From Alphaproteobacteria bacterium (GTDB lineage Bacteria > Pseudomonadota > Alphaproteobacteria > GCA-2731375): a stretch of 64,000 nucleotides of DNA. The position numbers and the translations under genes are program-made. This document shows positions 1-64,000 of this stretch, in pieces. Location of the stretch: contig CBDDBZ010000033.1 of NCBI GenBank assembly GCA_965225945.1, positions 160,001-224,000 of the forward strand, written 5' to 3'. Position 1 is the stretch's first letter; the number at the start of each line of letters is the position of its first letter. The notes under the pieces are model-generated. The model was not told where the DNA came from. It searched no databases and saw nothing but the letters and a program-made list of their open reading frames with translations.

Positions 1-344
1 GAAAACCAGTTCACAGAGCTATTTGTGAATAATCCGGCACTCGAATCCTACAATTCAATGAAGCTCTGATTTCCTGGAATATTCCATCGGTGTCGTTCAC
101 CTCCGATTTCAGATAAATTTCAATGAAGTGACGGTCCTTTATGCAACGTGGCGTTTTGCCAAATCCGACTCAATGATTAGGATTTCCACCACGCTAAAGT
201 GTCGCCTAAAAGGCGCTACAATGCCGTCCGAGTCCCTGCTCGGCATCGCCGGAGATATCTCCGCTTCGACCTGCACCGAGCTTTACTCAGGAAAATGGGT
301 GCACACTACATATAGTGGGTGTGGGTGATAACCGGATAGGCAAG
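1..344 (+). mobile_element. 755-bp non-autonomous TIR cassette, copy 1 (right part only; left part lies outside the window)
   Basis: Matches 30227-30570 and 43007-43350 by eye. Ends in the 43-bp TIR CACACTACATATAGTGGGTGTGGGTGATAACCGGATAGGCAAG (302-344). Confidence 0.95.
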
Positions 345-576
345 CCTCGGACATCGCTCGGCGAGTATTCATGTGGGAACCGTGGGATTACGCTTCGAGT
401 TCTAGCGCCTTTCAAGCTTGCGCGACCCCCCCCCTCCCCCGGCCCGGCGCCGTGGCGCGGCGAGCCGCCTCGCGCGATCGCGGTTCGGGCCACCCGGCGT
501 GCCCGAGGGCGCGGCAGCCGTATTTACCTAACCGAAAGGGGGCATGTAGAGTCGAGACCGTTTGGGGGGAGCACGG

Positions 577-3500
577 ATGGCGCAGGGAGGTGGCGCTCGC
601 CGGCCGACGAGGATCGTCGCGGCGGGCTTCAAGGTCACTTCGCGCCGGATGGCGGCGCTCGCGGTCCCGATCGTGCTCACCCTGGCGTGGGCCGCGCCGG
701 CACAGGAAGTCACCAACGAGATGATCGTCACCAGTGGCGATGCGGTACCGGGGCGAACCGGGGAGACGTTCGGTGGCTTCTCGAGCCCGATCGTGCTGGA
801 CGACGGCGCTGTCGTCTTCATCGCCAATTGGTCCAACGCGGAATTTTCGAACATCGGCGGCCTGTTCACCATCCCCTCGGGCGGCGCGCTGACGGAGCTG
901 GCGATACTCGAGCAAAATTTTCCGCTGATAACGAATCTGGACGGCTCTCCGAGCACGTTCAGCTTTCCCATCCCGCGGGCGGTCTTCGCCGTTCGACCGG
1001 ATAATGGAAGCACAATCTTCGACGTGCTCGTCCGCACCGATCGCAGCGACGCCGATTCCCGGGATATACACATCCTCGAGCAGTCCCAAGACGGAACCCG
1101 GCGCATCCTCGACAGCGCTCTCGCGTTCACTGACTTGGTCATCAACGACACGGGCACCTCGCTCTATTTTCGGACCCTTCGCGATCTGGATACCCGAGTC
1201 CTGTTTGGCGAGTTAGTGCTGGGGGGTAGCGTGATCGACCTCGGTGGCGCGATGGGCCTCGGCGGCGCGACGTTCGCCGGCATACGCCCGCTCGCGGTGA
1301 GCACGTCGGGCGACGGCTTCTTCGCCGCCGACCTGTCCGGCGCCGGGGTCGACACGACGAACGACGAATCCTTTTGGCGCACGGTGGCTGGCGTGCCGAC
1401 GCTGATCGTGCGCGAGGGCGAGCCGGCGCCGGGCTTGACGGGCTTCACGCTGACGGCGGTCGACGACATCGACGGCTCGCCCTTCGCCACGCGGCACGAC
1501 GAGGTGCCGGGCATCCGGGCGGACGGCACTTTCGTGTTTTCGGGCACGGCGACGGCGGCCGACGGCAGCGTGGTGCAGGGCATCTGGCGCGGCACGGGCG
1601 CGGGCGATCGCGCGCTGGTCTTCGCGACCTCTTCGGATCCGAGCCGGATCCCGAACGGCGTGGCGACGGGGGCGGAGATCGACGACATCAAGGCGGTGGT
1701 GCTGTCGACCAGCGGGGAGATCTTCTTCACCGCCGGCGCGGCGAGCCTGATCGACGCGCCGGGCCTCTTCGGCCTCGCCGAAAACGGCACCTTGCGGACG
1801 CTCTCCGGCGACAACGTGGCGGCGCTCGCGGGCGCGGGCTTCGTCTTCTCGGACATCACCGACCTCTCGATCAGCGCCGAAGGACGGCTCGCCTTCCTCG
1901 CCGAGCTCACGAACAGCTCGGCGACCTTTGTTCCAGCGCCGAGGGTGACCAGCCTCTGGGCGGTCGACGCGAATGGAAATCTCAGGCTCGTGGTGACAAC
2001 CGGCGAGACGGTCGACGGCATCGAGTTGATCACCTTGATCCGCGATTGGGAAAGCCTGAACTTCTTGGGCGGCGGCGGTGCCACCGATTTCAACGCCGCC
2101 GGGCAGATCGTCTATGTGGCCGGGTTCCGGGGGGGCGGCTTCGACCTCAGCGGCGTGCTCATTCTGGCGGACCTCGGCGATCTTCAGCCGATCACCGACT
2201 TCGTCTGGACCGGCGACTGCGGGAGCAGGAACTGGCATGACCCCTGCGCCGCCGCCAATTGGGTCGATGCGACCGACGAAACCAACATCGCCACGACGCC
2301 GCCCGGCACCGACGCGGCGCAGACCGCCACCATAGTGAACGCGAGGGTCGTCATAGAGGATGAACCGGTCACGCTGCGCTCGATCACCGCGACCGGGTCT
2401 CTCACCGTCCTCACCGCGCTCGCGCTGGAGGCCGATTCGCGGATCGAATCACTCACCTTGGACGGCGATCTAAGGATGAACAGAAGGACCGAAATTTTCG
2501 GACAGAGCACGTGGACCAGTGGCACTATATCCGGAGATTTCGATCCGGATCTCGACCAACAAAGTCGTATACTCGTCAACACTGGCGTGCTCAGGATCGC
2601 CAGAGGTGGCGATCATATACTTCGCACTATGTTGCTCAACGCAGGAACGGTGATTCATGAGGAGAGCGCAACGATTCGCATACAATATGGCGGAAGAATC
2701 GCGAATTATGCAACCTATAGACTCTCCGGAAATTTACGGGACAACGCTCTCCTCATTGGAAACGCTTTTGATAATAGCGGCCACCTTATATTGGAAAGGA
2801 CGACCATAAATCAATCCGGTGCATTCAACACCTTCGGCATCAGATTATTTAACATCATATCTGACGTAACGGTATCTGACGTAACGGTAGCCGTAGGTGC
2901 AAATGGACGATTTTCGCTACGAATACAATCACGATCACCCTGGGTGGCGATCGTTTAAATTCCGAACATTTCATAGTTCTCGATGGCGCGAAGCTGCGCT
3001 TGGGTGCGGACTAATGTCATAATCAACGAAATCAGCGGCAGAGCAGCACTGTTTCTACATGGTAGTGGGAGGCTGATTAATCTTGTTGACGCCATGTCAG
3101 CGTCCAGGCAGAGAGATTTGACTGTAGACGGTGTCTTGCATATTTTATCCAATGCAAGCTTCTCAACGGCGGGAGATCTCAGAGTTATTGGTAGTGGTAA
3201 TTTGGAGGTAAGCGGTGGAAGCCATCTTCGAGTGAACGGAGATCTTCTCAGTTCAGCCCCACGAGGGATTGCTAGGGCTATCAGTATATTGACTGGATCT
3301 ACGATTACCGTGACTGGGGATTTAGTTATTGGGGCGGGAAACAGTGCGTCCCTCACTAACCTTGATCCCGATACGAACGCGCCGATTCCCGGTCCTGTTC
3401 CGACCTCCCGGGTATTGGGAAACGTCTTCAATTCGGGGGCCCTCACTCTCCAGAGGCACCGCCTGGACGTTTCGACGGGCCGAGTGGAGAATTCAGGGAG

Positions 3501-5196
3501 GCTCATCGTCGACGGCACCTTGGATGCGCGCACGGTCATCAATAATGCCATTCTGGGCCCGGGCACGTCTGCCGGCATCGCGACCCTGGGCGGCGACTAC
3601 GAGCAAACGTCCGAAGGCAACCTCGAGATCGAGCTCGGCGGCACCACCGCCGGCACCGAGCACGACCAGCTCATCGTCGGCGGCACGGCGAGTTTCGAGG
3701 CCGGCACCACGGTCACCGTGGTGCTGATCGATCCCGCCGACGACGCGGGCGCCAACGTCTTCAGTCCCGCCAACGGCGATACCTTCGACATCGTGCTCGC
3801 CGACGCGATCACCGTGCCCGACCCGGACGATCTCTCCGCCCTGCTGGATTTCTCCGGCTTGCCGATGGACGTCTCCTTCGATGCCGCGCTCTTTACCATC
3901 GACGGCCAGGACATCTTCCGCTTGCAGGCGCTCGTCGCCGCGCTGTTAACGGCGACCCCCGGCCTTTCCGCCGCCGAGACGGCGGTGGGCGCCTCGCTGG
4001 AGGCGGCCGCCGCGGCGGGCGGCTCGGCCGACGTGGTGGCGTTGGCCGACGAGCTGGCGGCGCTGGAGTCCGACGCGGCCAGGGCCGAGGCGCTGGCGGA
4101 GGCCGGCCCCAATGCCGTCACCGCGCTCTACGATGCCGGCCGGCTCGGCGCCGCGCGGGCGGCCGGCCATCTCGGGCGCCATCTCGATGCCGCGATCTGG
4201 AACCCGAGCGCCGCGCGGCCGACCGCCTCGGCGGCCGCTTCCACGCCGACGCCCGCCTTCCAGCCGACCCTGGTGCGCGAGCAACGCGATCTCCTGGCCC
4301 TCGCCCGGGGCCTGACCTCGGGCTCGGCGAGCGGCGAGGCGACGCTGTTCTCCGAGGGCGCGATCGAGGCCTTCATCACCGCGACGGGCGAATTCGGCGA
4401 CGTCGCCGCCTCGGCCAACCAGTCCGGCTACGACTTCAGCGGCGGCGCGCTGACCACCGGCGTCGAGGTCCGCATCAACGATGCGATCAGCCTGGGCCTG
4501 GCCGGGACCTACGGCGCCCTCGATGCCGACATCGACGGCGGGCGCGGCGCCACGGATAGCGACTTCTACGGCGTCTCGGGCTATGCGCAGGCGCGCATCG
4601 CGCGGGACTATTTCCTCGATGCCACGATCAGCCACACCTGGTCGGACCACGACACCACGCGGCGCTTCACCGCGGGCGGCGCCGCGGTGGTGGCCAGGGG
4701 CAATACCGACGGCACCGCGTGGTCGGCGGTGGTGCGGGGTGCCGCGCGCTTCCCCGTGGGCGCGGGCTTCGTCGGCCCGGTCGCGAGGCTCGAATACGCC
4801 GACGTCAGCATCGACGGCTACACCGAGACGGGCGCCGGCGGGCTCTCGCTCACCGTCGGCAACGAGAGCGCGCAATGGTTCGCCGGCAGCCTCGGGGTCC
4901 GGGGCGCGGTGCCGATCGAGACACGCCTTGGCCGGGTGACGCCGAGCGGCGGGATCGCCCTGGTGCACGCCTTCGAGAACGAGGCGCCCTCGCTCACCGC
5001 CAGCTTCACCGGCGCGCCCGGGACCCCCTTCACGGTCCCGACCGACGACACCGACGACACTTATCTCGAGCTCGACCTGGGCCTCAGCCTCGACTTCGGC
5101 GCGGACGCCCGCCTCTCGCTCGGCTACCGGGGCACGCTCGCCAACGACGACGTCGAACGCCACGCGCTCACCGCCAGCCTGCGCCTGCGCTTTTGA
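577..5196 (+). pseudogene. Large autotransporter (NxxGxxAF-like repeat passenger, beta-helix-like middle, C-terminal beta-barrel), interrupted near 2915-3010
   Basis: GGGGAG RBS before ATG 577 and a signal peptide (..LAWAAPA-Q). Repeats FNAAGQIVY, ISAEGRLAF, LSTSGEIFF; GDYEQTSEGNLEIELGG motif; barrel ends in ..SLRLRF. ORFs 562-2958 and 2983-5196 share a frame but are separated by stops at 2956 and 2974. Confidence 0.85.
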
Positions 5197-5205
5197 GAAC
5201 CATCG

Positions 5206-5721
5206 ATGCGCCGTGTCCTCGCGATAACAACGGTCTTTACGCTTGCGCTCGCCGGCTCGGCCGGCCTGGCGCAATCGCCCAAGGTCGGCGAACGCTTCGG
5301 CGACTGGGTCTTCACCTGCAAGGCGCTATCCTCGAAAGAAACCGTGTGCGCCCTGACGCAGACGGTGACCGTCAAGGCCCAGCAGGGACGCGGTCGGATA
5401 TTGACGCTGCTTTTGCGCCGGCTCGAAGACGAGAAGACGAAGCAGCGCAAGATCATCCTCGTCGCATTGCTGCCGCTCGGCATCTACCTGCCCCCCGGCG
5501 TGGCGGCCCGGATCGACCAGGGAGCGCAGTTCCCCCTACAGCTCAGGACCTGCACCCAGACCGGGTGCGAGGCGGCAACGGAGCTGGCCGACAAGACGCT
5601 GGAAGCGTTCAAGGCGGGAAACCAGCTTTTCATCGGCTTCAAAACCGCCGCGAAAGGCAAGGTCTTCACGATCCCCGCCTCGCTCAAGGGTGTCACCAAG
5701 GGTCTCGCCGCGCTGCCGTGA
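5206..5721 (+). CDS. Invasion-associated locus B (IalB) family periplasmic protein
   Basis: Signal peptide; FGDWVFTC...CALTQ, LPLGIYLPPGV, C.QTGC and C-terminal SLKGVTKGLAAL are typical of IalB. Starts 9 bp after the autotransporter. Confidence 0.85.
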   Translation: MRRVLAITTVFTLALAGSAGLAQSPKVGERFGDWVFTCKALSSKETVCALTQTVTVKAQQGRGRILTLLLRRLEDEKTKQRKIILVALLPLGIYLPPGVAARIDQGAQFPLQLRTCTQTGCEAATELADKTLEAFKAGNQLFIGFKTAAKGKVFTIPASLKGVTKGLAALP

Positions 5722-5940
5722 ACGCCTGCTCCGCGACATCCGCGACGATTATTCCCAGGGCAACCGCGTGAAGTGATGGACACGGCCTCGAACCTGCGCC
5801 AACCGCCGCGAATGGGCCATTGAGGCCCCGCGAGCCCATGCGAGCAGCGCCCGAGCGCCCGATTGGGCGCGCCCGGCGTCTGAGGGAACAAGAAGAATCC
5901 AGGGCAATCGCGTTCACGCGATTGCCCTGCGATTTTTCGC

Positions 5941-5970
5941 TTGATTTTTTGTTGCAGCGCACCAAATAAT
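5941..5970 (+). promoter_or_regulatory. Putative sigma70 promoter (TTGATT-N18-AATAAT) with a PhaR-like box TGCAGCGCACCA in the spacer
   Basis: AT-rich patch in GC-rich DNA about 40 bp upstream of ORF 6007. TGCnnCGCAnnA at 5953-5964 resembles alphaproteobacterial PhaR sites. Confidence 0.4.
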
Positions 5971-6006
5971 GCCGGCGTCGAACATTGCCTTTGAAGAGTC
6001 GGTACC

Positions 6007-6198
6007 ATGGAAGAGAATCGGACCGGCCGGGGGTGCCGGTGGCCGATATGGCCGCACGCGTCCCGGCCCACACACGAATATTGCTGCGCCCGCAAGGCGC
6101 CGGGTTCGTCCTATTGCGCGCAACACCGGACCATGTCGATCCGCGACTTCGAGACCGAACCGCGCCAACCCTTCGTGCCGAACAAGCAGGCGGCCTGA
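6007..6198 (+). CDS. 63-aa microprotein resembling the GcrA C-terminal domain
   Basis: CRWPIW...YCC......SYCAQH matches the GcrA C-terminal pattern CRWPIG..FCG......YC..H. No N-terminal HTH. Confidence 0.6.
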
Positions 6199-6382
6199 GC
6201 CGCCGACCAGCGACTTTTCGGGCCCGGCCCCGCGCGCACCGCGCCGGGGCCGGTTCCTCGTTCGCGCGCGCCGTTGTCGCGCGGGGTCTTCCCAACTTCG
6301 CATTCGCTGGCGCCCCGGGCGGCGCGCGGGCTATAAACGGGCCGTCGAACAGGGGGGCGCGGCCGGACCGCCCGAGCACCGA

Positions 6383-7633
6383 ATGGCCAAGTATTCGATT
6401 CTTTCGCTGGCGCGAAACGCGGCCCGCCAACACGCCGATTGGCGCGAGGCTTGGCGTAGCCCCGAGCCCAGGCCAAATTACGACGTGGTGATCATCGGCG
6501 GCGGCGGCCACGGCCTCGCCACCGCCTATTACCTCGCCAAGGAGCATGGCATTACCGACGTCGCGGTGCTGGAGAAGGGCTGGATCGGCGGCGGCAACAC
6601 CGGGCGCAACACCACGATCATCCGTTCCAACTATCTGGAGGACGCGAGCAGCCACTTCTACGACCACGCGGTGAAGCTCTGGGAGGGCTTGAGCCGGGAA
6701 CTCAACTTCAACGTCATGTTCAGCCAACGCGGCGTGCTGAACCTCGCCCACTCCGTGGCCGACGTGCGCGAGCTTCGCCGCCGGGTCCATGCCAACCAGT
6801 TGAACGGCGTCGATGCGGAGTGGCTGGGGCGGGACCAGGTTCGGGCCTTCTGCCCGGTCCTGAACAGCGACCCCGAGGCGCGCTATCCGGTGCTGGGGGC
6901 GAGCCTGCAGCGGCGCGGCGGCGTCGCCCGGCACGACGCCGTGGCCTGGGGCTACGCGCGGGGCGCCGATGCCCGAGGCGTCGACATCATCCAGAACTGC
7001 GAGGTCACCGGCTTGATCATTCGGGGTGGCGAGGTCAGGGGCGTCGAGACCACGCGGGGCGAGGTCCGCGCGCCCAAGATCGGCGTCGTCACCGCCGGGC
7101 ACTCGAGCGTGATGGCCGCCATGGCCAACTTCCGCCTGCCGATCGAGAGCCACCCGCTGCAAGCCCTGGTCTCGGAGCCGATCAAGCCGATCCTCGATTG
7201 CGTGGTGATGTCGAACGCGGTGCACGTCTACGTCAGCCAGTCCGACAAGGGCGAGCTGGTGATCGGCGCCGGCGCCGACCGCTACACCTCCTACGCCCAG
7301 CGCGGCAGCTTCGCGATCATCGAGGAGATGGTCCGCGCGCTGGTCGAACTGTTCCCCTTCACCAGCCGGCTGGCGATGCTCAGGAGCTGGGGCGGCATCG
7401 TCGACATCTGCCCCGACGCCAGCCCGATCATCGCCAAGACGCCGGTTCGGGGGCTCTACTTCAATGGCGGCTGGGGCACCGGCGGCTTCAAGGCGACGCC
7501 GAGCTCCGGCTGGGTCTTCGCCCACACCATCGCGCGCGACGAGCCGCATTCGCTGAACGCCGCCTTCACCATCGAGCGGTTCTCCAGCGGCGCGCTGGTG
7601 GCCGAGCACGGCGCCGCCGCCGTGGCGCATTGA
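6383..7633 (+). CDS. soxB: Sarcosine oxidase subunit beta
   Basis: GGGGHG FAD motif, [27 protein letters not shown]-terminal AAAVAH. Confidence 0.95.
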
Positions 7634-7644
7634 GGGCCGCGGCC

Positions 7645-7926
7645 ATGCTGCTGATCGCCTGTCCCTGGTGCGGCGCCCGCGAGGAGCACGAGTTCACCTG
7701 CGGCGGCGAGGCGCACCTCGCGCGGCCCTTGGAGCCGGAGAGGCTCGACGACGCGGCCTGGGCCGACTACGTCTTCATGCGCACCAACCCCAAGGGCGTG
7801 CACTACGAGCGCTGGTGCCACCTCGAGGGCTGCCGACGCTGGTTCAACCTCGCCCGCCACACGGTGAGCCACGACATCCTCGCCGTCTATCGGCTAGACG
7901 AGCCGAAGCCGGAGGTCGAGGGGTGA
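7645..7926 (+). CDS. soxD: Sarcosine oxidase subunit delta
   Basis: MLLIACPWCGAREEHEF...NPKGVHYERWCH..GCRRWFN Zn-binding pattern. Confidence 0.95.
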   Translation: MLLIACPWCGAREEHEFTCGGEAHLARPLEPERLDDAAWADYVFMRTNPKGVHYERWCHLEGCRRWFNLARHTVSHDILAVYRLDEPKPEVEG

Positions 7927-10900
7927 GCGGCCGACTGGCGAAAGGCGGGCGAATCGATCGCGAGCAGAGCCTGCGCTTCCGCTTCGACGAGCGGGAATAC
8001 CTCGGCCATCCCGGCGACACCCTGGCCTCCGCGCTGCTGGCCAACGACGTCGGCCTCCTCGCCCGCAGTTTCAAGTATCACCGCCCGCGCGGCCTCCTCA
8101 GCGCGGGCGCCGAGGAGCCGAACGCGCTGGTCCGCTTGCGGACCGGCCGCGCGGGCGAGCCCAACGTCAGGGCCACGGTGGTCGAGCTCTATGACGGCCT
8201 GGTCGCGGAAAGCCAGAACCGCTGGCCGACGCTTCGTTTCGATGTCGGCGAGATCAACTCGGCTCTGGCGCCGCTCATTCCCGCCGGCTTCTATTACAAG
8301 ACCTTCATGTGGCCGGCGCGGTTCTGGAAGCTTTACGAATATGTCATCCGCCGCTTCGCCGGGCACGGCCGGGCGCCGGAGCCGGGCGACCCCGACCTCT
8401 ACGAGCACCGCCATGCCCATTGCGACGTTTTGGTGGTCGGCGGCGGGCCGGCGGGCCTGGCGGCGGCCCGGCGCGCGGCGCGGGCCGGCGCCCGGGTGAT
8501 CGTGGTGGACGAGCAGGCCGAATTTGGCGGCAGCCTGTTGGGCGACGGGCAGGAAATCGACGGCGCGTCCGGCCTCGAGTGGGTGGCGGGCGCGGTGCGC
8601 GATATCGAGAGCTCAGGCGACGGTGTGGCACTCCGCCGCACGACCGCGATCGGCTATCACGACCACAACTATCTGACCCTGATCGAGCGGCTGGGCGACC
8701 ACCGGCCCCGGCCCGATCCGGGCCAGCCCCGCCGGCGGCTCTGGAAGCTGCGGGCAGCCCAAGTGGTGCTGGCGAGCGGCGCGATCGAGCGCCCGCTGGT
8801 CTTCGCCGACAACGACCGGCCCGGCGTGATGCTGGCGAGCGCGGCCCAGCGCTACCTCAACCGTCATGGCGTGAAGGCGGGCGAGCGCGTGGTCGTCGCC
8901 ACCAACAGCGATTCCGCCTATTCGGTCGCGCTCCAGCTTCGAGACGCCGGCATCGAGGTGCCGGCGCTGGTCGAGCTGCGCGAGGAAGCGCCACCGGCGC
9001 TCGCCGAAGGGCTCGCCCGCGCCGGTATCGAGCTCAGGCTCGGCCAGGCCGTGGTCGGCATTCGCGGGCTGCGCCGGGTGAAGGCGGCGTACGTGATGCG
9101 GCTCGACGCCGAAGGCCGCCGCGCGACGGGCGAGGTGGGGCGGATCGAGTGCGACCTGGTCGCGATGTCGGGCGGCTGGAATCCGACGGTGCACCTGTTC
9201 TCGCAGTCGGGCGGGCGGCTGGTCTTCGACCCGATCCTGGGCGCCTTCCTGCCGGGCCAAGGCGCTTCTGCGGTGGCCGTGGTCGGCGCGGCGGCCGGCG
9301 AATATGAGCTCGGCGCCTGCCTGGCCCGAGGCGACGCGGCCGGGCTCGCCGCGCTCGAGGCCGCCGGGATCGCCCGCAAGGGACGCAAGCCCAAGGCGCC
9401 GAGGGTCGAAGCGCCGGGCGAGCCCATGGCGCCCCGGAACCTCTGGCTGATCCCGACCCGGCCGGGCAAGGAAGGAAGCGCGAAACGCTTCGTCGACCTG
9501 CAGAACGACGTCACCGCCGCGGATCTCGAGCTCAGCGTTCGGGAGGGCTATCGCTCAATCGAGCACGTCAAACGCTACACCACTACCGGCATGGGGACGG
9601 ACCAGGGCAAGACCTCCAACGTCAACGCGCTGGCGATCGTCGCCCAGACCTTGGGCGAGGCGGTCTCCGCCGTCGGCACCACCACCTTCCGCCCGCCCTA
9701 TACGCCGGCGACCTTCGGCGCCATCGCCGGGCGCCACACCGGGGGCATGCTCGATCCCGTCCGCCGCACGGCCATGCAGGACTGGCACGAGGCGCGCGGC
9801 GCCGTCTTCGAGCCGGTGGGGCAATGGCTCCGGCCGCGCTACTATCCGGCTGGCGACGAGGACATGGACGCCGCCGTCGAGCGCGAGGTGAAGGCGACGC
9901 GGACCAGCCTCGGCTTGCTCGACGCCTCCACCCTCGGCAAGATCGACATCCAGGGGCCGGACTCAGGCGAGTTGCTCGAGCGGATCTACACCAACGGCTG
10001 GAAAGGTCTCGGGCTCGGGCGCTGCCGTTACGGCCTGATGCTGCGCGAGGACGCCATGGTCTTCGACGACGGCGTCACAGCCCGGCTAGGCGAGAGCCAT
10101 TTCCACATGACTACCACCTCCGGCAACGCCGTGACGGTGCTGGCCTGGCTGGAGAGCTGGCTGCAGACCGAATGGCCGGAGCTCCGGGTCTATTGCACCT
10201 CGGTAACCGAGCAGTGGGCGGTGGCCAGCCTCTCCGGCCCCCGGGCGCGGGACTTGCTCGGGACGCTCGGCGGCGATATCGATTTCTCGGCCGAGGCCTT
10301 CCCGTTCATGACCTGGCGCGAGGGCAGGCTCGCGGGGCTCCCCGCCCGCGTCTTCCGGGTCTCCTTCACCGGCGAATTATCTTACGAGATCAACGTCGAG
10401 GCGAGCCTGGGCTCGGCGCTCTGGGAGCTGCTGATGCGGGCCGGCGCGCCTTGGGCCATCACGCCGTTCGGGACCGAGGCGATGCACGTGCTCCGGGCCG
10501 AGGTCGGCTTCCCCATCGTCGGCCAGGAGACCGATGGCACGGTGACGCCGATCGATTTGGGGCTGGAAGCGATGGTGAGCGGGGCCAAGGACTTCATCGG
10601 CAAGCGCTCGCTCGCGCGGCCCGACACAGGCCGCGCCGATCGCCGCCGGCTCGTCGGGATCCAGTCGGAGGATCCGAGGCTCGTCGTGCCGGAGGGCGCC
10701 CAGATCGTCGCGCGGCCGGGGCTGCGCCCGCCGGTGGCGATGATCGGCCACGTCACCTCCAGCTACTTCAGCCCCAACCTCGGCCACGCCTTCGCCCTGG
10801 CCCTGGTGGCGCGCGGGGCCGAGCGGCACGGCGAGATGGTGGAGCTCGCCTGGGACGGTCGCAGCGCGCCGGCCCACATCCGCGCGCCCAGGTTCTTCGA

Positions 10901-10928
10901 TCCCGATGGGGTTCGAGCCCGTGGTTGA
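7923..10928 (+). CDS. soxA: Sarcosine oxidase subunit alpha
   Basis: GTG start overlaps the soxD stop. GDTLASALLAN, RSFKYHRPRG, KRYTTTGMGTDQGKTS, GcvT-like C-terminal domain. Confidence 0.95.
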   Translation: MSGRLAKGGRIDREQSLRFRFDEREYLGHPGDTLASALLANDVGLLARSFKYHRPRGLLSAGAEEPNALVRLRTGRAGEPNVRATVVELYDGLVAESQNRWPTLRFDVGEINSALAPLIPAGFYYKTFMWPARFWKLYEYVIRRFAGHGRAPEPGDPDLYEHRHAHCDVLVVGGGPAGLAAARRAARAGARVIVVDEQAEFGGSLLGDGQEIDGASGLEWVAGAVRDIESSGDGVALRRTTAIGYHDHNYLTLIERLGDHRPRPDPGQPRRRLWKLRAAQVVLASGAIERPLVFADNDRPGVMLASAAQRYLNRHGVKAGERVVVATNSDSAYSVALQLRDAGIEVPALVELREEAPPALAEGLARAGIELRLGQAVVGIRGLRRVKAAYVMRLDAEGRRATGEVGRIECDLVAMSGGWNPTVHLFSQSGGRLVFDPILGAFLPGQGASAVAVVGAAAGEYELGACLARGDAAGLAALEAAGIARKGRKPKAPRVEAPGEPMAPRNLWLIPTRPGKEGSAKRFVDLQNDVTAADLELSVREGYRSIEHVKRYTTTGMGTDQGKTSNVNALAIVAQTLGEAVSAVGTTTFRPPYTPATFGAIAGRHTGGMLDPVRRTAMQDWHEARGAVFEPVGQWLRPRYYPAGDEDMDAAVEREVKATRTSLGLLDASTLGKIDIQGPDSGELLERIYTNGWKGLGLGRCRYGLMLREDAMVFDDGVTARLGESHFHMTTTSGNAVTVLAWLESWLQTEWPELRVYCTSVTEQWAVASLSGPRARDLLGTLGGDIDFSAEAFPFMTWREGRLAGLPARVFRVSFTGELSYEINVEASLGSALWELLMRAGAPWAITPFGTEAMHVLRAEVGFPIVGQETDGTVTPIDLGLEAMVSGAKDFIGKRSLARPDTGRADRRRLVGIQSEDPRLVVPEGAQIVARPGLRPPVAMIGHVTSSYFSPNLGHAFALALVARGAERHGEMVELAWDGRSAPAHIRAPRFFDPDGVRARG

Positions 10929-11544
10929 GCGTCATTTCCACGTGAGCCCGCTGGCCCATCTCGGACTCGAGGCCCGTGCGGTGGCACGCCGGGGGACGGC
11001 CGGTATCGCCATGGCCGAGGAGCGCCGGCGGGTCCAACTGGCGTTGCGCGGCGAGGCCGGGGACACGGGGCTAATCGAGGCGGTGCGGCGCGTCGCCGGC
11101 GTGGCCCCGCCGCTCGCCGCCCATGGCGTGGCCCGCGCGGGCGACGCGACCATCCTCTGGCTCGGACCCGACGAATGGCTGGTCACGGCGCCGGGCGAGC
11201 GAAGCGATCTGGCGGCGCGCCTCGGCGAGGTGCTCGGCGCGCGGCACCATGCGGTCACCGACGTCACCGACAGCCGGACCCTCTTGCGCCTCGAAGGCAC
11301 GAGCGCGCGCGATCTGTTGGCCCAGGGCTGTTCGCTCGATTTCCACCCGAGCGTCTTCAAGCCCGGGCAGTGCGCCGCCAGCCGATTGGCGCTGGCCCAG
11401 GTCTTGATCCACCAGCTCTCCGAGGACGCGGCCGAGGGACCGGCTTACGAGATCTACGTGCACCGAAGCTACGCCGATTATCTCTGGCGCTGGCTGGAGA
11501 GCGCGAGCGAGGCCTATGGCTTCGCCGTGCTCGCCCCGGTCTGA
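10921..11544 (+). CDS. soxG: Sarcosine oxidase subunit gamma
   Basis: LWLGPDEWL, ARDLLAQGCSLDFHP, VHRSYADYLWRWL. Overlaps the soxA stop. Confidence 0.9.
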   Translation: MVERHFHVSPLAHLGLEARAVARRGTAGIAMAEERRRVQLALRGEAGDTGLIEAVRRVAGVAPPLAAHGVARAGDATILWLGPDEWLVTAPGERSDLAARLGEVLGARHHAVTDVTDSRTLLRLEGTSARDLLAQGCSLDFHPSVFKPGQCAASRLALAQVLIHQLSEDAAEGPAYEIYVHRSYADYLWRWLESASEAYGFAVLAPV

Positions 11545-11688
11545 CCGCCGGGCTCGAGGTCCGCCGCCGAGCCGCGTCCCAAAAACGGCCATGATCATTG
11601 TACTACGGCGCGGAAATCACGCAGCCGCCGGCGGCGCGGCGCAGGGCGCCCCACCGAAAATTGGGGACAGGACAATTGGGGACACCGA

Positions 11689-13100
11689 TGGAGTGCACCC
11701 CCTGGATGACACAAAGAATCAGGGACAGTTGGTTGTCATTTCCAGCGCCCGCCGGGCGGCGGTCTCTGGGGTGATGATGGTGTTTTCGAACTCCTCTGGT
11801 GATAGGTATCGAAGCGCCGAGTGGAGGCGCGTCTTGTTGTAGACCTCTTTGATGAAGCTGGCGATGTCGCTCTCGGCGTGGGCGATGTCCCGGTAGGGCC
11901 TGCCCTCAACCTCCTCTGTCTTCAAGGTCTTCATGAAGCTCTCCGCCATGGCGTTGTCGTAAGGGCAGGCGATCCGGCTCATCGAGGGCAGGATGCCATG
12001 GGCCTCCAGGCGGGCGATGTAGTCGCCGGAGGCATATTGAACGCCGCGATCGGAGTGATGCACCAGGCCATCGGGGATCACCTCGCGCTCCAGAAGCGCC
12101 ATATCCAAGGCCGCCAGCGTCAGGCTCGCCTTCAGATGATCGGCCAAGGCCCAGCCGATGACGCGCCGGCTGTGCGCATCGAGCACGACCGCCAGATAGG
12201 CGAAGCCCTCCAGCAAGCGAACATAGGTGATGTCGGCGACCCAGAGCTGGTTGGGGGCCGTCGTCTCCAACCGGCGCGCCAGGTTGGGATAGATCCGATA
12301 GCTATGCTTCGAGTCCGTGGTCGCCGGCGCGAAGCTCCGTCGACGCAGGCATAGCAGATTGTCCTCGCGCATCAAACGCAGCACCCGCTTGTGGTTGACG
12401 CTCCAGCCCTCGCGCCGCAACAGCGCCCCGATCCGCCGATAGCCGTAATGTTTGTTGTCGATCGCCAGGCGCTGGAGCTTATCGCGTAACGCCGTTTCCT
12501 CAGCCCTCGGCCTCGATGCCCGCCAATGGCGGTGAAAGCTCGATCGGCTCAGCCCCATCAGATCGCACATCCGTCCCATGCTCAATCCGCCTTGCCGCCG
12601 CGACCCGGCCCGGACGAGGCCGAAGACGCGCTCCCGCCAGAGCGACCGTTCGCTCCGCGGCAGCTCTCCGAGAGCCGCAAGGCTTGCCTGAAAAAATCCG
12701 CTTCCAAGGCCTGCTGGCCGACCTTCCGCTCCAGCTCGGCGATCCGCCGGCGCGCCAGGCTCAGGGCATCCGGCCGGACCGCCGGAACAGCACTTTCGGA
12801 CCCGGCGCGGAGGCCTTGCGCCCGCCTCCCTCCGACGACCGTGCTTCCCTTTCTGGGCCGGCCGGGCGGGCGCAAGGCCTCCGCGCCGCCCGCTCGGTAG
12901 GCATCGCGCCACTCGTAGAGCAGCTTGCGCCGGACCTCGAGCTCGCGTGACAGCGCCGAGACGTTCTCGCCCGACTCCATCCGCGCCAGCGCCGACAGCT
13001 TGAAGTCTCGGCTGAAACGCCGTGCACCTTTTCGTTCCATCAGTTCCTCCTCGGAAGAACTGTCACTCATTTCTCTGTGTCAGGACAGGGGTGCGGTCCA
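11689..13100 (-). mobile_element. IS3-family insertion sequence (orfA about 13040-12582; orfB 12579-11719)
   Basis: TG...CA ends with imperfect IRs (TGGAGTGCACCCCCTG / CAGGGGTGCGGTCCA). OrfA HTH (FSRDFKLSALAR). OrfB rve integrase with WVADITY, HHSDRGVQY and DNAMAESF. Confidence 0.92.
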
Positions 13101-13124
13101 ATACTGTCCCCGATTCCACCCGAT

Positions 13125-13258
13125 TCCCCAAGAGCTCAAGGACCGCATCATGGCCTACATCGACGATATCAACCTCGATCCTGTCGTCCACAAGTGGACC
13201 TACAAGCTCAAGCTCCAACAAGCGGCATAGGAGTCGATTCTTGGAAACGATGAACTAG
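13125..13258 (+). pseudogene. IS630-family transposase C-terminal remnant with right end
   Basis: ELKDRIMAYIDDINLDPVVHKWTY resembles the IS630 C-terminus; followed by ..GGAAACGATGAACTAG. Confidence 0.6.
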
Positions 13259-13282
13259 TGACGACCGCAACCCGATGTTAGG

Positions 13283-14011
13283 ATGGCTCCGGCCATGTCT
13301 AGAGCACGACTTGCAGAATTACTTCGTGACGCCGTCGCCGATCCCGAAAACAGTTTCAGCATCGGATCGCTCGGTGCCATCGCCGAGTTCCACCGTGATG
13401 CGGGCGAGCCGCTGACGCTCGACGCGCTCGAGAGGCTGTCGATCGCGACGCCACGCGGAGCGCTCGGCATCGATTTGAGAGCCGGTGTCGTCCCGATCAC
13501 TCATGAGGAAACGACTGACGAAGGCTCTTGCCGGCGGGCTGGCGAGACGCAAAGGGAAGTGCTCTTCTGCCTGCCGAGGGCCGCCGCCACCCGACACCGT
13601 AGAATCGTGCTGAGGGATCTCGGCCCGGATCATGACGCGATCCACGAGGCTGATCGAGCGGCGCTTCTTTTCGATCTGGGGCTTGGTGCTCTGAACGTCG
13701 ATTTTTGCATTCGAACCACGGATCGAACGCTGATCGAGTTGCTGAGGAAGGGCGTTGGAAGTTCCCTGTTCGGACCTGGGTCCCGGCTGTTTCCCGCCAT
13801 CGTCGATGCCAGCCCTGCTCGCATCGCGATTTCAGCCCTCGGGCGCATCGAGGTCTACCAGCCGATTGCCAAGACCAGCTCGCCGAGCGGTCCCCACACG
13901 CACGTGTTGCCGGAGCTGTTGAAAACCGGTCGGACGCATGCCCCCGGCACGCCCGTGCCGGACGGCTATCTCCCCTGTCTCTCGCTCTATTCCGCCAATC
14001 TTGCCGTCTGA
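13283..14011 (+). CDS. Conserved hypothetical protein (DUF6925-like)
   Basis: 242-aa ORF with SIGSLGAIAEFHRD, LFDLGLG and SPSGPHTHVLP motifs seen in proteobacterial hypothetical proteins. Confidence 0.6.
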   Translation: MAPAMSRARLAELLRDAVADPENSFSIGSLGAIAEFHRDAGEPLTLDALERLSIATPRGALGIDLRAGVVPITHEETTDEGSCRRAGETQREVLFCLPRAAATRHRRIVLRDLGPDHDAIHEADRAALLFDLGLGALNVDFCIRTTDRTLIELLRKGVGSSLFGPGSRLFPAIVDASPARIAISALGRIEVYQPIAKTSSPSGPHTHVLPELLKTGRTHAPGTPVPDGYLPCLSLYSANLAV

Positions 14012-14235
14012 TTGCCTGGCGCAAGGTAGGGGGGATAGGGGTGCGGTCCCGTTTTCCAATTCCATCCTTGCCTTATCTGCTCGACGCGTCCTTTCGCGGG
14101 CGGTCCTGGGGGCCACGATGCCCCAGCCCCGGGACCACGACAGGTGCCATATGTTGGATTCTATCCACTAGGGGACAGGACGGGCGCGTCGCGAGCTTCG
14201 GGTAGCATGCTTCAGAGACCTGGGGCGAGGCGAGG

Positions 14236-15193
14236 ATGGCAGCGAAAGGCGACGGCGTGATACCCGAGAGGCCTGACCAGAAGAGCGAGCTGATCGGGGC
14301 GCTCCGCCGTCACGTCTGGACGCTCGGCGGCGAGATCGGCGAACGCTCGGGGTTGCGAGGTGACGGACTGCAGCGCGCCGAGCACTATCTTCTGCAGGCG
14401 TTGCGCGCGACGGGGCTCGACGTCGCGGAGCAAGCCTATGAGTTTCGCGGACGGCGGGTGGCCAACCTGATCGCCGAGCTCCCCGGCGCTTCACCAGCCT
14501 CCGCGCCCTACGTCATCGGTGCCCATTACGATACCGTGATCGGGACGCCGGGGGCCGACGACAATGCCAGCGCCGTCGCGGTCCTGCTCGAACTCGCCCG
14601 CCGTGCCGCCGCGAGGCCACCTGGCATCGCGCTCCGCTTCGTCGCCTTCACGCTCGAGGAGTCGCCGGCATTCGCCAGCGAGCTCCAGGGCAGCCGGGTT
14701 TTCCTCCGTCGGCTCTTGCACTCGGGCGAGAGCGTCGCGGGCGCCATCGTCCTGGAGATGGTTCGGGATGACCACGCCGAGGCAATCCTATCCGGCCGTC
14801 CTGCGTTGGGCCGGTTATCCCGAAGCCGGCGATTTCATCGCTGTCGTCGCCAACCGCGCCTCGCGCGACTTCGGCCGACGGGTCATCGGGGCCATGCGCG
14901 GCAATCCGGCGCTGCCGGTCGAATCGCTGTTCGTCTGGCTCGACGGTCACTTCTTGCCCGACACCCGGCTGAGCGACCATTCGTCCTTTTGGGATCGAGG
15001 CATTCCGGCCTTGATGGTCACCGACACGGCCTATTTCCGCAATCCCCACTACCACGGTCCGGGCGATCGGCCCGAGACCCTGGATTACGATTTCATGGCC
15101 GAGCTGGTGCGGAGCCTGGGTTTGGCGCTGGAGGCGCTCGGCGCTGGCCGCTCGAGGGAAAGCCGCACGCCGGGCCCAGGGGCCCGACCGTGA
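14236..15193 (+). pseudogene. M28-family peptidase with one frameshift at about 14762
   Basis: IGAHYD, PGADDNASAVA and FTLEE in one frame; SDHSSFW...MVTDTAYFRNPHYH..D..ETLDY in another. An extra T in GAGATGGTTCGGG breaks the LEMVG motif. Confidence 0.85.
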
Positions 15194-15234
15194 CCCCTCG
15201 AGCGGCAGAGTATCTCACCGGCCTCCCGGCGCAC

Positions 15235-15382
15235 GGGTCATTCTACTTTTCGGCTGGTTCGCGGGGCCGGCCACGCGGTCTCGGGGTGGACTCGAGGCCG
15301 AGCCGACGGGCGGTGCGCGGCATGCGCCGATCCTAAAGCATCCGTTCCGCCAAATTAAAGTACAATGACCCCTTTTCCTTTT
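15235..15382 (-). repeat. Internally deleted RAYT/REP mini-element, copy A
   Basis: Bounded by inverted GGGTCATTCTACTTT / AAAGTACAATGACCC. Minus strand encodes [15 protein letters not shown]. Homologous to 24033-24261. Confidence 0.6.
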
Positions 15383-15398
15383 AGAAGGAGGATGACCC

Positions 15399-15449
15399 AT
15401 GCGCGAAGTCTATGCCGGCTTGGATGTTTCCGACAAGCAGACCCAGATG
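15399..15449 (+). pseudogene. IS110 transposase N-terminal stub
   Basis: AGGAGG RBS, then MREVYAGLDVSDKQT (IS110 DEDD N-terminal G.DVS motif); unrelated sequence follows. Confidence 0.5.
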
Positions 15450-15858
15450 AAAATTTCGGGGGCCAGTTCACCGTTTCCTCGGCGCCGGGCATCGAGGCCA
15501 CGCGAAATCGACAGAGAGCCACGTACCGCCCTTCATCCCGTGGGTTGTGGGGGCCACCACGGGAGGAAGGGCGGAACACGGTCGGAGCGGAGCCAATCGC
15601 CTTCCCGCCGCCGACGACCCACCTCAACTCTCTTGGTTTGCTCCAAGACATGGACGATCGACGTTTGCAAATCGGGGGCGTAGCCGTGCCCGATGAGCCA
15701 ATCAACAACGTCGTCGGCCGGCTCGAGCTGCTTGGCGGGTGGCGCGGTTTCGTACGGCACGCCCTGAGCGTCGAGGAACGCCCGCGCGGTGCCGGCACTG
15801 ATGGCGAAGTCCACGTTTTGCGGGATATAGCCGGGCGCCCGGGTGATCCGGATGGCGT

Positions 15859-16824
15859 TCAGCTTGCCCACGCCCACGGCATTGCCCGACCTGTCGAGCG
15901 CCGGCCCATGACGCCGTCGATCGGCCCGGCGTCATAGTCGAGCTTGGCGAGACCGGCCTGGATCCGGCTGACCGCCGACTTGTTCGCCGCGCCGCCGTCC
16001 GAGGCCCAGATCGGATCGCCGAGGTTGACCACGTCCTCGCGGGCGAGGCCGTCGGCCACCGCGCCGATCAGCACGCCTTGCAGCACCGAAAGGCCGGTGA
16101 CGTTGCCGAATTCGGCCTCGGCCAGCTTGATCTCCTGCGCCGTCGGCGCGCAAGAAAGCGACGTTTTCAGGTCCGCGGCTCGGGTCGAGGAACGGTAGCC
16201 CCGAGCGGCGACGAAGGCGCGGATGTTGGGAAGAAAATAGAGCGAGACGTCACGCCGGGCCCCCGAGCCCCGGTCGGTCCAGACCACCTTGTCGGCCACC
16301 AGGGGTTCGACCAGGCAATCGTTGACGCAGCGATAGTTCGGCTCCGCGGGCGCCTGGTAGCCGCGCGTGCCGACGTCGCCGAGACAGCTGAAGCCCTGCG
16401 GCGCCGTCGCGCGCCAGAACGAGCCATCCCGTTTGGCGCCGGAGCCCTTGTCCCTCCAGATCCGGTTCCAACCCAGGGGCGGCGCCAGCAAGCGTCGCCC
16501 GCCCTCGATGTTGGCGCCATCCGGCCGGACGATCGTTATGCAGCGGACGCGTCTCTTCTTGTAGGTCGCGATGGCGTAGTCGCCGAGCGTGAAAAAGCCC
16601 TCGGGCGGCACGACCCGATAGATTGCGACGTCCTTTTCGGCGCCCGAGCCCTTGTCGGTCCAGACCCGATTGTATTGGCAGCTCTCCTGGATCTGGAGAC
16701 GTTGCGTCGCGCGTTGCTCGACGGCCACGCGGTCCGCGAGCGCCGCCGGCGCCAGCAGCGCGGCGCCGGCGAACGAAAGTGCAGCGGCCAGGTATCGCAA
16801 CCGGCGATGGTCATATCGCATCAT
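15859..16824 (-). CDS. Secreted Vps62/DUF946-like repeat protein with a C-terminal peptidoglycan-binding domain; broken link to a trypsin-like tail (about 15880-15700)
   Basis: Signal peptide; three W(T/R)D(K/R)GSGA repeats with P.GF..LGD; IQAGLAKLDYDAGPIDGVMG. Downstream in another frame, PQNVDFAISAGTARAFLDAQGV is a trypsin-like protease C-terminus. Confidence 0.7.
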   Translation of the reverse strand: MMRYDHRRLRYLAAALSFAGAALLAPAALADRVAVEQRATQRLQIQESCQYNRVWTDKGSGAEKDVAIYRVVPPEGFFTLGDYAIATYKKRRVRCITIVRPDGANIEGGRRLLAPPLGWNRIWRDKGSGAKRDGSFWRATAPQGFSCLGDVGTRGYQAPAEPNYRCVNDCLVEPLVADKVVWTDRGSGARRDVSLYFLPNIRAFVAARGYRSSTRAADLKTSLSCAPTAQEIKLAEAEFGNVTGLSVLQGVLIGAVADGLAREDVVNLGDPIWASDGGAANKSAVSRIQAGLAKLDYDAGPIDGVMGRRSTGRAMPWAWAS

Positions 16825-16985
16825 TCCCCCGATCCGTGGACGCAAGCTCCCCTCGCGCCGCGATGGCGCCGTCCCCAGTGTACCACGTAGCGAAATGGTC
16901 GGAGAAAGCCGTGGGCCGGGCATTTTCGAGAGTGAGGGGGATTCGGGGGCCATCTCCCCGTATCCCAGCGCGAGGCCGGCCGAAC

Positions 16986-18668
16986 CTACGATCGACGCCG
17001 TGCCGCCGTCGCCTCGGCGTCGATGCGGCCGCTCGCCCCGACGACGCAGCCATAGTCCCGCGTGGCGCCCTCGATCGAGACATGGCCCTGATCGAGGTCG
17101 CGTTGCACCTCGGCGACCGGCCGGGCGCGCGGATCGCCGAAGCCGCCGCCGCCCGCTTCCCGCATCACCGCCTGGTCTCCGGGCGCCAGCACCAGCCGGC
17201 CCTTGGGATCGGCGGCCGCGCCGTTCAACAGATAACGCCGAACGGCGCCGTCGCCACCGCCGCCGAAGCCCCGGGCCGGGAACTCGGTCCGCTGGCCCAT
17301 CAGGGCGAAGTCGACCAGGTGGCCGGTATCGTTGCGGAACACCGTCTCCTGCCCCGGGCCACCACGCCAGGTGCCGGGGCCGCCGGAATCCGCCAGGATC
17401 TCTCGGCGCTCGATGGTCATGGAGGTCAGGTTCTCCCAGATCTCCGTCGGCACCACCGTCATGTTGGACGGCGCCGGCGTCACCGCGCGGCCGTCGATGC
17501 CCTGGAGCGCGCCGAAGCCGCCGGCCAGGAAGAAGAGGCTGGAGATCTCCTCGCCATCCTGGTCATGGCCTTGCACGCTGAAGACGTTCATCATCGAAAC
17601 GTCGGCCTGCACGCGCTCCGGCAGCGCCGGCTCCAGCGCCCCCATCAACAGCGGCACGATGAAATGGCCGACCGAGTGGCGCCCGCCCGTGGGCCAGGGC
17701 GGTTGCACGTTCAGGATCGAGCCCTCCGGCGCGCGCACGTCGATAGGGCGCACCGCGCCCTCGTTGTTGGGCAGCGAGGGAATGGTCAGGCACTTGATCA
17801 CGTAATAGCTCTGCGCCCGGGTGTAGCAGAGCGGCACGTTGATCGAGGCGCGAACCGGACCATCGGTACCGCTGAAGTCGATGGCGATATGCGCGCCCTC
17901 GACCTCCACCCTGGCGGCGAGGCCGATGGGTGCTTCGCGCCCCTCGATCCGGATTTCGTTGGCGTAGACGCCATCCGGGATCGTCAGAATCTCGTCGCGC
18001 ATGGCCTTGGCGGCGTGGTCGTTGATGGCGTCCGACAGCGCGCTCAACTCGTCGAGGCCGTATTCGTCCATGAACTCCAGCAGCGCCCTGCCGCCGACCT
18101 CGTTGCAACTGACGTTGGCCATGATGTCGCCGATCACCTGCTCCGGCACCCGGACGTTCATCCTGACGACGTCGAGCAGCAGTTGGTTCATCACGCCCTT
18201 TTCGGCCAGCTTGCAGACCGGAAAGCGCAGGCCTTCCTGGTAGACCTCGGTGCAGGTCGACGACATGCCGGCGCCGCCGATGTCGGGCAGGTGGGTGACG
18301 CTCATGGTGTAGCCGACCAGCCGCTCGTCCCGGAATACCGGCCGCATCACGTTGATGTCGAAGAGGTGGCCGGTGCCCATCCAGGGGTCGTTGGTCATCA
18401 CGATGTCGCCGGGGGCGAGCGTCTCCGGGGGACAGTCGCGAAGCATGTGGGCGAGCGTCTGTGGTGCCGTGCCGGTGAAGGAGGGGACGGAGTAGTTGCC
18501 CTGGGCGATCATCCGGCCCCGGTGATCGAACAGGATGCAGGAAAGGTCGTAGCCCTCGCGCACGTTGATCGAGAAGGAGGTCCGTACCAGCGACAACACC
18601 ACCTCGTCGGCGATGGAGACCAGGCGGTCCCAGAGGATCTTCAGGCTGATCGGATCGAAGCGTTGCAT
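16986..18668 (-). CDS. Hydantoinase B/oxoprolinase family protein
   Basis: RTSFSINVREGYDLSC, NDPWMGTGHLFD, DSGGPGTWRGG, GGGGFGDP. Confidence 0.93.
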   Translation of the reverse strand: MQRFDPISLKILWDRLVSIADEVVLSLVRTSFSINVREGYDLSCILFDHRGRMIAQGNYSVPSFTGTAPQTLAHMLRDCPPETLAPGDIVMTNDPWMGTGHLFDINVMRPVFRDERLVGYTMSVTHLPDIGGAGMSSTCTEVYQEGLRFPVCKLAEKGVMNQLLLDVVRMNVRVPEQVIGDIMANVSCNEVGGRALLEFMDEYGLDELSALSDAINDHAAKAMRDEILTIPDGVYANEIRIEGREAPIGLAARVEVEGAHIAIDFSGTDGPVRASINVPLCYTRAQSYYVIKCLTIPSLPNNEGAVRPIDVRAPEGSILNVQPPWPTGGRHSVGHFIVPLLMGALEPALPERVQADVSMMNVFSVQGHDQDGEEISSLFFLAGGFGALQGIDGRAVTPAPSNMTVVPTEIWENLTSMTIERREILADSGGPGTWRGGPGQETVFRNDTGHLVDFALMGQRTEFPARGFGGGGDGAVRRYLLNGAAADPKGRLVLAPGDQAVMREAGGGGFGDPRARPVAEVQRDLDQGHVSIEGATRDYGCVVGASGRIDAEATAARRRS

Positions 18669-18682
18669 ATTCCAATTCCTCG

Positions 18683-20773
18683 TTAATCGGCCGCGAGTTC
18701 GGCGATCAGGTTGCCGAAGGAATCGATCGTGGCGCGCTCGCCCGGGCCGAGGACGCTGGTCGACTCGTCCTCCTGGATCAGCGCCGGTCCCTCGACCACC
18801 GCGCCCGACGCCAGGGCATAGCGGTCCAGCACCGGACAATCGACATAGGCTTCGTCTCGAGGGAACCAGCACCGCGCTTGGGCGAGCACGCCATCCTCGG
18901 CCCTGGGCGGATGGGGTGGACGGTAGCCTTTCGCCAGGTCAGGCCGGGGGCCGCGCGCCTCGATCTTCCAGTTGACGATCTCGATTTCGTTGTCGAGGAA
19001 GCTGGTGGCGAAAACGGCCTCGTAGCTCGCCCGGAACAGTTCGCCGAGCTGCCCGTGGGCGGCCGCGTCGTCGAGCCCGTCCGGCAGATCGACCTCCACC
19101 TCGTAGCCCTGTCCGAGGTAGCGCATGTCGAGACGGCGGGTGATGCGGATCTCGTCCTCGGCGATGCCGGCGGCGCGGAGCAGGTCGCGCGCCTGGGCGA
19201 GGAGCGGGGCGAAGCCTTCGGCCAAATCCGCCGGGCCGGTTCGCGCCAGGCGCGCGCGGTGGGAGCGCAGGCTGGCGAAGGTGAGCGGGGTGGCCAATAG
19301 GCCGATCGCCGACATCACCCCGGCACCGGCGGGGAAGATCACCTTCGGGATCCTGAGCTTGCGGGCAATCCTGAGCGCGTGCATCGGCCCGGAGCCGCCG
19401 AAGGCGACCATCGCCGAGCGGCGATAGTCGAAGCCGATCTCGGAGGCGTGCTCGCGGAAGGCGCGGGCGACGTCCTCGTTGATGACCTCGTGGATGCCCC
19501 AGGCGGCCCGTGTTGTCGCCACCTCGAGCGGCCCGCCCACCTCGGCCGCCAGCACCCGCTCGGCGCTTGCGACATCCAGGCCCATGCGGCCGCCCAGGAA
19601 CCGTTCCGGCACCAGATAGCCGAGCGCCAGGTTGGCGTCGGTCAGCGTCGCGCGCATCCCCCCCCGGCCGTAGCACGCGGGTCCCGGATCGGCGCCCGCG
19701 CTCCTCGGCCCGACGGCGAGCAGGCGGCGCGCGTCGACGCTCGCGATGGAGCCACCGCCGGCGCCGATCTCGATCATGTCGATTACGGGTATGCGGAGCG
19801 GCAATCCGCTGCCCGGCTTGAAATTGTGCACGCGGGCCACTTCGAGCTGGTATTTACGCAGCGGTTCGCCCTCGCGGATCAGCGCGCCCTTGGCCGTGGT
19901 CCCGCCCATGTCGAAGGAGAGCAGCTCCCCCTCGCCCAGCATCTCGCCCAGCAGCGCCGCCATCAGGGCGCCCGCCGCCGGCCCGCTCTCGATCAGCCTG
20001 ACGGGAAAGCGCCGGGCCGTCTCCGCCGTCACGGTGCCGCCGCTCGAGGTCATGATCAGGAAGCTGCCTTGGAAGCCGAGCCCGGCGAGACCCCCTTCGA
20101 GATGGCCGATATAGCGGTTGGTCAGCGGCTGCACATAGGCGTTGATCGTGGTCGTCGACCAGCGCTCGTACTCCCGCATGAAGGGCAGCACCTCGGCCGA
20201 GGTGGTGACGAAGAGATCGGGAAAGGCCGCCTCCACCGCCGCCCGCGCGGCGCGCTCGTGGCTGTCGTCGGCATAGCTGTGGAGGAAGCAGATCGCCAGC
20301 GCCTCGATGCCGTGCCGCTCGACCAGTTCGCGGGCGCCGGCCACGGCCGCCGCCGGGTCGAGCGCCGTCATCACCCGGCCGTCGTGGCCGAGCCGTTCGT
20401 CGATCTCGAAGCGGAGCGCGCGGGGCACCACCGGTTCGGCGAAGACCAGGCGGAGATCGAACAGGTCGTAGCGCCGCTCCATGGCGATATCGAGGACGTC
20501 GCGGAAGCCGGCGCTGACCAGCATGCCGGTCTTGGCCCCCGTGCGCTCGATCACCGCGTTGGTGACCAGCGTGGTGCCGTGGATCACGCTGGCCAGCGCG
20601 GCGATGTCGACGCCGTCGCGCGCCAGCATCTCCTCTAGGCCCCAGAGCACGGCCTCGGAGGGATCGTCGGGCGTCGTCAACGTCTTGTGGACGCTAAGCT
20701 CGCCGCTGTCGTCGTCGACCAGGGCGAAATCTGTGAAGGTGCCGCCGATGTCGATCCCCAGCCGATGGGCCAT
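18683..20773 (-). CDS. Hydantoinase A/oxoprolinase family protein
   Basis: GIDIGGTFTD, HGTTLVTNA, ESGPAAG, DMGGTTAK, GPRSAGADPGPACYG. Confidence 0.93.
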   Translation of the reverse strand: MAHRLGIDIGGTFTDFALVDDDSGELSVHKTLTTPDDPSEAVLWGLEEMLARDGVDIAALASVIHGTTLVTNAVIERTGAKTGMLVSAGFRDVLDIAMERRYDLFDLRLVFAEPVVPRALRFEIDERLGHDGRVMTALDPAAAVAGARELVERHGIEALAICFLHSYADDSHERAARAAVEAAFPDLFVTTSAEVLPFMREYERWSTTTINAYVQPLTNRYIGHLEGGLAGLGFQGSFLIMTSSGGTVTAETARRFPVRLIESGPAAGALMAALLGEMLGEGELLSFDMGGTTAKGALIREGEPLRKYQLEVARVHNFKPGSGLPLRIPVIDMIEIGAGGGSIASVDARRLLAVGPRSAGADPGPACYGRGGMRATLTDANLALGYLVPERFLGGRMGLDVASAERVLAAEVGGPLEVATTRAAWGIHEVINEDVARAFREHASEIGFDYRRSAMVAFGGSGPMHALRIARKLRIPKVIFPAGAGVMSAIGLLATPLTFASLRSHRARLARTGPADLAEGFAPLLAQARDLLRAAGIAEDEIRITRRLDMRYLGQGYEVEVDLPDGLDDAAAHGQLGELFRASYEAVFATSFLDNEIEIVNWKIEARGPRPDLAKGYRPPHPPRAEDGVLAQARCWFPRDEAYVDCPVLDRYALASGAVVEGPALIQEDESTSVLGPGERATIDSFGNLIAELAAD

Positions 20774-20784
20774 GGCCTCGCTCC

Positions 20785-21813
20785 CTATCTGTCGAGCGCC
20801 AGGGCGAAGGCGGCGACGGCGCGGTCCACGTCCCCCGGCGTGATCTCGTGGTGGGTGCAGCAACGAAGCCGCCGGGGGCCGTAGGGCAGCACCAGGACCT
20901 CGTCCTCGGCGACCGTCGCCGCCAGGGTTTCCGCGTCGAGGTCGTCGCGGTCGATGTCGACCAGCACGATGTTGCTCTCGACCGCCGCCGGATCGAGGCT
21001 GACGCCGTCGAGCGCCGCAAGCCCTTCCGCCAGCCTCCGGGCGTTGGCGTGGTCCTCGCCCAAGCGCTCTATCATGGTTTCGAGCGCGACGATGCCGGCG
21101 GCGGCGGGAATGCCGGCCGGCCGCCAGCCGCCGCCGAACATCTGGCGGACCCGGGTTGCCTCTTCGATCAGCTCGCCCGGCCCGGCGATCAGCGCGCCGA
21201 GCGGCGCGCCGAGCCCCTTGTTGAGGTTGAAGGCCACGGTGGTTGCCGTCGCCGCCAGTTCGCCCGCCGGGCGGGCGAGCGCGATCGCGGCGTTGAAGAG
21301 GCGGGCGCCGTCCAGGTGCACGGGGATGGCGTGGCGCGTCGCGACCTCGGCGATCGCCGTCATCTCTCGATACGCCATGACCCGGCCACCGGAACTCACA
21401 TGGGTGTTTTCCACCAGCACCATGGCGCTGCGTGAGCGGAGCGCATCGCCCGAGTGGATCGCCGCTTCGACCGTCGCCGCCTCCAACCGGCCGTCGACGA
21501 GGCGCGCCATGGCGCCGGTCAGGCTCGCGGCGGCGGCGGCCTCGGAGGTAAGCACGTGGGAACTCGACTCGGTGACGAAGTTCTCGCCCGGCCGGCAGTG
21601 CAGGTGGATGGCGATCTGGTTCGCCATCATGCAGGTCGGGCAAAACAGCGCGTCCTCCTTGCCCACCGTCTCCGCCGCCAGCCGCTCGAGCGCCGAGACG
21701 ATCGGGTCCTCGCGCACATCGAAGCCGGGCGGGGCCTTGGCGGCCGCCACCATCGCCTCGACCATCACCGGCGTCGGGCGGGCGACGATGTCGCTTCGAA
21801 GGTCGATCGTCAT
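20785..21813 (-). CDS. Low-specificity threonine aldolase family PLP enzyme
   Basis: IDLRSD, ENTH, VHLDGARLFNA, NKGLGAPLG. Confidence 0.9.
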   Translation of the reverse strand: MTIDLRSDIVARPTPVMVEAMVAAAKAPPGFDVREDPIVSALERLAAETVGKEDALFCPTCMMANQIAIHLHCRPGENFVTESSSHVLTSEAAAAASLTGAMARLVDGRLEAATVEAAIHSGDALRSRSAMVLVENTHVSSGGRVMAYREMTAIAEVATRHAIPVHLDGARLFNAAIALARPAGELAATATTVAFNLNKGLGAPLGALIAGPGELIEEATRVRQMFGGGWRPAGIPAAAGIVALETMIERLGEDHANARRLAEGLAALDGVSLDPAAVESNIVLVDIDRDDLDAETLAATVAEDEVLVLPYGPRRLRCCTHHEITPGDVDRAVAAFALALDR

Positions 21814-21829
21814 TGCCGGCCCACCGGGG

Positions 21830-23506
21830 TCAGGAGCGCAACACCTTGCCGGCCCGGGCCTCTTGCACGGTGCCGTCGGCCCAGGTCACCTCGCCGTTGA
21901 CGAGGGTGTATTCGACGCCCTTGGAGGGCATCACCATCCGCTTGCCGCCGCCCGGCAGGTCGTGGCGCCGCTCGCCCCGATTGCCGGAGCCGATGGTGGT
22001 GGCATCGAACACGGTGACGTCGGCGGCGAGACCCGGCGCCAGGCGGCCGCGATCGGCAATGCCGAAGAAGTCGGCCGGGTCCGAGGTCATCCGCCGGACC
22101 CCTTCCTCCAGCGTCATGATCTCGCGCTCGCGCACCCAAGTGCCCAGCGTGTAGGTCGGATAGCCCGCGTCGCACATCATGTCGACATGCGCGCCGGCAT
22201 CGCCCAGGCCGATCAGCACGTCCGGATTGGCCAGGATCTCCTTCACCCGATCGACCCTGGTGTTGAAGGAGGACATGGTGAACTCGCACTCGAGATCGCC
22301 GGCCAGCGTCACGTCGAGGAAGGCATCGACCCTGTCCTTGCCTTCGGCCCGGGCGATCTCCGTCACGCTCTGGCCCTCGTACTTCTCGAGCTCCGGATTG
22401 CGCGCTTCGTGCAGCACGATCCGGTCCCAGTCGCCGAAGCCCATCGGGCTCTTCAGGTCCTCGCGGAAGGCGTCGCGGAAGTTGGTGTCCGCATAGACGG
22501 CCCGTTGCGCCTCCTTCGAGGTGTCGGCGAAGACCCGCTTCCAGGCCGGGAAGGCGGCGAAGGAGAATGGGCTCCGCATGCTGATCTCGCGGGTCAGGGG
22601 AAGCGGCGAGGTCTGCGGCCTCGCGCCCTTGGCGATCTGGGGTGCCGCCAGACGAAGCGTGTTGCGCACCGCATCGGGAATATCGTCGCGATCGAATAGC
22701 GCGATGAAGGTGACGGGCCGGCCGCTTTCCTCCAGCAGGAGGTCCAGGGTCTCGCACTGTTCCGCCTCCAGTACCGCGACCTGGCGGGTCAGCGCGATCT
22801 CGATCGCCCCCTTGCCGCATTCCTTCAGCACGTTGGCGTAGGCCTTCAACTCGTCCGGGCTGGCGTTGCGGCAGGCCAGCGGGCGGCCCTCGAAACCGAG
22901 ATGCTGGTTGAGGATGGTGCTGGAGAAGCCGAAGGCGCCGGCCGCCATCGCCTCGCCCAGCAGCGCCTTGATCCGGGCGGTCTCTTCCGCGCTCGCCGCG
23001 CGCTCCATCGATTCCGCGCCCATGACATAGTGGCGGAACGGCGTCAGCGGCGCCAGGAAAGCGAGGTTGAGCGCCGAGCCCCGCCGCTCGGCGGCGTCGA
23101 GATACTCGGGAAAACTCTCCCAATCCCAGGTGATGCCTCGTTCCAGGACGTCGTAGGGGATGGCCTCGACGTTGACCAGGTCGCGCATCGCGATCTCGCG
23201 CGCCTCGGCCGCGCAGGGGGCGATGCCGACCCCGCAGTTGCCCATGACCACGCTGGTGACCCCGTGCCACGACGAGGGCGTGATCGCGCCGTCCCAGCAG
23301 ATCTGCGCGTCGTAATGCGTATGCGGGTCGATGAAGCCGGGCGAGACCACCAGGTCGCTGGCATCGATCACCCGCTCGGCGCCACCGTCGAATTTGCCGA
23401 GGGCCGCGATGCGGCCGTCCCGGATCGCCACGTCGCCTGGCCGAGCCGGGGCGCCGGTGCCGTCCACGAGAGTGCCGTTCTTGATTACCAGGTCGTAGTC
23501 CATCAT
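21830..23506 (-). CDS. N-acyl-D-amino-acid deacylase family amidohydrolase
   Basis: DLVIKNGTLVDGTG, PGFIDPHTHYD, GVTSVVMGNCG, DAGAH, DRGRLAPGLAADV. Confidence 0.92.
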   Translation of the reverse strand: MMDYDLVIKNGTLVDGTGAPARPGDVAIRDGRIAALGKFDGGAERVIDASDLVVSPGFIDPHTHYDAQICWDGAITPSSWHGVTSVVMGNCGVGIAPCAAEAREIAMRDLVNVEAIPYDVLERGITWDWESFPEYLDAAERRGSALNLAFLAPLTPFRHYVMGAESMERAASAEETARIKALLGEAMAAGAFGFSSTILNQHLGFEGRPLACRNASPDELKAYANVLKECGKGAIEIALTRQVAVLEAEQCETLDLLLEESGRPVTFIALFDRDDIPDAVRNTLRLAAPQIAKGARPQTSPLPLTREISMRSPFSFAAFPAWKRVFADTSKEAQRAVYADTNFRDAFREDLKSPMGFGDWDRIVLHEARNPELEKYEGQSVTEIARAEGKDRVDAFLDVTLAGDLECEFTMSSFNTRVDRVKEILANPDVLIGLGDAGAHVDMMCDAGYPTYTLGTWVREREIMTLEEGVRRMTSDPADFFGIADRGRLAPGLAADVTVFDATTIGSGNRGERRHDLPGGGKRMVMPSKGVEYTLVNGEVTWADGTVQEARAGKVLRS

Positions 23507-24032
23507 CCGTTCCTTGCCCAAGGTGCCGCGCGAAGTGGCGACGGCGACATGGTAATCGAAGTCTCCCGCTTCGCAAATCCGACGACGGGAACGCATGACC
23601 CTTCATCGCCATCCTCCGTGGGTCTAAAATAATCGACCAGGCAAAAGATCGGTTTTGGGAGACGGCCGGTGCCGCCATGAGGGCGACGCGTTTCCGCCGC
23701 GTCTCGTCTCCCGAAACTGTTGCCCGGAACCTGCTGCCGCGAAACCGGTGAACGGGACGTTTTCGCGAAGGCCCGCAAGCCGCACGGACCGGCGAGGCCT
23801 TCGTGACGCTTTCTCAGCGTTCGCTATCCAAGCTCCAGGGGCGCGACGGGACCGAGGGTCCAACATGCTCTCGACCGGCGCGCCGCCTCCGCCGTCGGAT
23901 TGGGAGGGCCGGCGGCGGGGCCACACCCGCCGCGCGCACGGCGCGACGCGGTGGTGGTGTCACGTCGCCACGTCCACCAGCTGCGGATCGGACTGCTTCG
24001 TCGCGTAAGCGTCACCGGCGAAGGCGTCGGGT

Positions 24033-24261
24033 GAAAAGGTGTCATTCTACTTTTCGGGTAATTTGCGGGGCCGGCCACGGGGTCTCGGGGTGGACTCGAG
24101 GCCGAGCCGACGGGCGGTGCGCAGCGATCGGTGCCGAACGGCGTCCCGCGGTTGATGACGTGATAGGCCATGTCGGCGACGGCCGCGCGCGCTGCAAAGC
24201 ATGCGCCGATCCCAACGCATCCGGTCGCCGAATAAAGTACAATGACCCCTTTTTCCTTTTT
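24033..24261 (-). repeat. Internally deleted RAYT/REP mini-element, copy B
   Basis: Same inverted ends as 15235-15382. Minus strand reads [16 protein letters not shown] (RAYT-like N-terminus) and then the RLGLESTP tail in another frame. Confidence 0.6.
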
Positions 24262-24371
24262 CGTACGGACGTGATGATGGAGAATTTCGCCCCCGGTGCG
24301 ATCGAGCGTTTGGGCCTGTCCTACGACGTGGTGAAGGCGATCAACCCAGGCATCATCTATGCCCAGGTCAA
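24262..24371 (+). pseudogene. CaiB/BaiF (class III) CoA-transferase internal fragment
   Basis: [35 protein letters not shown], cut off by an IS256 end. Confidence 0.7.
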
Positions 24372-27171
24372 GCTTGTGTAGCGTGAGGTCTGGAAATTTG
24401 GCTTCGCCCCGCGCCGGGGTATACCCCGGCGCGGGGCGATCCGTCATTTTGGTTATCCATGAAAGCGTCCAAACAAACATGGAGAACCAGTATGCGGAAA
24501 GACCAGGATAGCGCTGTCGAGGCTTTGGTGGAACAATTGATCGAAGGCGGTAGCGAGAACATGGCGACGGTCGGCGATGTCCCGCCCAATGTTGAAAAGT
24601 GCGAGATAGGCATCGTCTGATCGAGAGGCTACGCGGCCACCTCGATGTCTTCAATGACGGACTTTGCTCCGGCCTTTCTCACCGCCTCCCGCAGGGCGGC
24701 GTCAAGGACGGGGAGCTGGCGGTAGGCCTTGAGGCGGCGGAAGGTCTTTTGCGCCTCCAAGAGGCCGGCGGCGGTCCAACGCAGCGCCATCTCGGCGTTG
24801 CGCCAGCGCTTGACGTTCCGCTGCACCGTCCGGACGGTGCCGATCGCGTTCTCGATGGCGTTGGTGCAAGCCAGCGAGTGTCGAAGTTGCGGCGGGAGGC
24901 CGAGCCGGATCACGGTCAGGATCTCGTCCAGGCCCTCCAGGATCGAGCCCGAGACGCCGGGTGCGTCATGCTCCAGACGGCGGGCGAGGTTGCGCAAGAG
25001 CCGTTCGGCCTTGGCCGCGTCGTCCTGCTGCCAGGCCTGCCGCAAGACCTTCCTGACGCCGGCATGGAGGCTCTCGTCCAGCCGGTCCGTGATGTTGCGC
25101 CCCTTGTGCACCTGGCAGCGCTGGAGGGCCGCCGCCCGCCCGAAGGTCCGCCGGATCGCCTTCGAGAGCGCCTTGGCGCCGTCGACGATGTAGAGCCGAG
25201 GCCGTTCGGGATCGAGACCGCGCTCGATCAGGTTGTCGAGCATGGCTTGCACCGTGGCCGCGTTCTCCGTCGCGCCCTCGGCCAGGCCCAGCACGTGCTT
25301 CGCGCCGCCGGTGTCGATGCCGATCGCCGCCACCATCAGGTGATCGCCGACATGGAGCCCGTCGATCTGGAGCACCACGAGATCGAGATCGTCGAGCGGG
25401 CTCGCCAGCCAGGCCTTCAGCTTGCTTCGCGTCAACGCCACGAAACGGCGCGAGACCGCCGACTTCGAGGTTGCGTCACCCGATGCCGCCGGCAGATCGC
25501 CGCCCGCATCGTCCGGCAGGCGCACCGCGCGGGCATACTTGCGGGTCGAGACGTTGATCACCATCAGATTCATCGCCCAGGCTTGCAAGAGTTCGGGTTC
25601 CGACAGCAGCTCCCAACTCGGCAGGCTCATCTCCCGACCCGCGAAGTCCCGCACCCGAGGGCGCTCGACCTTCACTTTGCCGCCGTGGTAGGCGATCTCG
25701 CTCCGGGTCGTGCCCCATCGATGGCCCTTGCGCTCGCCCGAGCGGGCGTGGCGCGAACCGCACAAGGCTTCCGCGTCCGCCGACATCATCTCGTTCAAAG
25801 ACTCGAGGCCCGCCAAAAGGCAGAAGCGATCGACGCTCATGCGCAGATCGTCGAAGGCCTCCGGCATCGATGGCAAGAGCCGACAGGATGGTTCCGAGGA
25901 ACGGTCGTTGCGTGTAGTCTTGGTCATGGCGTCGTTCTCCTTGATGGAATCAGCACCCAGAGCCTAGCGGCTCCAGGCGGACGACGCCTACTTCAGCTTT
26001 TCAACAGAGCCCGGGACATCCCCCGACGGTCTTCGCCGGCCTTTTCAATCTCGCCATGCGGATCGAGCGGGAGAGGTTCTTGGGCGCCGGCCACTATGAG
26101 CGCACGCCCGAGCGGCGGGGATACGCCAACGGCACCAGACCCAAGAAGATCGACACCCCGGCCGGTACGGTGAGGCTCGAGGTTCCCAAGACCGCCGGTC
26201 ATGAGGCGCCTTTTTACCCCCAAGCCCTGGAGCGCGGACGGCGCTCCTGCCGCGCTGTCATGCTGGCCGTGGCGGAGATGTATATCAAAGGCGTCTCCAC
26301 CCGTGACGCCGAGGCGGTGATGCGCGAGTTCGGCCTGGAGAGCCTGTCGTCGAGCCAGGTCAGCCGCGCCGCCAAGCTCTTGGATGGGGAGCTGGATGCC
26401 TGGCGCAACCGGCCGCTGGGCGAGATCCGCTACCTGCTCCTCGACGCGCGCTATGAGAAAGTCCGAGAGGGTGGCGTGGTGCGCGACGCCGCCGTGCTCT
26501 CGGTGATCGGCATCGGCCCCGACCAGCGCCGCCGGGTGCTCGGTGTTTCCTGTGCGCTCTCCGAGGCCGAAGTGCACTGGCGCGCCTTCCTGGAGACCCT
26601 GGTTGCCGGTGGCATGCGCGGTGTCGCCTATATCGTTTCCGATGATCATCCAGGCCTCGGCGCCGCGCGCAAGGCCGTCCTCGGCGGCCGCCGTCTGGCA
26701 GCGCTGTCAGTACCATCTGGCTCAAAACGCCATCCATCACGCCCCCAACCTCGCCATCCGAAAGGCCATCGGCAAGGAGCTGCGCCGGGTCTGGAACGCC
26801 GCCGACAGCAAGGCCGCCGGGGCCGAGCTGGGCCACCTGGTGGCGGCCTACCGCGATAGCGCCCCCAAGCTCGCCGATTGGCTGGAGGCGGCGATCCCCG
26901 AGGGCCTCGCCGTCTTCGCCCTGCCCGAGCGCCACCAAAAGCGCATGCGAACCTCGAACCCCATGGAGCGATCCATCCAGCAGGAGATCAAGCGCCGCAC
27001 CGTAAAGGTCAGGGTCTTTCCCAACGAGGCCTCGCTCGAACGCCTGGTCACCGCCATCCTCGTCGAAATCGACGATAAATGGGAAACCACCGAAAAACCC
27101 TACATCACTTGGAAAGCAGAGGATGACTGATCAACGGCGTTCCGAATTTCCACACATCAGGTTGCTCAATC
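24372..27171 (+). mobile_element. IS256-family element A, copy 1, interrupted by IS256-B and frameshifted at about 26688
   Basis: Near-identical to 39534-40873 (inverted). Ends GCTTGTGTAGC / GTTGCTCAATC. Mutator-type transposase (LLDARYEKVR, QRCQYH, RTSNPMER). Confidence 0.92.
24573..26023 (-). mobile_element. IS256-family element B, copy 1 (transposase 25927-24629)
   Basis: IRs GGCGATGTCCCG / CGGGACATCCCC. 8-bp TSD CGACGGTC (24565-24572, 26024-26031) inside the 5' end of the IS256-A gene. Motifs IDGL, IVDGAKAL, QRCQVHK, TNAIEN. Confidence 0.95.
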
Positions 27172-29062
27172 CCGTGATCGCCAACTCGCGGACCAGCGGC
27201 TCGTTGACCGGGGTGTCGGTGAAGTCGAAGTCGGCCAGCTCCTTGGCCAGCGGCAGCTTGGCGCCACTCATCTGGTACTTGATGGATCGCGCCTGCTTGT
27301 CGGCGATCTCGGCCTTCAACAGCTCGCCGATGATTCGCTGCATCGGATGCTGGCGCTTGAGGCCGTCGGCGAGCACCTCGTCGAACGCGTCGCGCATGCC
27401 GGCGAGCTTGAGTGCGGCCATCATCTCCAGGACCTCATGGCGCTCCATGGCCGACCCCCCTCAAGCGGTCGTAGCGGGTGCAATCGGCCACCGGCTCAAA
27501 GCGAAGACGCAGGTTCGCGGGCGTCGGGATCGGCGCCGTCTCGGACGGCTGGCGCCGACGATTGAGGATGTTGAGCACGACGTCGGCGCTGCACACGCCG
27601 CCAGCGAGCGCCTCGGCACAGGCGGCCTCCACCGCCGCCAGCCCATCCGCCAGCACGGCGGTGAGGATCTCGACCATCTGCCTGTCGCCGTCGTCGTGGC
27701 CGGCGAGCCGGACGCGCACGCGACCCAGGGCGCCGGGCAGCGCCCAGTCCTTGAACGGCGCGCCGTTACGAAGCGCACCGGGCTTCCTCGCCAGCACGGG
27801 CACGTAGTGCCACGGGTCATAGACGGTCTGGTCGCGGCCGAAGCGCCGGGCATGCTCGGCGACGATCTCGCCGTCCTGGCGGATGACGATGCGATCGGCG
27901 TAGGCATGGACCTCGACCGGACGGCCGACGGCGCGCGCCGCCACGCTGTACTTGTTGCTGTCGAAGCGCACCAGGCAGGTCTTCGACACCGACGCCGGGA
28001 CCGCGTGGAAGCCGTCGAACGGCCCGCGATAGCCGACCAGGGACGGACGCTCGTCCTCGAACACCTGCCAGACAGTCCTGTCCTTGAACACCGGGTGGGG
28101 ATGACGCCGGGCGTAGGCGACGCACTGGTCCAAGAGCCAGGCGTTGAGCTCGTCGTAGGTCTTGAAGCGCAGCCGCGGGGTGAAGAACCGACCGCGGATG
28201 ATCCCGACCTGGTTCTCGACCTGCCCCTTCTCCCATCCCGCTCCCGGCGTGCATGCTGTCGGTTCGACCAGGTAGTGGCCACACATCTGCACGAAGCGCC
28301 GGTTGAACGCGCGCTCCTTGCCGATGAGGACGGTCTGCACCGCCGTTCTTCATGTTGTCGTGGATGCCTCGCCGGCAGGCACCCTGGAACAGCCGGAATG
28401 CCCGGTCGTGGGCGTCGAACACCATCTCCTGGCTCTCGCGCGGATAAGCGCGGACGAAGAACATTCGGCTGTGGCACAGCCGGACGTGCGCGACCTTGAC
28501 CTTGGTCGTCACCCCCGCCAGCACCACGTACTCGTGGCTCCAGTCGAACTGATAGGCCTCGCCCGGCGAGAACACCAACGGCACATAGGTCTGCGCCGTC
28601 GATGCCGAACGGCGCCACCGCCACGCCTTGGCGTAGCGCCGCACCGCGTCGTAGCCGCCGCCATAGCCCAGACCCTCGAGGGCTTCGGAGATCCGTAGCA
28701 GCGTCAGCCGCTCCCGCTTCGACTTGGTCTCGTTGGCCTCCAGCATCCGCTCCAGCTCGGCCGTCCACGGCCCCAGCTTCGGCATCGGCTGGACCCGCCG
28801 GTCGTAGGTGAACGCCGTCGCCTGCGAACGGATCACCTTGCGCACCGTGTTGCCCGAGACCTTCACGTCCCGCACGATCTCCTTGATCGGCTTCCCCTTG
28901 ACGAAATACTCCCGCCGGATCCGCGCTATCGTCTCCACGACCAACATCCCCCACCACCTCGTCCGCCCAAAAACGAGGTGACTTGGACTAGCCAGGCTCA
29001 GGGGGTCAAATTTGGACGCCGATCACCCCTCAACAGGGGTCAACTTTGCACGCCGTTCCACA
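27172..29062 (-). mobile_element. IS21-family element, copy 1: istA (28947-27435, frameshifted at about 28346) and istB truncated by IS256-A
   Basis: End TGTGGAACGGCG with repeated TTGACCCC motifs. IstA motifs QFDWS and GWEKGQVEN. IstB start MERHEVLEMMAALKLAGM...DFDF. Confidence 0.9.
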
Positions 29063-29645
29063 TCACGGCCGGAGGATTACCCTCAGATACGGCCGCCACA
29101 AGAATGGCGAGCCGGGGGCCGAAATTATCGTCGAGCCGAACGAGGCCGGCGCAATGTTCCCCGAACGCCTGGAGCAGGCGCGCGAAGCCGAAGGTTGGCG
29201 CGAAATCTACGGCAAGCTCGACGAGCAAGAGGCGGAAGCCGGTCGTATGCGGGCCGAAGCCGAGCGCCTGATGGCGGCCGCCGATACGCTGGACCGCGAG
29301 ATGGCCATCGAACGGAGGGCGGTTGACCGGGCGCTGGCGGAAGAGATCCACCGTGAGCACGGCCGCGCTTACAGATCGGAAGTGAGCATGGTGCTGTGGC
29401 TTCATCACGAGGCCGATCTCAAGGCATTGGACGGCATGGGTATGGCGGACAGGATCGAATACCTGACGCGGGGTGATCTGGACGCGGGTGTAGCCTTTGG
29501 CATCAACGGCTCCGCCGGCCTCGGAGAGATGATCGACGGCAACGTCCGCCCCGATCGCGCCTGGTTCCGATCCCTGGCGGGAGTGGTGAGGCAACGCGCC
29601 GTCACGTCCGGGGGTGAGGGAGCCGCCGTTCAAGCCGAGGGATGA
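29063..29645 (+). CDS. Hypothetical protein, 5' end probably cut by IS21
   Basis: Open frame with host-like codon usage and a coiled-coil-like stretch; runs from the IS21 end. Confidence 0.4.
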
Positions 29646-29815
29646 CGAGCCCGGGCGCCCTCGACGCGCTGGTGGTGCGCGAGGCGGCGTGAGGTTGGCA
29701 AATTTTCGGTCTATCGAGAGGGAGTAGCCCTCTGCTTAAAGGGATTCGCCTGCAAGCGAGCGCACGTATTCGAGCGCCTTCCGCGCCGGAAGATAGTCCG
29801 GCTCATGGGACAGTG

Positions 29816-30570
29816 CTTGCCTATCCGGTTATCACCCACACCCACTATATGTAGTGTGTCTCCTTGGACTGCAGGCAAGGGCCGGCGCAGGCGCATTGAG
29901 GAGGCGATCCGGCTAATTCTTGATTGTTCTGAAAACCGAACCGGAGTTTAATTCACGTCACGTACTTAACATCGGGGGACGGAACGGTGGCGACCAAGGG
30001 AAAAACGAAGAAACCCACGGCCAGACGGGAAGCTGCTGATGAAACGACATCGTCTGAGCGATTGACGGCACTAGTCGAAGAAAGCGACGCGCTGGCACGA
30101 ATCGTTGCGAAGAACCCGTCCGCGCCTGTTAGTCTCCTGCGCGTTTTGAGTCGCAGCGAAGACGAAGCGACACGCAAGAACGTGATCCTCAATCCGTTTA
30201 CTTCATATGACGTATTGAGCGAACTTGAAAACCAGTTCACAGAGCTATTTGTGAATAATCCGGCACTCGAATCCTACAATTCAATGAAGCTCTGATTTCC
30301 TGGAATATTCCATCGGTGTCGTTCACCTCCGATTTCAGATAAATTTCAATGAAGTGACGGTCCTTTATGCAACGTGGCGTTTTGCCAAATCCGACTCAAT
30401 GATTAGGATTTCCACCACGCTAAAGTGTCGCCTAAAAGGCGCTACAATGCCGTCCGAGTCCCTGCTCGGCATCGCCGGAGATATCTCCGCTTCGACCTGC
30501 ACCGAGCTTTACTCAGGAAAATGGGTGCACACTACATATAGTGGGTGTGGGTGATAACCGGATAGGCAAG
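29816..30570 (+). mobile_element. 755-bp non-autonomous TIR cassette, copy 2
   Basis: Perfect 43-bp TIRs; 8-bp TSD GGACAGTG (29808-29815, 30571-30578). Confidence 0.97.
29987..30295 (+). CDS. Cassette passenger ORF, 102 aa, leucine-rich-variant (LRV)/HEAT-like repeats
   Basis: VAKNPSAPVSLLRVLS, VILNPFTSYDVLSEL and FVNNPAL follow the LRV pattern (A.NP..P...L..L). Identical in all complete copies. Confidence 0.6.
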   Translation: MATKGKTKKPTARREAADETTSSERLTALVEESDALARIVAKNPSAPVSLLRVLSRSEDEATRKNVILNPFTSYDVLSELENQFTELFVNNPALESYNSMKL

Positions 30571-31229
30571 GGACAGTGCACGCTCGAAGGCGCGTTCGAC
30601 TTTCTCGATCAGCCCTTGTCTCAACAAGACCCAACCCATGTTGAAGTGCGGGAACTGGTAGCAGCAATAGCGCTTGGCCCGGATCGCCTTCTCGAACCAA
30701 GGGATGGCCTCCTCCGCCCGCCCCAGAGTGATCAGATAGGCGCCGATATCGTTATAGGGATTGCCGTAATCGGGATCGATCGCTATGGCTTTCCTGCATT
30801 CCTCTATGGCTTCTTCGGTCTGACCCTGATGGCTCAGCGACCAGCCGAGGTAGGTATGTCCTTCCGCGGTCGGGCTGGCGTCGATCGACAGGCGGAAATG
30901 GCGCGCCGCAGCCTCGTACTGCCCCTGCAAGTGGAGAACGTATCCCTTTTGCCAGTAAAGGAAGGCGGCGCCCATTTTCGTGCTCTCGTCGGGACTGTCC
31001 CGGGGCGCGGCGTGGCCCATCGTGACCCCCATGAGGATCGCGATGGCAAGTAGGATGCTTGTCCGATACGGTCGACGCACGAGTCTCTGTTCCAGTCTCG
31101 CTAACGACACTCGGCAGTTTACCGCACACTGCCACCCGAGGTCACCGCCATTGCCCTCCGGCCCCTGGTCATGTGGCGGCGGTGGATGTTGGTCGAGAGG
31201 ATGTAGGCCACGGGATCGGGGCCGCGGCG

Positions 31230-31421
31230 GGGGTCAAGGCCGGCTGGCTCGTCAGGGTGATCGACCGACAGTATAAAATCATCGACGTCGCGGTCGAGGG
31301 TGTTAGCATGGCCGCAACGCAGAGGGCGGAGTTCACGACGGTCATCCGGAACCATGGCATGGACGGCTTGGTACAGGCGCTTCGCATGCGCACCCAAACC
31401 CATACCGCCAAGGCGTCCTGA
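31230..31421 (+). pseudogene. MlaC/Ttg2D-like C-terminal fragment
   Basis: W.VR.....YKIIDVAVEGVSMAATQRAEF..VI...GMDGLVQAL; start coordinate approximate. Confidence 0.6.
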
Positions 31422-31448
31422 AGCCGCCGTGCCGTCGAAGAGAAACTT

Positions 31449-32591
31449 CTAGTGTTCCGATCCTAACAAAAGTTTCCCAAAGGGCTTGCGTTCTGCGATT
31501 CTGGGGGAATGACGAAGACATTGGCATGCATCTGGCTGTCTCCCGCGGAGCGGGCGACGCTGGAAGGGTTGGTTTCTGGGCGGAACACGCCGCAGAAGCT
31601 GGTTTGGCGGGCACGGATCGTGTTGCTGTCGGCTGACGGGATCGGCACGATGACGATCGTCCGGTTGGTCGGCAAAAGTAAGGTGACGGTGTGGCGCTGG
31701 CAGGAGCGCTACCTTGCCAAAGGCATCGCCGGACTGCGCCGCGATGCGACGCGACCGGGACGCAAGCCGCCGCTGAGCGCCGAGGTGATCGAGCGGGTTG
31801 TGCATAAGACCTTGCACGAGACGCCGGAGGCGGCGACGCATTGGAGCATCCGCAAGATGGCCCGTGCCGTCGGCCTCAGCTACACCAGCGTGCAGCGGAT
31901 CTGGAAGGCGCACGGCCTCAAGCCGCACCTGGTGAAGACCTTCAAGCTGTCGAATGACGAACACTTCGTCGAGAAGGTGCGCGATATCGTCGGTCTCTAT
32001 CTCGATCCGCCGGACAAGGCGCTGGTTCTCTCGGTCGACGAGAAGAGCCAGATCCAGGCGCTCGACCGCACACAGCCCGGCTTGCCGATCAAGAAGGGCC
32101 GAGCCGGCACCATGACGCATGACTACAAGCGCCACGGCACGACGACATTGTTCGCCGCGCTCGACGTCGCCACCGGCAAGGTCATCGGCCACTGCATGAA
32201 GCGGCACCGCCATCAGGAATGGCTGAAATTCCTGCGCCGTATCGACGCCGAGACGCCCAAGAAGCTCGACCTGCATCTGATCGCCGACAACTACGCCACC
32301 CACAAGCATCCCAAGGTCAAGGCGTGGTTGGCAAAACATCCTCGCTTCCATATGCACTTCACTCCGACATCCGCCTCCTGGCTCAGCCAGGTCGAACGCT
32401 TCTTCGGCCTGATCACCAGCGATCAAATCCGTTGCGGCGTGTTCAAGAGCGTCGCCGAACTCGAAACAGCCATTCAGGAATACCTCGAGCACCACAATGC
32501 CGATCCAAAACCCTTCGTATGGACCGCTTCCGCCACCGCCATACTCGAAAAAGTCGCTCGTGGGCGACAGGCGTTAGAGTCGGTACACTAG
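31449..32591 (+). mobile_element. IS630-family element (transposase 31509-32591)
   Basis: IRs CTAGTGTTCCGATCCTAAC / GTTAGAGTCGGTACACTAG with a CTAG/TA target. Motifs VDEKSQIQAL, DYKRHGTT, DNYATHK, SWLSQVERFF. Confidence 0.95.
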
Positions 32592-32666
32592 GTGGTATAC
32601 GAGCGCATCGATCGCAGGCCATCATCGGGCTGCCGAGCTGAATACGAACGAAGGAGGCGGGAACGA

Positions 32667-32837
32667 ATGAAGCCTGGTCGCGCGAAAGCAGCCGAACCTT
32701 CAGTAGACGATTTCTTATCGGATTCGATCTGCATTTCTCTCGTGCTAAGCGACGGTCTTACGTCGGAGGACGTCTGGCGAATTGTTCATTCAGCTCGAAC
32801 ATCCATGCGCGTCGTTTCCGGCGCTCGGGAAACATAA
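32667..32837 (+). CDS. Small hypothetical protein
   Basis: AGGAGG upstream; EPSVDDFLSDSI..LVLSDG resembles a small alphaproteobacterial family. Confidence 0.4.
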   Translation: MKPGRAKAAEPSVDDFLSDSICISLVLSDGLTSEDVWRIVHSARTSMRVVSGARET

Positions 32838-32875
32838 CCGAACGACGCAAGAGTCGCAGAAGACCGTACTGTTCC

Positions 32876-33125
32876 ATGAGGCGGGTTTGTCGCTATTTCG
32901 GCAGTCTGTTGGCGGCCTATCTGACGCGGCCCTCCGGTTCACCGAGCCTCAATCCGCCCGGCGATCCGGAACGGCTGCGGGCCGCTCTTCGCCCATCCGA
33001 TGCTCTGCTCGTGGACGGCATAGCGCGATTCAGCACGGCGATCATATATCTGACGCAATCGACCTGGTCCCATGTTGCGATATATGTCGGCGGCGTGCTC
33101 GGTCGAGATGAAGATGGCGAGACGT
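32876..33125 (+). pseudogene. YiiX/permuted papain-like ('lipo-like') protein N-terminal fragment
   Basis: LRPSDALLVDG...STAIIYLTQSTWSHVAIYVG, then the sequence diverges; end coordinate approximate. Confidence 0.6.
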
Positions 33126-33574
33126 TGTGCCGACAGTCGTCGATTTGTACCATCGGAAAGGCCTTGGGATCGGCGCTGACATCGCTGGTGAAGCGAAAGC
33201 TGAGCACGTTGGCCATGCCGGTACTGGCGATACCGAAACCGCGCACCGACAGCTGGCTCTGGAACAGGCGGGCTATTTGCTCACTGGTCTCGGAGGCGTC
33301 GGGCTTGCGGATGCGAACCGGCGCGCCCCGGGTGATTTCGCCGTAGCCCGTGGCATCGAGCGCACGCAAAAAGCCGGCGCCGACCTGCGCGCCCTTTCCG
33401 AGCACTCGGCGGCCCAGGCTATGGTTTGCCAACTGTGGGAGGCCTTACTGATTGCTCGTAAGCGCCGTCCGGATACTCAGTAACACCAGGAAAGGCCCTG
33501 TGACGCCCGTGGCGATCAGGATCCCTACGACGGCACCAACGGTTGGAAGCCCGGTGAGCGCACCGCTGCCTGAG

Positions 33575-34336
33575 TTACGCCTTGCGCACGCCGATAGCAG
33601 TGTAGCCGCCGTCGATGAAAAGCACTTGGCCGTTGACGTATGAAGCCTGCTCGCCGGCGAGGAAACACGCGCCGTCCGCAATGTCGGGGACAGCGCCGAG
33701 GCGACCAGCGGGGATGAGCTCCAGATAGGCCGCCCGCCCTTCGTCGCTGAGTGCCGCTTCGGAAAGCGGAGTCGATATCGGCCCTGGGCCAATGGCGTTG
33801 GCAGTGATGCCTAGCGGCGCCAGCTCCAGCGCCATTTGGCGGGTGAGACCAATGACAGCGGCCTTCGAGGTCCCGTAGGCGGTTCGCCCGAAGGCGGCGC
33901 GCTCACCGGCGATGGAGGCGATATTGATGATCCGTCCATACCCGCGCTTGACCATCTCGCGTGCCGCGCTCTGACCGCAATGGAGCACGCCCTCGACATT
34001 AAGCGTCATAATCGCGCGGAACTCTTCCGGTGTCGTCTCAAGGAACGGCGTCAACCTGGCAGTACCTGCGCTGCTGACCATGATGTCGAGTTGTCCGTAC
34101 GCTTTGATGCTGGCGGCGACGAGCTGTTCGACCTGGGCCGGATCTGTGACATCGACCGGGACTGCAATTGCCTGACCGCCATCTTGGACGATGCGATCGA
34201 CCGTCGCCTTGGCCGTTTCTTCGACGATATCGGCGCAGACCACCCGTGCGCCTTCTTCGGCGAAGCGTTGCGCAATGCCGCGGCCAATCCCGCTCCCCGC
34301 GCCCGTGACGACGGCGACCCGATTCTCTAACCGCAT
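33575..34336 (-). CDS. SDR family NAD(P)-dependent oxidoreductase
   Basis: TGAGSGIG, INIAS, YGTSK, NAIGPG, IDGG. Confidence 0.93.
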   Translation of the reverse strand: MRLENRVAVVTGAGSGIGRGIAQRFAEEGARVVCADIVEETAKATVDRIVQDGGQAIAVPVDVTDPAQVEQLVAASIKAYGQLDIMVSSAGTARLTPFLETTPEEFRAIMTLNVEGVLHCGQSAAREMVKRGYGRIINIASIAGERAAFGRTAYGTSKAAVIGLTRQMALELAPLGITANAIGPGPISTPLSEAALSDEGRAAYLELIPAGRLGAVPDIADGACFLAGEQASYVNGQVLFIDGGYTAIGVRKA

Positions 34337-34729
34337 CTCTTCCCTCCCTCAGCATCGAGCAATGCGCATACCGAACCGCAGCTGAAACCAAGTCCCTGGC
34401 TTGGGGCGAGGGGCACAACGTCGGTGTTGGACCCGAGCAAGCAAAGCAGCTGGGCTACGAGGTTTGCAATCGCGGGGGCGGAGCCGATGACACCACATTC
34501 GCACATTTCGTGGCCCGGCATTCCCCACTTGCCCCTCGGGCTTGGTCATCAGCGTAGCTATCGGGCACCTCGATCACAACGCCAATCCTGGCAAGAAGCC
34601 CTGATGGAACGCTTGGACCTGGGGCACCTCTGAACGTTACCCGGCGATTCCGGACCTGCATCCGATGGACGTCAATTGCTGGGGGCATAGTCGCCGTCGA
34701 GCGGACATGGCCTCCAGGCTCACTTAGCC

Positions 34730-34887
34730 GAGGCTGTTGAAAAAGTCGGTCAAGCGCCCGCTCGGTGGCGTTCGGCGAAAGAAAAGAATCGGGGGAGGGC
34801 CTGATCTGGTGCCATCTTTCGTCGGGGTTGGCCGGCGCGAATCAATCTTTCGAGCGCGAGGACCCAAAATACTTTTTCAACAGCCTC
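34730..34887. mobile_element. 158-bp MITE
   Basis: 17-bp perfect TIR GAGGCTGTTGAAAAAGT; 4-bp flanking repeat AGCC (34726-34729, 34888-34891). Confidence 0.75.
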
Positions 34888-34968
34888 AGCCAATACTTTC
34901 CATTCGACACTTCTAATGTATCGGTGTGCCTCGACCATCTGAGGTCGCTATTCCTGTGTCTGTTCAGC

Positions 34969-35723
34969 CTTGCCTATCCGGTTATCACCCACACCCACTA
35001 TATGTAGTGTGCACCCATTTTCCTGAGTAAAGCTCGGTGCAGGTCGAAGCGGAGATATCTCCGGCGATGCCGAGCAGGGACTCGGACGGCATTGTAGCGC
35101 CTTTTAGGCGACACTTTAGCGTGGTGGAAATCCTAATCATTGAGTCGGATTTGGCAAAACGCCACGTTGCATAAAGGACCGTCACTTCATTGAAATTTAT
35201 CTGAAATCGGAGGTGAACGACACCGATGGAATATTCCAGGAAATCAGAGCTTCATTGAATTGTAGGATTCGAGTGCCGGATTATTCACAAATAGCTCTGT
35301 GAACTGGTTTTCAAGTTCGCTCAATACGTCATATGAAGTAAACGGATTGAGGATCACGTTCTTGCGTGTCGCTTCGTCTTCGCTGCGACTCAAAACGCGC
35401 AGGAGACTAACAGGCGCGGACGGGTTCTTCGCAACGATTCGTGCCAGCGCGTCGCTTTCTTCGACTAGTGCCGTCAATCGCTCAGACGATGTCGTTTCAT
35501 CAGCAGCTTCCCGTCTGGCCGTGGGTTTCTTCGTTTTTCCCTTGGTCGCCACCGTTCCGTCCCCCGATGTTAAGTACGTGACGTGAATTAAACTCCGGTT
35601 CGGTTTTCAGAACAATCAAGAATTAGCCGGATCGCCTCCTCAATGCGCCTGCGCCGGCCCTTGCCTGCAGTCCAAGGAGACACACTACATATAGTGGGTG
35701 TGGGTGATAACCGGATAGGCAAG
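34969..35723 (-). mobile_element. 755-bp non-autonomous TIR cassette, copy 3 (inverted; passenger ORF 35552-35244)
   Basis: 43-bp TIRs; 8-bp TSD TGTTCAGC (34961-34968, 35724-35731). Confidence 0.97.
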
Positions 35724-36029
35724 TGTTCAGCTTCGCTAGACTTCGCCCATGTCCGAGGGTACGCAGCGCAGGCTAGCGGCGATCGTCTCCGCCGACGTGG
35801 TCGGTTACACGGTGCTCCGTGGTCGCGGGAGGGTCGTGGTGGAGCCGGCCGTCTGAACCATCAGGGTGCCGGATGGGCGGACAGATTGAGCCAGCGAATC
35901 AGGTGGGATCCCGGGTACGTCGGGAATTGGGGGTGAACTCTCCGTCGCCAGGCCGTGCCATCCACGCCCGGGTATAGCCATGAGGCGACGCGCATAGATT
36001 CTTCGCTGGCTGTTCGCTAAAATCGGCGC

Positions 36030-36359
36030 TTGCGGAGGATATGGCCGATACTCAGTTCGGTGACAAAGCTGCGTCGCGTCTGGTCTGGCGGATTGCCTCT
36101 CGGCGAGGCGTTTTGGACCTATGCTGTAGTCGGAGGACTTGCCGTCAATCTCATCACGAGCTTGCTGTTCTTGATTCTGGTTTTAGCGGATTGGCTACTT
36201 GCTGCCCTTGTCGTGGGCTATGGCTTGTCCGTGCCGTACAACGTCGTCGCGCTCGTGGGGGTATGGCGGGCTGCGGAGCGCCACGAGGGCGAACCTGCCC
36301 TAGCGGAGTCGGCCCGCATCGTCACGCTCATCGGAATGATCCTCCTGACCGTGACCTAA
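36030..36359 (+). CDS. Small membrane protein, about 3 TM segments
   Basis: LPLGEAFWTYAVVGG...YNVVALVGVWRAA hydrophobic pattern. Confidence 0.6.
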   Translation: MRRIWPILSSVTKLRRVWSGGLPLGEAFWTYAVVGGLAVNLITSLLFLILVLADWLLAALVVGYGLSVPYNVVALVGVWRAAERHEGEPALAESARIVTLIGMILLTVT

Positions 36360-36629
36360 TAGCAATCGGCGCCCATCTTCGTCGGCCGCATCTTCCATGG
36401 GGTCCGGATGCGCGCCCCGCGCGCGCCTACCTCATCATCGGATCGCCGCTCCAGACCACGTCTTAGCGGCGCTGAGCCGACGCATTCCACCGGCTGTACC
36501 GCCTCGCGGACGGCTGGATCTACCTCGCCGCCGACGCGCTGGATCAGCAGGCGGCACTCAGGCACTGGCTCGGGCTGGCAGATCTGGAGTCCGCCGGCAC
36601 CGGGCACCCGGCCGTGTCACCGCACGGTG

Positions 36630-37000
36630 CGATGGCGAACGCCTTCCAGGGCAGGCGCCTGGCCGACACAATCGCGGGCTTAAAAGCCACCGGCGTACCG
36701 GCAACGGAAGCCCAGGCGGGCGATAGCGAACTGTTCCTCGACGATCCGCATTCGCTGGAGAACCGAATGGTGGCGACGCGCCAACATCCGAAAGTGGGCA
36801 AGATGCGGACGGCATGGAACTACGTCCAGTTCGCCGATACGGCGTCGACGGCCGGGCGCCCGACCCCGCTGCTGGGTGAACATACCCGGGACGTTCTGGC
36901 CGAAGCGGGCCTCTCTCCGGACGAGATAGACCGGCTGTTCGCCGACGGTGCCGCGGTTGCCGAAACCGCGGAACTGTGCACCTTTGGGCCGGCCTTCCCA
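36630..37000 (+). pseudogene. CaiB/BaiF CoA-transferase C-terminal fragment
   Basis: HPKVG, PTPLLGEHTRDVLAEAGLSPDEIDRL; coordinates approximate. Confidence 0.6.
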
Positions 37001-37045
37001 AAGGCGACGACCTGTGAAAACACTGGAGTCGAAAGGAGTCCCTCG

Positions 37046-37666
37046 ATGACCGAGTCGGTAACCCTGGAGATCTTCACGGACTACGTTTGACCGTGGTGCT
37101 ACCTCAGCACCGGGCGTGTTGAGAAACTGAAAGAGACGTTCGACATCGAGGTGAAGTGGGTTCATTTCCCGCTGCACCCCGAGACGCCGGCCGAAGGGCA
37201 GTCGCTGGAGCAACTCTTCGCCGGCCGCGGTGTCGACATCGATGCCATGTATCAGCGCATGAAAGGCTTGATGGACGCCGAAGGGCTTCCCTATGGCCAG
37301 CGGACACACACATACAACAGCCGTCTGGCGCAGGAACTCGGCGTTTGGGCGGATTCGCAGAAGGGCGGCGACGCCCTGCATGACGCACTTTACCGGGCCT
37401 ATTTCGTGGAGGTGCGAAACATCGGCGACATCGAGGTCCTGGTCGATATCGTCCAGAGCGTCGGCCTGGACGCCCAGGAGGCCCGCAATGCGCTCGAGGA
37501 GCGGCGTTACAGCGAAGCGGTCGATGCCGACTGGAACCGCTCGCGCGCCATCGGTGTCACCGGTGTCCCGACATTCGCCGCCGGCAGTCATAGCGTGGTC
37601 GGCGCGCAGCCTTACGAGGTTCTGGAGCAGCTGCTCGAGAAAGTCGGCGCGAGCAAGCGCGGTTAG
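37046..37666 (+). CDS. DsbA/FrnE-like thiol oxidoreductase, probable selenoprotein (in-frame TGA at 37088-37090)
   Basis: AAGGAG RBS; MTESVTLEIFTDYV-U-PWCY is in frame with ORF 37151-37666 (FPLHPETP, GVTGVPTF, GAQPYE). SECIS-like stem-loop at 37103-37123. Confidence 0.85.
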
Positions 37667-37938
37667 GCGCCCGTCTCGCCGCCGCGATATCGGAGTCGGG
37701 CAGGGTTGGCCGCCGTTTCCGAAATCATGCCGGCGATTTCCTCGGACGTCGGCGCGTCGCCGACGGAACCGGCTGGGAATGTTCGAAGCCGGGGGCGAAC
37801 GGGATCTCGGTGGCCGAGGTGGCGGAGCGGGTAGGCGTGTCGTCGAACACGCTCTACCGCCATCTGCCGGGCAGGCGTGCGGCGGTGGGGTGAGCTTACG
37901 CGGCACGGCGAGGGCCACCCATGTCTTCTATCGGGGGT

Positions 37939-39161
37939 CATGGTACACGACGGCATTTACGTAGGACGTTGAAAAGGTTGTAGGATTCCCGATTCACTCC
38001 ACGACGAGTCAAGAGGGAAATCATGCGAGACAACCCGATCAACGCCCTGCGTGAGACGCTACGATGCGGCTTCGCCTTTCGCAAGAGCCGTCTGGAGAGC
38101 CTTTGCGTCTTGGTCTTCGGCGTGTTCGTCGCCCGGACGGTGAACCTCTCTCACTTGGCCTGCCACTTTCCGGGGCGCGCGCGATCCAGCTCCAACTATC
38201 GGCGCCTGCAACGGTTTTTCGAGCAAGTCGATTTCGATTACGATCGCCTCGCCGAGTTCCTGGTCGCGATGATGGGGCTCCAGGCGGGGCCGTGGCGGCT
38301 GACCATGGACCGGACCAACTGGCGGCTGGGTCGCCGCGACGTCAACATCTTGATGATCGGCATCGTCAACCGCGCCATCGCCATTCCCGTGTGCTGGCGG
38401 GTGCTCGACAAGGCGGGCAATTCCAATACCAAGGAGCGGATCGCGATCCTCGAACACGTCCTCCGGCTCTTCGGGGTCGACAAGATCGCCAGCCTCCTGG
38501 CCGACCGGGAATTCATCGGCGACGCCTGGCTGGCATGGTTGCAGGAAAAGGCCATCCCCTTTCACATCCGCATCCGATCCAACATCAAGATCGCCAACAC
38601 GCGTGGTCGCATGGTCAAGGCGAGGGAGCTGTTTCGCGACCTCAAACCCGGGGAAAGCCGCATCCTCTCCAACGCCAGGCGCCTCTCGGAGGCCAGAAAA
38701 CCCAAGGCCAGGCCCGTCTTCGTCGCCGCGCTCCATCTCAAGACCGGCGAACTGTTGATCGTCGTGACCAACGACGCGCCCGAGGAGGCCTTGGCCATCT
38801 ACGCCCAGCGCTGGCAAATCGAGACCCTCTTCGCCGCCTTGAAAACCCGTGGCTTCAACCTCGAAGACACCCACATGACCGACCCGGAGCGCATCTCCAA
38901 GCTCACCGCCGTCCTTTCCATCACCTTCTGCTGGGCGCACAAAGTCGGCGATTGGCTCCACGAGGCCGAGCCGATCCGCCTCAAAACCCACAAAAGGATG
39001 GCAAAATCCATCTTCCGATACGGTTTCGAGTGGATAAGGCGACAGCTCGTCAATCCTATCGACAGGCGTCAAGCCATTGAGCTGATTCGTTTCCTCGTCC
39101 CCGGAAAACCACCAGTCCAGGTGCCCAGGCCAAAGCCAGCATGAACGAGTCGTGTACTGTG
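37939..39161 (+). mobile_element. IS4-family (IS10-like) element (transposase 38023-39144)
   Basis: IRs CATGGTACACGAC / GTCGTGTACTGTG; 9-bp TSD ATCGGGGGT (37930-37938, 39162-39170). Motifs MDRTNW, LADREF, YAQRWQIETLFAALK (YREK). Confidence 0.95.
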
Positions 39162-39169
39162 ATCGGGGG

Positions 39170-39533
39170 TATAGTCTCCGTCGGGCCGCGGTGGCCGATT
39201 CGGTCATTGATAGACCCTATGTCCGTTGAGGTTTCGACGCCGGGACCAGGTGTCCGCCTCAGCATGTAGTTTCGAGGGTTGCACGCGTTTACGTGCCTAC
39301 CCTCATACATGGGAGACGGACATGACGGACGATATCACCTTTGTTGGCTTGGATGTTTCGAAGGAGACGATTTCGGTCGGGATCGCGCCGGGTGATCCGC
39401 GAGAGGCGGTTCATTATTTCGGCACCATCGTGTACCGACCGACGGCGCTCTATTCGCTCTGCAAGAAGCTGTCGCGGGACGGCGCGCGTCTTCACTTCTG
39501 CTATGAGGCTGGCCCGTTCGGCTATTCCCTGCA
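39170..39533 (+). mobile_element. Truncated IS110-family element: noncoding left end plus transposase N-terminus (39322-39533)
   Basis: MTDDITFVGLDVSKETI...CYEAGPFGY (DEDD RuvC-like), cut by IS256-A. TATAGT -10-like box at 39170-39175. Confidence 0.8.
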
Positions 39534-40873
39534 GATTGAGCAACCTGATGTGTGGAAATTCGGAACGCCGTTGATCAGTCATCCTCTGCTTTCCAAGTGA
39601 TGTAGGGTTTTTCGGTGGTTTCCCATTTCTCGTCGATTTCGACGAGGATGGCGGTGACCAGACGTTCGAGCGAGGCCTCGTTGGGAAAGACCCTGACCTT
39701 TACGGTGCGGCGCTTGATCTCCTGCTGGATGGATCGCTCCATGGGGTTCGAGGTTCGCATGCGCTTTTGGTGGCGCTCGGGCAGGGCGAAGACGGCGAGG
39801 CCCTCGGGGATCGCCGTCTCCAGCCAATCGGCGAGCTTGGGGGCGCTATCGCGGTAGGCCGCCACCAGATGGCCCAGCTCGGCCTCGGCGGCCTTGCCGT
39901 CGGCGGCGTTCCAGACCCGGCGCAGCTCCTTGCCGATGGCCTTTCGGATGGCGAGGTTGGGGGCGTGATGGATGGCGTTTTGAGCCAGATGGTACTGACA
40001 GCGCTGCCAGACGGCGCCGCCGAGGACGGCCTTGCGCGCGGCGCCGAGGCCTGGATGATCATCGGAAACGATATAGGCGACACCGCGCATGCCACGGGCA
40101 ACCAGGGTCTCCAGGAAGGCGCGCCAGTGCACTTCGGCCTCGGAGAGCGCACAGGAAACACCGAGCACCCGGCGGCGCTGGTCGGGGCCGATGCCGATCA
40201 CCGAGAGCACGGCGGCGTCGCGCACCACGCCACCCTCTCGGACTTTCTCATAGCGCGCGTCGAGGAGCAGGTAGCGGATCTCGCCCAGCGGCCGGTTGCG
40301 CCAGGCATCCAGCTCCCCATCCAAGAGCTTGGCGGCGCGGCTGACCTGGCTCGACGACAGGCTCTCCAGGCCGAACTCGCGCATCACCGCCTCGGCGTCA
40401 CGGGTGGAGACGCCTTTGATATACATCTCCGCCACGGCCAGCATGACAGCGCGGCAGGAGCGCCGTCCGCGCTCCAGGGCTTGGGGGTAAAAAGGCGCCT
40501 CATGACCGGCGGTCTTGGGAACCTCGAGCCTCACCGTACCGGCCGGGGTGTCGATCTTCTTGGGTCTGGTGCCGTTGGCGTATCCCCGCCGCTCGGGCGT
40601 GCGCTCATAGTGGCCGGCGCCCAAGAACCTCTCCCGCTCGATCCGCATGGCGAGATTGAAAAGGCCGGCGAAGACCGTCGCCATGTTCTCGCTACCGCCT
40701 TCGATCAATTGTTCCATCAAAGCCTCGACAGCGCTATCCTAGTCTTTCCGCATACTGGTTCTCCATGTTTGTTTGGACGCTTTCACGGATAACCAAAATG
40801 ACCGATCGCCCCGCGCCGGGGTATACCCCGGCGCGGGGCGAAGCCAAATTTCCAGACCTCACGCTACACAAGC
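39534..40873 (-). mobile_element. IS256-family element A, copy 2 (ORF 40720-39575)
   Basis: Inverted copy of 24372-27171 without the IS256-B insert. Codon 5 from the upstream ATG is TAG here and CAG in copy 1. No TSD. Confidence 0.93.
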
Positions 40874-41622
40874 CTCCTTTGCCGATGAGGACGGTCTGCA
40901 CCGCCGTCTTCATGTTGTCGTAGATGCCTCGCCGGCAGGCACCCTGGAACAGCCGGAATGCCCGGTCGTGGGCGTCGAACACCATCTCCTGGCTCTCGCG
41001 CGGATAAGCGCGGACGAAGAACATTCGGCTGTGGCACAGCCGGACGTGCGCGACCTTGACCTTGGTCGTCACCCCCGCCAGCACCACGTACTCGTGGCTC
41101 CAGTCGAACTGATAGGCCTCGCCCGGCGAGAACACCAACGGCACATAGGTCTGCGCCGTCGATGCCGAACGGCGCCACCGCCACGCCTTGGCGTAGCGCC
41201 GCACCGCGTCGTAGCCGCCGCCATAGCCCAGACCCTCGAGGGCTTCGGAGATCCGTAGCAGCGTCAGCCGCTCCCGCTTCGACTTGGTCTCGTTGGCCTC
41301 CAGCATCCGCTCCAGCTCGGCCGTCCACGGCCCCAGCTTCGGCATCGGCTGGACCCGCCGGTCGTAGGTGAACGCCGTCGCCTGCGAACGGATCACCTTG
41401 CGCACCGTGTTGCCCGAGACCTTCACGTCCCGCACGATCTCCTTGATCGGCTTCCCCTTGACAAAATACTCCCGCCGGATCCGCGCTATCGTCTCCACGA
41501 CCAACATCCCCCACCACCTCGTCCGCCCAAAAACGAGGTGACTTGGACTAGCCAGGCTCAGGGGGTCAAATTTGGACGCCGATCACCCCTCAACAGGGGT
41601 CAACTTTGCACGCCGTTCCACA
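40874..41622 (-). mobile_element. IS21-family element, copy 2 (5' part of istA only)
   Basis: Near-identical to about 28314-29062; truncated by IS256-A. Confidence 0.9.
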
Positions 41623-42595
41623 CCCAGAAGGAGATGCCCTGTTTGGCGCAGGTCTTCATGAGGCCGAGGAAGGCGTCGCGGGCCTCGCGGCCGGCCTCGG
41701 ATCGGGTGCCGCCGGAGATCTTGCGGCGGGTCACCTGGCAGCGGATGTCGTTCTCCGAGCCGTTGGTGTTGAGCGGCACCTCGGGGCGCTCGAGCACCAG
41801 CAGCAACTCTTCCTTGTTGCCATGGAGCCGGGCGAGCAGGCGATCGAGGGTGGCGAAGCCGGTGCGCCTGGTGAAGATATCGTCGAAGCGCCGGCGAAGC
41901 TCGCGTCTTCGTCGCCGGCGCGGGTCTTCGCGGTAGGCCTTGGGGTCCGCGTAGAGCCACCAGATCCGGGTCCGGATCCGTTCTTTCGCTTGCGCCTGCG
42001 CCTGAGTGAAACAATCCAGCTTATGGACCAAGCGCTCGGCGTGGACCCAGCAGAGCGCGTGATGGCCGACGTTGAACTGGCCGGCGTCGTCGCTGAGGAT
42101 GACGCTGTCTTTGAGCAGGCCGTGGTCAGTAAGGGAGCCCCAGAGCGCGCCCTCGGTGGCGATCTTGACCGGATCGGGCTGGACCTCGAGGTCCGTGATC
42201 CCCAAGGCCTTCAGGTGGCTCATCCAGATCCTCTCGTCGGCAAAGCGGCGCACCCGGGCCGTTTCCAAACGGGCGACGAGGGGGCCGGCGAGACGGCGTT
42301 CGCGCATGTAGGCCAAGGCCGCGTCATTGACCAGGTAGTCTTCGTGACCGGCCCGCAGCAGTTCCAGGAAGTTCCGCCGTCTCTTGGAAAAGCCGGTGGC
42401 GAACCAGGCGAAATGGTCGTTGCCGATCTGCGTGCACACGCCGTTGCGCGCCCGATGGCGGGCGCCGGTGTCGTCCACGCTGACCCAGGCCGCGGTCTCC
42501 AGGCCGGCGCGCAGAACCGCGCCCGCCTCGCCGGTGAAGCACGCCTGGTCCTCGTTCAGGAGCCGCATCACCTGGCGCTTGGAGATCGCCACCCC

Positions 42596-43350
42596 CTTGC
42601 CTATCCGGTTATCACCCACACCCACTATATGTAGTGTGTCTCCTTGGACTGCAGGCAAGGGCCGGCGCAGGCGCATTGAGGAGGCGATCCGGCTAATTCT
42701 TGATTGTTCTGAAAACCGAACCGGAGTTTAATTCACGTCACGTACTTAACATCGGGGGACGGAACGGTGGCGACCAAGGGAAAAACGAAGAAACCCACGG
42801 CCAGACGGGAAGCTGCTGATGAAACGACATCGTCTGAGCGATTGACGGCACTAGTCGAAGAAAGCGACGCGCTGGCACGAATCGTTGCGAAGAACCCGTC
42901 CGCGCCTGTTAGTCTCCTGCGCGTTTTGAGTCGCAGCGAAGACGAAGCGACACGCAAGAACGTGATCCTCAATCCGTTTACTTCATATGACGTATTGAGC
43001 GAACTTGAAAACCAGTTCACAGAGCTATTTGTGAATAATCCGGCACTCGAATCCTACAATTCAATGAAGCTCTGATTTCCTGGAATATTCCATCGGTGTC
43101 GTTCACCTCCGATTTCAGATAAATTTCAATGAAGTGACGGTCCTTTATGCAACGTGGCGTTTTGCCAAATCCGACTCAATGATTAGGATTTCCACCACGC
43201 TAAAGTGTCGCCTAAAAGGCGCTACAATGCCGTCCGAGTCCCTGCTCGGCATCGCCGGAGATATCTCCGCTTCGACCTGCACCGAGCTTTACTCAGGAAA
43301 ATGGGTGCACACTACATATAGTGGGTGTGGGTGATAACCGGATAGGCAAG
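42596..43350 (+). mobile_element. 755-bp non-autonomous TIR cassette, copy 4 (passenger ORF 42767-43075)
   Basis: 43-bp TIRs; 8-bp TSD GCCACCCC (42588-42595, 43351-43358). Removal restores IS66 LSDIGVAISKRQV. Confidence 0.97.
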
Positions 43351-43886
43351 GCCACCCCGATATCGCTGAGCAAGGCCACCAGACGCGCCACCGTGGTCTG
43401 GCCCTGGTGGTAGAGGTCCACCACGAAGCGGCGCAACTCCGACCCGAAGTGGCCCTTCGCCCCCGCTGGCAAGGCCGCTATCACCGTCTCTCCCGACGGC
43501 GTCACCCAGCGTTGCCGGTGGTAGCGCAGGGTATATGGGCGCACCAAGAGATCTTGGACCACGTAGGGCTCGGTGCCCTTGAAGCGCGAGCCCGGCGGAA
43601 CCTCGGCCACAAGGATGCGCTCCTCGTCGATACGCAGCCGCGCGTTCTTCTTGCCCCGGCGGGCCTGTTGGCGCCGTTCCTTGGTCTTGCGTCGTTCGGC
43701 CGCCTTCTTCTCCATGCCGCTCGGCTTGATCTTGGGCCGCCCCTTGAGCCCTTTCAGCCGCGCGATCTCCTCGCGCAAGGCCGCGTTCTCCACTCGCAGA
43801 CGCGCGACCTCCTCCAATTGCCGGAGCACCAACCGCTTGAGGTCGTCCAGGCTCAGGGCCTCAATATCCGGGAGCGATTCGGCCAT

Positions 43887-45337
43887 GGGGATGTCCCGGG
43901 CTCTGTTGAAAAGCTGAAGTAGGCGTCGTCCGCCTGGAGCCGCTAGGCTCTGGGTGCTGATTCCATCAAGGAGAACGACGCCATGACCAAGACTACACGC
44001 AACGACCGTTCCTCGGAACCATCCTGTCGGCTCTTGCCATCGATGCCGGAGGCCTTCGACGATCTGCGCATGAGCGTCGATCGCTTCTGCCTTTTGGCGG
44101 GCCTCGAGTCTTTGAACGAGATGATGTCGGCGGACGCGGAAGCCTTGTGCGGTTCGCGCCACGCCCGCTCGGGCGAGCGCAAGGGCCATCGATGGGGCAC
44201 GACCCGGAGCGAGATCGCCTACCACGGCGGCAAAGTGAAGGTCGAGCGCCCTCGGGTGCGGGACTTCGCGGGTCGGGAGATGAGCCTGCCGAGTTGGGAG
44301 CTGCTGTCGGAACCCGAACTCTTGCAAGCCTGGGCGATGAATCTGATGGTGATCAACGTCTCGACCCGCAAGTATGCCCGCGCGGTGCGCCTGCCGGACG
44401 ATGCGGGCGGCGATCTGCCGGCGGCATCGGGTGACGCAACCTCGAAGTCGGCGGTCTCGCGCCGTTTCGTGGCGTTGACGCGAAGCAAGCTGAAGGCCTG
44501 GCTGGCGAGCCCGCTCGACGATCTCGATCTCGTGGTGCTCCAGATCGACGGGCTCCATGTCGGCGATCACCTGATGGTGGCGGCGATCGGCATCGACACC
44601 GGCGGCGCGAAGCACGTGCTGGGCCTGGCCGAGGGCGCGACGGAGAACGCGGCCACGGTGCAAGCCATGCTCGACAACCTGATCGAGCGCGGTCTCGATC
44701 CCGAACGGCCTCGGCTCTACATCGTCGACGGCGCCAAGGCGCTCTCGAAGGCGATCCGGCGGACCTTCGGGCGGGCGGCGGCCCTCCAGCGCTGCCAGGT
44801 GCACAAGGGGCGCAACATCACGGACCGGCTGGACGAGAGCCTCCATGCCGGCGTCAGGAAGGTCTTGCGGCAGGCCTGGCAGCAGGACGACGCGGCCAAG
44901 GCCGAACGGCTCTTGCGCAACCTCGCCCGCCGTCTGGAGCATGACGCACCCGGCGTCTCGGGCTCGATCCTGGAGGGCCTGGACGAGATCCTGACCGTGA
45001 TCCGGCTCGGCCTCCCGCCGCAACTTCGACACTCGCTGGCTTGCACCAACGCCATCGAGAACGCGATCGGCACCGTCCGGACGGTGCAGCGGAACGTCAA
45101 GCGCTGGCGCAACGCCGAGATGGCGCTGCGTTGGACCGCCGCCGGCCTCTTGGAGGCGCAAAAGACCTTCCGCCGCCTCAAGGCCTACCGCCAGCTCCCC
45201 GTCCTTGACGCCGCCCTGCGGGAGGCGGTGAGAAAGGCCGGAGCAAAGTCCGTCATTGAAGACATCGAGGTGGCCGCGTAGCCTCTCGATCAGACGATGC
45301 CTATCTCGCACTTTTCAACATTGGGCGGGACATCGCC
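43887..45337 (+). mobile_element. IS256-family element B, copy 2 (transposase 43983-45281)
   Basis: Same 1451-bp length and identical protein to copy 1; 9-bp TSD TTCGGCCAT (43878-43886, 45338-45346). Confidence 0.95.
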
Positions 45338-45548
45338 TTCGGCCATCGCCCCATTGATTCATACTTCGAGTCCGCTGAGAATCCCCCCGGCTCAAAAAAT
45401 GCCCGGGGTTTTGCCCCTCTTACCATATCTGTGGATAACTCTATGTTTTGAAAGGGGTTTTGTGAATTCACGATAACCACCGTTTTTGATCGCCTACCGA
45501 AACGAGAAATCCAGATAACGACAGTTCCGCGAACTGAATTATTCGTCG

Positions 45549-45837
45549 CTACCTTGGACGAGCATCATATCCATCTGGGAGCCCTTGCCTCAATTTGATG
45601 AAGGGCTGGTACTCGATGTCGCTATGCCAGGCACGGGCGGCCTCCATATTAGGAAATTCGATAATATTGATGGCCGTGATATCTGGCTGCGTGCCTTCCA
45701 ACATCTCCCACGGCGAGTTTCTTGCGCGCGCAAGGTAGCGTCCCCCATGCTTCGCGATCAATGCCGCCACGGGATCCTTGTAGTCTTCTATCCACGATCG
45801 GTCATGCATCTTAAAGACCAACTGCATATGCGACCAT
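45549..45837 (-). pseudogene. DUF1330-family protein with apparent frameshifts at both ends
   Basis: IAKHGGRYLAR...IIEFPNMEAARAWHSDIEYQP. The natural start MVAYAVG (GGAGGG RBS) and tail GSQMDMMLVQG lie in other frames. Confidence 0.75.
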
Positions 45838-45935
45838 GATACCCTCCACCTCTGTGCCGGATCAGATCCTATGTGAGACCAACTGCATATGCGACCATGA
45901 TACCCTCCACCTCTGTGCCGGATCAGATCCTATGT
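45815..45935. repeat. Tandem duplication, 60 bp x2 (period 61)
   Basis: AGACCAACTGCATATGCGACCATGATACCCTCCACCTCTGTGCCGGATCAGATCCTATGT at 45815 and 45876. Confidence 0.95.
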
Positions 45936-45995
45936 CCAGCCGCACCTCGATGGCAAAACCATCCTCGGTCCAGATCAATGACCAATCTCGAAGAT

Positions 45996-48826
45996 GGTCA
46001 AGTCCGGATTCTGCTGGGAATTTTCTCCGGGGTTGCCTCCGTCGAGGCCTGTTCTGGTAGTTCCAGCTCGGCTTGGTATTCCTGATCGAGTTCCTTCCTG
46101 ACGGCGTCCATCTGGCGCCGCTCGAAGACGGTGACCTTGACTGCTTTCCATCGCTCGGCGGCGCGGCTCATGGCACCGAACATGAGCTTCAGTACCGCCT
46201 TTTCGCCGAAGGCGTTGGGGATGATCTTCAAGCGCCGGCGCTCCTCCCCGAACAATCTCTCCAGCAGGTTGGTGGTGCGGATCGCCCGGCGGTGATTGAC
46301 CGGCATGCGCAGGTGCGCGATGCAGGCCTCGAAATCATCCAGGAAACAGGCCACCGCCGAGGGCAGCTCGCGCTCCCAGTCACGCACCACGCCCTCGGCC
46401 AGATCGCGGGCGATGGCGCGCGAGGGGGCCTGGTAGGCCGCTTGGGCGCGGGCCTTGAACTCCGGCCAGAGATCCTCGGGCACCTTCGCCGCCAAGTTCC
46501 TCATCCGGTGCGCGAGGCAGCGTTGGCGCGCGCTCCTGGGAAAACAAATGGGGATTATGAATGCTACTTGACGCCCTGCGGGAAATCCGCATGATGGACG
46601 GATGTTTGGAACCGAGGCATCCCTCCCCATTACGGTCAAAGAGGTGGGGGCGGTCGTGAGGCGCTTCTTATTAATGCTCCGCCTGCATCGGTGTCCGTGT
46701 TTCGATCGCACTCTCTTTTGGACGTTCTCATGGAAACTAGCGGATATATTTCGAGTTCTCGAAAGTCCTGACGTCTCTCCTGACGGATTTACGCATAATC
46801 ACTACTTGGCAAAACGAGACGTGGAACGCATCACAGGAACGTTTAACATTGACTGTCCTGAAATAGACGCCGACACGGTAAGGATTTGGCTTCACTATAT
46901 GGCGCTGCTGATTGATTCATGTAAAGACGGCAATCTGAAGGTGGCGAGGAATATTATGAGAGATCCCAATCTGAGATTCAGATCAGATGACTAGACCCAA
47001 CTTCGCCAGCGGCCCAGAGCACGGGCAACAAGACGATGGCCGAATGGAGGGCCGCACAATGACCCGAGGCGTCCCTGTTCTCGACCCGGCGGTGCACCTG
47101 AAGGGTGCGACCCCGGAGAAACTGGCGAAGGCGCTCTTTCGCCGAACCGAGCCGCTACCGCCCCGCGTTGGAAAGCCCGTTGCTGGCGACGAGGTCGCGG
47201 TAGAGAAGGTTTCGACCGACGAGCCGGGCAACAGTGTCCCGCATTTGGGCAAGAGTGCCTGAGTCGCGGATGTTGTGCTTGCCAGCGAACTCCTGGACGT
47301 AACGGTCAAGATGCTTCGGACTGATCTTGTGGAAGGTTCCTTTGTGGGCGCGCTTGAGCATGCTCCAGAAGCTTTCAATACCGTTGGTATGCGCCATGCC
47401 GTCAACGTACTCGCCAACGCTGTGTTTGACGGTTTCGTGGTCGAAAGTCAGCCCCTTATAGGAGCCATGATCGTCCGTGTAGACCTTGGCATCGGACGCG
47501 GCGTGATCCGCGACGAACCCCTGCAATGTCTGGCCATCTGTGTCGTCAACGACACGGGCCGTCACTTTGTTGCTGTCGCGGTCTTTCATACCAACAACGG
47601 CGGTCTTGCCAACTGCACTACGTCCGGTGCCCGCCAACTCTTTGCGCTTGGCCTTGCTCATGTTCTTGCGCTTGCCGCCAAAGTAAGTTTCGTCTACCTC
47701 GACCGGGCCGTCGAAAGGTTCGCCGTTCTCGCCCGCCCACGCTTCACGGATACGGTGCAACATGAACCAAGCTGTAGGCTGGGATACGCCGATATCGCGG
47801 GACAGTTTCATGCTGGCGACGCTTTTAAGGCTGGTAAGGCACAAGTAGATGGCGATGGCCCACTTGCGAAGCGGGACGTTGGAGCGGGCAATCGGCGTTC
47901 CGGTGCGGACGCTGAAATACGACCGGCAGTCAGAGCACCAATAGGGCATCGGTTTGGCGTTCGGGACTTCGCGCGTCCGAACGCTCCCGCACTTGCCGCA
48001 ATGCCGCTCGCCGTCACGCCAGATAACGGACTCGAACCATGCCGTCGCGGCAGCCTCATCCAGGAACATGTCCATGAGCTGGACCAGCGTAACGCCTTCG
48101 CGATGGGCTTTGCCTGGGGCTTTCTGCGTCATGTCCGTGTCTCCCTTCCAACACCTTGGAATATAGGGAGTCAGTCAGCTAATGTCAAGTAGTCTTTATA
48201 ATCCCCTTTCGAACTCGCTAAGGTCGCGCTTGGCGAAGCCGAGGTAGTCCGCCCAGAGCCGCTCCCCCATCTCCGAGACCGCCGTGCGCGACAGCAGCAA
48301 GCGCCCACTTTCTTCCCTGAAGGCATCTTCGATGTCGCGCACCGAGAGACCGCGCGCCAGCATCTCCACGGCTAAATCCTCCAGGCCCTCGGAATGACCC
48401 TTCAGCTGCGCTCGCAGATCCGAACGGAACGGTTCGTCCGTCCCGGCGACCTGCGGCGCCGCATACCTGATCCGCCCCTCGGCCGTCTTCAGATGACCTT
48501 CGCGCGAACCGTTCCGGTAACCTCGGCCAGGCTCGGAACCGTGCTCGTAATAGTCCCGGCCCAGGGCGTCGCGCACCTCGGCCTCCAAGCCTTCCTCGAT
48601 GATCAACCGCGTCGCCAACCGCACCAATTCACTCTTCGCGTCGACCACGCGGGCGCGCCCTTCGATCAGGTCGTTCAAGGCTTCACGCGTGCGCTCGCTT
48701 CCGGGTAGTCTCTTCGTCATGGAGGTGCCTCCTGTGCTGGGCTGGCGCGCAGCCATGCCCGGGTGGGAATCGACACCTCGAAGGATGCACCTCCTACCAA
48801 ATTCCCAGCAAGTCTAGGACTTCACC
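45996..48826 (-). mobile_element. IS256-family element C, interrupted and partly deleted by IS1595
   Basis: IRs GGTCAAGTCC..TGCTGGGAATTT / AAATTCCCAGCA..GGACTTCACC; flanking repeat TCGAAGAT (45988-45995, 48828-48835). N-part 48720-48207; C-part 46549-45998 (RQRCLAH, RTTNLLER). Confidence 0.88.
46550..48206 (-). mobile_element. IS1595-family element (ISNwi1-like ends; transposase 48132-47155) with passenger ORFs 46602-46994 and about 46987-47262 on the + strand
   Basis: IRs GGGGATTAT(N5)CTACTTGAC. Zn-finger CGKC..CSDC; motifs VEVDETY, YTDD, HTNGIESFW. Confidence 0.9.
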
Positions 48827-49175
48827 GTCGAAGATGCCACGGTGCCCGTGCGCTAAATGACGATAGACCGGACACCACACGCTAGGTTCGTATATCCTTA
48901 CCGAATGGCGTGTAGATAAACCTCTGTTTTGAAACGGGTTTTGACCCCTGGTTACATACCACCGTTTTTGACCGCCCAATTTTTGCTCACTCCCGGCGTC
49001 AAGGACGGCCGTGGACAGATCTTCGCGGTCGTCGAGGTGGCGAATTGCACCTCGTGCCGTCCGGGATGGCGACGAGACGAGATCACCGCGATAGTGCCGC
49101 CGCGCCTCAAAATCACCAAAGAAGAAAAGCGCCGGGCGAACGAACGACACCAAAACTAGTCACGTTCGATCCCGC

Positions 49176-50126
49176 CTAAGCCTCCACCCGAGCCCGCACC
49201 TCGGTTTTGAACCAGTCCATCACCTCGTACGACTCCTCAACGCTGCCTCGGACCAGGTTGACGATCATGGTGGTGACGCCGGCCTCCCCCAGCGCGCGAA
49301 TGTCGCCGGCGATCTCGTCCGCCGTGCCGGTGAGGATGAAGCGCTCGCCACCCTCCAGCGCGAAAGGTGGTGCGTCGAACGGCCAGTTGGCGCAGTAGCT
49401 GCGCGTGATCGTCGCCGGATCGCGTCCGGCCTTCTCGGCCGCCGCCTCCAGCCGCCCGACCCGGGCGGTGTATTGCGGAAGCGTCGCGCACGGGAACCTG
49501 GGATTGGCGCCGATCGGGTACCAGCCATCGCCCAGTTCCGCCGTCCGCCGGAGCGCCCTCGGGCTTTCGCCGCCGATCCAGATCGGAATGGTGCCCTGGG
49601 CCGGCTTGGGCTCGAAGACGATGTCGGCATAGGCGCCGTAGGCGCCGTCGTGACTCGGCGTGTCATCCTGCCAGAGGCTGCGGAAGATCCGGATGTATTC
49701 GTCGGTGACGTCGCCACGGGCCTCGAACGGCGGTGCGCCCAGGGCCTCGAACTCTTCCTTCATCCAGCCGGCGCCGCAGCCGAGCGTCACTCGCCCCTCC
49801 GAGAGGTGATCGATGGTGGCGAGGATCTTGGCGGTGTGGACGGGTGCGCGGTGCGGCACCACCATCACCGAAGTGAGGAGCCGCACCCGTGTCGTCACCG
49901 CCGCGAGCCAGGCGAGCGCCGTCGGCTGGTCGAGCCAGAGGTCGGGAAAGGTCGGCTTGCCGTCGGCGGCATAGGGGTAGACGTGGGCGAAGGACTTGGG
50001 GATCACGATATGGTCCGAGACGGTGAGGTATTCGTAGCCCATCTCCTCGCCCTTGCGCGCGAGCGCCTTGAGCTCCCGCTGGGTGGCCATCGGCCCCCGG
50101 GTCGGCATGCCGAAACCAAATTCCAT
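49176..50126 (-). CDS. LLM-class (probably F420-dependent) oxidoreductase
   Basis: VSDHIVIP, TAKILATIDHLSEGR, GAGWMKEEF, IWIGGES. Confidence 0.9.
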   Translation of the reverse strand: MEFGFGMPTRGPMATQRELKALARKGEEMGYEYLTVSDHIVIPKSFAHVYPYAADGKPTFPDLWLDQPTALAWLAAVTTRVRLLTSVMVVPHRAPVHTAKILATIDHLSEGRVTLGCGAGWMKEEFEALGAPPFEARGDVTDEYIRIFRSLWQDDTPSHDGAYGAYADIVFEPKPAQGTIPIWIGGESPRALRRTAELGDGWYPIGANPRFPCATLPQYTARVGRLEAAAEKAGRDPATITRSYCANWPFDAPPFALEGGERFILTGTADEIAGDIRALGEAGVTTMIVNLVRGSVEESYEVMDWFKTEVRARVEA

Positions 50127-50153
50127 GATCTCTTCTCCTCCTGTTGGTGTAGA

Positions 50154-51110
50154 TCAGGCGCCGACGCGGGGGCGGATCTCCGCCGCGAAACGGCTGATCT
50201 CGTCGAGCGTGGCTTGAAGCGTCGGGTGCTGGAAATTGAACAGCGCCCGGGTGACACCGAGGGCGGCGAGGGCGGAAATATCCTCGGCGATTGCCGCCAC
50301 TTCACCGGTGAAGAGGTGGCGCTCGCCGGCTTCCAGCGCCAGCGGCGGCTCGGTGAACAGCCAATTGGCCCAATAGGCGAGCTCGATCGTCGCCGGATCG
50401 CGCCCCTCCTCGTCGGCGAGCCCGTGCAGCCGCGCCACCCGCTTCTCGTAACGATGAAGCGTGTTCAAGGGAAAGCGCGGGTTGGTGCCGACCGGGAACC
50501 AGCAATCGCCGAGCCGGGCGGTGCGGCGCAGCGCGGCTGCGCTCTCGCCGCCGATCCAGAACGGCACCCGCGCCTGCGCCGGCTTGGGCTCGAAGACGAG
50601 ATTGGCGACCTGCGCAAATTCACCGTCGTATTCCGGCGCCTCCTGTTCCCAAAGCGCGCGGAAGGCCATCAGATACTCGTCGGTGACCCGGCCGCGGGCA
50701 TCGAAATCCGGTGCGCCGATGGCCTCGAACTCCTCCCGCATCCAGCCGGCGCCACAGCCGAGCACCAGGCGCCCGCCCGACAGCACGTCGATCGTGGCCA
50801 GGATCTTGGCGGTGTGCACGGGCGCGCGATGCGGCACCACCATGACGGACGTCAAAAGCTTGACCGTGCGTGTCGCGCTTGCGAGCCAGGCCATCAGGGT
50901 CAGTTGCTCGAGGCAGGCGCCGATCGCCCGGCCGGCCCAGCTGCCGTCGCTCGAATAAGGATAGGTCGAGGCGACCTCGCGCGGGACGACGATGTGGTCG
51001 GGAATGGCGATATATTCGAAACCCAGCGCCTCGCCGTGACGCGCGATCGCCAGGATCGAATCCGGATCCGCGAGCGGTCCCCGCGTCGGAATGCTGAAGC
51101 CGTACTCCAT
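50154..51110 (-). CDS. LLM-class (probably F420-dependent) oxidoreductase, tandem paralog
   Basis: PDHIVVP, TAKILATIDVLSGGR, GAGWMREEF, FWIGGES. Confidence 0.9.
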   Translation of the reverse strand: MEYGFSIPTRGPLADPDSILAIARHGEALGFEYIAIPDHIVVPREVASTYPYSSDGSWAGRAIGACLEQLTLMAWLASATRTVKLLTSVMVVPHRAPVHTAKILATIDVLSGGRLVLGCGAGWMREEFEAIGAPDFDARGRVTDEYLMAFRALWEQEAPEYDGEFAQVANLVFEPKPAQARVPFWIGGESAAALRRTARLGDCWFPVGTNPRFPLNTLHRYEKRVARLHGLADEEGRDPATIELAYWANWLFTEPPLALEAGERHLFTGEVAAIAEDISALAALGVTRALFNFQHPTLQATLDEISRFAAEIRPRVGA

Positions 51111-51283
51111 GGTGCCCTCTCCCCTCGTTCTCCGCCGCCGCCCGCCATGCTAGCGCGCCCTCGCCCGCTCCGCGATAGAGGAAAAGCGCATAGGGGAGAG
51201 GCGGGCGCATCGTCAAGCCCATAGGAGACGGTAAACTCGTGGAGTTCGCCCCTCCGATTGACGCGCCGAGCAAACTTGGCTAG

Positions 51284-51907
51284 GTGAAAAAAATGGCTAC
51301 CCGGGGGAATGAGGCACTCGATGCCTCGGCTGTGCGACTACTAGAGGCTCGAGGCGAGCTCGATGCTCGGTTATATGGGCCCAGCAAGCGGTTTCCCGCG
51401 CGGGAATTCAATCGCCTGTGGCTGGCATTTCTCGAGTATTCAGCTCAAACGACCCATCGCAATTGGCTGCATGGAGACGTGGCGAGGGAGTTCAGGGATC
51501 TCCCGGAGTATTTGCAACTCGAGATCTTCGATACACCGGGCGAAGCATTGCGGACGGCCGAGCGGATGGAGAGTATCTTGTTTGGCGACCACGACCCCTT
51601 CCCGGAGGATGAGGAACCGCCTGTCCCGGAGAGCATGATAGAAGTAACCGACGACGACTATGGGTGCATTGAAGGCGAATGCGCCGGATGCGGGAACTTC
51701 GGCCGCAACAATGAAGTGGGACTATGCGGCGACTGTTCGGGGAAACTGGAACGCGATTTGATTCGAGATCGAGCTTGGAATTATAGCCTGACCGTGTATG
51801 GCATGAATGATTCTCAGCGGAATGAAGTACGGAACCAAATCTTGCGTAAATACGGCAAGCGCCATGAGTTGATCGTTCCAAACGGTCCGGCCAAGCCGAG
51901 ACGATAA
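51284..51907 (+). CDS. Hypothetical protein with a C-terminal CxxC..CxxC motif
   Basis: 207-aa ORF with lower GC; CAGC...LCGDC..KLERDLIRDRAWNYS. Confidence 0.55.
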   Translation: MKKMATRGNEALDASAVRLLEARGELDARLYGPSKRFPAREFNRLWLAFLEYSAQTTHRNWLHGDVAREFRDLPEYLQLEIFDTPGEALRTAERMESILFGDHDPFPEDEEPPVPESMIEVTDDDYGCIEGECAGCGNFGRNNEVGLCGDCSGKLERDLIRDRAWNYSLTVYGMNDSQRNEVRNQILRKYGKRHELIVPNGPAKPRR

Positions 51908-52033
51908 CGCCGGAAGACAAGAAGCGGAAGTAAAGCGGAACGACCGTCGCTTGCCAAGGACAGGTCGTGGTTCGATGCGTTATCAGGTTCTGTAGGGTGA
52001 TGGCAATGGTGTCGTTATCAGAAGGAGTTCGAG

Positions 52034-52681
52034 ATGAAGCGACAGAAAGGCAACAACCACCAACGCAACCGTGCCCTGAAGGAGGCGAGACGAAAAGCCG
52101 CGGGGGCCGTCAAAAAAAGAGAACAAGCGGCGGCGCCCCATTCCGGCCTCCATCTAGCACGGGCCGCCGCTTCGACCTCCGGCGTCGACTATTGCATGGT
52201 GAGCGAAAGCCTCTTCGACGTCGGCATAGGCTGCGTAATTCTCGGGCGTGCGGTTTCCTCGACCAAGATAGCAACAAGCTTTTTCCTCGTCGACGTTTAC
52301 TGCCTGGGGGTCAAGGACGCCTTCTATTCCGAATTGACGAATGGGCAATTCAGGGAGATGATGGATAGCAGTTCCGAAGGCGGATTCTCTCTCGCCGAGA
52401 TCGCTCCGGAATGCGCGCGCAAGATCGTGGAGAGTGCCGTCGCCTATGCAAGGCAACTGGGCTTCAACCCGCATCCCGACTATTCGACGGCCGAGGCATT
52501 GTTCGGGGATATCGACGCCGAAGCCAGCCCGATCGAGTATGAATTTGGCAAGGATGGCAAGCCGTTCTACATTTCCGGTACCCGCGGTACGCCCATGAAG
52601 GTCAGAAAGACATTGCACGCCTTGATCTCGAGGCTGGGCGAGAAAAATTTCCGTTACATCTTGGAGGCCGGCACGTTTTGA
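52034..52681 (+). CDS. Conserved hypothetical protein
   Basis: AGGAG RBS; FLVDVYCLGVKDA, AYARQLGFNPHPDY, FGKDGKPFYISG. Confidence 0.7.
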   Translation: MKRQKGNNHQRNRALKEARRKAAGAVKKREQAAAPHSGLHLARAAASTSGVDYCMVSESLFDVGIGCVILGRAVSSTKIATSFFLVDVYCLGVKDAFYSELTNGQFREMMDSSSEGGFSLAEIAPECARKIVESAVAYARQLGFNPHPDYSTAEALFGDIDAEASPIEYEFGKDGKPFYISGTRGTPMKVRKTLHALISRLGEKNFRYILEAGTF

Positions 52682-52737
52682 AAGCGCGGTGGCGGTCCCG
52701 ATCGGATCTCGCCGACCGGCTCGAGGAACGTGATCGA

Positions 52738-53226
52738 TCAGCGCCGGCGGCGGGGCTTGCGGAAGGCCTTGTGACAGGCGCCGCAGGCGGCACCCACCGC
52801 CTCGATCGCCGCATCGATCGCCGCCCGTTCCCGGCCCACCGTCGCCTCGGCGAGCTTGTTCGCCGCCGTCTCCAGGTCCTCGGTCATGGCGGCGAATCGG
52901 TCCCACTCCGTCCAAATCTCCGCCTTGGCGCGGGTCCGGGCCGAGGTGTCGTGCTGAAACAAATCGACGAGCAGGGCCGAGAGGGTGCGCACCGCCTGGC
53001 CATGCACCCGGCGGTCGTCGGCGACAAGCTCGATATCGCCCTTCTTCTCGGCCGCCAGCAGGCCCATGTGGATGCTCAGTGCCTGCATCGTGGAGGTGCG
53101 GAAGCGGAGGCCGAATTCGGCGACGCCGTCTGGGTGCCGATGGCCCGGATGCGCCCGGCCCGGGCTCGCCGCCAGAGCCGAGAGCGCGACGATCGCGGCG
53201 ACGAGGCTGAGAGCGAGAGGTTTCAC
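52738..53226 (-). CDS. Cytochrome c' (class II c-type cytochrome)
   Basis: Signal peptide, AKAEIWTEWDRF, C-terminal CGACHKAFR heme motif. Confidence 0.88.
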   Translation of the reverse strand: MKPLALSLVAAIVALSALAASPGRAHPGHRHPDGVAEFGLRFRTSTMQALSIHMGLLAAEKKGDIELVADDRRVHGQAVRTLSALLVDLFQHDTSARTRAKAEIWTEWDRFAAMTEDLETAANKLAEATVGRERAAIDAAIEAVGAACGACHKAFRKPRRRR

Positions 53227-53413
53227 CCCATCGCTGCCCGCCTCGGTCCGCCGCATCGTCGCCGCGGCGCGGCGCACAAAACTCGACCCTTGCTTGCCAG
53301 GGCATGGCCATAGGCCACGGACAATGGCTCGAAATTCGATCCGCGTCCTGGCCAACGCTTAAGAGCGGCGCCCGCCAGCGGCGGCCGGAATGGCCGCTTT
53401 ACCCCTTTTGGTC

Positions 53414-54475
53414 TTAGTTCTTCGCCACCCAAACATTCCAGCGCTCGGTCAACTCTTCCTGAAAATCGACCCAGAAGTCCATCGACTCCTTGCTGCCGCC
53501 GAACAGGCCGGTCTTCAGGTTGTCGCCGGCGGGCAGCTCCTTCAACTGCGCCGGAGCGATGAGCTTCGCCGCCGCCACCTTGGTCGGGCCATAGGCGTAG
53601 GCATTGGTGAAGTCGGCCTGACGGCCGGGATCCACGGCGAATTTGATGAACTTGTAGCCCATCTCGGTTTCCGGCGCGCCCTTGATAATGGCCCAGGAAT
53701 CGATCGCGAAGATCGTGTTGTCCCAGATCATCTTCAAATTCTTGCCTTCCTTCTGCGCATTGGTGATGCGCCCGTTGTAGGCGACGCTCAGCTCGACGTC
53801 GCCGGCAGCCAGCCACTCCGGTGCCTGGGCCCCGGCTTCCCACCACTGCACCAGTGGCTTGATCTGGTCGAGCTTGCGGAACGCCCTGTCGATGCCCGCG
53901 CGCTTGGCCAGCACCTTATAGACGTCCTTCGGCGCGACGCCGTCGGCCATCAGGGCCAGCTCGAGGTTGAGCTTGGGGCCTTTGCGCATGCCGCGTTTTC
54001 CCGGCCACGTCTTGGTGTCCCAGAAGTCGGTGAGCTTCACCGGTTCCTTCTTCACCTTATCGGCGTTGTAGGCGATGATCACGGACCAGACGAGCATGCC
54101 GACGCCGCACTCGCTGATCGCGTCCGGCAGGAGTTCCGACTTCGGCCCGATTTTCGACCAGTCGAGGCTCACGAAAACACCTTCCTCGCACCCCCGCATC
54201 AGCTCGGAGGTTTCGACCTGGACCACATCCCATTTGATTTTGCCGGTCTCCTGCATCGCCTGGAATTGGGCCCAACCGCCGAGATAAGTGTCTTCGAGAT
54301 AATTTATGCCCTCGGCTTTCTTGAACGGCTCGAAGTAATACTTGCGCTGAGCCTCCTGGTAGCTGCCACCCCAGCTGGCGATGGTGAAATCCCGAGCTTG
54401 CGCCGTGCCGGCTAGCATCGCGCAGACGGCAACAGCGCCAATTAGGCATTTGATGCCCCAAAACGAGTTCCGCAT
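53414..54475 (-). CDS. ABC transporter substrate-binding protein (PotD/PotF-like)
   Basis: Signal peptide, ASWGGSYQEAQ, LELALMADGV, AYNGRI. Confidence 0.9.
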   Translation of the reverse strand: MRNSFWGIKCLIGAVAVCAMLAGTAQARDFTIASWGGSYQEAQRKYYFEPFKKAEGINYLEDTYLGGWAQFQAMQETGKIKWDVVQVETSELMRGCEEGVFVSLDWSKIGPKSELLPDAISECGVGMLVWSVIIAYNADKVKKEPVKLTDFWDTKTWPGKRGMRKGPKLNLELALMADGVAPKDVYKVLAKRAGIDRAFRKLDQIKPLVQWWEAGAQAPEWLAAGDVELSVAYNGRITNAQKEGKNLKMIWDNTIFAIDSWAIIKGAPETEMGYKFIKFAVDPGRQADFTNAYAYGPTKVAAAKLIAPAQLKELPAGDNLKTGLFGGSKESMDFWVDFQEELTERWNVWVAKN

Positions 54476-54744
54476 GTTCCTCTCCCTCCCTGTAGTGCAG
54501 GCCATTTTCATAACGCCAGTTTCCGGTGCCGCCAATTTCCGGCGCCGCAATGCCACGCCGCGACGTCACTACGCCTTGACCGACATCGCTCCTCCTCGGT
54601 TCACAACTGTCCTCGCGCCTGATCCGAAGCCGACGAATTTCACATTCTCGTGCTTCGCGCCATCATACGCAACGCAAATGTTCTCTCCCCCGCGGGGCCG
54701 CGGGCCACACCGCTCGCCCTCGATCCGCCTCGCCTCGGAGAAGC

Positions 54745-55575
54745 CTATTTACTCGCCTTGGTCAGGAGGCGCTCACTGCGCCAGTGGAGCAGCTCGACGA
54801 CGACCAAGAGGGCGACGGAGACCGCGATGAGCAGGGTCGCGATGGCCACGATGGAGGGATCGAGCTGGTCCCGCAAGCCTGTGAAAAGTTGACGAGGGAG
54901 CGTGAGTTGCCCCGGACCGGTGACGAAGAGGGCGATCACGATCTCATCGAACGAGGTCACGAAGGCGAAGACGGCGCCGAACAGCACGCCTGGAAAAATC
55001 AGCGGAAGGGTGACCTGGAAGAAGGCCCTGAGTGGCGAGGCGCCGAGGCTCTCGGCCGCCCGGACCAGGTTCCGGTTGAAGCCCTGCAAGGTGGCGGTGA
55101 CCGTGATGACGACAAAGGGCACCGCTAAGACGACATGGGCGACGATGAGGCCGAGGTGCGTCTGCACGAGGCCGATCCAGGCGAAAAAGAAGTAAAGCCC
55201 CAAGGCGGTAATCACCAGCGGCACGGCCAACGGCGATATCACCAGCGCGAAGATCAGCGCCTTGCCGGGAAATCTCGCGCCCGACAGGCCGACGGCGGCA
55301 AGCGTGCCGAGGAAGGTGGCGATGATGGTCGTCGCCGTGGCCACGATCAGGCTGTTTTCCAGCGCGAACATCCAGGGGAAGGGGACGAGGATGGCCTCAT
55401 ACCACCGCGTCGAGAACCCGGGCAGCGGATAGCTCAGAAAGCTGCCCGAGCTGAGCGAGATCGGCACAATGACGACGATAGGACCCAGCAAGAAGACGAA
55501 GCCCAGCCCGCAAACGACGCGCAAGCCCACGTACCAGAGGCGTTGACCGCGCGTCGCGTTGACCGGCAGTGCCAT
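54745..55575 (-). CDS. ABC permease (PotC-like)
   Basis: GFSTRWY, RAAESLGASP, FVTSFDE. Confidence 0.9.
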   Translation of the reverse strand: MALPVNATRGQRLWYVGLRVVCGLGFVFLLGPIVVIVPISLSSGSFLSYPLPGFSTRWYEAILVPFPWMFALENSLIVATATTIIATFLGTLAAVGLSGARFPGKALIFALVISPLAVPLVITALGLYFFFAWIGLVQTHLGLIVAHVVLAVPFVVITVTATLQGFNRNLVRAAESLGASPLRAFFQVTLPLIFPGVLFGAVFAFVTSFDEIVIALFVTGPGQLTLPRQLFTGLRDQLDPSIVAIATLLIAVSVALLVVVELLHWRSERLLTKASK

Positions 55576-55583
55576 AATTCGCC

Positions 55584-56843
55584 TCAGCTGACCCTTATGC
55601 CGCCGCGACCGACCAGGCCGCGATATATCGGATAGAGCACGGCGACGCTCAACAGCAGCAGAATGGCGATTGCGCTCGACATGCCCCAATTGCCGGTCTT
55701 GGTGGCAAACTCGGCGATCAGGTAGCTCAGCATCTGATCCCGGGCGCCGCCGATCAGCGCTGGCGTGATGTAGAAGCCCAGCGACAAGACGTAGACGAGG
55801 AGGCAGCCGGCACCAAGTCCCGGCAGGGTTTGCGGCAGGTAGACGGCGAGGAACGCCGCCGTCGGTCGCGCCCCTAGCGAGGCCGCCGCTCGCATGTGGC
55901 TGGTGGGAATATTCCTCATCACGGCGTAGAGCGGCAGCACCAGGAACGGCAGCAGGATGTGCACCATGGCGATATAGACGCCGATCCGATTGAAGATCAG
56001 CGCCACCGGCTCGCCGGTCAGCCCGAGGGTGAGCAGGATGGTGTTCACCACGCCTTCGGCCTGCAACAGAACGACCCAGGCGGCGGTGCGCACCAGCAGC
56101 GAGGTCCAGAACGGCAGCAAGACGAGTATCAGCAGGAACCTGGAAAGGCGCTTGGGGGAGGTCGCCATCAGGTACGCCATTGGGTAGCCGATGGCGATGC
56201 AATAGGCCATCACCCAAAAACTGATCCAGAAGGTGCGCATGAGATAGCTGATATAAAGCGTTCGTTCCGGCGGCGCCCAGCCTACGCTGCCGTCCCACCG
56301 CCGCTCGAGGTCGAGCGTCGCCAGCAGATACCGCGTGGTGAAGGGGCCGCTGGAGGCCTTTATGGCGCGCCAGTAGGCGACATCGCCCCAGCGCTCCTCC
56401 ATGGCGATGAGGGCTTCCTTGAAGCGCGGTCCCTCGAGTCGGCGGGCGCGCCGCGCCGAGCGCATGAGCATGCTGCGAAAGCCGCTGATCTCATAGTTCA
56501 GGCGCATGCCGATCAGCGCCGCCGTCTTGGCCTCGTAGGCCTCGGCCAAGTCGGCGGCCAGCGCGGCAAAGACCCTCTCGTCGGGCACGGCCGCGCCATC
56601 CCACGAGGCAACGGCCTGGGCCGTCCGCGGCAGTATCCGCGGCAGCTTCGGGTCGTCGACGCTGTAGAACAGGAGCGAGACGATCGGCAGAACAAAGGTG
56701 ATCACAATGAAGGCGAAAAGGGGTGCAACTAGGCCGAAGGCCTTGAGCTTACGCCGCCGGTCGGCCTTTCGCAGCTTGCCTTCGAGGCTCTCGCCGCCGC
56801 GCATCCCGGCCAGGGGATCGGCCTCGGTGACCGCCGTGATCAT
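55584..56843 (-). CDS. ABC permease (PotB-like)
   Basis: LLPFWTSLLVRT, MRAAASLGA, GFYITPALIGG. Confidence 0.9.
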   Translation of the reverse strand: MITAVTEADPLAGMRGGESLEGKLRKADRRRKLKAFGLVAPLFAFIVITFVLPIVSLLFYSVDDPKLPRILPRTAQAVASWDGAAVPDERVFAALAADLAEAYEAKTAALIGMRLNYEISGFRSMLMRSARRARRLEGPRFKEALIAMEERWGDVAYWRAIKASSGPFTTRYLLATLDLERRWDGSVGWAPPERTLYISYLMRTFWISFWVMAYCIAIGYPMAYLMATSPKRLSRFLLILVLLPFWTSLLVRTAAWVVLLQAEGVVNTILLTLGLTGEPVALIFNRIGVYIAMVHILLPFLVLPLYAVMRNIPTSHMRAAASLGARPTAAFLAVYLPQTLPGLGAGCLLVYVLSLGFYITPALIGGARDQMLSYLIAEFATKTGNWGMSSAIAILLLLSVAVLYPIYRGLVGRGGIRVS

Positions 56844-57934
56844 GTCGGATCGAGCGCTCGGCAATGCTCGGACGCCCAGCCGACTTCCACCGCCTCCCCG
56901 GGTTGCAGGTCGCGACTCGACGGGCTGATCTCCACCTTGGCGGTGAAATCGTCCGTGTCGGCCAAGGCGATGCGCACCCGCCGGTGATCGCCGAAATAAA
57001 TGACCTCCACGACTTCGCCGGTGAGACGGTTCGCGTGGTCGACGCCGCCGGGATCGATCGCCAAGCGCTCCGGGCGCACCGACAGCGTCGTGCGACCACC
57101 GACCTCCGTGGCCCGAATGGCGCGCGCCATGACGCGTGCGCCCGAGGCCAATTGGACGGTGCAAAATTCGCCGTCGAGGCTTTCGATGGTGCCCTGCAGG
57201 TTGTTGTTCTCGCCGATGAAGTTCGCCACGAACGAGTTGGCGGGGTTCTCGTAAATCTCATGGGGAGTGCCGATCTGCTGGATGACCCCATTGTTCAGGA
57301 CGGCCACCCGGTCCGACATCGTCAGGGCTTCGCTCTGGTCATGGGTCACGTAAACCACGGTCATGCCCAAGGCCTGATGCAAATGCTTGATCTCGAGCTG
57401 CATCTGCTCGCGGAGCTTCTTGTCGAGCGCACCCAGCGGTTCGTCCATCAGCACGAGCTCCGGCTCGAACACGAGTGCGCGGGCCAAGGCCACGCGTTGT
57501 TGCTGGCCGCCCGAGAGCTGGGAGGGACGGCGATCCTCCAAGCCCTCGAGCTCGACCATCTGCAATATCGACAACGCCTTCTCGCGGACCGTCGCTTTCG
57601 ACAGGCGACGTTGCAACAGCGGAAAGGAGACATTCTGAATGACGGTCTTGTGGGGGAACAGGGCATAATCCTGAAATACGATGCCCATGTTCCGCCTGAA
57701 GGGCGGGACGGTCCTCAACGATCGGTCATGGAGCGTGATGTCGCCGGCGGTCGTGGCCTCGAATCCCGCCAGCATCAACAGCGTCGTGGTCTTGCCCGAA
57801 CCGGAGGGGCCGAGAAGGGTGAGAAATTCACCCTGTTGAATGTCGAGGTTCAAACGCTCTACGACGTTGACCTTCCCGTCGTAGGTCTTTTCGACACCTT
57901 CGAACCTGACAATAGGTACGCCATCCGCCGCCAC
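56840..57934 (-). CDS. ABC ATP-binding protein (PotA-like)
   Basis: Walker [28 protein letters not shown] domain. Confidence 0.93.
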
Positions 57935-58169
57935 CGGTCCACACGCCCTCCGCCGAGGCTATCCCCGCTCAACGCCGATAATGCAACAGCCCTCGTTGCT
58001 CGCAGCCCGCGCATCGTCGCATGGCCACGCTTGCGCCCGCAAGACCGACTCGTGCTGGGTCACGAAGAGACCTTTAGATATGCCTAATGTAGCGGTAAGC
58101 TGTATGGGCAAAGCCGGCGAATCCGGTGTGACGACGGAATTTCACTTCGGATAGCCGATTTCGCGGGGG

Positions 58170-59633
58170 TCATTGCTTGGCATCGTAGAGCTCGCTTTTC
58201 GCCCCCATATAGTCGGCCCAGGCGAACCAATAGGCGACATGGCCGGGCGCGCGCGCCCGGCGCTCGCCGTTCGGGCCTCGCAGGAACGCCTCCTCGATCC
58301 GCCAGACGCCGCCGGGCCCCCTCAATCGGTCGGGCGAGTCGGCCTTGGCGAAGCTGGCCTCGCCCCGGTAATAGGCCCGCGCGCTGCGCGTGGCGTCGTC
58401 GCCGATCAGGACCACCGGCTTGTCGCCGACCCGATCGTTGATCACGGCACCGCCCGCGAAGACGTCGAGCGGCCAGGCCTTGGCAGCGCCGAACTCGCGC
58501 ATACCGAAGACGTAGTCCTTGCGCTTCAGCCGGCTCTCGTCCTGGACCACGACCGGGAACATCAGATTGGGGCTGGCGAAATAGTCGCGATAGACGACGC
58601 CCGAGCCATAGTCGCGCGCGTGGCCCGTATCGAGCGAGAGCACCGTGGTCTTCGGGTGCCGCGCCCGCCAGTCGGCCCACGAGGTGATCAGCACCGGCCG
58701 CATCTTCAATCTGATGCCGCTTCCCCTCAGCGGGCCGTTCACCGGCTCGCCCGTGAACTGGTTCCACAGACTGAACGTGGTGCGGTCGAACATCAGCTTG
58801 TTCGAGCGATAGAGAAAGCCCGAGGAGCCGAAGACGAAGGCGGGCGAGCGGCCCTCGAGCGTGGTCTCGAAAAGGATTCCGGCGCCGCAGAGCGTGCAAT
58901 AGGCGAGCGCTACCGGCACCCCGCCGACGACGTCGTTGAACATCTCGTGCCAGCCCATGATGCGGAGCGGATAGGCGCGCACGTCGCCGTTGATCGCCAC
59001 CCCGAACACGAGATCCTCGTCCAGCAGATAGTCGGCCTCGGCGGCCGCAATCATCGCCGGGCCGTCGAGCGAGGGAATGCCGTCGAAGCGGACGCCGCCC
59101 CAGGCGATCTCCTCCAGCCGGATCTCCATCTTGTCCCGGTCCGAACGATCGCCGCCCAGGAGCACGCGGAAGGCGCGGTCGATGCGATCGAACATGACGA
59201 GCTTCAGCTCGCGGTAGCTGGCGTGCGGGCGAACCTCCGGATGGGCCTGTTGCCAGAGCATCGCCTGGTTCCAGCCGTCGATCTCCTCGCCGGTCACCGC
59301 CTTCAGCAGCCTGAGGAAGTCGCCTCGCATATCCTCGCGAAACCGCAAGCCCAGGATGGTGGTGGCGACGATGTCGGGATTGCCGCGCCGGATCAGCGAG
59401 TCCACCGCCAGCCTCGCCTCCGTGGGCGGGCCGAGGACCAGCGCCCGGCTCGCCGCCGTGACCGGATCGCCCTCGGCCTCGCGCGGCCGATCGAGGGCGA
59501 CCTGCGCCACCGCCGCGATTGGCATGAGCAGCGCCACGAGGACCATGACCAGGATGTTGCGCAACGGAGACCCCTTTCCTTCCGGCCCGAGGGACGGGTC
59601 GCGTCGACCAGAGATGGGCGCCAATTCGCTCAT
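58170..59633 (-). CDS. DUF3179-domain protein
   Basis: WGGVRFDGIPSLD, RAYPLRIMGWHEMFND, YCTLC, GFLYRSNKLMFD, YWFAW. Confidence 0.85.
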   Translation of the reverse strand: MSELAPISGRRDPSLGPEGKGSPLRNILVMVLVALLMPIAAVAQVALDRPREAEGDPVTAASRALVLGPPTEARLAVDSLIRRGNPDIVATTILGLRFREDMRGDFLRLLKAVTGEEIDGWNQAMLWQQAHPEVRPHASYRELKLVMFDRIDRAFRVLLGGDRSDRDKMEIRLEEIAWGGVRFDGIPSLDGPAMIAAAEADYLLDEDLVFGVAINGDVRAYPLRIMGWHEMFNDVVGGVPVALAYCTLCGAGILFETTLEGRSPAFVFGSSGFLYRSNKLMFDRTTFSLWNQFTGEPVNGPLRGSGIRLKMRPVLITSWADWRARHPKTTVLSLDTGHARDYGSGVVYRDYFASPNLMFPVVVQDESRLKRKDYVFGMREFGAAKAWPLDVFAGGAVINDRVGDKPVVLIGDDATRSARAYYRGEASFAKADSPDRLRGPGGVWRIEEAFLRGPNGERRARAPGHVAYWFAWADYMGAKSELYDAKQ

Positions 59634-59686
59634 TACGAGGTTCGCTCCCCCGGACGTGAACGAGGTTGATCGGCGAGATCGAAGGT

Positions 59687-60796
59687 CTAGGTCAGGGTCG
59701 CGACCGACTTGGCCTCGATCAGCTCAAAATCGATCTCGTAGCCGAGGCCGGGGCCGTCCGGCGCGTGCACCAGGCCGTCGCCGTCGACCACGATGTCGCC
59801 CGCCAGGCCGTATTTCTGCGCCTCGTCGGGCAACAGCACCTCGAAGAACTCGCAGTTCCGGATCGCCATCATCACGTGCAGGTTGGCGACGTTGTTCAAG
59901 GAGTTGCCGCCGTGGTGGACCTCGTAGTTCATGTGGAAGGCCTCGGCCAGGTGCGCGGCCTTGAGGATCGCGGTGATCCCGCCCTTCACCGCGACGTCGC
60001 CGCGTAGGTAGTCGGTCGCCTGGAGCGTCAGCCACGGCGCGTAGGCGGTCAGGCCGCCGGGGGTGTATTCGGTCGCCAGAATCGGGATGTCCAAGCGCTG
60101 CTTCAGCTTGACGTAGTTGGTGATGTCGTCGTCCGCCAGCGGGTCCTCGTACCAGTAGAACCCGAGCTCCTGGATCGCCAAGCCGACGCGGAGCGCCTCG
60201 TCGTAGCGATAGGACCAGGTCGGATCCAGCATCACGGTGTAATCGTCGCCGACCGCCTCGCGGACCGCGCGGCAGACCTCGATGTCCTCGCGCCACCGGG
60301 TCGGCGGGTGGACCTTGTAGGCGGCCCAGCCGTTGGCCTTGAACCCGGCCGCCTCCTCGGCGTAGGCGGCCGGGTCCGCCATCACGGCGGAAGAGGCGTA
60401 GGCCGGAATCGAGGTCCGGTAGCCGCCGATCAACTGGTGGACCGGCAGGCCGGCGGCCTTGCCCGCGAGATCCCACAGCGCCACGTCCACCGCGCCGACA
60501 GAGCGATAGGTCGTGTTACGGGTCTGGCCGATGCAGGCACGATGGATCTTCTCGCGATTCAGCGGGTTTTCGCCCATCAGGCGCGGCTTCAGATAGTGCA
60601 TCAGCGAGGCGGCATCGAACTCGGCGCTGCGCGAGGCGGAGCCGAGGAAGGCATGGCCCTCGACGCCCTCGTCGGTGGCGATCCTCAGCAGCCCGAGCTG
60701 GCTCTTGCCCTCGAACCGGCCGGTGTGCCGGCCGTAGGTGGTGGCGGGAATGTCGTCCCAGGCGAAGAGAGTGAGCGTGACGTCGGTGATCTTCAT
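59687..60796 (-). CDS. Mandelate racemase/muconate lactonizing enzyme family protein
   Basis: GAVDVALWDLAGKAAGLPV, KVH, MLD, WYEDP, ATE. Confidence 0.9.
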   Translation of the reverse strand: MKITDVTLTLFAWDDIPATTYGRHTGRFEGKSQLGLLRIATDEGVEGHAFLGSASRSAEFDAASLMHYLKPRLMGENPLNREKIHRACIGQTRNTTYRSVGAVDVALWDLAGKAAGLPVHQLIGGYRTSIPAYASSAVMADPAAYAEEAAGFKANGWAAYKVHPPTRWREDIEVCRAVREAVGDDYTVMLDPTWSYRYDEALRVGLAIQELGFYWYEDPLADDDITNYVKLKQRLDIPILATEYTPGGLTAYAPWLTLQATDYLRGDVAVKGGITAILKAAHLAEAFHMNYEVHHGGNSLNNVANLHVMMAIRNCEFFEVLLPDEAQKYGLAGDIVVDGDGLVHAPDGPGLGYEIDFELIEAKSVATLT

Positions 60797-61076
60797 GGCT
60801 CGGCGGCTCCCGCTATCGCTGGTCAGGGGTCCGGTCTGGGGCGGTTCCGTCCAGATCGGGAAACTGTCATGTTCCGACGAGATTGTCGTCGGAATCGGGC
60901 GGGAAGCAACCGCGGCTGTCGAGGCGCGCGTCGAACGCCGGCGCCTTCTCGACGCGGACGCCGCGCCCGCTCCCCGCTCGAGGCTACCCTCCCGCGAATG
61001 ACGCATTCCGTCGAGTCGAGCGAGGCTTTAAGCTCGCTCGTCGGAGCGTCGAGGGTCGTGGAGGGAGAGGATTTCG

Positions 61077-63461
61077 ATGGAACAGCCGAAAGGCATCGGC
61101 GCCAGGGTGCCGCGGGTCGAGGACGACCGCTTCCTGCGCGGGCATGGCCGCTTCACCGACGATCTCGTGGCCGACGGCCAAGCGCTTGCCGTCTTCCTCC
61201 GATCAAGCCACGCGCACGCTCGAATCCTGGGCATCGAGGCCGAGGCGGCGCGGGCCGCGCCGGGCGTGCGGTTGGTGCTGACGGCGGCCGACATCCTCCA
61301 AGACATCCCAAATCCGATTCCCTCGCTCTCGAATGCGCCCCCCTTCGACATCGCGCGGCGCCCGGACGGGCCGGCGGCGGAGGCCGATCAATATCCCCTG
61401 GCCCAGGGCGAGGTGCGCTACGTCGGAGAGCCCCTCGCCTGTGTCGTCGCCGACACTCTCAGCCAGGCCCGTGACGCGGCGGAGCTGATCGAGGTCGACT
61501 ATGCGCCGCTTCCGGTGGTGCTCGATATGGCGGACGCCCTCGCCGAGGGCGCGCCCCGGGTCTGGCACGAGAAGCCCGACAACCTCTCCTTCGCCTGGGA
61601 GCGCGGCGACGCCGAGGCCACCGACGCGGCCTTCGCCCGGGCGGCCCACGTCGCGCGGGTCGAACTGGTGAACAACCGTGTCGCCATCAGCTTCATGGAG
61701 CCGCGTGCCGCACTGGCCGAATACGACGCGGGCGAGGACCGGCTGACGCTTCGGGCCGGCTGCCAGTCGGCGCATGGGATGCAGGCCGGGCTCGCCGGGA
61801 TGCTCGGACTGGAGGTGGACCGGCTCCGCGTCGTCGTGCCGGATACCGGCGGCGGTTTCGGCGCGCGCGGCGGAGTTTACCCGGAATTCCCGGTATTGCT
61901 GGTGGCGGCGCGCCGCCTGCGGCGCCCGGTGAAATGGTGCGCCGAGCGGGCAGAGAGCTTCCTCGCCGACAACCAGTCGCGCGACCATGTGCTCAGGGGC
62001 GAGCTGGCGCTGGACGCCGAGGGCGGGTTCACGGCGCTCCGCGTCGCCATCGAGTGGCGCCACGGCGCCTATCTCACCAGCCGCAATATCTGGGTCATGG
62101 TCGCCTATCTGCCGCCGACACTGGGCGGGCCCTATCGCATTCCGCTCGGCCACGTCGCGCTGCGCGGCGTCTTCTCGAACACCGTGCCGCTCGGCGCCTA
62201 TCGCGGTATCGGCCGCCTCGAGAGCAATTACCTGATGGAAAGCTTGGTGGACGCGGCGGCTCGCGTCTCGGGCATCGATCGGATCGAGCTGCGCCGACGC
62301 AACCTGGTGGCCCAAGGGGAGATGCCGTGGGAAACCCCCGGGGGTGCGGTCTACGAGTTGGGCGAATTCGCGACCAACCTCGAACAGGCGCTCGAGCTCT
62401 CGGATTGGGATGGCGTCGCCCGGCGGCGGGAGGCGGCCGAGGCGCGGGGCCTCCTCAAGGGCATCGGCCTGGCCATGTATGTCGAGAACGACGGCGGCGT
62501 GCCGAGCGAATATGCGGAGATCGTCGCCGGCGCGGACGGCACGGTCACCGCCCATGTCGGCACCCAGGACTTCGGCATGGGCCACGCCACCATGTACGGC
62601 CAAATCCTCTCGAGCGAACTCGGCATCGAATTTGAACGCATCCGGGTCGTCTTCGGCGACACCGACAGGATCGCGCGCGGCGCCGGCTCGCACGGCTCCC
62701 GCTCGGCCCGAATCGGTGGCGCCGCCGCCGTCGGCGGCGCCCAGAAACTGGTCGAACTCGGCCGCGAGCTCGCCTCGGAAATGCTGGAGGCCTCGGCGGG
62801 CGACATCGAGTACCGCCGAGGTCGCTTCGTCGTCGCCGGAACCGATCGCGCGGTCGGGCTGGCGGCCCTCGCCGGCTTCGCCGAGGCGCGGGGCGGGCGG
62901 CTCGCGGGCGAGACCGATTTCACCACCGAACGTCAGACCCATGCCAACGGTTGCCACGTCTGCGAGGTCAGCATCGACCCCGAGGACGGCCGCGTGACGA
63001 TCGACCGCTATGGCGTGGTGGCCGACGTCGGCCGGGCGATCAACCCGATGATCGTCGACGGCCAAATCCACGGCGGCGCCGCGCAGGGAATCGGCCAAGC
63101 GCTGATGGAGGAGGTGATCCACGATCCCGCCAGCGGTCAGGTCCTGAGCGGCAGCTACATGGATTACACGCTACCTCGCGCCGATGATCTGGCGAACTTC
63201 GCCGTGGCGCTGAACGAACAGGTGGAAACCGACAACCCGCTCGGCGTCAAGGGCGCGGGCGAATCCGCCACCACGGGCGCACCCGGCGCCTTGATGAACG
63301 CGATCCGCGATGCGCTGGGCCCGGCGGCCGGCCACCTCGACATGCCGGCCACCCCCGAGCGCGTTCGCGCGCGCTGCGGCGGGGCAGGGACCGTCGGGAT
63401 GAAAAGGATTAGCGCGTTTGCCGGCCCTTCGAGGCGGCAGCACGTCTTCGCGAGCCGGTGA
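61077..63461 (+). CDS. Xanthine dehydrogenase-family molybdopterin-binding subunit (CoxL/CutL-like)
   Basis: RVEDDRFLRGHG, GGGFGAR, AYRGIGR, GQIHGGAAQGIG, GVKGAGE. The last codons may be frameshifted. Confidence 0.9.
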   Translation: MEQPKGIGARVPRVEDDRFLRGHGRFTDDLVADGQALAVFLRSSHAHARILGIEAEAARAAPGVRLVLTAADILQDIPNPIPSLSNAPPFDIARRPDGPAAEADQYPLAQGEVRYVGEPLACVVADTLSQARDAAELIEVDYAPLPVVLDMADALAEGAPRVWHEKPDNLSFAWERGDAEATDAAFARAAHVARVELVNNRVAISFMEPRAALAEYDAGEDRLTLRAGCQSAHGMQAGLAGMLGLEVDRLRVVVPDTGGGFGARGGVYPEFPVLLVAARRLRRPVKWCAERAESFLADNQSRDHVLRGELALDAEGGFTALRVAIEWRHGAYLTSRNIWVMVAYLPPTLGGPYRIPLGHVALRGVFSNTVPLGAYRGIGRLESNYLMESLVDAAARVSGIDRIELRRRNLVAQGEMPWETPGGAVYELGEFATNLEQALELSDWDGVARRREAAEARGLLKGIGLAMYVENDGGVPSEYAEIVAGADGTVTAHVGTQDFGMGHATMYGQILSSELGIEFERIRVVFGDTDRIARGAGSHGSRSARIGGAAAVGGAQKLVELGRELASEMLEASAGDIEYRRGRFVVAGTDRAVGLAALAGFAEARGGRLAGETDFTTERQTHANGCHVCEVSIDPEDGRVTIDRYGVVADVGRAINPMIVDGQIHGGAAQGIGQALMEEVIHDPASGQVLSGSYMDYTLPRADDLANFAVALNEQVETDNPLGVKGAGESATTGAPGALMNAIRDALGPAAGHLDMPATPERVRARCGGAGTVGMKRISAFAGPSRRQHVFASR

Positions 63462-63585
63462 CGTGGATCACTGGTCGAGGTCGACGATATGCCCCATATG
63501 GGAGAGACGGCACGAAACCCCTGCCGGTCGGGCGAGATCGACGCTACCGAGATCGTTAACGGCTTGGCAAAGATGTCGGTGCAGG

Positions 63586-63795
63586 ATGATCGCCATGTCG
63601 TTCACATATGTCATAGAGGAGCCCTCCCCGTTGGCCCCCGCCACCGACTGGCACCGTTTCCTGCGCTTCGTCAGGCACCTGCCTCAGGATGACGACGGCG
63701 TCGCCCTGGCGCGCGACATGGCGGAGCGCCACATCGCCGAACTGGCGAGCCGCACAGGCATGGAAGGCGAGGCCAGCGGCGCCATCGGCGCGTGA
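63586..63795 (+). CDS. Small hypothetical protein
   Basis: Short ORF with host-like codon usage; no recognised motif. Confidence 0.35.
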   Translation: MIAMSFTYVIEEPSPLAPATDWHRFLRFVRHLPQDDDGVALARDMAERHIAELASRTGMEGEASGAIGA

Positions 63796-64000
63796 ACGCG
63801 GCCGAGATCACGGGCGACGGCGGCCCCGCGCGCCTGCCCCAGAGGCCGATTTGCCGCCATCAAACGCTTTCCTATGCTCGGATCATGCTCTAGGTTGGCG
63901 GGCGGGAGTGCGACTTGGTCGAGCGCCTGTCCGCCCGGCCCGGCGTCGCCTTTCCGATCGCGGGCTTCGGCGCCAGCGATTGCCGGCGCTGTCCGGCGCA

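Follow-up and report, generated by a model that had tools for sequence, protein, structure and literature searches.

The window (the whole stretch of DNA that was analysed, 64,000 nt, G000:C33:160001-224000) holds four copies of one cassette, three of them whole and one cut by the window edge, which were found to be mutually 100% identical by a repeat finder and by direct reading. The features of the locus are given below in window coordinates, with the strand in brackets.

1-344 (+): right-hand 344 bp of cassette copy 1, from the repeat finder and blastn
29808-29815 (no strand): left copy of the 8-bp target duplication of cassette copy 2, GGACAGTG; right copy at 30571-30578
29816-30570 (+): 755-bp cassette copy 2, whose sequence is that of the consensus from 43 gap-free copies
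29816-29858 (+): left 43-bp terminal inverted repeat of copy 2, from the repeat finder
29974-29979 (+): GGGGGA, a putative Shine-Dalgarno-like element, 7 nt upstream of a GTG start
29987-30295 (+): 102-aa ORF, a single LRV_2 helical-repeat module after a basic, probably disordered N-terminal tail
30459-30554 (+): transposase relic, the last 31 codons and stop, matching the helper transposase C-terminus at 71% identity
30528-30570 (-): right 43-bp terminal inverted repeat of copy 2, from the repeat finder
30571-31110 (-): upstream piece of a TPR-repeat gene (Pfam TPR families), split by copy 2
34969-35723 (-): cassette copy 3, inverted, with the duplication TGTTCAGC at 34961-34968 and 35724-35731
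41600-42595 (-): downstream piece of an IS66-family transposase gene (Pfam PF03050), split by copy 4
42596-43350 (+): cassette copy 4, with the duplication GCCACCCC at 42588-42595 and 43351-43358
46550-48206 (-): a different IS1595-family element, rejected as helper, with ends GGGGATTAT and a 325-aa transposase at 47155-48132

Every whole copy is bounded by terminal inverted repeats of 43 nt that are 100% complementary according to the repeat finder. The left repeat opens with the tip CTTGCCTATCCGGTT, which is common to the cassette, the candidate helper insertion sequence (IS) described below and ISAcr1, and contains a subterminal near-palindrome, CTATATGTAG. The G+C content of the cassette is 51%, compared with 65% for the window, and copies 2, 3 and 4 each lie within an 8-bp duplication of their own. 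An earlier note on the letters of this DNA had described the four identical copies, their perfect repeats, their low G+C and their separate duplications, all of which were borne out; it had also predicted CCTCGGAC to the left of copy 1, and indeed the whole copy in the genome (G000:C33:159590-160344) is flanked by CCTCGGAC on both sides. The last ~26 codons of the TPR-repeat gene were located at about 29735-29815, on the other side of copy 2, and the upstream piece of the IS66-family transposase gene extends from 43359 to about 43880. Excision of copy 2 or copy 4 together with one copy of its duplication restored the frame of the TPR-repeat gene and of the IS66-family transposase gene (PF03050), respectively, exactly as had been claimed. 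At the copy 3 site, no ORF of at least 100 aa spanning the site was found.

The description of the cassette as transposase-less agrees with Pfam analysis, which found no transposase inside it and gave LRV_2 in the 102-aa ORF as the sole match. A 66-aa ORF of the cassette has no Pfam match; its end is the 31-aa relic, whose stop codon lies inside the right repeat, the same arrangement as in the helper. An Rfam scan of 29700-30700 returned no matches at E<=1, and a promoter and terminator scan of the cassette yielded one promoter-like and one terminator-like site, which were not above shuffles and neither of which is positioned to serve the 102-aa ORF. In RNA run X15, a single 729-nt contig corresponds to 29829-30557 at a depth of 50 with the flanks uncovered, which does not imply transcription given that the element is multi-copy and the data are contigs.

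When the 755-bp sequence was searched with blastn in the assembly (39 contigs, 6.27 Mb), 58 full-length matches and 31 partial matches of at least 150 bp were obtained, which excludes chance as the source of these exact repeats. The earlier note had inferred fast amplification from four copies in the window; recent multiplication is supported, but the count of four understates its scale. Perfect 8-bp duplications flank 44 of the 58 full-length matches, while four more match in 7 of 8 positions, one in 6 of 8 and nine in 5 or fewer. Flanks are exchanged between several of the duplication-less copies, such as pairs on C24 and on C33, indicating recombination between copies. The 44 perfect duplications define a preferred target, G-W-T-S-R-A-W-C, with G at position 1 in 32, T at position 3 in 30 and C at position 8 in 30 of them; A/T is found two bases before the duplication in 37 and two bases after it in 42, and the G+C content of these duplications is 48%, compared with 65-67% in the genome. 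While 22 of the 58 full-length copies are 100% identical to the window copy, there are older copies of 82-90% identity and a G+C content of 0.54-0.58 with stops or frameshifts in the ORF. The assembly is a metagenome-type genome with an estimated contamination of 5.58% and apparent near-duplicate contigs (C19; C1 and C15 with common flanks), so that 58 may overstate the number of copies per cell.

Empty counterparts of the insertion sites, a check that the earlier note had put forward, were found for all three whole copies. The contig C19 (1-18042) is collinear with 28340-48722 of the window, inverted and at about 99.6% identity, lacks all three cassettes and holds a single copy of each 8-bp target at the three window sites; C19 represents either a second strain or a segmental duplication. 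In contigs of all three public DNA runs compared (X1, X2 and X9), position 29806 is joined to 30570, with no flank differences around the empty site in X1 and one to three in X2 and X9. These contigs skip the cassette, so other samples contain the copy 2 site in its empty form. Four additional copies of the IS66-family element (C37, C26, C29 and C24) likewise have no cassette at the site of copy 4. For the copy 2 site in the same-genus genomes G001 and G002, the flanks are not conserved at the DNA level and the comparison is uninformative. The cassette has been very recently active in this lineage; the claim of independent recent insertions holds in view of the distinct duplications, the empty sites and the proportion of identical copies. 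An origin of the copies as assembly or adapter artefacts, a danger that the earlier note had itself raised, has a negligible chance of being correct: its only basis is that repeats are generally risky in metagenome assemblies, and it is contradicted by 44 different perfect target duplications and exact empty sites, by the same element with duplications in independent assemblies, by the coherence of the gene and by the relationship of the ends to those of a known IS.

The proposal that the cassette is moved in trans is supported by a resident element with a transposase and similar ends, namely a 1105-bp IS1595-family IS that lies outside the window and is present in ten full copies in the genome. 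Its ORF encodes 339 aa in seven copies, 348 aa owing to an in-frame insertion in two, and is truncated in one. The protein matches DDE_Tnp_IS1595 (PF12762, 3.3e-37) and Zn_ribbon_IS1595 (PF12760, 6.9e-14) in Pfam and NF033547 (1.2e-56) in NCBIfam, and is 81.7% identical to a transposase annotated as 'IS1595-like element ISAcr1 family'. Both ends of this IS are identical to the cassette over the first 15 nt (CTTGCCTATCCGGTT). About 30 of the first 32 positions of end B match the cassette repeat, as counted by eye, end A has more mismatches, and both ends diverge beyond the first 15-16 nt. Besides the 31-aa relic, the cassette shares its terminal 108 bp (positions 648-755) with the transposase-3' end of the helper at 78.7% identity. 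The IS1595-family element within the window (46550-48206) was rejected as helper, as the earlier note had suspected, since it belongs to a different lineage and has the ends GGGGATTAT.

A tip census of the genome, allowing up to two mismatches, identified 227 ends; among them, 73 are exact left and 61 exact right ends of the cassette, 21 and 8 (plus 2 variants) belong to the two helper ends, and 16 come from a 1078-bp IS with the tip CGTCCCTATC. Rearranged derivatives of the helper (1631/1658 bp and 1121 bp) have the same IS end on both sides and their own duplications, which are exact in four of seven, the flanks of the other three matching after a one-base shift; the enzyme thus appears to accept pairs of identical ends. 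The cassette likewise offers two identical ends.

We infer that the cassette is most likely mobilised by the transposase of the 1105-bp IS. Another IS1595 transposase, such as that of the 1078-bp element with tips CGTCCCTATC, could conceivably act instead: several lineages contribute to the 149 IS1595 transposase-domain matches in the genome, and the 1078-bp IS, with 8-bp duplications of its own, is present about 18 times and agrees with the cassette at tip positions 5-16. At positions 2 and 4, however, its tip is different, and past position 16 there is no relation, whereas the extended similarity over 108 bp and the protein relic tie the cassette to the 1105-bp IS only, and it is the 1105-bp IS that travels with the cassette to the genomes G218 and G029. 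Another helper is therefore possible given the number of domain matches, although none fits as well as the 1105-bp IS, and this alternative seems quite improbable. With the 1105-bp IS as helper, its 339-aa zinc-ribbon and DDE transposase would recognise the shared terminal sequence and move the cassette, and insertion at an 8-bp site of the preferred form G-W-T-S-R-A-W-C would duplicate the target.

Related cassettes were found in public genomes. Short forms of 523-546 bp, with the tips CGTGCCTATCCGGTT, carry the same ORF, mostly in metagenome-assembled genomes of Alphaproteobacteria; their duplications are perfect in three of ten and match in 7 of 8 positions in three more. The 755-bp form corresponds to the short form plus about 210 bp including the transposase relic. 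A helper ortholog of 78-81% identity with similar tips is held by four of the five short-cassette genomes. A broken long-form cassette was also observed in a Rhodospirillales genome. Two loci considered as full ISs joining the ORF to a transposase were rejected, since an IS3-like element interrupts the cassette of L028, and L027 is a broken long-form cassette.

A class-wide sample of 301 genomes contains the ORF at E<=1e-20 in three, this genome included. G218, which belongs to another family, contains at least six cassette copies; both of those examined are 755 bp long, 99.6% identical to the window copy and flanked by duplications of their own. The helper transposase, at 99% aa identity, is shared by two genomes of another family, with 46 matches in G218 and 164 in G029; it was not found at E<=1e-60 in G001 and G017. 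In a plasmid collection, none of the 11 matching records covers at least 80% of the cassette, the matches being to IS ends only. The presence of 99.6%-identical cassettes and a 99%-identical helper in another family indicates horizontal spread, the cassette and its helper moving together between genomes of different families.

The 102-aa ORF matches Pfam LRV_2 with an E-value of 2.6e-8, exceeding the curated cut-off, and the protein has no NCBIfam match. GGGGA/GGGA-like letters precede the start codons of related cassettes in the alignment. A search of 5.8 billion proteins at E<=1e-3 gave 234 relatives, the best 120 of which are mostly exactly 102 aa long and 74-99% identical, many of them sitting on contigs of roughly element size; 18 relatives, down to 74% identity, align without a single indel. 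For eight cassette ORFs compared between genomes (28 pairs), dN/dS is 0.17-0.60 with a mean of 0.28, and the differences at codon positions 1, 2 and 3 number 692, 349 and 966, respectively, a protein-coding signature. Young copies within this genome, by comparison, carry nine non-synonymous and one synonymous variants. By these measures, the 102-aa ORF is a real protein-coding gene under purifying selection in the lineages that spread, while the inserted copies within the genome, to judge by their variants, decay neutrally.

When 1.84 billion representatives were searched with a profile, 5567 relatives at E<=1e-3 were obtained, the best of which are 400-2244 aa long with up to 20 tandem modules and Pfam LRV, LRV_2 and HEAT repeats; the 102-aa ORF is thus one unit of a helical-repeat family. 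Its AlphaFold model has seven short helices after a disordered basic tail (mean pLDDT 66.6). A Foldseek search of this model against the PDB gave no matches at E<=0.001, the weak top rows being assorted helical-repeat proteins. Cyanobacterial relatives of 43-56% identity are encoded outside any detectable inverted-repeat element.

Taken together, the copy census, the empty sites, the helper and the gene make it very probable that this is a non-autonomous mobile insertion cassette (MIC) derived from an ISAcr1-like IS1595 member, moved by its helper, recently active, horizontally spread and carrying a gene under selection. Directly demonstrated are its anatomy, copy number and duplications, the empty sites, the presence of the helper alongside it and the selection acting on the ORF, whereas mobilisation by this particular transposase and a role of the protein are inferences.

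What this gene contributes may be read in several ways. It may be ordinary cargo useful to the host, an LRV/HEAT-like protein acting via protein-protein contacts and perhaps serving a host-associated life style, which the cassette spreads and amplifies. Such a role is consistent with the very large family of which the module is a unit (5567 representatives), with the cyanobacterial relatives outside inverted-repeat elements and with the purifying selection between genomes, and a run labelled sponge metagenome contains the unique flanks of the window. Against it, dozens of copies per genome would leave selection on any one copy weak, and the protein has no known function, partner or phenotype and no NCBIfam match. 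Host cargo is accordingly a serious possibility that we would still place short of even odds.

Alternatively, the LRV_2 protein may be an element-level factor that binds the transposase or the cassette ends and biases transposition to the cassette, making the cassette and the IS a two-component system with a logic like that of PIF/Harbinger ORF1 and transposase. The ORF is held at exactly 102 aa with a dN/dS of 0.28 in the cassettes of several genomes while single copies decay neutrally, as would be anticipated where new lineages are founded only by copies whose gene is intact, it occupies most of the 523-546-bp short cassettes, and the basic N-terminal tail with the helical-repeat body of the model might suit binding. 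Selection for host benefit, however, predicts the same conservation pattern, and multiplication of ISAcr1 and of the 99%-identical helper is also seen where cassettes are few or missing: G029 has 164 helper matches and only a partial cassette ORF, and no cassette was found in the plasmid collection. As ISAcr1 multiplies on Acidiphilium plasmids in which no cassette was found, the protein is unlikely to be required by such transposases. A complex prediction for the helper transposase and the LRV_2 protein scored 0.00 against a mark of 0.32, was run without controls and counts neither way. An element-level factor of this kind is thus on the unlikely side. Its more specific version, in which the cassette would be half of a split transposon whose LRV_2 protein, by binding the 43-bp ends or an ISAcr1-like transposase, redirects that enzyme to the cassette, would explain both the kept intact gene and the excess of cassettes over helpers (58 and 10 full copies, respectively), and is a more doubtful proposition still.

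It is improbable that the ORF has no function and owes its conservation to DNA-level constraint (transposase sites or a structured RNA) or to the youth of the copies, as might be thought from the excess of non-synonymous variants within the genome, the broken old copies and the only moderate AlphaFold confidence, given the codon-position pattern, dN/dS below one in all 28 pairs (0.17-0.60), the 18 indel-free proteins, the LRV_2 match beyond the curated cut-off and the empty Rfam scan; this reading ranks below both host cargo and a mobilisation factor as the least likely.

With the element very probably a helper-moved MIC, the locus offers a clean natural case of a non-autonomous bacterial transposon that is currently active: its sites occur both filled and empty, a target preference is defined, a helper can be identified, and genomes of different families hold near-identical copies. 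A further question is what preserves a small helical-repeat protein by purifying selection in an element that lacks a transposase. If this protein aids mobilisation, it would be part of a bacterial two-protein arrangement of a kind so far mainly described for eukaryotic PIF/Harbinger; if it is cargo, the cassette would serve to amplify and disseminate a repeat-protein module. The dozens of identical 755-bp repeats and the 149 IS1595-domain matches account for gene disruptions and rearrangements in this genome, and both are also a source of assembly breaks.

Among the papers searched, none on ISAcr1 was found, and none that links leucine-rich repeat variants to transposable elements with inverted repeats. 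The main text of a 2024 survey of miniature elements (MITEs; PMC11602168) contains neither IS1595 nor passenger genes. No description of the cassette was found in the papers searched, and one may be contained in Siguier et al. 2009, the founding IS1595 paper, in ISfinder or in supplements.

As regards its IS family, CTTGCCTATC starts both ends of the cassette, of the helper and of ISAcr1, and matches nnnGcnTATC, the end pattern of the ISSod11 group in the ISfinder scheme. The catalytic signature of this group is DDHK followed by E-x3-R-x2-R. In an alignment of five sequences including the helper, in which residues were assigned by eye and without reference members, D150, D228/D229, H263, K270, E291 and R298 are invariant, and R295 is R in four of the five and Q in L044. 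The ISSod11-group label, proposed in the earlier note, fits the end pattern and may fit the catalytic positions, and is in keeping with the 81.7% identity to the ISAcr1 transposase.

An 8-bp target duplication is a feature of the IS1595 family (PMC8101967), and it is shared by the cassette, perfectly in 44 of 58 copies and in 7 of 8 positions in four more. The single transposase of the family, with its zinc ribbon at the N-terminus and its DDE_Tnp_IS1595 domain at the C-terminus, is absent from the cassette and present in the helper. With the transposase reduced to a 31-aa C-terminal relic, the cassette is to be regarded as an IS1595 derivative rather than an IS. ISAcr1 of Acidiphilium cryptum, also of the IS1595 family, has the same 15 terminal bases and an 8-bp duplication (ATATATTG in pACRY02), and its transposase-3' end closely resembles the 43-bp repeat of the cassette; ISAcr1 is, however, autonomous, 1080 bp long and imperfect at its ends, whereas the cassette has perfect 43-bp ends, the relic and an unrelated gene.

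The cassette is real and active and very probably a MIC, a category already known, with two uncommon features, namely its very high copy number and a conserved gene common to the whole cassette family. The prototype of MICs is MIC231 of Bacillus cereus, which is moved by the IS231 transposase. A MIC carries one or more coding genes that take no part in transposition, which may also be true of the LRV_2 gene. As in MICs of this type, IS-type inverted repeats and target duplications occur without a transposase, and the ends flank a non-transposase gene, which in the cassette is a real coding gene, with mobilisation by the cognate IS presumed. Unlike MIC231, the cassette derives from IS1595 rather than from IS4/IS231, carries an LRV_2 module, exists in 58 full copies and has the same gene conserved across the cassettes of several genomes. 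MICs are defined by IS-type inverted repeats around a non-transposase gene, the lack of a transposase and presumed mobilisation by a cognate IS (PMC3281130).

For the PIF/Harbinger elements of eukaryotes, a second, non-catalytic element-encoded protein is described as required for mobilisation (PMC2836001). The cassette resembles this arrangement in logic only and not by homology, the role of LRV_2 in transposition being hypothetical. Similar to MITEs, the cassette is non-autonomous, occurs in many homogeneous copies and shares its ends with an autonomous IS. However, MITEs are usually described as short and non-coding, whereas the cassette is 755 bp long (523-546 bp in its relatives) and contains a conserved 102-aa ORF under purifying selection, which makes up most of the short cassette form.

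The cassette and its putative helper, the 1105-bp IS1595-family element proposed to move it, lie side by side at G000:C26:1253-3136 (locus L036, on another contig of the source assembly, G000), where the gap between them is exactly one 8-bp unit. GTTCGATC occurs three times at this locus, namely before, between and after the two elements, and therefore the target of the second element was the duplication left by the first. C32:60181-62048 of the same assembly shows a similar 8-bp spacing. Comparison of the ends revealed a palindrome or near-palindrome about 29-40 positions from each tip of the cassette and the IS (e.g. window 29844-29855), which reads CTATATGTAG in the cassette, CTACATGTAG at one helper end and CTAGGGCTAG at the other. 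It is kept in most of the ends compared and could serve as a protein-binding site.

Seven derivatives of the helper IS in three lengths were found in G000, as listed below.

Derivatives of the helper IS in G000
C1:44070-45700, helper IS derivative, 1631 bp
C14:57696-59326, helper IS derivative, 1631 bp
C15:7573-9203, helper IS derivative, 1631 bp
C33:95821-97478, helper IS derivative, 1658 bp
C38:177697-179354, helper IS derivative, 1658 bp
C19:59701-60821, helper IS derivative, 1121 bp
C34:188810-189930, helper IS derivative, 1121 bp

The 1631- and 1658-bp forms consist of a full IS copy and an inverted 505-bp piece, and the 1121-bp forms of a 990-bp piece and an inverted 133-bp piece, and in both types the same IS end is found on either side. 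They appear to be mobile as units; each is associated with its own 8-bp duplication, which is exact in four of the seven and needs a one-base shift in C1, C15 and C33.

Two old cassette copies (G000:C28:77653-78519 and C29:77331-78160) are 82-84% identical to the young ones and 75-110 bp longer, owing to many small G+C-rich insertions. Their G+C content is 0.56-0.58, compared to 0.51 in the young copies, a rise that looks like drift to host composition.

In three public DNA runs (X1, X2 and X9) whose contigs include the empty form of the site at 29816-30570, the summed contig word depth of the cassette exceeds that of its flanks by a factor of hundreds to thousands, a ratio that is a lead only, as contig depths are not copy numbers. 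It is far above the value expected from some 60-90 copies in a single genome, suggesting that the cassette may also be present in other community members. The common variant in these runs carries C at two positions, 30203, where it makes residue 73 a proline like that of most relatives, and 30439.

The assembly contains two copies of an 18-kb segment (~99.6% identity), one at window 28340-48722 and the other, inverted, at G000:C19:1-18042, the difference between the two being the three cassette insertions. The pair reflects either a segmental duplication of recent date or the presence of another strain in the bin. Contigs C1 and C15 also have identical IS flanks in common.

Between 24 and 48 kb, the window consists of nested IS256, IS66, IS4-like (DDE_Tnp_1) and IS1595 elements. 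A 1451-bp IS256-family element occurs twice (24573-26023 and 43887-45337), and one copy lies within one of the two oppositely oriented versions of another IS256-family gene region (24372-27171 versus 39534-40873), with its empty site marked by an 8-bp overlap at 40673-40680. Separately, a 60-nt unit forms two perfect head-to-tail copies with one base between them at 45815-45935.

Across the 6.27-Mb assembly, the IS1595 transposase domain gave 149 matches from several lineages, and the 5.0-Mb single-contig genome G029, from another family, contains 164 matches to the same helper at 99% identity, with 46 in G218; these numbers amount to extreme IS expansions.

Follow-up and report, generated by a model that had tools for sequence, protein, structure and literature searches.

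In DDE insertion sequences, the terminal bases of each end serve catalysis and the subterminal part serves sequence-specific binding of the transposase. The ends of some elements also hold sites for host factors: the DnaA box in the outside end of IS50 and the IHF sites in the ends of IS1 and IS10 were shown experimentally, and they work singly. Insertion sequences have non-autonomous derivatives as well, known as MITEs and mobile insertion cassettes, some of which carry passenger genes. For the element described here the nearest known relatives are ISAcr1 and its kin, which we take to form part of the ISSod11 subgroup, with ends of the form nnnGcnTATC. As described in PMC8101967, members of the IS1595 family make 8-bp target duplications and encode transposases with a zinc-finger plus DDE_Tnp_IS1595 architecture.

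The second system that bears on this locus is the operator of NrdR. The NrdR box is a 16-bp site with highly conserved C4, A6, A8, T9, T11 and G13, among which C4/G13 and A6/T11 form the critical pairs; the bases between C4 and G13 must be at least 63% A/T, and positions 3, 5, 7, 10 and 14 are tolerant of change (PMC13584703). Binding needs two boxes with a 15-16 bp linker, and a linker of 26-27 bp is tolerated (PMC13584703, PMC12051234). Neither box 1 nor box 2 alone is bound by the NrdR of E. coli, a protein that cross-binds with that of S. coelicolor (PMC13584703). The NrdR tetramer presents two zinc-ribbon pairs 80 Å apart, each pair for one box (PMC9110341). An earlier note on this DNA had given an NrdR consensus and likened to it a palindrome in the ends of a small mobile cassette; the consensus given there is consistent with the literature (PMC13584703).

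The window, by which we mean the whole 64,000-nt stretch of DNA that was analysed, holds seven exact matches to this palindrome, CCACTATATGTAGTGT, at 303(-), 29842(+), 30529(-), 34995(+), 35682(-), 42622(+) and 43309(-). Allowing up to two mismatches adds none, and 100 dinucleotide-preserving shuffles of the window gave zero matches (expected 0). Every site is the inner 16 nt of a 43-nt inverted repeat, CTTGCCTATCCGGTTATCACCCACACCCACTATATGTAGTGTG, whose two copies are 100% complementary; the palindrome, hereafter the box, occupies repeat positions 27-42. Read directly, six of its eight mirror pairs are complementary, which makes it an imperfect palindrome. The features are as follows.

29816..30570, + strand: cassette copy 1, 755 bp, same as copies 2 and 3; ends match ISAcr1
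29808..29815, again at 30571-30578: target-site duplication of copy 1, 8 bp, GGACAGTG
29816..29858, + strand: left terminal inverted repeat of copy 1, 43 bp, 100% complementary to 30528-30570
29842..29857, + strand: NrdR-box-like palindrome CCACTATATGTAGTGT, left end of copy 1, exact match, 19.74 bits
29987..30295, + strand: passenger ORF, 102 aa, LRV_2 (leucine-rich repeat variant; PF25591, E 2.6e-08, 34.1 bits against a cut-off of 27)
30456..30551, + strand: transposase relic, last 31-32 codons (ESLLGIAGDISASTCTELYSGKWVHTTYSGCG, then stop), 58-66% identical to five reference transposases at their C-termini
30528..30570, - strand: right terminal inverted repeat of copy 1, 43 bp; box at 30529-30544
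34969..35723, - strand: cassette copy 2 (inverted); repeats 34969-35011 and 35681-35723, boxes 34995-35010 and 35682-35697
34961-34968 and 35724-35731: target duplication of copy 2, 8 bp, TGTTCAGC
42596..43350, + strand: cassette copy 3; repeats 42596-42638 and 43308-43350, boxes 42622-42637 and 43309-43324
42588-42595 and 43351-43358: target duplication of copy 3, 8 bp, GCCACCCC
1..344, + strand: fourth cassette copy, right 344 bp only, cut by the window start; box at 303-318
47155-48132, - strand: other IS1595-family transposase, 28-31% identical, with different ends

The three complete copies and the partial one are 100% identical to each other. Each complete copy (3/3) is flanked by its own 8-bp target duplication, and the copies were therefore made by recent transposition. 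Copy 3 is inserted in an IS66-family transposase fragment. The GC content of the cassette is 51%, against 65% for the window, and an Rfam scan of the window returned 0 families at gathering score. The earlier note had described an imperfect palindrome at seven sites in the inner part of the repeats, with the repeat ending one base beyond it, and both descriptions hold: all seven matches are exact and lie in a perfect 43-nt repeat, and in copy 1 the last base of the box is 29857 and that of the repeat 29858. Its further claim, that 43 bp is over-long for a repeat of this type of insertion sequence, was not borne out. In 10 complete relatives the similarity between left and right ends also reaches about position 42: identity is high over the outer part (22-25 of 26 positions), lower over the box (9-12 of 16) and lower still past the box (3-9 of 18). 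The unusual trait of the cassette is that its repeat is perfect, with 16 of 16 box positions shared between left and right.

When plasmids were searched for distant DNA similarity, 11 records matched the cassette, all of them over no more than its last ~68-124 bp, and no record covered 80% of the query. The matches are to ISAcr1 ('IS1595-like element ISAcr1 family transposase') on Acidiphilium and Acidithiobacillus plasmids, with a further match to an unannotated relative on sphingomonad plasmids (a Rhizorhabdus relative). In ISAcr1 both ends carry the terminal sequence of the cassette, and the transposase gene stops within the right repeat (...WTHPTFSGCG, stop). The relic in the cassette enters its right inverted repeat in the same way, and there the box codes H-T-T-Y-S-G. 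Pfam finds both Zn_ribbon_IS1595 and DDE_Tnp_IS1595 in the transposases of autonomous relatives, and the cassette itself has no transposase gene with these domains. With only 31-32 transposase codons left, the cassette is a derivative and not an autonomous member, and an alignment of the ends gives its inverted repeats as homologous to those of autonomous members. Judged from its sequence, then, the cassette is a non-autonomous derivative of an ISAcr1-type element of the IS1595 family. It shares with ISAcr1 and relatives the terminal CTTGCCTATCCGGTT..., a subterminal CACTA-N4-TAG box, the 8-bp duplication and a transposase C-terminus that runs into the right end. It differs in lacking a transposase (a 32-codon relic remains), in having two identical ends, both of the right-end type, and in carrying the 102-aa LRV_2 ORF. 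We sought an ISAcr1-type transposase across the window and found none, so the cassette would have to be moved in trans from elsewhere in the genome. A second IS1595-family element in the window (~46.78-48.2 kb) was considered as the autonomous partner and rejected, since its transposase is 28-31% identical and its ends differ.

The cassette resembles MITEs and mobile insertion cassettes in being short, in having the ends of an insertion sequence with target duplications, in its several identical copies and in its presumed mobilisation in trans. Unlike these, it holds a small conserved ORF, for which 234 homologues were found at E <= 0.001, mostly of equal length: among the best 120 of the 234, 85 are exactly 102 aa long and 97 fall between 100 and 103 aa. 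Many of the homologues lie on contigs of ~0.4-1.5 kb, the size of the cassette itself, and the combination of many same-length homologues with cassette-sized contigs makes the cassette a widespread family with a conserved small protein. Truncated relatives of the cassette occur in two alphaproteobacterial assemblies (L031, L032). These two are the only cases in other genomes in which we found the LRV ORF beside 'solo' ISAcr1-type ends. Elsewhere, such solo ends adjoin ordinary genes: AcrB, WD40, ABC-2 and DJ-1.

We next consider how closely the box resembles an NrdR site. By the description of PMC13584703, CCACTATATGTAGTGT satisfies all single-box criteria in both orientations, with 7 of 8 positions between C4 and G13 being A or T. 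For scoring we used a symmetrised matrix made from the ten natural validated boxes in Table 1 of PMC13584703. On this matrix the box scores 19.74 bits, compared with 11.5-18.5 bits for the ten training boxes and 9.84 bits for the next best 16-mer of the window; from the exact score distribution at the base composition of the window, the probability of 19.74 bits is 7.6e-10 per position. A poor matrix score, which the earlier note had named as grounds for abandoning the resemblance, was thus clearly not obtained. Two alphaproteobacterial nrdHIEF loci served as positive controls (L124 and L125). In both, the best box pair lies upstream of the operon with a 15-bp linker, in L125 upstream of an annotated nrdH and in L124 in a locus without gene annotation. 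The strong box of L124, CTACTATATCTTGTGT, belongs to a likely nrdHIEF operator; it scores 16.5 bits and has the same base as the cassette box everywhere except at 3 of its 16 positions. The cassette box has in common with NrdR operators that it is a 16-bp, partly palindromic sequence with C4/A6/A8/T9/T11/G13 and an A/T-rich centre, and it out-scores ten validated boxes. It differs from an NrdR operator in being single, with no partner at 15-16 or 26-27 bp, and in lying inside transposon ends with no nrd gene near.

To place the box in its family, we scanned genome contigs with TGCCTATCCGGTTNNNNCNNANAC, in which the box was left unspecified. This gave at least 117 stretches, with full flanks for 80 loci. 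Sorting of 135 matches by tblastn with reference transposases assigned 47 left ends and 37 right ends among the matches listed, and left 51 unclassified, many of which are truncated by contig ends or are chance matches. Across the 83 distinct ends among the matches listed, the box is most conserved at C1 (0.94), C4 (0.93), A6 (0.96), T11 (0.89) and G13 (0.90), followed in the same ends by T5 (0.83), A3 (0.78), C2 (0.77), A12 (0.75), T9 (0.69) and A8 (0.66). Positions 7, 10 and 14 are free in these 83 ends, and overall the pattern is that of NrdR. Among the matches listed, all 21 distinct right ends reach 11.5 bits or more (median 17.4); all 21 have C4/A6/T11/G13, and 20 also have the A/T content required between C4 and G13. 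The 33 distinct left ends among the matches listed have a median of 7.0 bits, and 7 of them reach at least 11.5; C4/A6/T11/G13 is present in 30, and 10 combine it with the A/T content. The 21 right ends include one cassette copy (L032), and three of the 'left' rows are MITEs of 288-298 bp. A GGGC centre is common at left ends among the matches listed. Conservation of the box in related autonomous elements, which had been proposed as a check, is thus seen for C4/A6/T11/G13 in 21/21 right and 30/33 left ends among the matches listed. The ends come from related elements, whose aligned transposases are 78-92% identical to the first sequence of the alignment, and a few metagenome-assembled genomes dominate the sample, so these counts do not represent independent events.

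The likeness of the family profile to the NrdR matrix extends over the columns, with a mean column correlation of 0.81 for right ends, 0.59 for left ends and 0.74 for both combined; the next best offset gives at most 0.36. Column-shuffled palindromic matrices, taken at their best offset, reach the right, left and combined correlation in 2, 8 and 0 of 5000 trials, respectively. The box is absent further out in the family. ISRama1 and ISCsp2, with transposases 36-37% identical, have different ends without the box, and their best scores on the NrdR matrix are 8.4 and 4.2 bits. Two other distant relatives (L119 and L122) have no clear inverted repeat (20/30 matches), so ISRama1 and ISCsp2 are the only informative ones at this distance. 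A box restricted to one clade fits co-evolution with the transposase better than it fits a universal host factor.

Because the transposase gene runs into the right end, the right-end box can be read as codons, and in the family it specifies H-P-T-x-S-G in the tail of the transposase. Box 6 and box 9, both third-codon positions, do not vary across the 21 distinct right ends among the matches listed, and one of the two is a fourfold-degenerate Thr site. At box 7, a second-codon position, all four bases occur in the same 21 ends, giving C, Y, S or F as the residue. The five third positions within the box have an average majority frequency of 0.91. Over the 25 codons upstream of the box, 1 of 25 third positions is invariant and the mean majority frequency is 0.62. 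This pattern indicates that the constraint on the box is on the DNA and not on the protein. The earlier note had suspected selection on the box, from the point at which the repeat stops. That suspicion is supported by synonymous positions that are fixed within the box and variable upstream of it, and the selection acts on the whole family of insertion sequences. A central AT at a synonymous site is kept in 21/21 right ends, and GG stands there in 19/33 left ends, among the matches listed.

Left and right ends also differ as promoters. A -35 element at repeat positions 14-19 and a -10 element at 37-42, which are box positions 11-16, pass a sigma-70 rule in 12/33 left ends and 0/21 right ends among the matches listed. 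In one relative (L039) this left-end pair is the only promoter-like site called; promoter calling did not return the left-end site in ISAcr1 or in the cassette. Both ends of the cassette are of the right-end type, with an A/T centre and TTATCA at the -35 position, and two such repeats fit an element that needs no transposase promoter.

Taking these observations together, we consider it probable that the box is the insertion sequence's own subterminal recognition module, the inner part of a bipartite ISAcr1-type end at which the transposase docks. The nearly invariant outer block (positions 3-15, TGCCTATCCGGTT) would, together with the terminus, take part in cleavage and strand transfer, and the inner block (~positions 23-42, ACACC-CACTA-N4-TAG) would be the transposase dock, probably as a symmetric pair. 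Docking may take place through the N-terminal zinc ribbon and helical domain of the transposase. In autonomous elements the -10 hexamer of an inward promoter would lie on the distal half (TAGnnT) of the left-end box, and a transposase bound there could also repress its own gene; at the right ends the last transposase codons overlap the box. The cassette has lost the transposase and kept two right-end-type repeats together with the LRV ORF; an ISAcr1-type transposase whose gene lies outside the window would move it in trans. Our literature search listed no binding experiment for any IS1595-family transposase, and the transposase as the binding protein is therefore inferred, as is autoregulation at the left end. 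That the palindrome is simply the transposase binding site had been put forward as the outcome that would undo the NrdR proposal. With the box a clade-specific module, as deduced from conservation, this is now the better-supported reading, and recruitment of NrdR is unlikely. At the sequence level the likeness to an NrdR box is real, but it most likely reflects two similar CxA...TxG palindromes and not a working operator.

A structure model of the N-terminal 140 residues of the transposase, built from 53 sequences (pLDDT 82.4), has a zinc ribbon followed by three helices, and this region could read the box. With 10 sequences as input, the confidence of the model had been too low for further work (pLDDT 50.9). 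We also considered whether the zinc ribbon of the transposase is kin to that of NrdR, an idea for which profile and Foldseek searches gave no support. A profile of 10 transposases had 2 matches among PDB sequences (E 0.7-0.8), neither of them NrdR. Foldseek of the PDB with the N-terminal model gave 0 matches at E <= 0.001, and its best 50 did not include NrdR but consisted of ribosomal and RNA polymerase proteins with generic zinc ribbons; zinc ribbons are very small, so this null result is not strong evidence against kinship. Several observations run counter to the box being a transposase module. The match to the NrdR matrix far exceeds what a generic CTA-N4-TAG palindrome needs, and the likeness of the family profile to NrdR holds solely in the correct register. 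The constraint on the central AT of right ends is not obviously explained by a transposase site shared between the two ends, and the promoter evidence is patchy among ends.

One alternative is that another host protein, of the DNA-bending or nucleoid kind, binds the box, or that the box is a promoter element only, with transposase recognition lying wholly in the outer 26 bp. Host-factor sites in insertion sequence ends have precedents (IHF, DnaA), and the A/T-rich centre held at synonymous sites in right ends is like a bendable site. However, the outer 26 bp are conserved too, and a bipartite transposase site is the simpler account. As a promoter element, the box is favored by the -10-like hexamer over box 11-16 in 12/33 left ends among the matches listed, but this leaves conservation at the right ends unexplained, where 0/21 of the matches listed pass the promoter rule. 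We regard this alternative as unlikely.

The proposal of the earlier note was that NrdR itself is recruited. In this scenario the dATP/ATP-sensing NrdR of the host binds the box at each end and either bridges the ends, through the two DNA-binding faces that its tetramer has, or blocks the site of the transposase; transposition or transcription of the cassette would then track dNTP status. The single-box evidence given above is all in its favor: a score beyond the ten validated boxes (19.74 bits against 11.5-18.5), every one-box criterion described in PMC13584703, right ends at or above 11.5 bits in 21/21 distinct cases among the matches listed, a profile similarity above that of shuffled controls, and an nrdHIEF strong box in L124 only 3 of 16 positions away. 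NrdR is moreover near-universal in Proteobacteria, with regulons reconstructed in 186/196 proteobacterial genomes (PMC5343134), and on this basis the host likely has nrdR.

Against NrdR stands its requirement for two boxes 15-16 or 26-27 bp apart. We searched for a partner at linkers of 14-17 and 25-28 bp on both sides of the box. None was found at the 7 sites in the window, where the best candidate per site scores between -8.84 and -3.75 bits; the scores at random positions have their median at -5.6 and their 95th percentile at 1.18, and the partner boxes of the control nrdHIEF operators score 2.6 and 4.9 bits. The outer position at 15-16 bp is occupied by the fixed sequence of the terminal repeat, which scores about -9 to -10 bits. 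No inner partner was found in the ends of relatives either (0/21 right and 0/34 left, among the matches listed). Among the 31 unclassified ends in the matches listed there is a single partner match, and it is the opposite end of a 112-bp MITE (L065) with its boxes 27 bp apart. The pair scan is weakly specific for weak boxes, in that the weaker box of the best chance pair in the window scores 2.6 bits, a value shared with the L124 control, and the negative result therefore rests on the partners of strong boxes and not on a genome-wide call of pairs. The 55 ORFs scanned in the window include no ribonucleotide reductase, ATP-cone or nrdR gene, and none of the sites is at the promoter of a ribonucleotide reductase operon, all of them being transposon ends.

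Other evidence points the same way. Transcriptional control could operate at the left ends, yet these resemble NrdR boxes less than the right ends do (among the matches listed, 7/33 at or above 11.5 bits and 10/33 with the A/T content), and the box is missing from more distant IS1595 relatives. Of the papers listed by our literature searches, none, judged by title or abstract, links NrdR boxes with insertion sequences. The look-elsewhere effect is also large, given many transcription-factor motifs and many windows. By the two-box test, then, the site reads as an excellent single NrdR-type box under selection, yet not as an operator, and the ends are not supported as recruiters of NrdR. We consider recruitment quite improbable.

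A bolder version would place one NrdR half-operator at each end of ISAcr1-type elements and of the LRV cassette. The tetramer would then take one box from each end, or both boxes of the 112-bp L065, which are separated by 27 bp; the dATP/ATP ratio would then control transposition, and the elements would seed new NrdR-controlled sites. The logic would be that of the host-factor sites in IS50 (DnaA) and in IS1 and IS10 (IHF), with the site of a host regulator inside the transposase-binding region. Those sites act singly, however, whereas NrdR requires a pair of boxes, and we think this version very improbable. If NrdR did bind, this would be the first known transposon to read dNTP status through a host repressor, and a means by which NrdR boxes are spread.

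Some insertion sequences hide their ribosome-binding site near the transposase start. The last alternative, that the palindrome is a hairpin in a read-through transcript or in single-stranded DNA and not a duplex protein site, draws on the 6/8 complementary mirror pairs of the cassette box and on the position of the left-end box just upstream of the transposase start, but we find it barely credible, since the stem is just 5 bp, conservation peaks at right ends, which have no start codon to mask, and the 54 distinct ends among the matches listed lack compensatory change (pair 5/12 departs from T-A 14 times, with Watson-Crick pairing in 0/14 and T-G in 2; pair 7/10 is complementary in 27/54 and pair 8/9 in 34/54).

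If the box is indeed the docking module of the transposase, it is an ordinary cis element of an insertion sequence. The analysis would then define the inner recognition module of ISAcr1-type ends and their left/right asymmetry, and it leads to the recognition of a widespread transposase-less cassette with a conserved small LRV ORF. In genome-wide prediction of NrdR sites in Alphaproteobacteria, ISAcr1-type ends will show up as isolated boxes with very high scores. Shorter ISAcr1-type MITEs, of 112-298 bp, are also present among the matches listed in the contig scan.

Each of the three complete copies of the cassette, a transposase-less ISAcr1-type derivative of the IS1595 family, carries an LRV_2 ORF of 102 aa:

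29987-30295, LRV_2 ORF
42767-43075, LRV_2 ORF
35244-35552, - strand, LRV_2 ORF

This ORF has 234 homologues at E <= 0.001, and among the 120 matches listed, 85 are exactly 102 aa long. Many of the homologues are carried on contigs of ~0.4-1.5 kb. Given the number of homologues, their mostly equal length and these short contigs, the ORF-bearing cassette appears to be a repeat family that is widespread and encodes a small, conserved protein. At the right repeat of copy 1, the reading frame of a neighboring gene stops within the repeat, and this gene was probably cut short by the cassette insertion:

30532-31110, - strand, TPR-repeat ORF

The subterminal boxes of the ISAcr1-type ends resemble NrdR boxes, and we examined box pairs in other genomes, scored in bits on a matrix from 10 validated NrdR boxes:

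L124:676-722, candidate NrdR box pair, 15-bp linker, 5′ of an alphaproteobacterial nrdHIEF operon
L125:557-603, the same arrangement
L065:1599-1710, 112-bp MITE with ISAcr1-type ends

The pairs upstream of nrdHIEF are likely NrdR box pairs. In L124, the strong box scores 16.5 bits and its partner, where the C-to-G distance is 9 bp, just 2.6 bits; therefore, natural NrdR partner boxes can score as very degenerate on the small matrix used. The two subterminal boxes of the L065 MITE, one at 14.2 bits and the other with a GGGA center, are separated by 27 bp, a spacing that NrdR tolerates.

The window also holds a second IS1595-family element, unrelated to the cassette:

46780-48200, second IS1595-family element
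47155-48132, - strand, its transposase

This transposase is 28-31% identical to ISAcr1-type transposases, and the ends of the element, ATAAWSACTACTTGRCA, are distinct from those of the cassette. The element, which includes a low-GC stretch at 46.8-47.0 kb, interrupts a gene for a Mutator-family transposase, leaving its two parts at 45998-46711 and 48196-48756.

Nested insertion sequences occur at 24372-27171, 39534-40873 and 43887-45337. They include a 1451-bp element, listed here with the other elements nearby:

24573-26023 and 43887-45337, 1451-bp IS256/Mutator-family element, copies 100% identical and mutually inverted
31509-32591, IS630-like element
41600-42676, IS66 fragment, interrupted by cassette copy 3
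11719-12912, IS3-like element
38023-39144, DDE_Tnp_1 gene

One 1451-bp copy sits within another Mutator-family IS, itself present in two copies, both of which contain a 36-nt perfect G+C-rich palindrome, TCGCCCCGCGCCGGGGTATACCCCGGCGCGGGGCGA (24404-24439 and 40806-40841). The ORF at 49473-51224, for which a Pfam scan returned no match, has an internal direct repeat of ~540 nt (49327-49865 / 50305-50843, 74% identity). At 45815-45935, flanked by an IS256-family copy and a Mutator fragment, a 60-nt sequence is present in two exact tandem copies spaced 61 nt apart.
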